Source: Paraphysomonas bandaiensis
Taxonomy: Eukaryota; Protista; Chrysophyceae
Direction: 5' to 3'
DNA length: 64,000 nt
Assembly: GCA_965644295.1 (NCBI GenBank)
Contig: CBFFRP010000354.1
Coordinates: 1 to 64,000, forward strand
The position numbers were made by a program, and so were the translations under genes. The stretch's first letter is position 1. The number at the start of each line of letters is the position of its first letter. Positions 1-64,000 of the stretch are shown one piece after another. The notes under the pieces are model-generated. The model did not search any database. It saw only the letters and a list, made by a program, of their open reading frames with translations, and was not told the origin of the DNA.

Positions 1-53
1 ACACGAACCTGTCTGCCATGAATGTCTGTTATGCTTGATTACATGTACGTACG

Positions 54-905
54 TATATATAATGGTTGCGGAAGGAAACCTGTGACTTCAACTCGCCTCA
101 ATAGCGGTGGCGACTGCTATTGGGACACAGTCGATCGTCATGAAAAGATGTGACCTTCCCAACCTTCATATGTTATACTTGTTTGTTCGGTCTGTGATAT
201 CCACTCGTGTCAGTAGCGGTGGCGACTGCTATTGGCGCAGGGTTGTCATGAAAAGATGTCGACAGAACTTACTTGTATGTTATACTGTATATATAATGGT
301 TGCGGAAGGAAACCTGTGACTTCAACTCGCCTCAATAGCGGTGGCGACTGCTATTGGGACAGTGTCGTCATGAAAAGATGTGACCTTCCCAACCTTCATA
401 TGTTATACTTGTTTGTTCGGTCACCTGTGATATCCACTCGTGTCAGTAGCGGTGGCGACTGCTATTGGCGCAGGGGTTGTCATGAAAAGATGTCGACAGA
501 ACTTACTTGTATGTTATACTGTATATATAATGGTTGCGGAAGGAAACCTGTGACTTCAACTCGCCTCAATAGCGGTGGCGACTGCTATTGGGACAGTGTC
601 GTCATGAAAAGATGTGACCTTCCCAACCTTCATATGTTATACTTGTTTGTTCGGTCACCTGTGATATCCACTCGTGTCAGTAGCGGTGGCGACTGCTATT
701 GGCGCAGGGTTGTCATGAAAAGATGTCGACAGAACTTACTTGTATGTTATACTGTATATATAATGGTTGCGGAAGGAAACCTGTGACTTCAACTCGCCTC
801 AATAGCGGTGGCGACTGCTATTGGGACAGTGCCTTCAACTCGCCTCAATAGCGGTGGCGACTGCTATTGGGACAGTGTCGTCATGAAAAGATGTGACCTT
901 CCCAA
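54..905. repeat. Tandem satellite, ~234-bp unit made of two related ~117-bp subunits, ~3.6 copies
   Basis: AATGGTTGCGGAAGG recurs at 61, 295, 529 and 762. TAGCGGTGGCGACTGCTATTGG...GTCATGAAAAGATGT occurs twice per unit. Confidence 0.95.
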
Positions 906-1084
906 TCTGCACGTGTTGCATCCGTGTATTCTGTGCCCATGGTCTTTTGCTTGCAGTAAAATACATATCTATTATAAATATACATTAACTATTGAAATAT
1001 ATTGTACAGATATATTTACTATTAGCATGAAAGAACCAGTGCCATGTTGAAGACCTTTATGTCCGCCTGCTGCATGCATTATGT

Positions 1085-2912
1085 GGTAAGAGTGAGATGG
1101 TATAGTGTATATAGTTAGATGGTATAGGGATGTATAGTGAGATAGTATAGTGGCATATATTGAGATGGTATAGTGGTATATATTGATATGGTATAGTGGT
1201 ATATAGTGATATGGTATAGTGGTATATTGTGAGATGGTATAGTGGTATATTGTGATATGGTATAGTGGTATATTGTGAGATGGTATAGTGGTATATTGTG
1301 AGATGGTATAGTGGTATATAGTGATATGGTATAGTGTTATATAGTGAGATGGTATAGTGGTATATAGTGGGATGGTATCTGCGTGTATTGTGAGATGGTA
1401 CAATGGTTGTATAGTGAGATGGTATAGTGTATATAGTTAGATGGTATATGGGTGAATCGTAATATGGTATAGTGGCATATGGTGAGATGGTATAGTGATA
1501 TGGTATAGTAGTGGTATATAGTGAGATGGTATAGTGGTATATAGTGAGATGGTATAGTGGTGAATAGTAATATGGTGTAGGGATGTATAGTGAGATGGTA
1601 TATTAGCATAGTTAGATGGCATAGTGATATATAGTTAGATGGTATAGTGCTATAATATAGTGAGATGGTATAGTGATGTATAGTGAGATAGTATAGTGAC
1701 ATATGGTGAGATGGTATAGTGGTATATAGTGAGATGGTATAGTGGTATATAGTGGGATGGTATCTGGGTATATAGTGAGATGGTACAGTGGTTGTATAGT
1801 GAGATGGTATAGTGGTATATTGTGAGATGGTATAGTGGTATATTGTGAGATGGTATAGTGGTATATAGTGATATGGTATAGTGTTATATAGTGAGATGGT
1901 ATAGTGGTATATAGTGAGATGGTACAGTGGTTGTATAGTGCGATGGTACAGTGGTTGTATAGTGAGATGGTATAGTGTATATAGTTAGATGGTATATGGG
2001 TGAATCGTAATATGGTATAGTGGCATATGGTGAGATGGTATAGTGATATGGTATAGTAGTGGTATATAGTGAGATGGTATAGTGGTATATAGTGGGATGG
2101 TATAGTGGTGAATAGTAATATGGTGTAGGGATGTATAGTGAGATGGTATATTAGCATAGTTAGATGGCATAGTGATATAATATAGTGAGATGGTATAGTG
2201 ATGTATAGTGAGATAGTATAGTGACATATGGTGAGATGGTATAGTGGTATATAGTGAGATGGTATAGTGGTATATAGTGGGATGGTATCTGGGTGTATAG
2301 TGAGATGGTACAGTGGTTGTATAGTGAGATGGTATCTGGATGTATAGTGAGATGGTATAGTGACATATGGTGAGATGGTATCGTGGTATATAGTGAGATG
2401 GTATAGTGGGATGGTATCTGGGTGTGTAGTGATATGGTACAGTGGTTGTATAGTGAGATGGTGTAGTGGTATATAGTGAGATGGTATATTAGCATAGTTA
2501 GATGGCATAGTGATATATAGTTAGATGGTATAGTGGTATAATATAGTGAGATAGTATAGTGGCATATGGTGAGATGGTATAGTGATATATAGTGATATGG
2601 TATAGTAGTGGTATATAGTGAGATGGTATAGTGGTATATAGTGAGATGGTATAGTGGTATATAGTGGGATGGTATAGTGGTGAATAGTAATATGGTATCT
2701 GGATGTATAGTGAGATGGTATATTAGCATAGTTAGATGGCATAGTGATATATAGTTAGATGGTGCAGTGGTTGTATAGTGAGATGGTATAGTGGTATATA
2801 GTGAGATAGTATAGTGGTATATAGTGAGATGGTATAGTGATGTATAGTGAGATGGTATAGTGGTATAATATAGTGATGTATAGTGAGGTAGTATATGGGT
2901 GTATAGTGAAAT
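1085..2912. repeat. Strand-asymmetric minisatellite, consensus ~ATAGTGAGATGGTATAGTGGTAT (23 bp), left part
   Basis: Dozens of degenerate copies with almost no C on the + strand. A higher-order block duplication is visible (GGTGAATCGT variant at 1451 and 1999). Confidence 0.95.
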
Positions 2913-3894
2913 ATAAAAGAATATCTGATTATTACATGAGAACGGTTGCGTACAGAAACTAGTTTTACATCTATAGAATAACTAATAACTCGACTTACTA
3001 TATACTACTATTAGCGGGCTACCGTCTCGGGACTGCTTGTGCATCGCTGCGAGCACCATGGTTCAACCGTCCCTTGCAGTGAGGTTAATCGGGGGGTCTG
3101 CCTTTGGGCAGTGTGTCTGCCGGGCCTGTATCGTGAGTTTTACGGGGGATGGTTGGGGCTAGATGTATATGAGAGTGTAAGTCGGTGGTGTAGATGGTGC
3201 TCGTTGTCGAGGTGGGATTTCGACCACAAGTAAGGAGGAGTTGTTTCCGGAGTGGTGGTGCTTGTCTCTGTCGGGTTCGGACTCTTGCAGCGGATAGAAT
3301 TCTTGGGGTGGATGTCGCTAGGAGTAGTTGGAGTATTTTTGGTGTCGGGTGAGTATCCTGCGACGGGCGTTGCTGTGAGTGTGGTGGGGTCGTAATCGGT
3401 GTTACTGATGCCGTGTCTGTGTTGTGATGTCTGAGACCTCTGTTTCGAAGCATGCGGAGCCCTCCACCATATAGGGGAAGGAGGATAGAGGTTACGGATT
3501 TTTCGAGAACGTGGAACTGATGTTCGAGCAGTGAGCTGGATATGTGGCGTCCGAATGCGTCGGTCAATTGTGTGGCAGTAATGTGGCCGGTCCAGTAGCG
3601 CTCAGCCTGGGGTGTGTGTGGATTCCATGCGGCTTTTGCTAGTTTGATTATGGCGGTGTGGAACCAGGGATGGGGGAGCGTGCGTGTGCGAAGTTTGTCG
3701 AACTTGTGGTGTGCTTGGTGAACATCTTCACGTATGTGAGTGAGGTCGGGGTGTGTGCAGGTGAGAAGCATGTGTGCCATGTTGTCGATTGGGAGTGCAC
3801 AGTCTGCGCATGCTGAGGCCGTTGTTATGTGATCAGGCCCGGTTTTCCCTTTGGCTTGATTTCTGCCCATCGCGTATGATTTGTCCCATACGTA
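2913..3894 (-). mobile_element. 5'-truncated non-LTR retrotransposon (LINE) 3' fragment encoding the C-terminal zinc knuckle
   Basis: GC-rich island inside the minisatellite. The reading frame is open from the 3894 junction (YVWDKSYAMGRNQAKG...) to 3085 and contains CADCALPIDNMAHMLLTC (CxxC-x8-H-x4-C). Flanked by the direct repeat GGTGTATAGTGAAAT at 2898-2912 and 3895-3909. Confidence 0.8.
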
Positions 3895-4280
3895 GGTGTA
3901 TAGTGAAATGGTATATGGGTGTATAGTGAGATAGTGTAGTGATGTATAGTTAGGTGGTATAGTGGTATACAGTAGATGGTATAGTGGTATAATATAGTGG
4001 GATGGTATAGTGATGCATAGTAATATGGTATGGGTGTATAGTGAGATGGTATATGGGTGTATAGTGAGATGGTATATGGGTGTATAGTGAGATAGTGTAG
4101 TGATGTATAGTTAGGTGGTATAGTGGCATACAGTAGATGGTATAGTGGTATAATATAGTGGGATGGTATAGTGATGCATAGTAATATGGTATGGGTGTAT
4201 AGTGAGATGGTATATGGGTGTATAGTGAGATGGTATGTGGGTGTATTCTGAGATGGTGTAGTGGTGTTTAGTGAGATGGT
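3895..4280. repeat. Same minisatellite, right part
   Basis: ATAGTGAGATGGTAT units resume after the insertion. Confidence 0.93.
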
Positions 4281-4678
4281 TATAGTTCATACTTGTGAAC
4301 TGTATGTAATATATATGTGTAGTCGGTGACTTTTATTGCTGTAAAACTGAAGTAATATGGAAGAAATTAGTAAAAAATATTATAAATAATACTCTTCACA
4401 CTGTTATTAACTTCATAGTTACTTATTGTGCATAGTTATACCCTTTTCCGACCATCACCAAAAATTTCACCAGGTTTTACATCAAAACCCAGGTTTTGGT
4501 ATTACCTCGACTTATAACTAAGTTAGCAATGCTTAAGGGAGGGCCACATTGTCTATTATGATCGGTATTATCTACTTACTACTTAGGTATTAATGGCTAT
4601 AATAGCCGGAAAAGGTTCCATCAATGGTTACCAGGCCCTGGAATATTGCTGGAATATGCAGTAGACAGTAGTACAACC

Positions 4679-5185
4679 CTCAACAAAGTCGGACTCGCAC
4701 CTTTTCGTGGTGTTCTGGGGGATAAGTACCGGAGTTATTTCTCTGGGAAACTAACGTGAGCCGCAAACATAGTCAGCAGATATTCTTCTGCCCACTCATA
4801 GCCGAATGCTTGTGTGGTACAAGGGACACCAATAAGTGTCACTTGTGTAGACGTCTTTGGGCCCTGACGAATAAACAGGCATCCGGGAATGGGTCCACCT
4901 CAAGGGCATCCGGGACAGGCCCCACCTGAAGGGTAACCGGGGTATTGGGCTGCTTGCTGAAGTCAAGCATCCGGGATGTTCACCTTAAGAACTCAGAGCG
5001 GAAGTGGTCGCACCTTGGTGCTTGCGACGACGCACAAGCAGCTTCCGTAGCGTTAAATAGTAGGATAAAAAAGTGTGTACTGATTAGTTACAGGTAGAGG
5101 TCTAACTAGTTTGTCTAGCATTCATCTAGTTACTAAGTTAGTGCAGGTTTTTAACGCCTATTGCTAATAATAAGACTTTCAATAT
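4679..5185 (+). mobile_element. Dispersed ~500-bp non-coding repeat (family A), full-length copy with 13-bp TSD
   Basis: Near-identical to 41784-42273. Flanked by CAGTAGTACAACC at 4666-4678 and 5186-5198. Ends in TAAGACTTTCAATAT. Strand assigned from the truncation polarity of other copies. Confidence 0.85.
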
Positions 5186-5697
5186 CAGTAGTACAACCTC
5201 TATAAGAAATTTTATGAAATATTAGAAATTTGTTGTTTACGAGACTTTAAACTTGTCTTACAGAACACTAATTTCTAGCGAGATGGAAACAAAAAACAAA
5301 ATGTATCTATTTAAAATATAGAAACTACCACTGTACATGTACTCTTATTCAGTAGCACACGAAAAAAAAACTAACATTGTACTGAAATTTGTGACTCTGT
5401 TTTTCAAATCACGAGGATTGGAAATAGTTAAAATGGATAAATAATTTTAATAGAAGCAAAGAAGTCTGTGACATATGACAATGAAAAATTTTGCGTTGAT
5501 CAACCCGAGTCATTATATCTGCCGCTGTAAAAACTTCAAGGCTAGTCATGCTCGAGCACCATACGCCATCGTGGACTCAATTCAAAAATGTAATATATCA
5601 TATTCGCATCGAGGGTTCAAATAACACGTGGTGGTATTTTCTACTCACGATACGAGGTATACGGTTAAAACTATGTTACAGGTAGTCTTATCAGTGC

Positions 5698-7321
5698 CTA
5701 GTTTCTTCCGCTCATGTACTCATTTATGATCCTCTCCATTACAGCATCTGCAAGCTGATATACTTCTTCCCATCTCAGATCCCAGGCATCGTGCTTATTG
5801 AGTGCCCTGGCCGACGATATATCGTCTTGCATAGCTCCTTGCAGCGCGTGACACAGCTGCGTTTCCCTATCCCAACGAGGATCACAACCAGTAACAGATG
5901 CTTCAGGTGATGCTGAGAAGACTTTCATTCTATCGCGCGCCATCTTCTGCATCAAGATGCGGCTGTCACCTTCAGCAAACTTGCAACACTGTAAGAAGTC
6001 TGTTTGGCCAAACCCAGTCTGCTTCATTAGAGCGTAGGAACCAACCTCATTTTTTAATTGATGTGTGTATGTGATTGCCTCTTCAACAGCTTTCACTTTG
6101 GCCACTGCGATAGCCTCCACGAGCTTTACGCTGGGAACAGAGTTGCTACGGAGGGTAGCGCAGAGATCTTCCTCACATGCCTTCACAAAATTTTCGACTT
6201 GTCCGCACACATCCTCGGCCTCAGTGTAAAGTTGTCGCAGCTGTGGGATATCAGATAGTGGAACAGATCCCTCTCCGCGAGGAGACCAGCACAATTTTTC
6301 ATCCGTGTACTTCTTCGTTGTTCGAAAGAGTTCTCGCCGAAACTCCAGAGCCGCCTGCGCAACTGCAACTCGGCCTGTGAAGAGACGCTGTCCGATCATA
6401 TGGAAAACAGGCATGTTATCTATTTTCTGCACGTATTCATGTTCTCCTGAATCCCCTTTAACTATATCTGCATATCGGTTCAACAGTGCAGACCGAGGCA
6501 CACGCAGCTCCTCAAACGCGATCCAAGCATTGTCAAGGTCGTTTCCAACCGTCTTCGGGCCCATGTCTCCAAGAGTAACACCTGGAACCAATTCGCCTTT
6601 CTTTCTTAGATCAGTTAAGAAAGCGTGTGGACCAAATGATTTCCCGTTCATACGGAGGTCAGCTACAACTACCGTCTTGTCAGCGACTAGTCCTTGGGAA
6701 ATCCAATTCTTATGCGCGCCTTTATGTGGGGAATTTAATACAAACTCCTCTGTAGCGCCATCCCACTCGGCAACAGTATTTACGATCATACCAGAATTCA
6801 CACCCGCAAACTTCTCTGTCAAAGAAAAGCATCCTAGCTCACCATTCTCTTGCATCTGATCCAGCGATGCAATCTGTTCATCGTTTCCAAGACCAAGAAC
6901 AGTACCTGCACAAAGATTGTAATGTACAGTAAATCGAATCCAAAATCCTGGACCCAAAGATGGTGAATGCTGAGCTAACAACCGGTGAGCAAGAAAAAAA
7001 CGCTCTGGACAATGCAGTAGATCAGTATGTCGGAGTAGCCCTGTCTTAATAAGTGAACGCAGTCTATTGGCTGATTCCTCATATGAGACATTATCCACAT
7101 CCATTCGGGCTACATCGATCGTTTGTTCCTATCCGTAGACGTGCGTTAAGTCTGTTGTGAGAGTGGTTAGTATAGTAAGGGTGTACCTTAAATGCCTCCG
7201 TCCATTGATCGATTGACATGTTTGGTATAGATACAGTAGAATGCATCATAGATCTTGCTATTGCCTTTCCAGTTATATGAGGGATGAAGCGCATGAACCC
7301 TCGAGTGTACTGGAGGGCCAT
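5698..7321 (-). CDS. Acyl-CoA oxidase/dehydrogenase family protein (~521 aa, 2 exons)
   Basis: Motifs VHYNLCAGTVLGLG, GCFSLTE, KNWISQG, MGPKTVGNDLDN, GRVAVA and FAEGDSRILMQK. In-frame GT-AG intron at 7129-7186. Confidence 0.9.
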
Positions 7322-9267
7322 GATTAACTGGAATAATCTCTATCGAACAATCTCTTGATATTTAATATATAGAATGATCCAATCACTATGATAGTGAGAC
7401 TGTGATCTATCTATAGGCTTTCACGTATAGGATATACGTCTTTAAATGCTATAGACTTTTCCACAGAACAATCGAAGTGAATTGAATTCATATATAGAAA
7501 AAGAAAGTAAAAGTATATGAATATGATGGGAAGAGATTCACTTTATACTTCAAAGATTCCCTTCTGCGAACATATGGCATGTCCACAAAGAATATTTCAT
7601 CCTCATCATCAGCAGATTTCATCCGAAAATACAGCAATTTTTTTTAGCTATACTGTTGCTTGTTACTTATATATGTCCCTTTCTAACTATAGACGTCCCT
7701 TATCATTGAGGAGGTCTGCTGTATCATACAGCCCCATAGCCAGAGCTTACTAAATGGTTCTGTGGTTTAGTTGTTATCTAACAATTACCTCTTCTAAATG
7801 TTTCTACTACTGATTTGAGTAATTGTCACAACAATCCTCAAAACAGTGTTCATAATGGAACCTGAACTAGTTACAAAAGCTTGTGTGAATGCGTGGAATG
7901 TATTATCAAGCTTGAATTAATATGCCTTGTCATACAGATGTAACATAAATTTTATAATGGAAAGAAGAACCTGTTCAATGGGAAGTAATCATATATTGAA
8001 TGGACTGAACGGTGTTGGGAACACTGATCGCGGCGTGTGTTTCAAGAGCCTCACTTGACAGTGCAAGGATTGCACTGACGATAACAAGGAAATTAAGATA
8101 ATCCTTCTTCTGTTTGTACATCCCCATCATGAAGCATGATAAGGAAGAGGTGGCTACTTTTCGGTACACATTTTAAATGTTCTTGGTCAGTTTTTGGGAA
8201 AATCCCGAAAAGGGGACGTTATCATCATGACGACTGTCTCCAATGTCAGTACTGCGGAATATAATTTTGAATCCCACTCTTAACAGTCGGGGATGCCGAT
8301 GTACTATAATTTTAATTGCGGATTGTTTACTATATCTCAAATCCGTTCTCCTCACCTACCTGAATTGCAGAGGTGTATTGCTATGCACTGTATAAAGGAC
8401 GTTAGTGCAACCACCTATAAGTTTGCGATTGGCGCCTTTCTTATCCCTTTGAATGCTCGTAAAACATTCTTAAACATAATATAATTAAATCTGAAACTTA
8501 AATAATCAATTCTAGCCTATATAAAACGTAGACCAGAGGTGTACATTCGATTTCATATATTTCAATTCTAAATGGCCGAGGATATTAGTGCTCGTGAATC
8601 AAAGTTATAGCTTAGCAGAGTTATCAGCACAAGCTCAAAGGTTTTAACAACTTCATTCCGTTTTTACGTTAGTGGACTGTGTTCGTCGCTCTAATAGGTG
8701 TTGAAAAAGCGAACCAGAAAGACAGCGTCTCACTCAGACGATATTACACGTGTTTTTATTTCTATCTGTCCCAATATGAACATTAGAATGGGTAAACTAA
8801 ATTAACTGTACGTGAGTTCATTTAGTAGTCAATTGTGAAAACTATACTCAACATCTCAACATCTCATCATTCATTGAAATTCGCTATATTTTGTATTCTC
8901 TCTACTATCTACTATCAATCAATATTATATATAGAGATATAATACAGGCAATATATTATACGATACAGGAGGGTGGGAGTATATAGTGTAGTCAGCTACC
9001 AGCTACAGTATGATAGCAGCATACAGCATACCATTGTGCTTCGTGTTGTGCAAGTGTGTAGGATGTAGGATATGTACAGTCCAAGATATACAGTATCATA
9101 AACCGGCTTAGCGTAATTTAATACTTATATACTATACACTTGGTTGATTGGATTCGTGCCCTATGTTAGTCAAAATCATCAACACTACATAAAATAAACT
9201 ACGCACTACAACATCCTCGCTTGGAAAAGCGCTCTCTAGTACACAAACAAAAAGCATAAATTAGCTA

Positions 9268-9796
9268 CTATTTCACAGCATTGCCATCACTTGTATCTTG
9301 TCCACGAAGGTTGGCAATAAGAGACTCGGCTGTAATGCACCACATAGAGCCTGGACAGTATTTCATCCAGCCAGTCCAGCTCATCTGCTCCGGATTAGCG
9401 ATACAATGCAAATGGAGGTGATCGATACTATTAAATGGGGGAACATGAAAACTATACTGTGCATTATCCGCATCATTTCCCAATGATTTGCGGCCAAACT
9501 ACAACATATTTAAATCAAACATGTGGACTGTGATATAGACTGTGTTGTTTTACCTCAACCATTTCCTCAATAAGTGATGCACCTTCAGGTCCAGCTAGAG
9601 AGTTAATATTTTGAATATGTTCTCTTGGAGAGACCAATATATGATTATGTGTAACTGGAGCAATAGTTTTGAAAGCAACAAATATATCGTTCGATAAGAC
9701 AATAGTGCCTGGCTCCTTTAAATCACATATACGACAAAACAAACATGAAACTATCTTTCCTGTTGCATCATAAGTAACACCCTTTCGAAGTGTCAT
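9268..9796 (-). CDS. HINT3: Histidine triad nucleotide-binding protein, HINT3-like (2 exons)
   Basis: CLFCRI zinc motif, HILVSPREHI and FHVPPFNSIDHLHLH. Intron at 9499-9553, phase 0. Confidence 0.88.
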
Positions 9797-10333
9797 TTAA
9801 TATGACACAATATATTATATGAATTGATTATTGAGTGAATGAATTCAATCTTATTGTATATTATGCTAGCTATATATACATGAACTGCATGGCTGTGTTG
9901 TGTGTGATGATCTCCAGCTGCATATCCGTGTGTCTGTATAACAGCAGTGGGGATTTTTGCTTGTCTGGATTTTTTCAAGCAGATAAGCGTATTTTCTTGG
10001 TACATTCGGAACAATTTCTCAAAATCCAGTGGATTTTGTTTGGCATTTCAGCACACACTTCTACAGCCCTCTATATACCTGTATACGAGAGCAGTTTGTC
10101 TGTACATGTAGGGCAGAGAGAAACTTAACGACCAATCGTTCACATGAAGAAAAATATGATTGGATATAAAGGAGTGGTGACCCACTGGACTGAATGCGAG
10201 CTGTCAACTGCCCAGATAACACCCATTTAATATAGCAGATACAGTCATACTAAATCCTACTTTCCATCAGCTTGACTAGAGCCTAATCATACCAATACTC
10301 ATAACTAGTAGAATACGAACTAACTGTATTGAA

Positions 10334-11945
10334 ATGGATAATGTTGTATTTGGTAGAGAGAATGTGTCTCAAATTCGAAGCCCTCTACATGGTAACGGCA
10401 TATGTGCAACCAAACCCATATTTGCAGGAGATATGATATTCTGTGAATTACCCTCTTTGTTCTTGCAAACAATTCCGAATAAGCAAGATGTTTTAGTGTG
10501 TTCTAACTGTGCACGATTTGTGGGATCGTATGGAACACAGTTGTCCTTGTTGACGAGAGAGGCTCAGCGACAGCAGTATCTGTACGATTCACAAAATTTC
10601 GAGGGAGATGCGACTCTGTCATCCATCATTCCATGTTTCCACCAGTGCGGGGAAGTATACTGCTCGGATAAATGCCGCAACATTCATTATCATAATGGCC
10701 ACTCACTCTGCTGCACAGGACAAATATCTGAGGTACATAGATTCTTATGACTATGCACATACTTTGTTCTAATAATTACGCCTTAGGAAGATGCCGCAGA
10801 GCATTCACTCATACAATTTAAGCAACATGCTGTAGAAACTAATGAAATATTTCTCTTAGTTGGTGACTTGTTTGCACGTGTGTGTGCTCGCTCAGATGCG
10901 GCAGAAGGAGAACTTAAATGTGAAGCCGTCCGCTCTGTGCTGGAGCCATACGAGTGCTTTGTTAGACATGCCTGGTGGGAAGTAGCGCTTGTCAATAATG
11001 GAAATTGTACTGCAGCCGAACAGGATAATCTTCGCAGAACGCTTTATCGGCTTGTACAGGAATCGTGGGGCATTCTCAATCGAGCCCTCTGTCTCGAAGA
11101 AAGAGGCCTCGCTGGTCTTCTCTCTGCAGAGTACATGGCCAGGTGGGAAACTATTGTGTAATTAATTGCAGCCTTATTTATGTGCGCGTGTAGAACTATT
11201 GGGATGTTTGAGCAGAACAATGTCGGGGTGCGACTCTCAAACCCCCTCGTTGAGTATATCGAATGTCTTGACAAAGAATCACCTGCTGTCAAGGAGGTCC
11301 TTATGAGTGCAAACCTTATTGCTAGCTGTATTGAAGGTGAACCATTAGTATTGTATACCGTTACTGTATTAATATATATGCAGCGGAGGCGTCGATGTGT
11401 GAGGATGAGGATGAAGAAGAGGTAGACGAAGTGGATGTAGTAGATGTGACTTGTTCCATGGACACCCCTCCAGAGCAGAAGGTAGACGAGGAGGAGGTCA
11501 TGAGTGACGAAGATAACAGTGATTACTCTACACTACGGTCACTGGTGGAGGAAGTTGGAGTGGAGTGCATGTTCCCTCCGTTGGATGGGACCGCTTTTTA
11601 TACTACCATCTGCAAAATTAATCACTCCTGTGTACCCAATGTTCTGGTGCAATACACATCTCACGCCGAGTATGGGCTGTGTGCAATGATAGTCGCCCTT
11701 CGAGATATAGCTGAGGGGGAAGAGTTGGTACAGTCCTACATCGACCAAACACTAGGTACGTACAATATTGGATTTCTTCACTCCTCGCATTTTCTAATAG
11801 TTACGTTTTAGATACGGAAGAACGACAAACCTTGCTTAGAGACTATGGCTTCCGATGCACATGTGAGCGATGTGTTGCTGACTCATCAAATACTGTTTCA
11901 CAGAGTACGGTCCCTAATTTATCTTTTTGCCAATCATGTAATTAA
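10334..11945 (+). CDS. SET/MYND lysine methyltransferase, SMYD5-like (5 exons)
   Basis: HGNGICATK, MYND-like CSNC and CGEVYCSDKC, acidic insert, KINHSCVPN, EELVQSYID and post-SET YGFRCTCERC. Approximate introns 10733-10787, 11143-11193, 11338-11383 and 11756-11811. Confidence 0.88.
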
Positions 11946-13694
11946 TTAAGCAGTGTGTATACTATATATGAGATATAACTGATGACTGAACCGAACTTTA
12001 TAGCTCAGCATTTACTGTCAAGTGTGCTGAAATTGAGCATCACGCTGAAATAATTTTCTTACTGTAGCGTTCATATTATTTTGTAGCCTACTTACTTCGC
12101 TATTATCCCTTAAACACATCAGTATTTGGGGAAAATGTATACCCTATTCGTTATGCTTACGTACTCGCGCTGAAATCGATATATGTACAAATGTTTACAC
12201 CTAAATTACACACATCATAACTAACTTATGATGTGTAATAGTTCAATCTTAAAAGTCAACACATAAGTTCTAACCCCCGTACTCTAAAGAACTTAGGCTA
12301 GGCGGTTGCCCTGTAATATTATACTCTTTTGATGGTGACAAGCTGATGGAGCCGGTGAACTCATTAAATGTTGTGTGTTTATGACAACACGCTGTGACCA
12401 ATAATAGCTTAATGAGTTCACCTGTCCTGGTCGAGTCGAATAAGGGTGTAACGTGCGGTTTCAGACGATTCAAGCCAGAATTGTGCTGGAAAAGATGTCA
12501 TTATTTTCGAGGCAGTTCTGTTGCGCTCCTCCACTACATTCATTTTTAGGCTCTATCTGTACTTGTTGACCATTTTGTGTGTTTGTGACATCATGCTGTG
12601 AACAAAGATAGCCATGCATTACATGACTACATAATACTGTGTAAGTCGCGCAGATTATAGTAGGATCATGTATATATATATATCTTCATATTACAACTAA
12701 CAAAGATTACGTGGAGCTTCTCGTAACCATGCATGACGTAGTATAGGCCTTTAGCGTGACAACATTGAGTTGTATGAATGCATGGAGTTTCTCATAATCT
12801 CATATTGGCTATATCCCAGTATAGTGTAGATCTAGCTTGACCTTTCTTGGCACCGACACACAAAGATTACGCTGAAATTTTATCAACAATCTATACGTTA
12901 CTTAACGTAGTCAACACTAACGATTTACTATAGGGCACGCTATCGGAATGGGGCACATATAATGCAACTAATCTCTCTTCCACCTACTACAGAACATTGG
13001 TTTAAATTATTCATTGTAATATTATATTGAGTTAAGTACGCGTGTATGCATTGTATGGATGATTTTTAATATGGATTTGTAATGTTGTAACTAATATTGA
13101 TTAGGTGGATTCACTTATTATTTTTACTAGAAGAAGTTTAACTAAATTAATATGAATAATCTTTTTAGTTTCCGTCTCTAGTGTTGTTGAAAGATATAGC
13201 GTAATTCTCAGATATACACGTTAAATATGGAATAGAATTGTTTAATCAAAACATAACCTCTACTCATTCAACATCTTTTTAAAATATAGTCAATATCCCA
13301 ACCACAATATTTACACATATATTATCAACAATTAAATATACTTCAGTTGTAGTTACACCATTCAACGGCATCAGTTCTCAGTTGCATAATGTCTAACATA
13401 ACTTACTACACGTACGTGTTCCAAACAAACAGTGCTATTATTGCAGTATGTTGTACCCCCTATTCTTTATCCATGCCACACACAATGAAAGAAACTTAGT
13501 GTTATAATTTTGTTTTTATGCAGGGTCTACTAGTTCCCGGCATTTAACGCATCTAATTTGCACTGTTTAAATTTTAAATGTTGATGTTATATAGAATTTC
13601 TTCCTTTCTGCATGCTTGCCATGTTGAGCTTATTACACTGTAAAGCTGGCGCTATAAGGGCACAATTCAATCCATTTATTCCAGATTGCATATA

Positions 13695-14307
13695 AATGCT
13701 TGTGTGGTACAACAACGGACACCAATAAGTGTCACTTGTGTATATTGAAAGTCTTGTTATTTAGCAATAGGCGTTAAAAACTCGTGCCAATATAGTGGCT
13801 CGTTGAATGATAGACATACTAGTCAGACCTCTACCCATAACTAATCAGCACAAATTCTATTATCCTACTATTTAGCGCTACAGAAGCTGCTTGTGCGTCA
13901 AGCACCAACGTGCGACCACACGTCACTTGTGTAGACGTCTTTGGGCCTTGATGAAAAGGCAGGCATCCGGAAATGGGCCCACCTGAAGGGTAACGGGGAA
14001 TTGGGCTGCCTGCTGAAGACAAGCATCTGGGGGTATTAAGGACTCAAAAAAACTGAAGTCAGCAGATGTCAGGTATATTAACATGCTGCTTACTCACGAC
14101 CTTTGCTTTGAGCGATAGAGTGGAGGTGGTGGCACCTTGGTGCTTGCGGCGACGCACAAGCAGCCTCCGTAGCGTTAAATAGAAGGATAAAAAATGTATG
14201 TACTGATTAGTTACAGGTAGACGTCTATCTAGCTTGACTAGTTTTTATCTAGCTACTAAAATGGTGCTGATTCTTAACGCCTATTGCTAATAATAAGACT
14301 TTCAATA
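13695..14307 (+). mobile_element. Family A copy, 5'-truncated, hosting a nested inverted copy
   Basis: Homologous to 4806-5185, with an extra ~80-bp segment near 14040-14120. Ends in AAGACTTTCAATA. Confidence 0.8.
13743..13921 (-). mobile_element. Family A 3'-end fragment (~180 bp) inserted in reverse, 12-bp TSD
   Basis: Reverse complement of the family A 3' end. Flanked by GTCACTTGTGTA at 13731-13742 and 13922-13933, a sequence present only once in intact copies. Confidence 0.8.
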
Positions 14308-14570
14308 ATATATTATATATATATAATATCAACTAAGTACCCCAAATAATTGTGTAGAAAGGCTTTCAGTAGAGCAAAAGTCAACACGAGTAATTTTTTC
14401 AAATCTATAGTACCTTATCGATTAGGGGCCCTCATGATCTTGCGCTTAATAGACTTCTGTGGGATACATGTACGGTTGAAGATGTTATTCGTGCAAGTAA
14501 GCTAATTAAACAATAATTGGCATTTATATTGCAACTTAATTGCTAAAAACCATGCAATTAATAGTTACGC

Positions 14571-14642
14571 AGTCCTGGTTCAACTATATTTGATTTATAG
14601 TTATATAGTCCTGGTTCAACTATATTTGATTTATAGTTATAT
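14571..14642. repeat. Perfect 36-bp tandem duplication at the sulfotransferase stop codon
   Basis: AGTCCTGGTTCAACTATATTTGATTTATAGTTATAT occurs at 14571 and 14607. Confidence 0.9.
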
Positions 14643-15605
14643 ACAGGCGCTGATATTTCCGCACATTCGAATATGCATGATGTTGCAATCTAATAGCATG
14701 TTTGCATAATTATACAATTCAATATCTAAACTATTAAGATATTCCAGAACAACTCGATCTTCAGGTTTTAGCAATGGGTGTCGTTGTGTATTGTAACGCA
14801 CAATACGCTTAGGTAATTGAATTTGATAATAGTCTTGAAGGAGCTGTAACGACTCCTCAAATCTTTCCAGAAGAAGTACAACGCTAAAATGCGCAAGTAC
14901 TGACTTAGCTCTCTCGAGATCACTTCTAGTCATTGCGGAAACATTTTTCCAAAAGGATGGAAGAGTCTTTTTGTTTTCGTGTAGGATCCACATGGTATCT
15001 TTTGTAGTGTCAGCACCTAGAGGAACTGCAGAAGAAAATATTCGAACATAGTAATTCTGCGTGTGGAAAGGTGATGCTCGAGTCCATTCTAACACATCAG
15101 CATACCGAGGATACAATTTCTGAAAGTAAAAGTGAGAATTCAGTCGCTCAATTGGATGTCGAAGTAGCGTAATGAAAGACCACAGTGGACCCTTTTTGTC
15201 AACTGGGAAATCAGAACGATGAAGCCCCAAAAATGAAGGGAGTGGCATAAACTCCGATCCAATCAAGTTTGCACCTCTTTGTTTCATAATTACAGTTAAT
15301 TCAGAAATGGAAAGTGAATGTGGTATGGCAGGCCAATATTTTCCATCTAAAATTGGATTGCAATTATGATTTTTTCCTATTCTAATATTAGCACTAGATT
15401 TTAATATGTGACATAGCGATGTCCCTCCACTCTTATGTAAATGTTGAAACATAATAAATCCATATCCTTTATTAAAGTTATTAGCTACAGTAATATGACG
15501 ATGAAATGGGATACTAGAACATGTTTTTGAATCTATCTGTTGAGTTGTTACTATATGATTATAGATCATGATATGGAGTATGTAGGCTATGAGTAATGAC
15601 CGCAT
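14637..15605 (-). CDS. Secretory/Golgi-type sulfotransferase (322 aa, intronless)
   Basis: N-terminal hydrophobic segment, 5'-PAPS motif FQHLHKSGGTS, 3'-PAPS motif LLRHPIERLNSHFYF and C-terminal NSLDIELYNYA. Confidence 0.85.
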   Translation of the reverse strand: MRSLLIAYILHIMIYNHIVTTQQIDSKTCSSIPFHRHITVANNFNKGYGFIMFQHLHKSGGTSLCHILKSSANIRIGKNHNCNPILDGKYWPAIPHSLSISELTVIMKQRGANLIGSEFMPLPSFLGLHRSDFPVDKKGPLWSFITLLRHPIERLNSHFYFQKLYPRYADVLEWTRASPFHTQNYYVRIFSSAVPLGADTTKDTMWILHENKKTLPSFWKNVSAMTRSDLERAKSVLAHFSVVLLLERFEESLQLLQDYYQIQLPKRIVRYNTQRHPLLKPEDRVVLEYLNSLDIELYNYANMLLDCNIMHIRMCGNISACI

Positions 15606-17597
15606 ATAGATATATAAGTTATATGTATATATGTTTGATGATGATTATTGAGGAGTTTAAATGACGGGAGGCTTCTTTCTCTCTAGATATATTGTGAATA
15701 TGGCGATATAGATACTCCTGTATGTATGTTCTCTACTATGCCAGGTATGCTACGTAGAAGATCATACAGATGTGTCCAGTTTATATGATAATAACAGTAT
15801 ACCCATATGACCAATCATATGTAATACATACTGAATTATTGGTTGAGAAGGATTTAGTGTATGTGTTTCTTGTTGTAGATGTTGGAACTAGAAAAACGCG
15901 TTTCCTACACTCCTACAGTACGAACCACTCTATATATTGCGATTTTTTGATGACATACAGTAAAAACCCCGAGTTTTGTCACTCATGGAGACATCACCAC
16001 TGACACTGTCGCTCATTGGAATGATCGTAGCAATGGATAGTACTCTATTGTGTGTACTGTTGATAACACTTGAGTGCACAATGATTGACAGCTCTCATGA
16101 GCCTCAAAGCGGGATGTCATGGTATGGATCGTGGTGGTAGACCCACTGTGCTGGATGCTATGAATATTATGGTTGATTGGTGAAGGATAAACCAGTCGAG
16201 AATCACTTCTACGCTATTGACGTAAGGCGGGAATTATACCAACTGCTGATATCAACAATGATGAACCGGAAGCTGATGAACACAGCTACGCAGACTGTGA
16301 TAAAACAAAGGCGTGTGGAATCATAACTGATTATCAGAGCCATCAAGATATGTCAATGATCTTGAAGTGCATGAGCTCAGAGAGAGACTCAGGGCTGGCT
16401 CACTATAAATTATTCAGGTAGTCTTTATTTGCCAGAGTAGCAAGTTCTATTACTATTAGATCTTAAATGGTATATAGGCACGTATTTAGTTGCTAATTAT
16501 ATTGTAATATATTGTAAAACTATTGCGATATGTTGCAATAGTATTATTGGGACGCTATCTAACATTAGATTTGCAATATATTGTTCCCTTGTACTGAAGA
16601 GACTTATGTATGATAGACACGTGGTGGAGTTATATGTGCGTGAAATATAATATGTAATCGCTAATTTCACTACAGTTGTGTCCTTCAGTTTACATCCTAT
16701 TTATGAAATTGAACTTACGTACTTGCTGTGAATATGTTTCAGTCTATAGTTAGCATGCTATGAACAAGCGTTAATGTAAGTACATTTGTAATATATACAC
16801 TATACGTACGTCTATGATAATATATATAGTCTACATAATGTAAGATGTGTGTATTCGAAATATATTATTCACAGTCGTGGCCATGCTGAGTGAGTTGTTA
16901 ACAGCCTCAAAACCTCATAAACCTCAACAGAATTGACTTAAAAAGCAACACTGTAAGCTGTAAGGATACATTGTACATTATGCATTATGTTGCTCTCAGA
17001 CTTCAAGCCCCAATCAACTTAGTTACTAACAGGCATACAACTTTAATTCTACCACAACGTATTTTCAACAAGATTTACCATTTCTGCTTATAAGTTACGT
17101 CTACCTTGTAGTCGATTGAAAATACACATACGAAATGTTACAATATTACTATTCTTTTGTTGACACTAAATATATAAGCACAGTGAAATAAATTGTTGTT
17201 TACTCAAATTTTATAAATTTGCTAAAATATGAAATTGAATTCTAGGTTCCACTACATAACTACGAATGCAATGTAAGTATAAAACCAAAACAGTAGAAAT
17301 GGAATAAGTATTGAAATCGAGCAATTGTACTTATCCATGGAAATTAAGGCAGTACATTCCATATGACATAAAGTTGTTTGATAATAAACCATGTGTTTGT
17401 GTTACTACGTATAAATCCCTGCGTATAAGATATATATATGATTCGTTACTGAAATGATAATCCGTTGGAGCTATCTACATCTGGAATATAAGGTAATATA
17501 AATAAGTCTACTAATAACCATCACGTAGTAACAGTGTGTACTGTCGCAATAACAAGCACTGGATGAAATATGCGTAACTTCGGTAATCACATCTGTT

Positions 17598-18086
17598 CTA
17601 CTTTGTTTCTGTGTTTTGTGTCTCTATCTCAGTGTCTAAACGGTGAAAGTCCGGAACAACTTCAGCTGCTTTGGACCCTTCTTTCCACTTCATTATGAAA
17701 TACGCAAGTATACAACAGATGGATGCACACAGAAAACTGAATCCAACTGTGAGTCCGATCACCCATGCCCGTTTCATTTCAGTCTTACATCCCACGGCAG
17801 AGTTATCACCGAAATTCTCGTACGATATAAAACATGCATAGAGCTCATTATTTGCAGAACATCTAGGAGCATCCCGCACAAATTTATCCAACTTCTCACA
17901 CATACACATGTCACATCTTGTCCATTCACCCTTGTCTAATAGTTTGCATTCGTGAACACTGCCATATCATGTTAAATCGGACTGTACAAACAACAATAAC
18001 GACTACCTGTTTCCACACCAACCCCCACTTAACTCCTCCCCCTGAACCCCCCACATTACTATCATTAATATATATCCCCAATTCAT
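17598..18086 (-). CDS. Small Cys-rich single-pass membrane protein (~146 aa, 2 exons)
   Basis: Exon 1 reads MNWGYILMIVMWGVQGEELSGGWCGN (signal-like). A GT-AG intron at 17959-18006 joins it in frame to ...HECKLLDKGEWTRCDMCMCEK...; TM segment WVIGLTVGFSFLCASICCILAYFIM. Confidence 0.65.
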
Positions 18087-18716
18087 TATTTGATTTGACA
18101 ATATGTAGCGTCTATAATTATATTCGACTACCACATCAGTTCGATATATGGAGACTACTTTAGTCCAGGCGAGAGGTATTCAACTTATCGGTTACCAGCA
18201 AACTGTATGTATATCTGTACTCCACAATAACAAGAGATACAGTGATAAAGATCACACCGATTGGTTAACAATCACCTTAATAATAACGTAATTAAACAGT
18301 ACTGACAGTCATATATAGACACACAAACAGCCGAATCAGTTTCTTTGTGTAGGCCGCATGCTAACAAAACGGATTACCGATACGGACTACGGTACGGATT
18401 ACGGATTACTATTAGTTTCCACCTGTATATATAGTATATAGGTACATAGAGAGCAGTACATAGCAGTGTCCAACACACCAGTAGGTGATATACACTGTAC
18501 TGGTATACTCTGTTCAAGTACACTGTGTATGGTGTTATCATGTAGACATATATAACCATAAAGGTACATACATTTATATATACAATAGCTACGTCTAATC
18601 TCATACTGTACCTTCATTACATTAACTCAACTCATATAATCATAACAACTCTCTAAACTAATGTATATCTTCTAGATAATCATTTCAATTCAATAAAGAT
18701 CTTCTTTATCTTTAGA

Positions 18717-20765
18717 ATGCCACCAAGAAATAAGAAAACTACCAACACATCAGTGTTAGTGTTACTTATGATATTATGTTTAATTGTATTCTTTTATATT
18801 ACAGTTAGTCATCATTCTGCTGTATCACAAGAAGGAGATTTATCTAAAATGTACGTAATGTATGTATAGATATGTATGTATGTATGTGTGTAGATGGATA
18901 TATATGCTAATACTATGCAGGGTGCAGCATATTAGAGTCGGAGAAAAGCTACCAGATCTTAAGGTGAGTACTATAGTTAACAGTATATATGTATGTGGAT
19001 AATTGATGGAGTAGTTTCAAGAGGCTCTTATGAACAGAACGAAAGATCTTGAAGACTATCTGTTTCATTCACCTGGCGACCACCCAGTTGTAGCAGATAA
19101 TGTGGGCCATGAAGCGATTTCCAAACCCACAACCGCTGTAGTTCAAGAACAAGACACCAAGGGTGATACAAGTGGCACTTCTCAAAACCATAAGGATGGT
19201 GAACTAGGGAAGAGTGAAGGGGAATGCCCTCGCATAGACCGGGTGAAGTACTGGCGTGAGGAGGCTTCAGCAAGTGATTTAGGATACTCGCCGCCCCTAC
19301 GCAGAATAGGGCCTGAACGAAAATATGTTACATTTGAGCCTGATGTTGGTGGATGGAATAATATTCGGATGCAAATGGAGATGGTGGTGGTATTTGCTGC
19401 CGCCACTGGGCGGACCCTTGTGCTTCCACCTGACCAGGGTATGTATCTACTGGACAAAGGCAAAGGCCACGAAAATGCACATCATTTCTCCGATTTCTTT
19501 CCTTTCGATCGCATTGTAGAAGACAGAGTGGTAGATGTCATATCTATGGAAGAGTTTCTGGCTAAAGAAGCGGCAACTGGACAGCTTAAGGTGACGCCGC
19601 TGTCCATAGAAACAGTTTACAATAGGAACGGTGTAGCGAGTCTCCATCATAGCAACATGTCCAGTAAACAGCCGCCAGGGACGATCATCTACCCCCCGGT
19701 GCACAAGGGAAAGCACAAGGTTAGCTTTGATGCCACCGTGCGTGAAGAAAAGCGGACAATGTGGGCGTATCTACGACAGGTGGGAGCATGTCCGGACTGG
19801 GAACCATTCAAGCACTTCGTGGTAATACCGTCTGGTGGAGAAGGCGGGGGTTATTTACATTGGAAAAATGAATCCTCACAATTAAAACGACTCAAAAAGT
19901 TTGGTGGAGACCGTGTACCCGTGTTATATGATGAAAACTGGCAACGGGAAAGGCTTGTGCACTTTATATCCTTACCAGGGTTTAACTACAGACAGCTTAC
20001 ACACTGGTATACATTCTTGTTCTTTGAGGACGAGTGGACTGATAGATTCTACAAGCGGTTTATAAGAGACTACATGCACTACGTAGACGTTATATTCTGC
20101 AAAGCCTCAATAATAGTAGACTGGCTGCTCAAGGAGGCGGATGGATATGGGTACTCCTCGTTTCATACTAGAAGGTTTTTTTCGCATTCGCATATATATT
20201 TATTATCAACTGCTATGTTCTGACAGAGGCGAGTTACAATATAAAGAAGTGAAAATCCCAGCTTCTCAGCTGCTGGAGAATGTCGGCGAGATGATCCCTC
20301 GTGGACAACTCGTGTACATTGCTACAGACGAACGTAACAAAACATTCTTCGATGATCTGAAACAGAGGTTTCCAAAGGTACAGATCTCATAATTTCGCTG
20401 TTTCTGTCACTTTTTGAATAGTTATATTTTCTGGATGACTTCTTCGAGGAAGTAGGGCTTGGTGCACTTAATCCGAATTTCTTAGGTATATGTTACTCAT
20501 GATTGGCGTGTATTGAAGTAAATATATGGATGTTGTAGGAATGATAGACCAAGTTGTTGCTTCGAGAGGGACGGTGTTTGTAGGGACATGGTTTTCAACG
20601 TTCACTGCTTACATAACTCGACTGAGGGGATACTTAGGCCTCCCTGCGACGAGTGTATGGTATGGGGACGTCAAGCACAGAGATCGCTTTCAGAAATACG
20701 AAGTTCCGAAGTTTCCATATTACATGAGGGAGTGGCAAGAGGCGTGGATAGATATTGATGATTAG
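18717..20765 (+). CDS. GDP-fucose protein O-fucosyltransferase family, type II membrane (6 exons)
   Basis: N-terminal TM in exon 1. Motifs GGWNNIRM...GRTLVLPP, spliced HTRRGEL, VYIATDE and DQVVASRGTVFVGTWFSTFT. Confidence 0.88.
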
Positions 20766-21933
20766 TAGTTTTGTCTTTATTCTATTTGTTAATGTACGTC
20801 CTGTAGGGAATTGCTTAGTCCCGTGCTAGTATATTAGAGTTGGAGGATAGGTATCTAAGCTTTCGATGATGTTGGCGTAATGTATACATATTCGTTTCTC
20901 CTTGATGCGTCAGTATACTCCAAACTCCAAACTGCCTTTGTCAGACTACTTTCTATTGCTTGGCACCCCCTCCTTTCCATAAACATAGGAAGTCGAGTTA
21001 GAAACACTATATACATTCTACCTTATTCAATGATAGAAAATACTAATAAGGGACGATATATAGCCTCCTTATATCTAGCTCATCCACAGGATGTAGCTTG
21101 CTTGCTGCTAATGGAAATAAAAGTAGTGAATGACTGATTCTTAGCAATAGGCGTGTAAGAGCCAGAACTAATGTAATAACAACATATTTAATAATTATTA
21201 TTGGTCTTTAAAATATTATTATTTATTTTGCGGCAATATATTGCAATATATTGTTATCCCCATTTTGTCTCAAAAAAAGCTTTTTTTGACCTGATTTTGT
21301 CTCAACAGGGCGCTCATATCAGGACCGGGCAAATATAGACATTCAACTTCAATATATTCGGTTCAACAGAAGCTTACTTCTATCCTAAGTATGATAATGG
21401 CAGTCATAATATGTACGTGATTTCATTATAGTACACAATTATAGAGAAACCACAATCATGAGTGGAATCATTAGACACTTCAAGTTATATTCCACCCTTC
21501 GTCTGACGATGTGGAAGATCATAATGATGTCAGTGCAAGCGATCTATCTTCATAGCCAGGATTTCGAAATAACTTCAAGAATATTACAGGAGAGTTTAAG
21601 TACCATATCTGATGCTATATAGGCGGTTAGGAGCAGTGGCACCAAGTTCTTTCAGGGTTTGGGCCATATCGTTCTTCTCAGGATATTGTGTGCCTCATAT
21701 CATACACACATCATTCGATCAGGTGCACTTGCAGAGGTTAAGCCTGCTGTATATATATGTAATGATGAGGCTAGTTAAAGGGAATAAGAAGCCTCTCTTT
21801 CACCTACAACTGTTCACATTCATCATCACACTTACAGTATACATAATAATATCATTGATTTGAAACTATATGAGTACTCATTTGTGCTCTTAATGTAATA
21901 CAGCAAGAATGCTACATATAGCTATACAATCTA

Positions 21934-22077
21934 ATATTAACTTTTCAATTTAACCTCTAGGGATAAGGAGTATTGTCCCTTGTCTAAATTTTAAAACTCG
22001 GGCTTTTCGCCCTCGTTTCAAAATTTTGAGCGCGGGACGATATATCCTCCTTATTGCACACGGTTAAATATAACTAT
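21934..22077. repeat. ~144-bp imperfect palindrome (foldback/MITE-like)
   Basis: Nested arms TTAACC/GGTTAA, ATAAGGAG/CTCCTTAT, GTCCC/GGGAC and AAATTTT around GGGC-TTTTC-GCCC. A related fragment lies at ~21049-21072. Confidence 0.7.
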
Positions 22078-22088
22078 CTCGCCCCCTG

Positions 22089-22347
22089 GAACTAATGAAG
22101 CAAAACAATTTAACTAACTAGTGCTTAGTTCTTAACTCTGATACCTACTATTTAGCGCTACGAAAGCTGCTTCTGCGTCAGCGCAAGCACCAAGGTGCAA
22201 CCACCTTCGTTCTTTGCCTTGCTGAACTAGCATATATTATTGCAAAATATTTATTATTGGTCTTTAAAATATTATTATTTATTTCCTCAACAAATTCGGA
22301 CTCGTGTTCTGGGGGATAAGTACCGGAGGTATTTCTCTAAGAAACTA
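22089..22347. mobile_element. Diverged family A fragments (- strand ~22089-22207; + strand 5' end ~22285-22347)
   Basis: CCTACTATTTAGCGCTAC...CAAGCACCAAGGTGC and CCTCAACAAA..GTGTTCTGGGGGATAAGTACCGGAG match family A. Confidence 0.7.
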
Positions 22348-23215
22348 GAAGTCTTGGCAGGTAATGTCTTTATTGCAACCTCTTCGTTATTATATTATTA
22401 TTTATTTTCTCAAAGAACACTCGTGCAATGACTTCTGGTCCCAGTTTATCGCTCATGTTGTCAATTAATTAAGAATGAAGTATTAAGTATATGAATACTC
22501 CAGCTACTCCAGGCGACATCCACCCCAAGAATTCTATCCTCTATCCTCCTTCTCTCCTCCTCGCTCGCTACCATAGGGAAATAGCTCATTTAAAGCTAGA
22601 TGACAGAGAGAATTTGTCGTAAGATTAGATAGATTTATTAATATCGTTTACATGAAGTTGTGATAACCAACACTAACTCATTTTAATTCATGCATAATAT
22701 CCTACATATGCGAACCTCTCGTTACTGACCATAACATCTTGAAAGATCAAACTATTTCAGCTTCTCAAACATCACAGCATTCGTACATCACTATATTTCA
22801 CTGTATTCTCGTACATTGTCTTCAAGTGGCATACTGAATATACTAGAATAAGATCCATATTCTAATACTATAGACTAACTAATAACTGGATTTCCTCAAC
22901 AAAATTAAGTATGTGGGCATGCTTTAGCTTGAGACACAAAGCTTATTACTGCCAGCGAATACAAATGCATAACATGATCCTCATTTACGATAGCATTACG
23001 CAATCATATCTTCGATAATGTGTTGTTGTACTTCTATGAGAAATACTGTCGCATTTCGCATCAATGAAAACGAACCGGTTTCAAAATCGCATACCAATAA
23101 CAAATTGGCTAGGTAATCAGAATTCATTTCCGCAAACATTAAACAGCAGTCAACATTGTAAAATAGTGCATATATATAGTAGTGACATGAGCACAAGTAA
23201 AATACACATAACATT

Positions 23216-26200
23216 CTATTTTCTACTTTGAGACGATTCACCGCTCCCATGTTTCACTATCGGCGGCCCATCTACAGCAAGAGAAGACGAGGAAGAGTAC
23301 GTATCCAGCTCATAATCACGATGGGGAGGTAGAGGATCACCTTCAACGTTTCGAGGCTCATCGAAAGAAGACGACCGCACAGCACTATCATCACTCCCAG
23401 TCTCGGGGGGAGACTCGATCTCCCCTTCTGACTCAACTGCGTATGCAGGCGGAGGGGCCACCTGAGCAGCAGTCAGTCCGCCACGAGAGGCCGAAGTGAG
23501 TGAGGGCGGGAGGCCACTATCCGGATCAGAGGATTTCCAGCCGCTAAAACGCATCACGTACTTATCCCTCCATACGCCACGTGACCCAGTAGAGGGGGCA
23601 GATCCAAGACTTGCCCGGTCAGTGACATGCTCTGGAGTTTCCGTGGGAACTTCACTACGTCCCCAGGGACTCTCCGCAAGTTGGTCCAGGTTCTCCTGCG
23701 AAGGTTTCTTCGGTACCGCAAGGGGAGACGCGGGAAGAGTCGACGTTGGGGGTAGGTATGATATAGTGGCACGAGATGTGGTATTATTTTCCCCACTCTC
23801 GAGATCACCTCCACTCTCCTGTGCGTTTTCCGTTTTCATTGATACGGGGAAACGCCACGGCAGTATAGAAGATTCATTTTGAGTTGCCTTCGATTGTGTC
23901 GATGAGGGACGGCTAGGGATGGGCGAAAGAAATCCTGCCCAGCTCGTTATCGACTGTCTAAGACGACTCTCCGAACTAATAGAGCTGCTATCGTCGGCAG
24001 CCTCAGTAGGGGTATCCTCCGGCGACTCCACTGCTGGTGATTCATCTTTCTCAGTCACAGCGTTTGCAGTATTCGCAGCATTCGCAGATTCTCCACTAGT
24101 AGTATTGGAGCTAACCGACCGCCGACTATTTAACAGCAATTGGTGAAGCGGAGAGAAGGTTGATGATGAGCCGGCTGTAGACACTGAGGACATTCTCTGC
24201 CTCTTTATGTGGGCTAACTCATCCTTAATGTAGCGCACGATGTATGCAAATGTAGGTCTACGTGCCGGCTGTTCGTGCCAGCAGCGCTGGATAAGAGACC
24301 TGAAGGCCGGAGGGCATGTGCTACTGATGGCAGGGCGGCGGCCCTCACGTACAGCGTCGATTATATCGAAACGGGAGTACAATTCTTCATAGGGACGCTT
24401 ACGCTCCCATAATTCCCACAGAACCATGCCGAAGCTGTACACATCAACTTTGACGGAGTACCGTGTTTTATTTGTGGCGGTCAGTAACTCGGGTGCACAC
24501 CATGCAGTTGTGCCAAGATTGCTCGTCATCTACATGCAAACACAACAAGATAAATAGTTAAATGGTGCTATATACAAGTTAGAATGTTCTCACCAGTGTA
24601 TTAGAATTAGACAACGAGTTCCGTTCTGATCCATCTTCCTGGTTGAGAATACTCTCTCGTTCCCAAGACACATTCAAATCCTCATCAAACTTTACTGATT
24701 TCTTTGGCGCAGGTGAGTCTTCAGGTATGTCCTCTTTTCCATTTCTATTCTCTGCATCATCTACTGTGGTAGGATCTGAAGGAGGTTTATCAACTTGAGG
24801 CTGTGCACTCCCTGATGTTAATTGCTCCATCCCATCAAAACCAGATCCATCAGATTTCTCGATACCCTTCTCTATGTTCTGTATTTTCATAGGAACTATT
24901 CTTGACATCCCAAAGTCAGTCACTTTCACAACCTAATGATGGATATTACACAAAGTAGGATAATGCAGGTTACGTGTTGCATACCCAATGATCATCAACG
25001 ACGAGGTTAGAGGATTTAAGATCCCTATGACATATAGGCGGCTGATGGCTATGAAGGTAGAGCATCCCTCTTGCGGCTTGCAGTGCACACGTTAGAACCA
25101 ACTCGTATGTCCAAATCTCATCCACTACTTTATTGCTGCCGTACAAAATATCGGCTAGCGATCCTTGCTCAAGATACTCTGTGATAATGCACACAGATCG
25201 AACCACGTTTCCTGATTTCTTCTTGTTGGTATCCCTCGAGAGACTTCTATTGCGCCTGCTATCCCCAGACTCTTGCTGCCCAGGCACTACGATGTCATCA
25301 TCATCCTCGAACCCCGGAGGCGGAGCCGGCATATTGAATTCGACAATAGATACCCCCATCACCAACACAATGTTGGGGTGACGCAATCTGAAACAAAGAT
25401 TTCAAAGCAGGTCACACAGCATGTAATACGCTATACCTGCTCATCATATAGGCTTCGGTTCTGAACTCCTCTATGTCATTTTCAGTCAACTGCATAAACA
25501 CCGGTGCTCGCATCTGCTTAACAGCCACTTGTGCCCCTCTAAAGCTGGCTTTAAATACTTCTCCGAAGCTACCCTCACCAATCTTTCCTTCAAATACAAT
25601 TTCGTCGTAGTTAACAAATACATCGCGCAGTATGAGGTCCTGCTGAATAGCCTGTAAGTAGGACCGATTTTCTCCGTCAGTAGATGTATCCGCACTGCCA
25701 GTGAGAAGGCCAACACGCAGTTCCTGCAACACCTTGTTCTTTTGCTGGCGGTAGTAGAAGTAGTACCGCAAAGTGATAAGAAAAATGAGAATTAAAAACA
25801 CACCAGCTGCAATGAGTAGGTATGCGTACACGCTCAAATCAGAGCACGTAGTTCCAGCATAAAAGAAATCACAATGACACTCAAATTTCGTGTGTCCATT
25901 GCTGCTATGACAGGATCCACGGTCATTACAGCTCTGGGGGCAACAGTTGCCATCTTTCCTTTTATATGCCCCTCCTTCACAAGAATGACTCTCATCGATG
26001 CATCCACCCTTATTTAGACCACAGTATCCGCATGAGTGATTTTTGAGGCATATCCAGCACATGTAGTCTGTGTCGCTTCCTTTATTGTCATTTCCGGTCG
26101 CGTATTTTTCGAACCGAGCTTGGCATGACATTTCAGAAGTCGTGAATGTCTGGGAGTAAGGTTCATTCGCAGCAGCTGATAAGGGGATGGAAGGAAGACT

Positions 26201-29200
26201 AAATATATCGAGTGAATCTGCGTCTGTCGCTGACGAGATATCAGAAGAAGTGGATGATATTGATGTATCGAAATTCACTCCTTCAGGAAATACATAAGCA
26301 GGTACTTGCGGCGAAGGTGCCACATAACCTGTGAACTGCAAAGCCTTCCATTCAGTCGGTGTGTCAGAATCACTAGACGGTATAAAATCAGTATTGCCTA
26401 TGGTGCTCACATTAATAGTTCCCAAAAGAGTGACGTTGGTAGTCGTCGTCAGAACTGGGGTGTTGTAATTTTCATTGGAAATTGTGAAAGTCAACATCCC
26501 TGGGCTTCGCTGCACCAGAATCCCATCAATGCTAAGCGGGTTGAGGTATGAAGCTTCCTCGTGCGACAAAGCAATCAACCCTAAATTGACTACGGCTATG
26601 TAATTAGGGTTTTCTGATATAATATTAGCTGGGGCGTCGACATACATACGGCCTGTGCTAGTAATAACCATTGTGGCATTCTCATGTAATGCCACCGAAC
26701 TCAGCGCAGTAGTATTACTGGTCGGTTTGGCCGAGAGGTACAACTCGCCGTAAACGCGAAGCGTACAGCGCTCAAACACTGTTCTAGAACTGTAATCTGT
26801 CTTCTCAAGCAGCTGTATGATATACGAATCTTCATTAAGTATACCATGGTCAGTGAACCCCGTCTTTAGAGTACCATAAAAGTTCATAAATGGAATAAAG
26901 TTATCCAGGGTAACATTGGAGATATTCTTTGGTACATGGGAGCTAACGACAGACCCCATCAGTGCGCTTGAATACAATACAGTCATATTGTTAGAAAAAT
27001 AGAGAGTACTATTGACCATCACAAGAGACTGAAGTAAGAGTGACCGTAAAGGAGACTGATCCACAATCGTCACATTGGCTGCAATTCCTACCAGCACCAG
27101 GTCAGAAGTACTGATACTTCCAATGATTACTAAAGTGGGGTTTTTACCAAGGCCATTGACGCTTCCACCTTCTGAACCTTCTGTTGCTTGAACTAGAACA
27201 GTGACCAGGTCACCAGCACATATTTCATACGTGTTGTTGAATACTGGTAAATAGATAGTCGCAGACCCAGACATGACCAGAATAGCGGGGTATATTCGAC
27301 TTGAAGTATCCATCAGTAGTTGCCTATGGGAAAGGGCTACATCTTGGAAGGTGTCCGCCTCAGTAAGATGAGTTCGAAACACATTGCTAGCATCAGTTAC
27401 TTGCTCAGTATCAAAATTTGGCCACATATGCATTATGTGCTCCTCAAGGGTAGCATTCCAGAGAGTTGGAACAAGTTGACCATTATTCAGCCTTCGAACA
27501 GCGTCCAATTCTAGAAGGGTTCGATCGTGATGATACGCCGAAAAGTCCAAGTCGGTAAGATCGCAGACTGTCTGTGCGAGAAGTGCAAATCGCTCATGTA
27601 TTCTGAAAGCTTCAACGTTACTCGGAGAGTCCAGAATTGGTTCGTAGAGAGCAAGATCCATTTCACCTACATCCTGCATATCCTCGTACCCAGAACATAT
27701 GTCATCCCCGAGTCCGTTCCATGCAACATTCTTGCTGAACTTGCACTCATTGCATCCGATTCGTGACCCCTGTGAGTACATTATAGCTCCGCCAAAAGAC
27801 GATACCAGTCCCCCTGAATCTGTCATAGCCATATTGGCGTGAAATACAGTATTGTTGATAACAATACCCCACGAAGATACCCCAACAACTCCAATCCCCC
27901 CACCTTGTCCCGCGCGATATACAGTAGAGGTTGTGCACACCTCACCGCCTGCCACGTTATGGTGAAACTGACAGTCAGAGAATGATACCTCGTACGGGAC
28001 AGATTTGTCAGAGTCGGAAGCGTACTCGTAAAATACCGCCACACCACCTCCAATGCTATACTGCGACCCCCCAGCAGAAACCCAGTTGTCTTGGAAGAGA
28101 CATCGCTGAAAAATAATTGAGGAAAAGAGGACGGCGACAGCACCTCCTGATCCGCTACTAGAGTAGGTGTTGGTGCCGTAAAAACCCCGGGCGGAGTTCA
28201 ACATAAAGACAGAGTCTGTGATACTAAACTCCACTGCGTTCTCAAGACCAACCGCACCACCCGAGGCCCCTGAGTCAAACTGTCCTGAGAAAGCAATGTT
28301 CGATACAAAGAAGGAATCGGTTACATTCCCTCCTGATGACATTGCGAAAATAGCACCTCCAGTCCCACTGTAGGTCTTGGGATACACTCCCGGCTTAGGC
28401 TGCGCATAGTTCTCCACGAATCTGCACCACTCCACGTTTGCATAGGACGAGTGCCCAATAGCAATCGCCCCTCCTTGTGCCTTGAATACGTAGGAAGATA
28501 TTGCTGAGTTCTTGAGGAATGTACAGTTCCTCAAAGTTACCCGTGACGATTCCGTGAGATACACTGCCCCAGCCTTTCCGCCTTGAGCAATGTTCTTTGT
28601 GAAATGAGTATCTACAATTTCACCAACTGCAGATGTAGAAATGTAAACGGCACCACCGTTGGAAGAGAACTCAGTAAACAAGCCGTCAGATTGCACGTTA
28701 TTGGCCTCGAAGTGAGACTGAGATATGTATGTAGGAATACCGTCGCTGAAAAGTGCACCCCCGTACCCTCCTGCATTGTTGTCTCCAACACCGCGCGCGG
28801 AGTTGTTGAGGAACGTGCAATTGGAGATTGTTGATTGAATGCGTTCGTTAGAAAAGGAGTCCGAGGTTAGTATAATTGCACCACCCTCCGCGAACTACAT
28901 CACACAAGAATATCATTCTTAATATTACACAACTACAATACTGTCAATATACCTGGCTCAAATCCTTAGTAAGAGCGACATTACCAAAGAACGTAGAGTT
29001 GCGCATATACAAGGCGACGTCTTTGACGTATACTGCCCCTCCTCTTACTTCACATAGCTGATCTGATGTGCACACGTCTCCGCCGAACACCATATTATTT
29101 CCAAAAGTACACTCTTCGATTGTGGTTCCCGCCACAAGATTGAGGTTTACAGCTCCCCCCGTAAGCTGCGCATAATTGTGGTGGAACGAACTGCGCAACA

Positions 29201-29939
29201 CTGTCAAACGCGATCCACCGTTCAGATGAATGGCACCACCCTTCCCTGCCTCGTCCACATCGAAGTCGACGGCATGATCATCATCTAGATCCCCATGTGC
29301 GCGGTTGTACTCGAACAAACTATCTGTGATGGTAATACCGCTATAGAGGGATGTAAGAGCACCACCCCAGAAAACGGCCTCATTGTGGTGAAACGTACAG
29401 TCGGATATAAGTAGTGATCCTTCACCAATAAATATAGCACCACCATTGCGCGCTTTGTTGTCTACAAATACGGTGTTGTTAATTACAACTTGTGAGGCAC
29501 TACCACCGAATATTATCGCGCCTCCGTCCCCAAAAGACTGTAGACTGAGGTCCAATGCGGAGCAATTCCGTATCAAAATATTACTGATATGACTAATAAA
29601 ATAATACTCATCAGTCAAAAAACGATTTTCTTGAGAACAATGAATAACAATATCATTCGGACTTCCATTACCAATAATTTTTATGTCAGAAATGGAGGAA
29701 TTTACAGTCATTAAGTTTTCATTGCCCAATCCTGAGTACAACCCAGGCTGTAGCTGTAGGATATCCCCTGAATTCGTAATTTGATCGAATCCAGCTTCAA
29801 TTGTTGGACATGCAGTAAGTAAACTAGTCCCACATGTGTCAATAGGGGCACTAGAATTACTATCTACATATATAATAAGTCCTGTAGTGTACTGGATATA
29901 TAAACACACAATACATAAGAAGAAATATGATTGCCACAT
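23216..29939 (-). CDS. Receptor-like TKL protein kinase with extracellular parallel beta-helix (GGA/FxxN) repeats, Cys-rich/EGF domain and one TM (~2150 aa, 5 exons)
   Basis: Signal peptide; many GGAI/V plus FxxN repeats; CNDRGSC...CHCDFFYAGTTC; TM; kinase motifs GEGSFGEV, VAVK, HRDLKSSN, DFG, APE and DVYSFG. Approximate introns 28895-28952, 25388-25436, 24933-24982 and 24530-24592. Confidence 0.9.
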
Positions 29940-30054
29940 AATATACTACAAGATCGTTATCATGTGATGAAAGGAAATGATATTCTATATGTCAATATAT
30001 AAGATTATAAGTCTATCATATATAATACATGTCTAAACACCTGCAGTGAATGAT

Positions 30055-30143
30055 ATGTATGTATGTATGTAATTGTTGTCTGTGGATATATATGTATGTA
30101 GTATGTTTGTATGTATGTATGTATGTATGTATGTATGTTTGTA
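30055..30143. repeat. (ATGT)n microsatellite in a divergent intergenic region
   Basis: Runs of ATGT read directly from the sequence. Confidence 0.85.
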
Positions 30144-30453
30144 TGCCTGTAGGATATAATATAGAATGGAGATGCTATACGTCTGTGGTGTATGCCAACA
30201 TTAGGAAGAATACCAGAATACTGCACAGGAATACAAGAAGAAAACCATATGAATAATGAATAAGAATATGAGTGTAGTCTATGTATGTGTGTATTCATGA
30301 CTGTATCCATCATATATACAGTACTGTATATTTGTACTCCACGGGCGGTCCATGGCACTGCCTTAATAAGGACTGTGCATTGCATTCATATGGACCATTG
30401 CATAAGATATATACTAAACACTAGTACATGGCTATTCTCTATTGATAATTGCT

Positions 30454-31464
30454 ATGAAGCCAGTGAAATATTACAGATATCGTAAAGATAATGACCACCG
30501 TCTTAGTTTATTAAAGAAATCATGGTTTTGTGGCAAGGATTGTCTTGATATCGGCTGCAATGAAGGACAGTTCACTCTTGAAATTGCAAAGAAATTTGCC
30601 CCTAGAAGTATATTAGGTATAGATTCAGATAGTTCACTTATTGACTTAGCTTCTACTCGAATGAAGAGACTAGTATCAGCCCATGCACCTAAGAAAAATA
30701 CACCTAGTGCTACAGCTTTAGTTCCACGGATAGTACAATCCCAACTGAAGGCTACTAGCTCTCAATCGTTTCCGCGCAACTGTTCCTTTGATACCGTTGA
30801 TGTTCTTTCTGTGGATGTTACCAATCATCGGAGGTACGATACAGTGTTGTGTCTGAGTGTAACTAAGTGGGTGCAGCTTAATCACGGAGACGATGGTTTG
30901 ATGCGTCTATTTAGAGTTATGTGGCAAGTACTCAAACCAGGTGGCATTGTTGTTCTGGAATATCAGCCTTGGAAATCTTACGTCAAAAATAAGAATTCAA
31001 GTGATCAATGCAGAGAAAACTTCTCACAGTTACAAATCAAACCGGAGGATTTCGAGAAAATCCTCATTCAGGATATTGGGTTTGATATTCAAGAACGCTT
31101 AGGTGTAGATGTAAATGAGGCGAAAGGTTTCAACCGTCCTATTCTAGTGCTGCAAAGACCTCATAACTGTAAGGAAAAAGTTAGACCTTCTGTTTCAGAG
31201 GCAGATAACTTAGTAGACGGCGATCAAAGTTGTGTGGAGGTGATAAACAATTCAGTGGGTGGCGATCGAATTGGCGTGGAGGTAACGGCTGAGAAAAGAA
31301 AGAAAAAACGAAAGAAAAGGAGTATTGTAGATAGTGTTTCTGCTGAAGAAGGTTCTGAGAAGAAGAAAAGGAAAAAGAAAAAGTTACTTATGGTATCTCC
31401 TCCAGATGATGCGACGGAATGGTGTCGTCTTCTTGAGAATCAGACGACAGGAGGAGTTCAATAG
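30454..31464 (+). CDS. MEPCE: Bin3/MePCE-family RNA methylphosphate capping methyltransferase
   Basis: CLDIGCNEG (SAM motif I), YDTVLCLSVTKWVQLNHGDDGL, LEYQPWKSY, GFNRPI and a Lys-rich NLS-like tail. True start uncertain. Confidence 0.88.
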   Translation: MKPVKYYRYRKDNDHRLSLLKKSWFCGKDCLDIGCNEGQFTLEIAKKFAPRSILGIDSDSSLIDLASTRMKRLVSAHAPKKNTPSATALVPRIVQSQLKATSSQSFPRNCSFDTVDVLSVDVTNHRRYDTVLCLSVTKWVQLNHGDDGLMRLFRVMWQVLKPGGIVVLEYQPWKSYVKNKNSSDQCRENFSQLQIKPEDFEKILIQDIGFDIQERLGVDVNEAKGFNRPILVLQRPHNCKEKVRPSVSEADNLVDGDQSCVEVINNSVGGDRIGVEVTAEKRKKKRKKRSIVDSVSAEEGSEKKKRKKKKLLMVSPPDDATEWCRLLENQTTGGVQ

Positions 31465-32045
31465 AACAGAATTGTAGGCAATACAGCAGATCCTAGTTTA
31501 TATATTTAACTTTTGGTTATACGCTTGCTTCTTGACATGCACCTTTATGCTTTCATTTTCTATTTGAATCAGCGGTAAAATTCTTTTAGTGTGTAGTTTA
31601 TATTTTAACTACTAAGTAATTTTTTAACATGCTTCTCATAGCAATCATGTCTAGGACAGGCCAACGGAGCAATATTTTATGTGTATGTTTGAGGTTGTCC
31701 TATCAGAGGAGCCTCGAAACTGTGAAGCTACAGAGAATATGAGTATTGCAATTTCAATAATTGAAAATTAATTAATTGATACGCAGCCTGGTGTTTAGGA
31801 AGCTACACAAATATATAAGTAAACTGTGCTCAGTCTTAAAATTCAGTGTTAACATATCGAGCAATAGGTATATTATGTATGTACATTGATTACTAAAAAT
31901 CTAGTTCTACAAGGACTCATAAGAGTAAGTCGCTTGTGACATATATCAAATCGTCAGCAATATTTCTTTGTTCGAACATATAGCGCGAAAGTACAGCATA
32001 CATATATCAAAGATATTGTATTGAATTGCATCAAATTAGCATCAA

Positions 32046-33125
32046 CTACGAACGTAGAAGATTGTAATACCGCTTGCATTGCATCGCTAAGCTAAGTAGA
32101 AGTAGACCGATTGCTAACATCAGAGCAGAAACGAACGTCGTGGTCAAAGAAGGAGAATGTGCAGTATATACCTGTGTTGATATATTTTCTATAGTTTTGA
32201 CAGAATATTCAGATTCCTTTGCGTGAATAAGATGCTGCTGCACTGTTTCCGATACCTGAACAAAAGATGTGTTGCGCTCGTAGTCATTCAAACACACTGG
32301 GAGAAATCGGCTATTTTTTTCTGCGATTAGACTGTTAACAGTATTCATGCGACCATAAGCTCTCTGTATATTAGTTCGAGCGAGCTCTGTATCATTCGCA
32401 TTACGAATATAATCCCTGACGTAGATCACTGATTGAGATATAGCGGGCCTGAGCCGAATGCATGAAATTATGTCGAAAGGGTGCAATACAATACCCTCTT
32501 CCCAAAGCTCAGGAGAGCACAAGAAATCGTCATTCTGACGATGTTTATTACGACTATGAATAAAAGAGTTGTACTCTCTAAAAGTTGAAATCGTTATCAA
32601 ATCTGGAATAACCTTGAGAATGTCGGGGAATATTTGAGCCACTGGTGTGTCACTGGCGAACTCATATTTAGTAATAAGCCGAATTACGTTCTCTTTAATT
32701 AGTTTCAAAATATTCCCAGACTCGCAATCAATGTTCACAGAGGCGTTACTTTGAGCGATACACATTCTTAGATTGGAATTAATGGCTCGAGCTGGCGGAG
32801 AATTATAATGAGTCGCTCGAAGTTTGCATCTATTCAAAATTATGTTGTGCAGAAAATTTGTTCCAGTTGAGCCAGATCCAGCATTCACTCCAATCATAGA
32901 TACTTTGTCAGGTACATCACTAACTAAGAGAGGTCTTTCTTCAAATTTATGGATTACATCATTTGCAGTACCTAATCTTCTGAAACTATCACAACACTTA
33001 CTAGATTTTTTAATAATAGAATCTGACTTATCTGTTATACAAATCATTGAATATCTCTTATATACTACTCCTTTCAAGTAGTTTAAGTATTGTAATTCAT
33101 ATGTTAGATATGATGAATTGGGCAC
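32046..33125 (-). CDS. Putative P-loop/sulfotransferase-like protein with C-terminal TM anchor
   Basis: 359-codon ORF with NAGSGSTGT, a DTP motif and a hydrophobic C-terminus. Start codon uncertain and family call tentative. Confidence 0.55.
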   Translation of the reverse strand: MPNSSYLTYELQYLNYLKGVVYKRYSMICITDKSDSIIKKSSKCCDSFRRLGTANDVIHKFEERPLLVSDVPDKVSMIGVNAGSGSTGTNFLHNIILNRCKLRATHYNSPPARAINSNLRMCIAQSNASVNIDCESGNILKLIKENVIRLITKYEFASDTPVAQIFPDILKVIPDLITISTFREYNSFIHSRNKHRQNDDFLCSPELWEEGIVLHPFDIISCIRLRPAISQSVIYVRDYIRNANDTELARTNIQRAYGRMNTVNSLIAEKNSRFLPVCLNDYERNTSFVQVSETVQQHLIHAKESEYSVKTIENISTQVYTAHSPSLTTTFVSALMLAIGLLLLSLAMQCKRYYNLLRS

Positions 33126-33690
33126 TTGATCAGGTCAAAAGGTGTCGCTTATAGTGATACTTTTTGACCTGATTCGATAAGTTAACAGGTCATATCTGTG
33201 AATACTTATGATACGAGAGTTCACAGTATGATATTAAAGGGTAGCCATATATGCCTTGATTGATATATATATACATGCATATATGGTGCATTCATATCTA
33301 TATGCGTGTGAACATGTGAGACATACATACTCCTGTACATACATCGTGTGATATAATGTGAAGTGTGTTTTAATCCAATAGATTCTGAGAAAAAGTAGAA
33401 CGAATGATTTGATTGGATTTCTGTACCTCTGCTCATGTTCATAACATAAGAGTATGGATGTCAATGGACAATATGATCTTGTATATGCAAATTAAATGCA
33501 TAAGAGGCACTTAACTCAACATCAATGGATGTAAGAAGGATGTCAAAATGAACTATACATCCTTTAACACATATTCCCCTATAGTGGGGGAAATCCAGCA
33601 CTGTCGATACTTCTTATTAGGTAGCATTGTATATACACTATATAGAGTACGGTAATATATCGTTATATACAATATATAGGGATGATATTC

Positions 33691-33813
33691 ATGAAGTGGT
33701 ATGACCAAGATGATATATACACGGCTGTGGGAGACATTTTGATTGTCATCAATCCTTTTCGTCGTCTTCCTCCCAGTATGATCCAAGTGTTATTGGCTGG
33801 CCTGCACAACTGA
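33691..33813 (+). pseudogene. Orphan myosin motor-domain fragment
   Basis: Reads KWYDQDDIYTAVGDILIVINPFRRLP, matching the myosin head motif Y..D.IYT..G.IL..VNPF..LP. Similarity is then lost and a stop follows; no other myosin exons seen nearby. Confidence 0.6.
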
Positions 33814-34578
33814 TACACTCTGTGAAAGAAATATTGTATGCTAGTAGAATTGTGGAAAGGTTGCTGTTTAGTACATCGATTTTACGTGACAAGGAATATG
33901 GAAGTATACTATAGAAGTTTAGGAATAGAAGTTCTAATAGTACAGATGAGCGTTTGCACCCTCACAATTGTCACCAGATGCATAATATGATGAATAGATG
34001 AATCACTTAACTTAATAATATAAACTAAAGTAATTCGAATTAAATTTTTTATTGGAGCTACAAATAGCTCATGGAGTCGACCTGAACTGATTTTACTCTG
34101 TGTACGTCACACTGTAATAAGCAGATACAATATTTGTAGCTACATTTCATTACGAATTTGGGATTTCGTCATGTCGAATTTCTTATCGCTGTTCCATAGA
34201 AGATACATACTTTACTTCATCAATAGATATTAGAACCATACTATAGTCTATAGTTGTTTGAAAGTCATCCACGATATATATATTGTAGCGTAATGAGAGT
34301 AGAGCTAGAATGACTATTAATTGATATGAATTAGTTCGCAACTGCAATTCTCAAACAAGAAAATCTAAACTACATCCCATATTGCTATCCTGTATTCGCT
34401 ATATACATGTACAGCTATATATCGCTCTACACGGAGCTGCCAAAGCAACAGGACCTGGAGAGTTGCATAATATTTTCCACGACTGCTACTCCACCTATAA
34501 CTTGAATCATTCAAGTACATCTAAATCAAAAAAGTGACATCACATTCTACGTCGTTGAAACAAAACACAACTAAGCAT

Positions 34579-35540
34579 TTAGTTGTCGTGTGATGGTGAG
34601 CCAATAGCTTCGTCAATGTCGTCGAAAACGGTGGCCATGATATCCGCGTGATCGGCACCAAGGTCTTCAGAATACTCTGGCCGAAGATAGTCTGACTGGT
34701 TAGGGTGAGAAGCATAAAAGTGTTGTGTCAGAGATTCAGATGGAGAGTGTGAAACGGGGCGCGGTGATGGATGAGAAGGGGTAACGGGTGTGGCACCATG
34801 GTGCTGTGCAAATCGGGGTGTAGTGGGCATTGCACGCTTGTCAGTTGGAACCGAGGTATATTGAGAACCAAATAAACCAGAACGAGCGTATTGATTACTT
34901 TCATTAGTCCTGCCATGACTTGCCATGAATTGGGCAAATGCCAACTGCATAAGCTCACTGATTGGCTGACCAAGATTTGGGCCTCGATCCAAGCTATGGG
35001 GATTGAAATTTTCTTGAGAGAATCCGGTTCGAATTGGGGAAACTTGACAAGGCGGGTATACATTCGGATTGGGAGCAGGAGTGCTAGCTGTCATGGCGCC
35101 GACTGAATATCGTAGTCTTAGTTTTACAACAAAAAAACATATGTGATCATACACAGACCTGCATAAAAGTAATCGCTGTCGGAGTACGGACTGATAAGAA
35201 CATGGGTGAAACCGGCCTGCTTTCCCTTGTGAATAATAGCATCTACTGATTCGCTACAACTTGCAGCCAACAGAAGTACAGGTACCGCGTGGTTAATGTT
35301 ACGAATAACTTGGGCAGCATCGTGCGCGCTGAATTCAGTGATGTGCTCATGTATGACGACAGCATCATAATACTTTATAGCCAGTTGCTCAAATCCTTGA
35401 AATGCATCTCTAACAACTGTAAAAGAGCAGGCTTTACCAGGAAGAAACATTGATGAAGTCGCCTCCAAATGACGACCAAACTCTCTCAAGTCCTTCACAT
35501 TCTCCACATGCAATATTTTCACGAGAGTCATCTTACTCAA
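34579..35540 (-). CDS. Atypical response-regulator receiver domain protein with low-complexity tail (~301 aa, 2 exons)
   Basis: CheY-like pattern KILHVEN / YDAVVIH / VPVLLLAAS / AGFTHVLISPY. A phase-1 intron at 35103-35158 joins the two ORFs. Confidence 0.72.
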
Positions 35541-36104
35541 TAATATATCTCTATAAAAGCATTGACATGTAATGCAAGTAGTTTATAGTATTATTAGTTA
35601 CTTGGTATGCAGTACATTATGCGTTGCAAATGGTGATTGTCTCAATCATTGGAACGAGGAGAGGGGCAGCACAATCATTGATTTGAGGGGGATATATGTG
35701 GAGACCTTGGGCTCTATATGCATATACAGCAGTTGGTATAGCAGGGATAAGTAACGGAAATACGGTGCATATACCGCATAATACACCATAATATCCATCA
35801 CCAGCAGCAGTACACCTCTGTATCCCTCCCATTGTAGTATACTGCTGTATATAGTTAACATACTGTACCTGCCCATATCCATCACCAGCAGCAGTACTCC
35901 ACTGACTACACACATATACGATATACGGGGTATTATTGCCAGTGTTTCAGTGTGCATGTCTCTGCAGCAGTGTGTCATGTTGTTATATTGCAATAGTTTA
36001 CACCAACTAAAACATTTGCATCTACTTAACAGTAGCAATAATTGCAGTAGTCTTAATAAAACTTGATCTAAAAGAGCTTTTTTTTTTTAAATTGTACATA
36101 TAAA

Positions 36105-36461
36105 ATGTCTACACCAGAGGAGACACATATTCCACCTGAGAAACCAGTAATGAAAGTATCATGGCAAACAATGAAAGAGAATCATGTTCCACTTCATCTT
36201 CGAGATTTTTGTGCTCATGATCTTATCCCATTAAACGAGTATATATATCATGTAATAGATAATTATTATGTAATATAATTTGTTTTTAGATGCCGGAGAA
36301 GAGAAGGGCCTTGGCCGTGGACTTGTCATCACGAAAAACATGCTTATGAAGTATGTCAGTACGAGCAATATATGTACAGGAAAGCACTGAAGGATTATTT
36401 AGTCAAATCTGGCCAGTGGAACAATGGCCGCTTTCCTGATCCGGCACCTGTATCAAAGTGA
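36105..36461 (+). CDS. NDUFB7: NADH:ubiquinone oxidoreductase subunit B18 (~101 aa, 2 exons; not in the ORF track)
   Basis: Spliced product contains VPLHLRDFCAHDLIPLNECRR...PWTCHHEKHAYEVCQY (twin CX9C). Intron at 36239-36289. Confidence 0.92.
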
Positions 36462-37093
36462 TGTAGTGATAGCGGAAGTGCTAACTGTCGTTTGAAGCTC
36501 GCTGTCTATCTCGATACATATATCCCCGTCGTAAATAGTGATAATAAGGAATCTGTTTTACAGTTATACTTCTATTTCATTTCTAGTCGTGTGTAGGAGT
36601 ATCACGCTCATGTTGCGTACTATTCAAAGTTTACACAGTATTGTAGAAGTTGAGTTAAGAACTTCATGGAGCAGGGCTACTAGGGAGCAATATCGTCTTT
36701 TGCAATGTATTAAACCAGAGCTAGAAGCCTTAATGTGTATTTTTCTCGATAACTACCATTGTCAATAAGCGAACTGAGAAATAATCGTAACATTTCTGTT
36801 TTCATCGAATTCCTGGTCTCAGTTTTTCTCTAGCGAACATGAACTATGAACTACTATCTATATCTCTATTCCATTTAGTATACACTACAATTCTTTCAAT
36901 TCGTGTATTACACGGTCGAATACGAAATTACTACCAATGAAATAGAAGAGTTGTAATATCCATTGTAAAATGCTTAGCTTAAAACTTCACATAACGCCAG
37001 TACTACATCGCTGGAAGCCAGAACGGCGTAAAAGGAACACCTGCAATCTCACAAAATGATTCAATGCGAAGCTTGCCAATAGAACCCTCGCTA

Positions 37094-38320
37094 TTACGAT
37101 TGCGTCTCCGTGGCATGTTGCTTGTCTCTCTCTTCGCGGGAGTACCTTGGAGCCGGGGACCTGCTTCTACTTCTGCTGCGGCGGCGGTCTCTGTCCCTGT
37201 CCCTCCTGTCATCCCTGTCCCTGTCTCTGTCTCTGCGGTCCCTGTCATCGCGACGACTGTCGCGTCCGTCTCTTCTGTCGTCATATCTGTCACCCCGTCT
37301 GTAAACATATAATGTAATCATTAATTATTGAACGAGGTACAAAGACAATACGAGGTAGCACCTGTCGTCACCTCTATCGCGGTACCTATCACGTCCCGCG
37401 TCCCTGTCCCTCCCACCATATCCTCCTCGGTCTCCAGGAGGTGGTCCATACCTGTCTCTTCCTCCTCCTCCACCACCACCACCACTTCTCAGACCCGCCA
37501 TGCTGCCTGTTCCCTTCATCTTGCCGCCCTTAAACCCGTACTCATGTTCGAGGTGCTTTCTGAGATCACGGGAAGGCTCACGGACGTGCATGAAGTTGCA
37601 GTACCCGCCACGACTGCAGGTACCCTCATCGAACTGGCGACATCGCGCTTCGCGAAAGTCAGTGACAGGGGAGTACTCGCAGGCAAGAGGGCGGCCGGCA
37701 TAGTAACGACCGAACAAACTGCTGAGGGCTTTTTCCGCGTCCTCCTCGTCACCGAATTTGACATAGACATTGCCCACCATATGGTCACCAAGGTTCTCAC
37801 AAACTTGCACATCTTCAACCGTGCCAAAGGTCTTCAACTCATCAAAAATTTCCTCATAGAAATCGTCGAACTAGTAAAATACTGTGTCACCAACACGACA
37901 TAAAAATACGATATTTTATACCTCTTCTTGAATCTTGTTTTCATCAAGTTGAGAAGGGTCGCCTCCCATCATGGCTATCGTGGAGAAAGGATTCTTTTCA
38001 AATATTAGAGCAATTACTGTGGGATAATGCATTATTATATTACCTGCCACATGTGCTGGATGATAATCGTCTGGCTGAATGGGGGTCTGTGGTGCTGTCG
38101 AGAGCACCGATCGCCGTGTCGACATGCACCAATTTTAAAGTAAAACGGGCAATTTACCTAAAATAATTAATTAAGAATATAATTAATGGTATACAGAGAT
38201 ATGTAATCGGGGGAATAGTATTAATAATTGCTATGAACAGTACAGTACCTTATCCTCTTCTGTGCCATGAATACGAGCTAAGTGCTCTGCTCCACCTCGT
38301 GGACCTGCATCACGATACAT
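37094..38320 (-). CDS. U2AF1: Splicing factor U2AF small subunit (U2AF35), multi-exon
   Basis: [15 protein letters not shown]|[23 protein letters not shown] segment [38 protein letters not shown] and an RD/RS-rich tail. Confidence 0.96.
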
Positions 38321-38853
38321 GACTATCACTCAACTTAATTATAAGTTTAATGTATCCTAAATATACTTTGCAGTGTACAAGTTTCGAGTGTATGGATATA
38401 AATATAATGATGAATATGTAATGCATGCAATATATGTACGTATATATGTATATATACAGCAGTAGTATGTACTGCTCTATGTATAGAGTAGTATGCATAC
38501 CGCTTGTAGTGTATGTAGAGAGAGATGTAGAGTATGGAATCCGTGTAGAAAAAAAAATATGGATGATACCGTCTGGATATACTGCACAGCAGTACAGCAG
38601 TACAGCTGGCCTCTGCACTGTGCCATACTGATATACAGGTACAGGTCGTGAGGTATCCTTCCCTCCAGCAGTACGTTGTATGGGATTGTATTCAGCTGTA
38701 TACTTTATGTCCCTAACGGTTTCCTGTCAGCTTGTATATGTATATATGAGAGCTGTCCTTAAACTTAAGTTGAAACATTATTACATACATATGATGTATT
38801 ATTACTCATAATATGATATTCTAAGTTTCTTATTGAACTAACTATTTATTAGT

Positions 38854-41099
38854 ATGATGACTGACCAAAACAAATTGATTGAATTATTCACATTATGCAC
38901 TATAGGAACTAACAGTGTTGTGTATTTTCCAGAAGTAGCTAAATATTTTTGGCCTGTATTAGACAATAGAGTTACATTATGTGATCTATCTGGAATATTT
39001 ACTATAGCCAATCCCAAAGGATTAGATCATCTTGATATCTCATTATTCAAAGAATTTGTTGATAGTTTTTCAAGAGTAAAATATCCGGATGATGATAATC
39101 ACTTAGAGAAACTTGTGGATGATCTCATAGATGCACGAACATTAAACTACGAATGTAACAACTCTACTTTTAGACTGGCTATGAATAAAGTTGTCATGAG
39201 AGTTTTGTTGAAATTCGACTTACCTCTCAGAAGAGTATTCGCCGCATTTGCTGGAAGAGGTGGCGGAATAACATGGGAAGAGGTCAAAACGATGAGCGTT
39301 GGCATGGATGTACGTATAATACTTGCAGATGTCCTATATAGTTGACTAAGTATATAAATTTATACAGATTGAGGGATTTAATTCTTTTGCAGCTGCATTT
39401 TCTCTTGTCCCGTCGTCTTTGAGTGTGCAGGTAAAGAATTTAATGTCCTATAAACATATTAAATACGCATTTCGTGTTAGCGATGTACGACACTTGCCCG
39501 TGAAGTTTTGGATCGTTTCCCCCTCCTCAAACCTGCCAAAAATTCTACCCTTTTGTATCCCCAGGTGCAAGTATCTTTTTCTGTTGCGAGTGGCTTCGTA
39601 ATATATTCTTGTATACTAGTTTCAGTTACTGTTGTGCTTTACAGCCGAAGAATTTGCTGAGGCCAATTCTACATCCACATTACCTGTGCCTAATACTAAT
39701 GGAAAGCCAGGAGTTGCATTCGGTCGCGGATTGTCGAGACAAATCTCCAATATCCAGGAGAGGGTTCCAACACCACTAAACAAAAGCCTGGCGGATATGC
39801 TCAAGACAATCGGTATTGATATGGCGGCGTCAACACTTGCAGTGGCAGACAGTAGCGCATCTACATTGCGTCCCGCTGCTTCCGCTCCCACACGCGAGAT
39901 GAAGAAGGGGACATCTTTCCTTGAGGATTCTGGTTCTACGGTTCATACCCCATTCAAGAAACCTGGTGATTTGAATCCCACTCAGTCAAATAGTAATAGG
40001 GAGTCGATGGTATTGCGCATGGAGAAGTTATTTGACGAGGTGGATGCACGTCTGGAGGGCATGGCTAATACCGATTTTGACGATGAATTAGAGTTTGAAT
40101 CATTCCCTGGTGATGGGGAAGAGTTGGTGGAAAGGCGATCGAAGCGTATGAGCAAGCCTGTGGTGATCGGTGACTCTATTCCCCCGCCTCTTAATTGCCC
40201 TGCACAAGTGCAGCATGTACGTACCGCTGCGTTTATTTATTAATTAGTTCCTTATATTGGCATGTATTCAGTCTTTAGAGGCAGCGTTGGCTCATCATAA
40301 CCTGGGTAGCTACGAAAAATCTCTGAAGTATTTAGAAACCGCAGAAATACATCTTGTTGAAGAGGAGCGACAGAAATTGGTAACCAGGAAAAGGCAGGAG
40401 CACCGAAATTTGGCTAGCATTTCCGGTAATAGGCCTGCTGAAGGAGATATTCCGGTGGTAACAGGATTTTCAACAATGGTATGCGACCCTGAGGTCAATG
40501 AGAACGATGTTGTTTTACCTGCCGAGTCAAAGTTCTATATAATGGCTTGTAAGGGTAATGTGTACCAAAGTTGCGGCGATGACGAGCAGTCTCTCCTGCA
40601 GTACATGAATGGGTGGGAGATCGCGAATACTGAATTCCATGGAGACTGGGAAATATTATTCGTGAACTCAATAGGACTTTTAGCGTATTATAATTTACAA
40701 TATGAGTTAGCTCTCAAGTGTTTTACAAAGGTTGGAAGATTCCGAGAGATCGAGTTCGGTGCTCGGAGTGCTGACACAGCAACATCGTGGAATAATCAGG
40801 CATGTTGCTTGTATTGTCTCGGTCGTAAAGGGGCAGCGAGAGTATTGTTTGAGCGTGCTCGAAACGTGTTCGTAGAGTGTCTTGGGAATCGGCATCCGAG
40901 ATCAGTAGTCGCCTCAAGAAATTGTGAAAAGGCTAAAAAATGTCAAAATACTGTAAGTAGTCAAAGTATGAAGATGGGGCTTCCGATTCGTGGGGATGCT
41001 AATAGATTAGTAATGGGAAATGATATCGGTATACAAGGTCTACCACCAATTAATCCTGGTGATAAACTTGGATGGTCAAAAAATAGAGATTCTAAATAG
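38854..41099 (+). CDS. TPR-repeat protein (kinesin-light-chain-type TPRs), multi-exon
   Basis: Consecutive ORFs linked by short GT-AG introns. TPR motifs ALAHHNLGSYEKSL, NSIGLLAYY and DTATSWNNQACCLYCLG...LGNRHPRS. Confidence 0.75.
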
Positions 41100-41783
41100 A
41101 AGTAGTAGCAGAGTATTGGTGTACTAATTTTATATATAACAACATATGCATACTTACTTACTCTAGCGCAACCCTCAGATTGTGTTTCTATTTTCACTCC
41201 AGACTATAAGTGCCTTACGCATAAACAACTAGTAAAAACAGTATCATAGTATATCTCTACTTAGGTTTGATATGGATGTAGGACAGCTTAATGATAATGC
41301 TAAAAATGGAATCTACGGATGTGTTTACTTACTGCTTAGTCATACTAATATATTGTAATTGTATTGTTGGGCCTGTTTAAAATCTACATCAATAGTATTG
41401 ATGGAGCGCTATCTAACAACCACAATATTTCAATATATTGTTTCCTAGCCCTGTAGGACAGTGTTATTAACTTGTTTATCTGAGTTTTTTGCGATAAGAA
41501 TACTTATTCCACTATATCTGTATATGGTATTGCGGACAACACTTACACAACTCCTTGAAAAAGTATACACCCCTAGTCCCTAGTAGCAGTATACCTGCTG
41601 AGCATGGGAGTTTGAAATTTAAACTTAATCACAAATAAACGCTATTGCTACTATTATACAATAAGTTAGCGCTACGAGAACTAAAAGGTGCAACAATTTG
41701 CTATCGATCGCAGAATGTGGATATCATTACCAATTTCAGTGGACACATCAGAATTGAGTCCTAATGAGGTGAACTCTTCCCGC

Positions 41784-42273
41784 CCTCAACTAAAAGTCGG
41801 ACTCACACCTTTTCGTGGTGTTCTGGGGGATAAGTACCGGAGAGACTCTCTCTGGGAAACTAACGTGAGCCGCAAACATTTAGTCAGCAGATATTCTTCT
41901 ACCCACTCATAGCCGAATGCTTGTGTGGTACAAGGGACACCAATAAGTGTCACTTGTGTAGACGTATTTGGGCCCTGACGAATAAACAGGCATCGGGGAA
42001 TGGGCCCACCTGAAGGATAACCGGGGTATTGCGCTGCCTGCTGAAGTCAAGCATCCGGGATGTTCACGTTAAGAACTCAGAGCGGAGGTGGTCGCACCTT
42101 GGTGCTTGCGGCGACGCACAAGCAGCTTCCGTAGCGTTAAATAGTAGGATAAAAAATGTGTGTACTGATTAGTTACAGGTAGAGGTCTAACTAGTTTGTC
42201 TAGCATTTATCTAGCTACTAAGTTGGTGCAGGTTTATAACGCCTATATATTGCTAATAATAAGACTTTCAATA
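41784..42273 (+). mobile_element. Family A full-length copy
   Basis: Colinear and near-identical with 4679-5185, with the same 5' and 3' ends. Confidence 0.88.
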
Positions 42274-42317
42274 TAATAATATTCTTCATGTAGTTACTTA
42301 TATTGTGCATAGTTATA

Positions 42318-42368
42318 TTTAAAGCCTTATTATTTAGCAATAGGCGTTAAAAACCTGCACCAATGTAG
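42318..42368 (-). mobile_element. Family A 51-bp 3'-end fragment with 14-bp TSD
   Basis: TTATTATTTAGCAATAGGCGTTAAAAACCTGCAC flanked by TGTGCATAGTTATA at 42304-42317 and 42369-42382. Confidence 0.8.
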
Positions 42369-43257
42369 TGTGCATAGTTATACCCTTTTCCAGTTGGATC
42401 ACTTGCAATCTCAGTTGAGGCTATTCTCATGATTCTGATGAGAATAGAATCTTGTCAAGATATGACACAATTGGATGATTACTAAGATAACTGGACGTGT
42501 ATTCACTCATTAGTCAAGTTAAGATGAGAGAAGATTATAATAAATATAATAAGCAATATATCACGCTATCTCTACTACCACTCATTTCTAGTACGATCTT
42601 ACATCGTCATGATATCACTTCTCATAATACAGTTAACCACTACTGTATTCTCCAGTAACCGTCATAATTCCAATATCTTAGAATTACAGCTTTTAATTGC
42701 TCAAACAGCAAAACTCAACAAATCTTACGAAAGACGACTATCAGTGAGAAGCTAAGTGATGTTGATTATAATTTAATAATTGAGTATCCATTGACTACAT
42801 CCTGCGCCAATTACTTGACAATTAATTGTTACACCCCTTTGCCAGTTACACCATTCTATAGCAGTTGTACTCTGCCCTCGAATATTATTAAGAACTAGTT
42901 GGCAACAGCGTCTTCTATCATAAAATAATACAGAAATTCCGCATATATTTACTCTTTTAATAAAAAATAACTGGGTGTGCTCAGTATTCTATTCAATTGC
43001 TGTCAGAAAACGCATTAATTGAATACACATGTTAACGCTTTAATTTTAACATCATATTGGTAATGTAAAAAGATACATTCAACAACACGAAAAAGACAAA
43101 CTTTGTGAGGAATAGTCACACTACATCACACTACTTTCGGTCACAAATATACCACCTGTCACACTAGAGTAAAGCTAAATGAAATAAAAATACTTCAATC
43201 AGTAAGTAAACACACAAATATTCCATAGGTGCCATACGTGCCGGGACAACAAATAAT

Positions 43258-46200
43258 CTAACTTGAAATTTTATCGATATAATTCGACGTCTCGATATAC
43301 TTGAGATGCAAGCTAAGGTAGCCCGTGGCAACTCCAGTAATTTCGAGCGCTTTTGTCACCATTAGCTCTTGTTTCTCAAATTCAATGACCTCAGATAGAG
43401 ATATGACAACACCTCCAAGAATAGTACTGCCGCCAAAGTTGTTCTTAGATTTAACTTTCACTCTGAGATTATCAACGCGTTGTTCATACGCATTCTCTAC
43501 CAATACAAACGTAACACTTTCTTCATACACCGGGTTTCGAGTTCCTCGAACCACTTTCGTGATTCTCTTGATAGGACCAATTGTAAAAGTTAAATATGGT
43601 CGCATTGACGTCGTCCCAATTGGTAGCTTTAGTTCTTCGCAGGAAATGCGAGAAATTATAAGAATTCCATATACTTTACGTGTACTTGGACCTTGTACAC
43701 AGCAAGACATCACATCAGAACTATTACTATCTTCTCCGTCAACATGATAGCTGCTGAAATCGTACGACTGTTTCAATATAGAATAATTGGATTTGTAATC
43801 CACAACAGGTATAAGAGATTCACTGGTAATAATGTCTTCATTCAGAATGCTCAGTGGGAGGCTGAAGAGGATGTCCTCAACAGTGCGGCTATCGATATGA
43901 ACATTCTGAAGTCTAAAGTATGTCACGGCTACTCGAATGGAACCAGACTTCACTTTTGCTAGTTTCAGATCAAATTCTTTCGTAACACCATGCTTCATAT
44001 ATCCCAAATCAAGGTCAGCACGTCCAAGAAAATCAGGGGCAGATCCAACATCGTAATCGAAAACCGTAAGCTCGATATGTTGGCAGGCGGGGTCATAAAC
44101 TGGAAAATCAAAGTATTCATTGCTCCAAACGGGGTTAAGATTTTTGTATATGACTTCTGTGCGCACGACCTCATCAAGGTAGCTGATCTCAACAAAAGGG
44201 TCTGAAGTGGTCAGGTCACCGATCTCAAGATCACTGCAGCTGAGGATTTGTATCGTCAATACGCCATGTGGAGTCTCCACAAGCATTCCACCCTCCGAAA
44301 CTCCCTTAATTAATGGGATTTGCATCCACTTGGGATATAGCATCCGCGTTGCCAAAGTCTGTTTAATAACCTAAAAAAGCAAAATTAAACCCAAAATATC
44401 TAATATATATTGACAACCTGGGCAATCGCAGGGCCAAACCCTACTTCTTTTGAATTATCTTTTTTCAAATCAAGGTCGCCAAATGTAACAGATACATCAA
44501 CGTCTGGTTTTTTCATGAAGGTTGCCTTGGCAACTTTATATGGCATGGGACTGTCTAGATCATCTGATGAAACGACTTCCACCCGCACTGTTCCAGAGAA
44601 ACGGAGATTGTATATATCAATACTGAGTGTCTGACCTAATAGTTCGACATCACAAGTGATAAGTCCATCAGATATCCAATTGAACTCCAAGTTCAATTGA
44701 ACCTGTATATAGCGCAATAAGCAGCACATACTTGCACCAAAAAGAAACATACATTAGAGTTCCCTGGAATGGGGTCTAGTACCTCCATGGTTGAGAATAT
44801 GGGGGGGCGTGTGCCAACTGAAGCGCTCTTCATAACCATGCTGGACAGGAAGCTTGGCTTTTTTCGACTGAATATGTCATTTGCCTTCGCAATTAGTTTA
44901 GGTTCGGCGATGTCTCCTATCTTCTTCCAGGCTTGCGCCATGAGTTTGTTTATCCATTGACATTGACTCTTCCCTGAGTCTTGAGCCCAAACAGGAAGAT
45001 CTTTAACCACTCGGTGGACTAGGGCTGGATCAGATACGATTCCCATTACTACATCCCAGTCCCTCCGGTTTTTCATGTGATACACGTAGGCACAGATTGC
45101 AGTTGTGATGGGAAAGGATACATAAAAAAGCGGCATCGAAATATGCATGAATATGCACGGCACAAGCGACATCCCAAAAAAAAATAAGGGGGTCATTGCC
45201 CAGCCGCAGTTACTGTATAGAGCAGATATTTTGGCTGCTGCGATCTTTTCACCGCCGTCAGTGTCATCATTCGAGGAGTGTACAAAAGAAATTTCTTGAA
45301 CCGGCTTCGATACGTGCTCTGTATAGAGCTTTCGTCGAGTCCTGGCCTGCTCATTATTCTGCCAATATACACTTAGTGGATATAAAATTTCAACAACATA
45401 CACATACAACTTCCTGTCTTTTCTGATCAACCTTAACTTTTACCCAATGAGGTATGTCAGGTAAAATCGCACCGATTATTCCCCGCGCTACAAGCAATAT
45501 ATGCTCCATAACAACTGCGCAGAGTACGAGCGACACGAATTCACCACACATGGACGAGATACCACCCGGTACATAGCGATGTCCATGCCTTGATGCCAGG
45601 AATGCAATAAAGCAATTGACAAATATACCAACAATATTGATTCCCTAACCACATATACTTATAAAGTGAAGAGCTCTGCATGATGTACGCACCTCCATGA
45701 CACTCATCCAGGGCTCCATAATATTGCCGACCCAGGCACTCTCGTCCAGTACTGGGCGTCGACACCTCACCAGTCGGTGCAGGTCTCCACCAATCTCCCT
45801 ACTGCATTGCAATGTTGCCAGCAATGGGGCGAGCGGATATACACCAGAAAAACAAACAACTGTTGAGTACAGCAGAATTTTCGAGATGTGACTAGCGCCA
45901 ACGTCATACACCTACAAAAGAGCAATCTAACGACAATAACCTCAGCAAAAAGGCGGTCTCACCGGAGCCTTCCCTTCTTGGTAGAGAAAACTTTCATAAC
46001 TATTAGTATCCGTACAAAATGACTGTTGACTTAGGCTATCATCATCCCCGCAATTGAGCGGCATCCTCGAATACCCTATGGGAGCACGTTCTCGGGATTC
46101 TGGAGAGGACATACTGGAGCCATTACGATCTCCGTTCCAGAAGGCAGAGAATTCATCATCGCTATCGTCGTCAAGGTCATCACCATCTTTGCGTCGCTTC

Positions 46201-47864
46201 CTCCAGGCAGCTCTCCGAAACATTGCCGGCCGTTGCCCAGTGGTTGGTTTCGCAGTTTGTGTAGGGGGCAACTTCCGCTTTTTCGATTGCTTTGTGTCCG
46301 AAGCCTTTCCAATGATCGACTTCAGAATACTCTTCGCACCTTTGAGAGCATAGCTGCGAGGACTGTACACGTCAGGTCTCTCCACTGTGATAGTCATACT
46401 ATGTCTCCGATTTCGGTGGTTGTGTGGTGCAGAGGGGGAACCTATATACGACACAGCGGAATGGTAGACTTCCACGAAAGCGCTCTGAATCCCCTCAGAT
46501 GCAGTGAAAAGAGAATCATCACTGACAGGCAGGCGGTCACGTAGCTGCCAAAAAAAATCAAATATGCACAGAACGGAGTCGATACGAAAGTACATTTTTC
46601 TATCGTACCTCATCTGCAACGAACATACATGACAACACTACACCGACGCTCTCAAAGTCTCGTATCCAGAGGGTGAGGTACAACAGTCCGGCAAATCGGT
46701 TTACCAGTTGAACTATGCAACTAATACATACAAGCCTATCGTACCGCTGGCTAGATGTTTGCACCGGTTCCATATCTGCTATGCACTCACACACGCGAGT
46801 AAGTCGCGGCTCCATTGCAGGAACTAGGAGACTAGAACGGAGTAACACATGAGCGCCAATGAAATCTGTATGCAAAACGCACCTATAAAGCACAAGTGGA
46901 GCTTTGCTGATGTAAAGAACAGTCCCAATCCACCGCACGACATATTTCTTCATCAATAGTGACATCAATATAATACATACTTAGCTCCTACCTGTAAACC
47001 CAAGCACATGGATACCGCATACACTGAAGACACCAAAGAGGTCACGCACACAACCACCACCAATAAACTTCCTGGTATAGCATTCTTAATCGCCTGAAAC
47101 TTAGAAGCAGGCTGCTCCCACGTCGCTGCCGCTGTAGCGTGTGAACTAACAGACTCCCAAGAAAAAACAGTGGTGGCCATATGTTGTCTCCAGTTCTTGA
47201 TAAAAGCAATACTCCAGCCACTCATTAGGAGACAGGCGGCAGGTACAAATAGAGAGTCTGCAGAAAAGAAAAATAACTGATAGAGAAACAGAATGAGACC
47301 TAGCCAGCAAGGGACATTTAAAGAAAAAGAGAAAAATTTCAGCCACGTGAAGTAGACCGCTATAGATGGGCCGAAGTATGAGCTTATCTTTGCGTCAGAA
47401 CTTGAGATGGCCACTTCAGCCAGGTCGCTGCGTCTATGAAGCAGGAAACATTCTGTGTACTCGAATCCGGCCCTCGTGATAAGATCCATTGCTTGACATG
47501 CAAGAAAAGTACGTTGAGGTGTACTATATTTATCATATGTGACAATAGGAAGGGCACATTGCACTGCGAGTTTCACAATCAACTCCGATGACAGTCCAAC
47601 GCTTACAAAGCAATGATCACTGTCTTCATCAGAAACACATGACCCAATCAAAAAACCTCTTTCAACTAAACGAGTTGTTACATTACTAACATCTTTTAAC
47701 ATAATTCCACATATGGCAATTTCAGGACGTAATGTATGATCTTCACGACAGTCGGGTGGACGTTTCGCAAATGCAGTATCTCGTTTGGGTTGTTTTGAAG
47801 TATTGTAAATACTCATTATAATACAAGTCACTATACCAGAGGCTAAGAATAGTGGTAATGGCAT
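43258..47864 (-). CDS. Predicted anoctamin/TMEM16 - SMP - C2 - C2 fusion protein (~1400 aa)
   Basis: Exons 47864-46992, 46947-46609 (probable internal 51-bp intron 46832-46882), 46544-45963, 45911-45693, 45644-45408, 45358-44753, 44702-44418 and 44370-43258; all junctions GT-AG and in frame. Anoctamin motifs: YFGPSIAVYFTWL, YPLAPLLA..EI..D..L..RRP, EH..LPDIPHWV. SMP motifs: LPVWAQ..QWINK..W, LRFSGTVRV, FMKKP. C2 motifs: SDPFV, NLNPVW, VFDYD. Confidence 0.78.
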
Positions 47865-48509
47865 GATAATATAGTAATATAGTTGGTAACTTATATGATC
47901 ATCAATGTGATAGTCTTTGATTATATATCATGACAAAGAGACTCATATGGTCTCTCTGTGATTCATATCATATCATGTATTGATATTAATAATACTATAG
48001 AATGAAATTTAGATGTGTTTTAATATGTAATTGATATTGAAATGAATGATATTAGTGTGTAGTTGGTTAAGGTAAGTGCCTTGTACTGCTGTGTTGTGCT
48101 GTGTGTGGATATGTTGGTATGATGGTATGTACTTGTTGACTACTGGTTATATAAAATCATAATGTATAAGTACGATTTGACAATGTAGGTATAGAGGGAT
48201 GTGAATATCCATAGGTACGGTTTGTACTACAATACTTGTTCAGCAGTGGAGTACACATCACATCTAGATATCAGAAATCATATGCATATACACAAAGCTC
48301 TGTGTAGGTATCCACATATCCATATATCCCTGTATTCCTTGTATTCTACAACAGTATTCCCACTACGTATTCTTCATCAGTTGTACAGAACCAAAAGCGG
48401 TATATTTCCTATAGAAATTCCTACTACCAAATCCCTGTGTGTGTATATTCCATCCATATGTATGTGTCCTATCATACCATCCTACAGCAATACCACACAT
48501 ACCATACTG

Positions 48510-48765
48510 TACATACATACATACATACATACATACATACACATACATACATACATACATACACATACATGTATCTCTAGCCAGTCTCTTGGAAATTCAT
48601 ATACCATATTCTCGTATGTACCATATAGTGATTGTATGCTATTGATTCATTTATTCATCTATTACCACTATATATACAACTGTATGTATACACTCCATCT
48701 CTTCTAAACACTCATCACTCTCTCATCACACTCTCATTACATACATACACATACATACATACATC
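48510..48765. repeat. (ACAT)n microsatellite tracts
   Basis: Runs at ~48510-48570 and ~48737-48765. Confidence 0.85.
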
Positions 48766-48770
48766 ATACT

Positions 48771-50184
48771 ATGAATACAACAAATGATACCATTACATCC
48801 AATTCATATATATATACAGTACGTGATGGTGATACACTTGAAGGTATATCAATTAAATTTAATATAAGAGGTAATATATTACGACGTATCAACCATCTGT
48901 GTGGTGGAGGACATAAACTCTATCCAGGACAAGTAATCCATACTTACATTAATATATCATACACTTATATATATATACTTATATAGATATTAAATTTAAG
49001 GGCACCATCATTACCAAACGATATCAGGTTAACATATTATTATATTATCATATGATATAAACTAGTAGTATAGTCCACTTCCACCTCTTCCTCCTCCTGA
49101 TTCCGACTCATCTGGTTTCTCATCTGAACCAGTACATATCAAAGGATCACCTATTGAAGTCACTGAAGAACCAGGAGTAGTAATGAAGCTCGTTAAGAGT
49201 CTTTGGTGGTCTGACGATGGTGGGGAAAATGCTGCTGCTGCAGAACATTCCCCTGTGGATACCTCTTTTTCTTCGTATACTGCGGAATCTCCTGTCCTTG
49301 TGCAAGACCATGAAGAAGGACATGGGCAACAAGCTGAAGTTGTGGACAATGTAGTTCTGGATGATGAATTCGATGCCGAGATCGTTTCAATGCATCCGCC
49401 TCGTACTTCTCCTGCCGCCTGTAGCATCGTCCCCTCACCCATACAAGTGGCTCCTGTTCTGGTTGGAGATGGAGCAATTCTTCGACCTGCTTTAACCGGA
49501 GCTCTTGCTAAGCATGTTCCTATTACTCTGCAAGCGGACAAATGGATTTTGCTATATAGCGTGCTCAACGATGGTGCAGATTTGACCTCATTTTATGGCA
49601 AGACTGCAGGTACACTTGCCGTTCACCGGATTATAGTAGAATATGCAATGAGATCTGACATTTTAAATCTTGTTCATATCAATTGGGTGTCGTATATTTT
49701 CTTTATCCATCGTTTTGATGTACATATATAATCTAATAGTACAGGCAATATGTACACCATTCTTGTGGTTGAGACCATGTCTGGTGAGGTATTCGGCGGA
49801 TTTGCGTCTGCCAGTTGGCATGTATCACAATCGTTTTACGGTACTGGCGAGAGCTTCATATTTTGTACCTCTTGTGATGAGGAGGGGGAGGGGGTACAGG
49901 TTTACCGATGGACAATGGAGAACGACCTTATCATGTGGAGCTGCCAGTCGCAGGTGGCAATGGGAGGAGGGGGAGACGGTTTCGGGTTCGTGCTTGACGC
50001 GGATTTTCTCACCGGACAGAGTAATAGCTGCACCGCATTTGGAAATCCGCCTTTGACCTCTAACAGAGGATCGTTCCGCATTGCTAATGTGGAGGTGTGG
50101 GGATTCGAGAGTATTGTGTCTGCACGAAAGAAGTCCCCATTACGATCCAGGATGAAACGGATCGGTGACAGAGGCCGTTTCTGA
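48771..50184 (+). CDS. LysM + TLDc domain protein (OXR1/NCOA7-like), multi-exon
   Basis: LysM: YTVRDGDTLEGISIKFN...LYPGQ. TLDc: WILLYSVLNDG, GEVFGGFAS, FYGTGESFIF, MGGGGDGFG and CTAFGNPPL. Confidence 0.88.
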
Positions 50185-51007
50185 TTCCTCAAACTCTGCG
50201 ATTCCATAGCCGTGAATCTTGGAATAATTCGTTCTATTTTATAGTTCTTCATCTACACTCATGAGAGTGCAACTAGCTCATGTATATAATGTGATTAATT
50301 TGTTTAAAGTCGAAAGTTATGAACGTAATTATTGAAAGATTTTTATTGTCGTTCAGATTCTGCTACAATTTCTCATGTTGACATATTTGTGTACAATAGT
50401 TTTGATATCCTCTTTCGTTATCGAACGGTAGAACTTAATATTATTACCCCTGACATTGGTGCCGGCTATCACACCACTCTTTTGAAGGATATCAGTAATT
50501 ACTACTCCCACGGATGCAGTTATCGGTAATGTGGGGAAGCAGAGATCTGATATGCTAATGAAACAGACAAAATAAGAATTCGCCTTCCCTGACCAGTGCA
50601 GAAAGCACAAATCAAGGTTTTAAAAATGAGATGACTGGCGCTTCGGAAGTACTAAATATAGAAATACACACACTACCCACCAAGCAACTTTACCTATTCA
50701 CGTCAAAGAATGCAATTATATTTTTACGTATATTGCCACTAATAAGCTACAGTAGTAGCATACGCAATGGACAATATCACTCCATTATCTACTTCAATAA
50801 AACTGTTCACGTTTTAACGATATATTGAATAACAGTACAAAATGTCTAACTTATATGCACCATACAATTTATACGACATACAATAATGTTCTTGTGCATC
50901 GTAGGAACATGAATTCGATGCCCTACTAATAATTTATGTTTAGATTTAAAAAAAAGCAATGGATATTATGATGATTTTCACGAGAGTGGATATAAACTCG
51001 GAAAATT

Positions 51008-51197
51008 TAGTGCTTTCAGGGAGAATCGGAAAATGGAGAATCGGAAAAAGTAGTGCTTTCAGGGAGAATCGGAAAATGGAGAATCGGAAAAAGTAGTGCT
51101 TTCAGGGAGAATCGGAAAATGGAGAATCGGAAAAAGTAGTGCTTTCAGGGAGAATCGGAAAATGGAGAATCGGAAAAAGTAGTACTTTCAGGGAGAA
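51008..51197. repeat. 43-bp tandem repeat (~4.4 copies) overlapping the cyclase stop codon
   Basis: TAGTGCTTTCAGGGAGAATCGGAAAATGGAGAATCGGAAAAAG starts at 51008, 51051, 51094 and 51137, with a partial copy at 51180. Confidence 0.93.
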
Positions 51198-54100
51198 ATT
51201 TTAATTGCAGTTGACGAAGTGCAGCACATGGACTGTATGACAGCATGCATCCCCTCCTTAACAATCGCAACTATTCCCATCGGAGGGCGAAATGTGGCCT
51301 GCATGTGCTCAACTCTTCCGAGTACAGCCATTAGAATAGGGGACTGTGCATAGTTTCCCTGAGTAGCTGCAATTTTTTGTCGAGTGGTAGCAATGCATTT
51401 ATCCATCAATCGTGAGAGTACAGCCATCTCGGTACTAGATGTGCATTGGTTGCAGGCAACTTCCAGATATGGGATGAGAGATTCTACTTCCCCATGTTGC
51501 AAAAGGTGAGTTACAGCCTGGCATGCATACTCGAAAGCAAGGTGGTGTGGGGCATCCTGGGCACTCATGGCATAGTGGTAGCTTAGACTGCAAACAACCG
51601 TACCAGTTAGACACGCATCACAATTTTAATTTATCCCACATTACCGGAATATATGCGGTGACAAATTATTCTTGTAGAGTCTCTGCATGGTCGATGCAAT
51701 GACTGCATGAATGGCTTGTGCGTCGCTAAAACATAAGATGAGGAAAATGAATTACGTGCTTGCAATGTAGAACCTCGGTGGCACCAAATCGTAGACATAT
51801 TTCCGTATTATTCCACTAGAAAAGCTGACGACACCATCTGCCAGAGTTACCAGAAATCCTTTATTTTCAAGTGATTGCAGACTTTTACGCAGAATAGACT
51901 TCAATTCAGGAGATATAATTTCTCTGAGTACCTCAACTGCAAACTCTTCTCCAATTATACTTGCCGTTTTAATAATCATTCGACTACTATGAGAAACTCT
52001 TTCCAGCATCGATACAATTAAGGAATTGTCTTTCAAACTCGCCACAATCTCATTGATATTATCAGTTTGTGACTCTTTGAAATAATTAACAATCTTCCAA
52101 ACCAAAAATGGGTTTCCCATAGATATTGAATTCACGGCATGTAGAGCTTCTTGTGAAAGGGTGATATTAACTTCATTCTCAACAATCGTTGATATAGTGC
52201 GATCTGACAGAGGGCGTAGAGTTAAACTATGTAAACACCCGGAATGTATGGAGCCACAAAACGCTTCAAACTCTATACAATGTCTGCAAAAACAATGACG
52301 CATACTATATACACAAGTAGGTAATATACCTAGTAGGTACATCTCTCGAAGGCAGTTTCGTCGACTTTCCTTTAGATAGCATCGATTCGCTGCTCATCGA
52401 TCGCTCAATGGAGTGATCAACAGATTCTGGAGAACCAAGAGGCTGTGTGTAGTCTTCAGTCAATGTATGTGGGTAGAGTGGAATGTACGAGCGATGAACA
52501 CGAACAGTCAAACACAACAAAGCGTTTATACCCATCGAGGCAAGTTTAGTAATAGTCTCCCATGTGAATCGGCACATGAAGTGAGCATTGTCAATCGCTA
52601 CGACAGAGATTCCAGCACTCAATATATAGTAAAGCAATTCTGCCACAATCTTTGCTCGAGATGGCGAAAGCGTCGGAGATATAGAACGCTTAATCGCCAA
52701 TTCATCTGACTCTGGAAGGTCCCAGTGCCAATCAATGCCCAGTTGATGCTGTATCAGAGGGAAAATCCACATACCTATTTCTCTTTCGGAGTGGGAAGGA
52801 AAAGCACTCTTCAACAGTTTTATAATCCCATCCTTGTCGCACAATGAACTAACAATGCCACTTGCAGCCAGAATCTCTCGGAATATTTTTCGTAGAGCAT
52901 TACTGGGTGTGGAGTCATCATCACTCACCAAACGAACAAATACAGCTGAGCGAGGGTATTCACCAGATACAGTTTCTGCGCGGTTCAGACGATTTATAAA
53001 GTGGTTCATCACATCCGTTTTCCCTGTAAAATTTACAGGTAAATAACAATTAAGACGCTAAACGTGCTCTTACCCGAGCCAGATACTCCTTTAATGACGA
53101 ATACCTCCGTACATGCTTTGACATCAGTGAAGCTGTGACGCAAAAATCGTTTTTCTCCTGTGGACTGACGGGAAAATATGGTAGGGTCATCACCGGTTTC
53201 GACAAGACTGGGCGTAACTGGCTCCGAGTCAGAGCGAGACTTCAACAAGTCTGATCCATGTGAGCCAGCAATCGAAGGAATGATCTGCACACTTGAGTGC
53301 GAGTGAGTGATGTCTGAGTGAGATATATCAGAACATCCAGATGGACAGTTTGCGATTAGGTTTAAATAAGACGCACGGCGAGAGGCAGAGACAAGTTCCA
53401 GGACATCGTTTATCTTGCGCCGCACGTACCCCTCGATACCGAGCATGACATCGTCTCTAACATCTACTGCATGCCGAGTGGGGGGAGAAGTTGAGTGGTA
53501 GCAGTGATAAACTTCTCCACTAGGAATTCCTTTTAGATGAAGGTTTTCGCAAGGGGAGGTTCGTGAAGAGATATCTAACGGAAGCTTTGCGTGCGTACTG
53601 GAGTCCATGAGGATTCGACCGTTGGCCTTGATCATTAATCGGGCAGCCAGATTTACAGATCGGCCTATGGCGACATAGTCCCTCCTGTAGTCAGTACCAA
53701 CTGTTCCACAGTATGTAATCCCAGTAGTTAGTCCAATCGATACTGTATGGTTAAGTGTGTATGATTCATTTTTCATCATAACCGCGCAGCGGAGGGCTTT
53801 AGAGCAATTGGCCGCATGGGAGGCAGTGGGTACCCCCCATAGACCTATTAAGACACATCCCTTGTCGTCAATTAGAAATTGTCGTAGAAATCCCCCGCAG
53901 TCATTCAGACATCGCTGCATAGCTATGAAAAAAGGTTGAAGAGTTTTAACATCACTGAAATCCGCGGAATTATAGCTATCGAGTCTCAGAAAGAGAGTGG
54001 TAACAGAGCGAATTTCTTTGATACCGTGTAACGTGTCGGTTCGAATGGCCTCAGCAACAGGGGCGGGCACACAGCTGATCATATCCTCCAGTGTGCAGCA

Positions 54101-55044
54101 CCCGGGCAGATCAAACTTCGGGGTGCTGTAATAGCGCTCCGGGCACTGAATATAAAAAGGATACAACATCACAGATATATATTTCGAAGGTAATATGAAA
54201 GCTTACCACAACTAGAGAGGGGTCGTACTCAACTTTATAGTACTGCTCCTGCTCACAACAATCAGTTCCACGAACACTTTCACCACTCGAAGCAACAGGG
54301 TGGGCATTAAACACAGATTTACTAGCAGTATATACATCGCCGGTGATCACAAGCTCCCGGCTACCCGCATAATTGATACCCTTGTCAATATGTTCCAAAC
54401 AAGGGCTGTTCATTATGTAAGTGCAGTGGTTATTATATCCTCCAATGAGTGCCATGCACATCTTGCCGCTGGACACCACTACATGGGTTTGAGTGCCATC
54501 CATTTCACATTGAGTGAGATGAAGTCCACAGCGCACAGCACGCAAAGAACACTCCTGTAGAGTAGACTCTTGCTGTTGTGGAAGAAATACACAGAGCAAC
54601 GAATCACCTGCGAATTCAAGAACTGCGAAAAATAAAATTAATAATTTCCAATACACAGCGACGTTACAACATACCATCACCACCATGTAAGTATATAATT
54701 TTGACAAAATTTGCAAAAGACTGGTCCGTAATTAAGCGGAGTTGATCCAAACCGACAGTTCCTTGAGAGCACAATGCACTGGACAGCTTTGTGAACCCGG
54801 ATATATCCGCCAGTAAGCAACACCCATCAAAGTATACACTCTCTCCGAGTGGTGGGAATCGACGAAGGCTACTGGGACAAAAAGATGCCCATAATTCAGT
54901 AAAACTTGCTGTATGATCTATATGATCATCTACAGTACTCATCATAGATTTAATTCTTTTTGGTGATGTGGCATAATAGCTACTTGTTTCACTAGAACTA
55001 TCATCATCATTTGATGATAATGATGTACTCCATACTCTTGACAT
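51188..55044 (-). CDS. Soluble adenylyl cyclase (ADCY10-like): tandem class III cyclase domains plus STAND P-loop NTPase, multi-exon
   Basis: LLADISGFTKLS, GGD|VLEFAGDS, RQFLIDDKGCVLIGLWG, IGRSVNLAARLM, spliced Walker A GVSGSGKT, Walker B VAIDNAH, GNPF and ASIIGEEF. Confidence 0.88.
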
Positions 55045-55509
55045 AGCTGTATCTCACTAATAATATATATATAGTGATCAACTAGCGATGTATTTAATTA
55101 AGTAATATAGATGAATAATATAGAAGACATAGAATGTGTTCTCATAGCATATTCTTATATATAATTAGAGTAATAGTTGATGAGATAGTGTTATGGGTGT
55201 ATGGTATATATATGGGTTTCATATGATGTCTATCACCCTCGATATACATATATATATATCTATGTACATTGTGACTGCATAGAGTTGGAGGGTACTGAAA
55301 GATACTAGTGGAATCTTTGGATCGTATGCGTTTTTGGTAAACTATAATGATGATGTACGATGACCCTTTGACCCATCTCTAGATCTCTGCCCAAAACACT
55401 AAACCCCGATTTCAAGAAAGCAGTCTCAGGAAAACCCTAGTTTATATAAATACCCCAGGATTTTATCCCATCATGTTTATCAGCAGTGCTTCGCCTGGTT
55501 GGATATTCG

Positions 55510-55688
55510 GATATCTGTCTGTGAGAAAGTTGATCCAGCAGAATATGTCGATCCAGCAAAAAAATCGACCTTTTCTCGTTATTTCTCTGAAATATATTCG
55601 TCAAAAAACAACATGCATCAATAAAGTCTGGATTTTTTTGCTGGATCGACATATTCTGCTGGATCGACTTCCACAGACAGCAGATATC
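55510..55688. repeat. Foldback element with 40-bp near-perfect inverted arms
   Basis: 55527-55566 matches the reverse complement of 55631-55670 with one mismatch. Each arm holds two GATCCAGCA subrepeats; outer arms CTGTCTGTG/CACAGACAG. Confidence 0.88.
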
Positions 55689-56921
55689 TTCGTAGATATC
55701 TTGCATCTACAGTATGTTCCATGCAGAGTTCTGATATATTCACACACTATTATTATGCTCTGCAATACACCTAAACTTAGTACAGTCCTGATATTCTGTT
55801 CGAATATCTTATTCAAGCATACATAGAGGTATTCTCAGGATACATGGATCTCAAATTAGAAACCTTATCCTTGAGAGCTAGAAACTCCGCTAATTGTTTG
55901 ATGGCTCTAAGCGGGAGTCAGACACTTGACTATTAAGGTATCATGCATATTAAAGGACATAGCATTGATATTTTTGTTACAAGATCCTTTTCCCGATGAG
56001 CTGATACATTGCTTGTCATGGTTGCATGGTACTGACAACGTTATTATTATCATGGTTTACTTACTGTAATCGACAGAAAACCTTTAATCTAAAGGACATG
56101 TTATTAACGTCATGCTTCAGGCACGAATACATTAATTTAAAACCCAAGTACGTGCCTTACGTTCTTTATTCGAGATTGCGCTGATGCAGTGTGCTCTCCA
56201 TTCCAAAAGTTACAGCAACGTAGAGTCACTAATAAATGTAGTCAAAAATGCTAGATTTAGATATATCAGTGAAGTTATTCTTTTACGATGTAATTCATTA
56301 GCTTTCTTTGTTCCATAAAAAATGTTTACTTATTCATGTGGTGATGAACTTATGTTCTCTTTCATATTTTCCCCATTCACTGAAATAGCTTGTATAGACA
56401 CACATTAGTAACTGACTAGATTTCCTTGTTTTGAAATTAAATACACCTGTAACCGTGTTTGTTGCATCTATTGTACACTCTTAGCTTTCTTCAGCGAACA
56501 ATACACATGGAATAGCAGACCTCAACAAAAGAATATATAACATACACAATTTATATTATTACATTTTGACAAAGCTATACACTCCTAACTTAAAACTCTT
56601 CTTCACGCGCGAAATATATATGAAAAACTTAGCCCCGTTAAGGAAATTGTGCACGAAATGGACAAACAAAAAATAGTGCAATTGCAAAATAACACTCTAG
56701 CTACAGTGAGTGATATTAGGCAACACACATTTCTCCTTATTGTCCCGTGCTGAGACTTCCTCTCAATTCCTATGCATAAAAAACTCAGTACTCTAAATTG
56801 CAACCTTAGAACTCGAATATGCTAGATATATAGAGTGCGATGGCACTAGCTGCCATCGACCTGATAACTCAAATGATGGTTCCACGTGGAACTGAAAATG
56901 TACGCCGTTGACGGCAGGAAA

Positions 56922-58430
56922 CTAGAGAATCATTGCGGTACTCGAGGAGTCTAGGACGTCACTTGATGCCTCAAGCTCTCGCTTGAAATCTCTTTCTTTA
57001 TCCAAAACACACTCCACGTCACTTTCTTGAACAAGCTCCATTGTATCTATTCCGTCTTCGGGGTCAACTCCGAATCCCTCCACCTCGCACTGGTCTTCCC
57101 GCCACCGGAGCACTGCGCCTGCTAACGCTCTGTCCTCCTCAACACCGTACGGCACTTCACGAGTCCTCGCCAACTCCTCCCGGGCAGCAACAGGCAGAAA
57201 CGATGTATTGAAAAAAGCCCACTGACAGGAAAGGTCAATATAGTTAAGTTCTGGACAACCTCCCTGGGTGAGGAGGAAAGCAAACGCGGCCACATGTTCA
57301 TCCTCAACTTCTGTGCAATCGCGCAAGGTCAGCTCACGCAGCCGAGGCCAGCGAGAAGGAATATCTACTAGAAACAGTCCATGTAGGCTCTCGTTATCTG
57401 AGAAATCTGCTTCCCGCACCTCCGGCAAGTGAAGCACGGCCTGCACACCCTCCTCGTCTATTGTGTAATGTCTGAAACATACACTTTTGAGACGAGGACA
57501 ACCCTTCGCTAAACTCCTGCCAACATCAGGCTGAAGCAAAGGATGCTCAAACACCCCTTCCCGATTGAATGATAGAACGTTAACGTAGCTAAAGCTAATC
57601 TTTTCAAGAAGGGGGCACGAGGCGGCAACGGATCCCACTAATGCGTTGACATCCACGTTGTGAGAGACAGTAACACAGCGCAGTTGCGGGCAGAGTGACA
57701 CCATACTCTGTACAGTACAATCGGTAGCCCAAGAAACCCGGTCCAGATTGAGAGAGCGTAATTGGGACAAATATGGTCCCAATGCCTCCGCATTTTGACA
57801 GTTGAAGCAACGAGAATTATCAGCCGCAGAGCTTAGACAAGACAGAGTTGTTTGGTGGCGGGCATGTCCCATTCTGGAAGCACAGCAAACACGGCACAAA
57901 TCGTCCCCAGCACATTCACATATATCCTCGTTCATTTCTGTATATCTAATAACGGACAAACTTGATAGCGGCTGTATCACCGGTGATGTCCGACGAACCA
58001 ATCTGCAGAGAGTGTGAAGATCTACGTTCTCAGCATTTTGAAGGGTCACTGAAGTCCACAAAACGCTGTACATACTAATTCGTTTGTGTTCTTTGCATGT
58101 TGCTCCAAAGTTTTCTATATCTCTGGGCTCCAGAAAGGATAGAGTATAGACAATAGTATTCGTGCATAACTGGTTGAAGTATGAAACTGCCCCTGTAGAC
58201 CCTGTAGAGTGAGTTATATCAGAGGATCCACGTGGTCTTACACGTCTATCACATCGTGTATGTGTATTAGAATAACGATCTGTTTTAGTATTGAGATGTG
58301 TTGTTTGTGTGCAATCTGAGGGATGTCTCCGCTTTAATGTTTTAGTGACTTTAGTAATATCACGGGCTATAATATTATCATTAATGACCATTTCAGGTCG
58401 AGTTAATGGTATCTTTGATATAATTTCCAT
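56922..58430 (-). CDS. F-box / leucine-rich repeat protein (502 aa)
   Basis: F-box FNQLCTNTIVYTLSFL..RDIENFGATCK...LW. Cys-containing LRRs: CPQLRCV, CPLLEKI, CPRLKSV, WPRLRELTL, CPELNYIDL. Confidence 0.88.
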   Translation of the reverse strand: MEIISKIPLTRPEMVINDNIIARDITKVTKTLKRRHPSDCTQTTHLNTKTDRYSNTHTRCDRRVRPRGSSDITHSTGSTGAVSYFNQLCTNTIVYTLSFLEPRDIENFGATCKEHKRISMYSVLWTSVTLQNAENVDLHTLCRLVRRTSPVIQPLSSLSVIRYTEMNEDICECAGDDLCRVCCASRMGHARHQTTLSCLSSAADNSRCFNCQNAEALGPYLSQLRSLNLDRVSWATDCTVQSMVSLCPQLRCVTVSHNVDVNALVGSVAASCPLLEKISFSYVNVLSFNREGVFEHPLLQPDVGRSLAKGCPRLKSVCFRHYTIDEEGVQAVLHLPEVREADFSDNESLHGLFLVDIPSRWPRLRELTLRDCTEVEDEHVAAFAFLLTQGGCPELNYIDLSCQWAFFNTSFLPVAAREELARTREVPYGVEEDRALAGAVLRWREDQCEVEGFGVDPEDGIDTMELVQESDVECVLDKERDFKRELEASSDVLDSSSTAMIL

Positions 58431-59259
58431 TTATGTCATTGTTATATATGTATATATGGGATCATGTCTGCATATTATATGAGAGTAGTGTGATACTCTT
58501 GTGGCTGAGTTAACGTGCACAACCTCATAGTCTTAGAGTACATCTAGTCGAGTTTCGGTTTGAATGAATAAAAAGCCAATAGAACCACACAACTAGAAAG
58601 AACATGCTAGATCCAAACATATTAATAAGATCTTCTTTGAAAGGTTTTTATTGGTTACAGAAGAGGGAGTTGAGGAACATCTTTCCCATTGCACCATTCA
58701 TACTTAAGCTGTACGGGTGTACCGGTGAGCTGGCGACTAGTGGTAGACCGTGCAGAAGAATAACATAGAAGTTCCATGTACAAAATATGGAATGTTCCGA
58801 AAATACGAAAATACAAAATCCTACACAGGGTATACACTACTGTATAAACAAGGGTGTATTGTCGTTTTTTTTGTTTCGGGGTCACAAAACCATTACTTTT
58901 TAATATTTTATGGGATTTCTATCAAATAAAGTTACAAGTTACAAGTTACAAGATTAAAATCCCGTATATCTACATGTATATAGTATCTTTATACGTATCG
59001 GCAGTCAGCATCTTATTTTTCGGAAATATATTGAAGCAAAATAAATCTATATATCTGCAATATAACTACGGCTGGAATACAGATAATTGTTGTCTCAATA
59101 TTAGAGGCATCTTTGAAGGATGCCGATACGTATTAACCACCTCCACTCTTTGCATATATATATATATTAAGATCTATATACTCATAGACAATGAGCTTCC
59201 ATAACCATCAAGATAATGAATCAAATCAATGGTATCATAAATTAAAACAACATTAAATA

Positions 59260-62200
59260 ATGACAACATTAAATATTGATTCATCATTACAATTAAAACA
59301 AACTGAATGGGTTGAATTATTATACTATGATGAATTCATAGTAAACAAACCACCATTAATACATTTAAATCATAGTAATATACTTTCACTTGCTTCATTA
59401 TGGTTTATGGATGGTGTGATTGGTCGCTCTATTTGTTATCCACAAAATAAAATTGAATTTTTATGTTATCAATTTATTACATCCAACTTTTTTTTAAATA
59501 TATATGCTGCTTTGTGTATTTTACAAATGACGTTTCCATTTCTTCATGAACCTTATTGTCCGTGGTCGTCAGCTCAACATGGTAATGGTGTACCGTATTC
59601 ACAATATTTGCAGTACTCTACAGCATCAATAGACATGCTCTGTGTGATGTATTTCACACTTGATTTAGTGGCTACGATATATGTCTTACGTAGAGATAGA
59701 AAAATGTTCAGGAGTGATATTTGGCTACTGGTTCGCCTGCTCTGCTGTATTTTGCTGTTTATGGAGAGCATTCTCAGGGTGACTGCATTTTATCCGTTCG
59801 ACTTCGCTCGCAGCGTAGTTCCCATCATTCTCATATCACGAAGAAAAAGTCTAAGGCTTATCATGTTGGGAGTGTTTCGTGCCACCCGAAAATGTATACC
59901 ACTTTTCCTTTTTCTTTTTACACTACTTTTTATATGGAGTTATATGGGCTATCTTATTTTTAATAACGTTGATACAAATGGCCAAGATCACTTTTCCTCT
60001 CTGCTGAAATCTTTGCGTACTTGTGTGATGTGTTTTACAGCGGCTGGGTACCCTGTTTTTGCATTGGATCCGTATTTTAAAGTAAACCCTATCTCTTCTC
60101 TTTTTTTTGTAAGTCTGGTGGCTGTCTCATGTATTTTGACTGCCCCTATTATAATATCTGTGGGGAACAGAGAATATCGCTCATATGCTGATGAAGTATT
60201 TCGTCATCAACTGCGCAATAGGAAAGAGGCAATTGTAGCAGTGCACCAAGTGCTTTCTGATATATCTGGTATCGCTGATAGCAGGAAAGGAATAGACCGG
60301 TTAGTAAGTCGTGAGACGTGGCTCTCATTCTGTTACCAGCTGAAGACGAAGTTCAAAATAAACTCTCAGTTGATAGACATGATGTTCGATACGGAGGCAC
60401 TCCCCGCTGGGAAGGATGAAGTAGGCGTCGACTGTGCAGGTGTATTTCGCCTTTGCGCCTTGTTAGACTCGAGATTTAATCTGGACTCTCGTGCTCTGGG
60501 TGGTGGAGAATTGGCAATGTCTGACGATGAGAAGGGAAATGATGGAATCGAGGAGGAACGGGTCAGTATGTGGGCACGTTGGAGTTTTGCAGATGAAAAC
60601 TTTCGGCTTTCTACAATTTCCAACAATCCCAGAAACTCATCATCTCCCCAAGGGATAGAAATGGGTCAGGTAGGAGTGAAGAATCCTATTCACATAGATG
60701 GCTCTAGCAGCAAAACCCTCACCTTCCGGAGACCAGAATCTCGGAGTAAAGGCGAACCTCGACCTTGGCATATGTGGGCGTGCCACCGTATACTACTTTT
60801 GGCAGAATATATATACCTTCTGATATATGTGTACGCAGTCAAATCTAGATCCATAATTAAATCTATCGTTTCATTCAACGTGCCGCTTACGAACCTATTC
60901 TGCTGTGAGTATTCTGTGAATGCCCTGAATGCTTGTGCCAGTATCTGCAGAGTAGTCTTAGCTATCCAACTCTTCATGATATGTAACGTAGAAAGACACC
61001 AAGGATGGTATGTATTGGGGTGGGGGTTGCAACTATTTTTTTGTATTGAAGTGTTCTTCCGGTGCTGTGCGGAGGGACTGAGGAAGTATATCAGCCGCAC
61101 GTATGCGCTCACGATTGCTGTTAACTTGGCGAGTCTGACCCTGATGATTTTGATATCTCGCATAAAGGACGATGAGAAGAGGCTAGTCAGCGCACCATTT
61201 ATAGCCCTCATCATTGTGCAATGTAGCAGATTCTTTACGCTCTTTGGGGGTATAAGCGAGACGTCGAAGATAGTTGCAGTGGCCCCGCTGTTTCTCAGAG
61301 TCTGTCTCATTATTTTTTGTACAATATATTTTTTCGCCGTCTTTGCGTACAATCGTTTTTGTAACATACTTCGACCTGAAGAAGCGCAAGGTAATATAAA
61401 ATTAGTTAGCGCTTTTCGTGTGACAATACGTATTATATCAGGCAATGACGATGTGGCTCCTAATTGGATTCAATACGAGGATCAACTCAACTTTGATACT
61501 TTTCCCAAGTCGCTGTATACATTGTTTGAAATAGCAACTTTCGGAGATTGGACTGTTGTTCAGGTTGCCGAAAAGGTGGATCCGATATCCTCTTATCTCT
61601 TCTTTTACACGTATCGACTGCTAATGACCCTCGTTTTTCTTCCAATTTTGAGCTCTTTCATTATTCAGACCTTCGTTTCTCGAAGGGAAACGATTGAGAA
61701 GACGAAAACAACCGAAAACGCAAGGGATCATGTAGAGACAGATGCCTCAGTGATATCTTCCGATGATAGAACGCCAAAGTGTGAGTCGGAGAATGCAACC
61801 AACAGGAAACCCGAAGATGGGATAAACACGCCGTCTGAAACACTTCCTTCAGTCACCCGTCTTCAATTGCAACGTGATAAATCTGCAATGAGTTCCCTCT
61901 TTGGTGACATAGATACGTCAAATGTTGAAGATCAGACAAACAATGAGGTAATTGATGTTATTCGTCATTCACAGCATGGGAATCGTACTGTAGACGATAA
62001 TGGTTTGCAAATGCGTTGCAAGTATGCTGCCGATACTGTTCATGCAGCAGTTGACTGTAGTAGCGAAGGAACACATAATTCACGTCGCCGAAATTGTAGT
62101 GATGATATAACTACCGCAAACTCTGTGCCAATATTAGACCAGAGTATCAGTGTGAGAGATATAGAAAAGCCCATTTCTTATTCTCATCGCAGACAGTCCA

Positions 62201-62676
62201 CCAGTGGTACACATAAAATTAATCCAGGTGTGCAGTCTCACCTGTTTTAGAGGAATATTTTATTTTTCTGTCAGGAAGACGACCTTCAAGACACCCGAAC
62301 AGGAGAGTATCTATAGGTGAGAAGAGTGGTCGTAGTCATGCGCTGTTTTATATATGTGCCAAACATTAGGTATAACTTCTGACCCCGTTGACTCTCAGAG
62401 TATGATATCCTTTTGGTCAGCCTCTGGCACAGGTATTTTTCACTTTTGTATATGCCAAACTTACAATAACACCTTTCAGAACGGCTGATGTCCGACATGT
62501 CCAACAAATACGGAGACGATGCCGCAACATATGCTACGGTTATGCAATTGCAGTTAAACGAGGCGAACAGACTCCTTGTAGAGGAAAGAGAGCGCAATGA
62601 AGCGCTGGCAAAGAACTTGAAAGAACTGAAAAAAGAACTAGAAGTATTAACACGAAACTTATCGTTAACAGATTGA
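59260..62676 (+). CDS. Two-pore channel (TPC)-like cation channel, 2x6TM, C-terminal coiled coil
   Basis: Two 6TM repeats with pore segments FSSLLKSL...FTAAGYP and NFDTFPKSLYTLFEIATFGDW. Probable in-frame intron ~61391-61441. The 3' exon structure beyond 62227 is approximate. Confidence 0.75.
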
Positions 62677-62990
62677 CTATTTATCTAAGATTGCTAAGCT
62701 CTAAGATTATGGTTTATGTATATGCAATAAACCAAGTAGAGTAACTTTCATATGCTGTGAGTTGCTGGTGCATAGTAGTGCCTCAGGGTGAAGTATTTTT
62801 GTTGTAGCCATTAATACCTCTTTAAATGAATAAATTCTTGTTAAAATTTCTTTAACGCTTTCGAGACACTACTACATAGTTGAGGCATAAAAAGAAAAGT
62901 AACCAGATCCATCATATTAGCATAATATTTTAGATTACAATTGTTCATACAGAGTACGGCACACACACATCAAAGACTTCAAATATATTA

Positions 62991-64000
62991 TCATTTAAAT
63001 TTACCAACTGTTAATATGGATTTCAGTTTCGACCAACTCGGCCGTCTTCCATTCTGCGATCCATGTCGATTTCTCTTTCCCCGCGCCTTCGCATTTCGAC
63101 CTTCTGCTTTAATATCCACTTCATTTTCCCGTTGATTGTCATCAGCAAGTGGTTCTGATGAATTACCAGGACCATCAGAATTCGTTGTAACCCCACGCAC
63201 TTCACACTCGTGACCATCACCTGTACAATGAAATAAAATTGTTAACACAGTTCACAGCAATTCGAAAATAATTATTTACTAAAAGTAGTAGCATCACATA
63301 ACCAGATGTATGAGGAAGGAACCTGTTTCAGAGTTATTGTCTATTCCGTATCGCGAATCCATTGACCTAAAATTATCAGGATAGTTCTGATCCGACAGTT
63401 GCTCATCTGTCTCATGATTTCGGCCATTTGCTCCTGATGAAACCATGTTATTCCACTCTACTGTACCGCCAGAGTCGCTCCGCGTACGCACATTGCTGTC
63501 TTCGCGGTTTCTGTCATACTGCTCACGCAGTTTAATGATGCATTCGCAGTCCCTATACACATGATTTTACTAGTTATCATGACTGCTATGTACGGGTCAT
63601 ATATCTATCCCGGCTACTGCCATATTAACAATGCCACGGCTACCTGTAGTCATCCTCTGACTGTGGTTCAGCGCCAGGGGGGTACAGACCTAGGGGGCAT
63701 AGCCAGGAGCTATCTCCAAGCAGCTCATTATAGTGATATGGATACCTATGAGGATTATATATATTACAACAACACGAGATGTGCCTAAGCACCAGTTTCA
63801 TTCCCAATATTACGCTAGCACACTGATACGTAGCAGTATACAGACACCTACCCGTCTTCAGTGGTATACACCACCCACGACTGTCGGACCCTATCCTGCA
63901 TCTCGTGGTCTGATAAATCACTAAGCTGAGAGTCGGCTCTCTGAAGACGAGAGTCATTTTTCTGGCCTACATTTTCTTTAGCAGTAACGCCACCAAAAGT
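62991..64000 (-). CDS. 3' part of a WW-domain protein (runs off the window)
   Basis: Splicing across ~63758-63853 gives WWVYTTEDGYPYHYNELLGDSSWLCP (WW signature). Further exons at ~63554-63322 and 63221-62991. Confidence 0.7.

Follow-up and report, generated by a model that had tools for sequence, protein, structure and literature searches.

The gene at 47864-43258 on the minus strand of the window (the whole stretch of DNA analysed, 64,000 nucleotides) was confirmed at the transcript level to encode one protein of 1400 residues, in which a TMEM16/anoctamin unit is followed by a hydrophobic hairpin, an SMP domain, and two C2 domains. As to its function, the reading favoured with moderate confidence is that of an ER contact-site tether that would scramble and transfer lipids within one chain. 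All features described below lie on the minus strand and are given in window coordinates.

The gene model was determined from four runs aligned to the region, which gave nine exons and eight introns. All eight introns were GT-AG introns of 44-64 bp, and each was visible as a joint in RNA-derived contigs. The joined exons amounted to 4203 nt, that is, 1400 amino acids and a stop, with no internal stop codon. The initial annotation had placed a 49-bp phase-0 intron, of a size usual for this genome, between the two halves, with an in-frame TGA at about 45390. When the sequence was re-read, this junction intron (45359-45407) was found as described, with the donor GTATGT at 45407 and the acceptor TGGCAG ending at 45359; the TGA lies at 45392-45390. 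Moreover, the predicted joint of 45408 to 45358 was borne out by RNA. Contigs X8 (4486 nt, window 47956-43067) and X10 (4127 nt), from two runs, both lacked 45359-45407 and ran from the anoctamin exons through the SMP exons to the exon of the final C2; on its shorter side the spliced joint was flanked by 236 nt. X8, though labelled as possibly DNA, was considered cDNA-derived because the contig lacked all eight introns.

The TMEM16 unit and its calcium site

Full-length searches and folds were performed with the database proteins P0088 (the Paraphysomonas paralog), P0008, and P0063 and with the cDNA locus L011, while the gene itself was searched exon by exon. In the exon-wise search, Pfam Anoctamin matches were obtained for exons 1, 3, 5, and 6. 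Exon 1 (46992-47864, residues 1-291; Anoctamin E 7e-16), bounded by an RNA joint, carries the start codon, the cytosolic N-terminal domain, and TM1-TM3, as placed with the paralog model. Exon 2 (46883-46947, 65 nt, residues 292-312; joints 46947/46992 and 46831/46883) holds a lumenal loop and the start of TM4, and exon 3 (46609-46831, residues 313-387; Anoctamin 169-230) holds TM4, TM5, and the start of TM6. The end of TM6 and a long, disordered TM6-TM7 loop, first basic and then acidic, are encoded by exon 4 (45963-46544, residues 388-581), for which the paralog model gave a pLDDT under 50; the loop is an insertion of roughly 190 residues in this gene. TM7 and TM8 follow in exon 5 (45693-45911, residues 582-654; Anoctamin 333-392), and TM9, TM10 with its EH motif, and the end of the anoctamin domain in exon 6 (45408-45644, residues 655-733; Anoctamin 393-459).

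The anoctamin assignment of the initial annotation held over the full profile: on the natural cDNA ORF L011:188-2401, positions 1-458 of the 460 of PF04547 were covered (E 6e-47; 161 bits, the cut-off being 28). The profile of the family of fused proteins found its best PDB match for this part in TMEM16K (E 1e-74, one stretch), which is also the closest relative of the family by sequence in the membrane domain. The fold was examined on the model of P0088 rather than on a model of the gene itself. In this model (residues 1-1190, pLDDT 77), the TMEM16 helices, with a disordered loop between TM6 and TM7, were followed by a hairpin of two helices, an SMP barrel, and a C2 domain; residues 924-941 are an assembly artefact, and the pTM of 0.57 leaves the domain packing unsettled. 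The model matched E-Syt2 as well as TMEM16A, F, and K and the fungal proteins, the latter group with Z 27-34 over about 490 residues, corresponding to a full TMEM16 fold. Because all of these TMEM16 proteins were tied in Z, structure cannot separate channels from scramblases.

The calcium site was evaluated at E448, D497, E500, E529, and D533 of TMEM16K, the five acidic residues of TM6-TM8 that serve as its calcium ligands; the positions follow TMEM16K numbering and were counted from the family-profile alignment. In this gene three of the five were lost, with the equivalents of E448 (exon 4) replaced by Val and those of D497 and E500 (exon 5) by Ser, while E529 and D533 (exon 5) were kept. A third-site glutamate was also lost. 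Most family members keep acidic residues at the five positions, and the set was complete in canonical relatives, for example P0025, P0036, P0048, P0063, and P0114. The site was likewise degenerate in the paralog, P0054, and P0059, and the related loci L001 and L002 also appear degenerate in TM7. The long TM6-TM7 loop is common to the paralog, L001, L002, P0059, and this gene. Since the site is degenerate, the TMEM16 unit of this copy is probably a calcium-independent scramblase, by analogy with yeast Ist2.

A degenerate calcium site can also mark a dead scramblase. It is accordingly worth weighing whether the TMEM16 unit of this copy is an inactive anchor that dimerises and places SMP-C2 at contact sites and moves no lipids, while canonical relatives may still scramble. 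The loss of three acidic ligands and of the third-site glutamate, the TM6-TM7 insertion, about 190 residues long, and the long branch of this gene point in that direction. However, Ist2 has lost the same site and is a constitutive scramblase (PMC12618243), and the whole fold, the polar residues of TM5 (QxxN), and a low dN have been kept in this gene, so that an inactive anchor is judged unlikely.

Similarly, the TMEM16 unit could be an ion channel, chloride or non-selective, with the E-Syt module positioning it and setting local lipids and calcium at the junction, as a covalent form of the ANO1/E-Syt1 partnership. At ER-PM junctions, ANO1 is under the control of E-Syt1 and E-Syt2 (PMC11982563), and TMEM16A was among the tied structural matches. 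However, ANO1 and E-Syt belong to two opposing membranes, whereas the fusion puts both in one, and by sequence the family is nearest to TMEM16K, not TMEM16A. TMEM16-family scramblases also pass ions, but the characterised non-animal TMEM16s are, to our knowledge, scramblases. A channel is thus regarded as distinctly unlikely, and the reading as a scrambling and lipid-transferring tether is preferred.

The hairpin, SMP, and C2 domains

The second half begins with exon 7 (44753-45358, residues 734-935), to which a linker, the hydrophobic hairpin, and the first part of the SMP domain were assigned by domain searches and the model. The hairpin (45080-45196, about residues 788-827) was recognised by hydropathy as about 40 hydrophobic residues and was modelled as two short helices (model positions 13-28 and 33-65) with a central break. 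TMEM16 C-termini are cytosolic, so the hydrophobic stretch must be a hairpin for SMP and C2 to be cytosolic as well. Accordingly, sequence and model suggest a re-entrant hairpin that keeps SMP in the cytosol. The alternative of a single-pass anchor of type I was rejected, as SMP would end up in the lumen. In E-Syts and tricalbins the SMP and C2 domains face the cytosol (PMC7387695). The spacing between hairpin and SMP was only about 33 residues, and because of this short distance the carrier would work beside the scramblase.

The SMP (TULIP) lipid-transfer domain (44313-44977, about residues 861-1050) extends over exons 7-9. The initial annotation had expected a profile hit; the SMP of this gene stayed under the Pfam cut-off (E 0.007-0.03), while the domain itself was recovered by phmmer against E-Syt2 4P42 (E 7e-18), by the family profile (E 2e-32), and by structure. 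The SMP model of this gene (pLDDT 89) aligned with E-Syt2 at Z 16.9 and an rmsd of 2.4 A over 161 residues, and its top five structural matches were all SMP domains, among them E-Syt2, Mdm12, Mmm1, and TMEM24. Moreover, Pfam SMP_LBD was found in 29 of 33 long relatives, and E-Syt2 SMP-C2A-C2B was the best PDB match of the family profile for that half (E 2e-71).

Exon 8 (44418-44702, residues 936-1030; RNA joints and model) contributes SMP strands, and exon 9 (43258-44370, residues 1031-1400; Pfam and RNA joint) contributes the end of SMP, C2A, a spacer, C2B, and the stop. The two C2 stretches in exon 9 were matched by Pfam at E 5e-36. C2A (43891-44265) retains the calcium-coordinating aspartates, while C2B (43261-43668) lacks them and has a basic strand (17 K+R in 136 residues).

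The fused family and the fate of the junction intron

Fused relatives, which the initial annotation had proposed to look for, were found in other protists. Those with a named source come from Paraphysomonas (the paralog), Epipyxis, Tribonema gayanum, and T. minus (KAG5191948.1). With exon 7 as the sole query, 79 clusters at 50% identity were obtained, and Anoctamin was present in 22 of the 33 long SMP relatives. In the members inspected singly, the order of anoctamin, hairpin, SMP, and C2 was invariant. The paralog is 63-70% identical in most exons, its alignment is gap-free at the junction, and its cDNA is continuous across it. Several members are each encoded by one intronless ORF, 1350-1460 residues long, on contigs of 26-55% GC, and the fusion is therefore no gene-modelling artefact. 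L001 and L002 share the domain order and 35-45% identity in the C-terminal half, and a phase-0 GT-AG intron was predicted at the same junction from their DNA. Some of the intronless copies cluster with a protein of Bolivina argentea from EukProt; these may be foraminiferal or come from an associated stramenopile. The word-indexed homolog search was insensitive, with full-length P0088 returning only itself and one C2 protein, and the range and counts given here are therefore lower bounds. The ESM Atlas returned only anoctamin-only or SMP-C2-only clusters, a result that does not extend to small clusters, and the database records of the family bear automatic names only, of which that of P0016 lists both domains.

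In SMP trees, the fused proteins lay on one side of a branch and ten stand-alone E-Syt-like domains on the other (support 100/96, and SH-aLRT 96 in a second tree), and a single clade of fused SMPs was compatible with the data (p-AU 0.31). As sampling went by resemblance to this gene and the trees were midpoint-rooted, one origin of the SMP domains of the fused proteins is supported, not proven. Both halves are under purifying selection. Between the paralogs, dN was 0.17-0.29 and dS at least 1.4, near saturation, in both halves and all exons except the loop exon, where dN was 0.48. In addition, all five differences between contig X11 and the window were synonymous and in third positions.

The junction intron was also found in a retained form. 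X11, from a third library, kept 45359-45407 with the other introns removed, and its frame stops at residue 738. The cDNA contig L011 (4673 nt, window 48051-43024), which gives the extent of the transcript as 43024-48051, likewise kept this intron with the other seven spliced. As L011 is a single cDNA over both halves, there is one transcript even in the intron-retaining form. The initial annotation had allowed for transcripts that end at the TGA beside a separate mRNA for the SMP half: the first was observed in one library, and the second was absent from the RNA-derived contigs of the locus. One protein in the databases (MMETSP1103, taxon 36769, Paraphysomonas, Chrysophyceae) matches exons 4-9 exactly and continues across the retained intron through the omission of a single base, apparently an automatic correction of the frame. 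The host, Paraphysomonas bandaiensis, is a marine golden-alga relative.

Retention of this intron alone out of eight in X11 and L011 raises the idea of a regulated switch, in which splicing yields the fusion and retention yields a free 738-residue TMEM16 protein or a decayed mRNA, perhaps along with an independent hairpin-SMP-C2-C2 protein initiated at the Met codon at 45196, which immediately precedes the hairpin. However, the contigs used give no proportions of spliced and unspliced forms, the same library has a mis-spliced or mis-assembled paralog junction, the paralog is spliced at the junction, many relatives are intronless there, and no separate transcript start was seen in the contigs of the locus. 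Such a switch is therefore considered very improbable. Two adjacent genes joined by a modelling artefact, as the two ORFs of L011, the main contig of one library, and the split of the locus by prokaryote-style callers might suggest, have almost no probability left and are refuted at the transcript level by the joint spliced in two runs, besides the continuous paralog cDNA and the intronless ORFs in unrelated samples. Consequently, the claim that anoctamin, hairpin, SMP, and two C2 domains form one chain stands on spliced contigs, on the paralog cDNA, and on many relatives.

Proposed function and known systems

In the preferred reading as a scrambling and lipid-transferring tether, the gene would give one membrane protein, most likely in the ER, whose TMEM16K-like ten-helix unit would flip phospholipids between leaflets as expected from its family. 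After the cytosolic end of TM10, the re-entrant hairpin would bring the chain back to the cytosol and, by the topology predicted from sequence and model, hold SMP near the same membrane. As judged by their motifs, C2B would bind acidic lipids of the facing membrane, which is probably the plasma membrane, while C2A would add calcium-dependent binding. SMP would shuttle glycerolipids over the gap, and the attached scramblase would refill or rebalance the donor leaflet. Both units of most family members would be able to respond to calcium, while in this copy calcium control would be left to C2A alone. For this protein, we infer the scrambling, the transfer, their coupling, and the location. At the level of the family, we lean, if only slightly, toward a mainly ochrophyte protist family of single origin that hard-wires a TMEM16 scramblase, an SMP shuttle, and a C2 tether, with trans-bilayer and inter-membrane lipid movement in one chain, and in which one subclade including this gene moved calcium control from scramblase to tether.

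The two halves work together as separate proteins at yeast and animal junctions (PMC13286939, PMC11982563). An engineered Ist2-Osh6 fusion complements nearly like the wild type (PMC12618243), and Osh6 transfer is sustained in vitro by Ist2 scrambling (10.1101/2025.05.06.652365). However, according to a review, Ist2-Osh6 exchange needs no leaflet rebalancing, and the coupling of scramblase and lipid transfer, which has been demonstrated for Ist2-Osh6 in vitro, is unproven in cells (PMC13286939). The weak selectivity of SMP domains as exchangers was likewise counted against the coupled function. That such a fusion occurs naturally and is conserved counts as evolutionary evidence of a partnership of scramblase and lipid transfer, and it offers a natural test of coupling between lipid flipping and inter-membrane carrying. 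In this one-protein system each activity can be mutated apart, and a comparison is ready-made between members that keep the TMEM16 calcium site and members that lack it. The fusion also suggests that an equivalent partnership be sought, either of Ist2 with tricalbins or of TMEM16K/ANO8 with E-Syts.

The initial annotation knew of no earlier description of the architecture, and the literature search, from whose coverage subscription journals are largely absent, agreed in giving no account of a TMEM16-SMP-C2 fusion. Among the literature found there was no report of a scramblase tied to an SMP shuttle, and a review of TULIP proteins (PMC5507252) mentions neither TMEM16 nor scramblase. The novelty is one of architecture and not of fold, as both halves are known separately.

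TMEM16K/anoctamin-10 is described as an ER scramblase at ER-endosome contacts (PMC7335067). The family resembles it in fold and over the whole membrane domain, where it is the best sequence match, and canonical members keep the five calcium ligands. However, TMEM16K has no lipid-transfer or C2 domains, and this gene differs further in the three lost ligands and the long TM6-TM7 loop. E-Syts, tricalbins, and plant SYTs, with E-Syt2 4P42 as the best match, share with this gene the hairpin, SMP, a C2A with aspartates, and a terminal C2 without them. They have three or more C2 domains against two here, and in them the module starts the protein, whereas here it hangs on a ten-helix TMEM16. The stand-alone E-Syt-like SMPs sampled also group apart from the fused ones. 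An assignment as an E-Syt proper was rejected, as the hairpin is neither N-terminal nor the sole anchor and a 733-residue TMEM16 unit lies ahead of the SMP-C2 module.

Yeast Ist2-Osh6/7 is like this copy in its degenerate TMEM16 calcium site and in combining tethering and transfer in one assembly (PMC12618243, PMC13286939). However, Ist2 recruits a separate ORP-family PS/PI4P exchanger through a long disordered tail, while here SMP is covalently attached by a short stalk and C2 domains serve as the tether. Membership in Ist2 was likewise rejected, as the C-terminal half is a folded SMP-C2-C2 with no long disordered tail bearing an Osh6 site and a basic tip. ATG2 with ATG9, TMEM41B, or VMP1 also pairs a scramblase with a lipid-transfer protein (PMC13286939), but in separate chains of unrelated folds and with bulk-flow bridges instead of SMP shuttles. 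PfTUPA, a fusion of PqiA with a TULIP-like domain reported in a recent preprint (10.64898/2026.09.11.750981), likewise joins a membrane lipid-moving domain to a TULIP-superfamily carrier in protists; unlike the present protein, it combines PqiA instead of TMEM16 with a lumen-facing BPI-like domain and has no C2 tether.

Relatives of the fusion gene in other genomes

Fusion genes without introns were found at L003, L007 and L008, three database loci from the NCBI WGS projects JAANSX/JAANSU/JAANSW. The neighbours of these genes were conserved, with a CH-domain gene present at all three loci. Tubulin and Tim17 pieces adjoined the fusion gene at L007 and L008, and a P-type ATPase was located upstream of it at L007. 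Moreover, a EukProt protein of Bolivina argentea was a member of one cluster of these intronless copies.

P0081 (1552 aa; L012:123-4781) carried a hairpin-SMP-C2 module that grouped with the fused family. Approximately seven hydrophobic segments were located within the N-terminal 800 residues, for which no match was obtained by Pfam, HMM, hhalign or Atlas (ESM Atlas) searches. This N-terminal part may represent either a highly diverged anoctamin or a different membrane partner. Three stand-alone proteins, namely, P0026, P0033 and P0067 (1400-1520 aa), carried two hairpin-SMP-C2 modules in tandem per chain.

An aberrant paralog junction and the retained junction intron

The cDNA of the Paraphysomonas paralog, L010, was divided into two ORFs in one assembly because its exon 7/8 junction was aberrant (L010:3009-3062), with the intron partly kept and the exon end missing. 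Separately, the product retaining the junction intron of the fusion gene was predicted to end in VVCVCC (window 45407-45390, minus strand), a cysteine-rich tail similar to a lipidation signal. As the introns are GTAT-rich, this likeness is probably due to chance.

Repeats and other genes in the window

Repeats were located at 53-4286 of the window: a 234-bp tandem repeat spanned 53-831, and a 23-bp satellite, with a GC skew near 0.8, occupied 1083-2909 and 3895-4286. Ordinary genes included an O-fucosyltransferase-like gene (19030-20223, +), a Bin3/MePCE methyltransferase gene (30442-31464, +) and a TPR gene (40257-41099, +). A nucleotide cyclase domain was encoded by a multi-exon gene (51752-54716, -), and a 996-codon ORF (59260-62250, +) contained two Ion_trans stretches and possibly encodes a two-domain channel. 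In an apparent receptor-like kinase (23216-29939, -), Chlamydia PMP/beta-helix repeats lay upstream of a Tyr/Ser-Thr kinase domain. The divergent neighbour of the fusion gene (48771-50184, +) was identified as a LysM and TLDc gene, which is OXR1/NCOA7-like.
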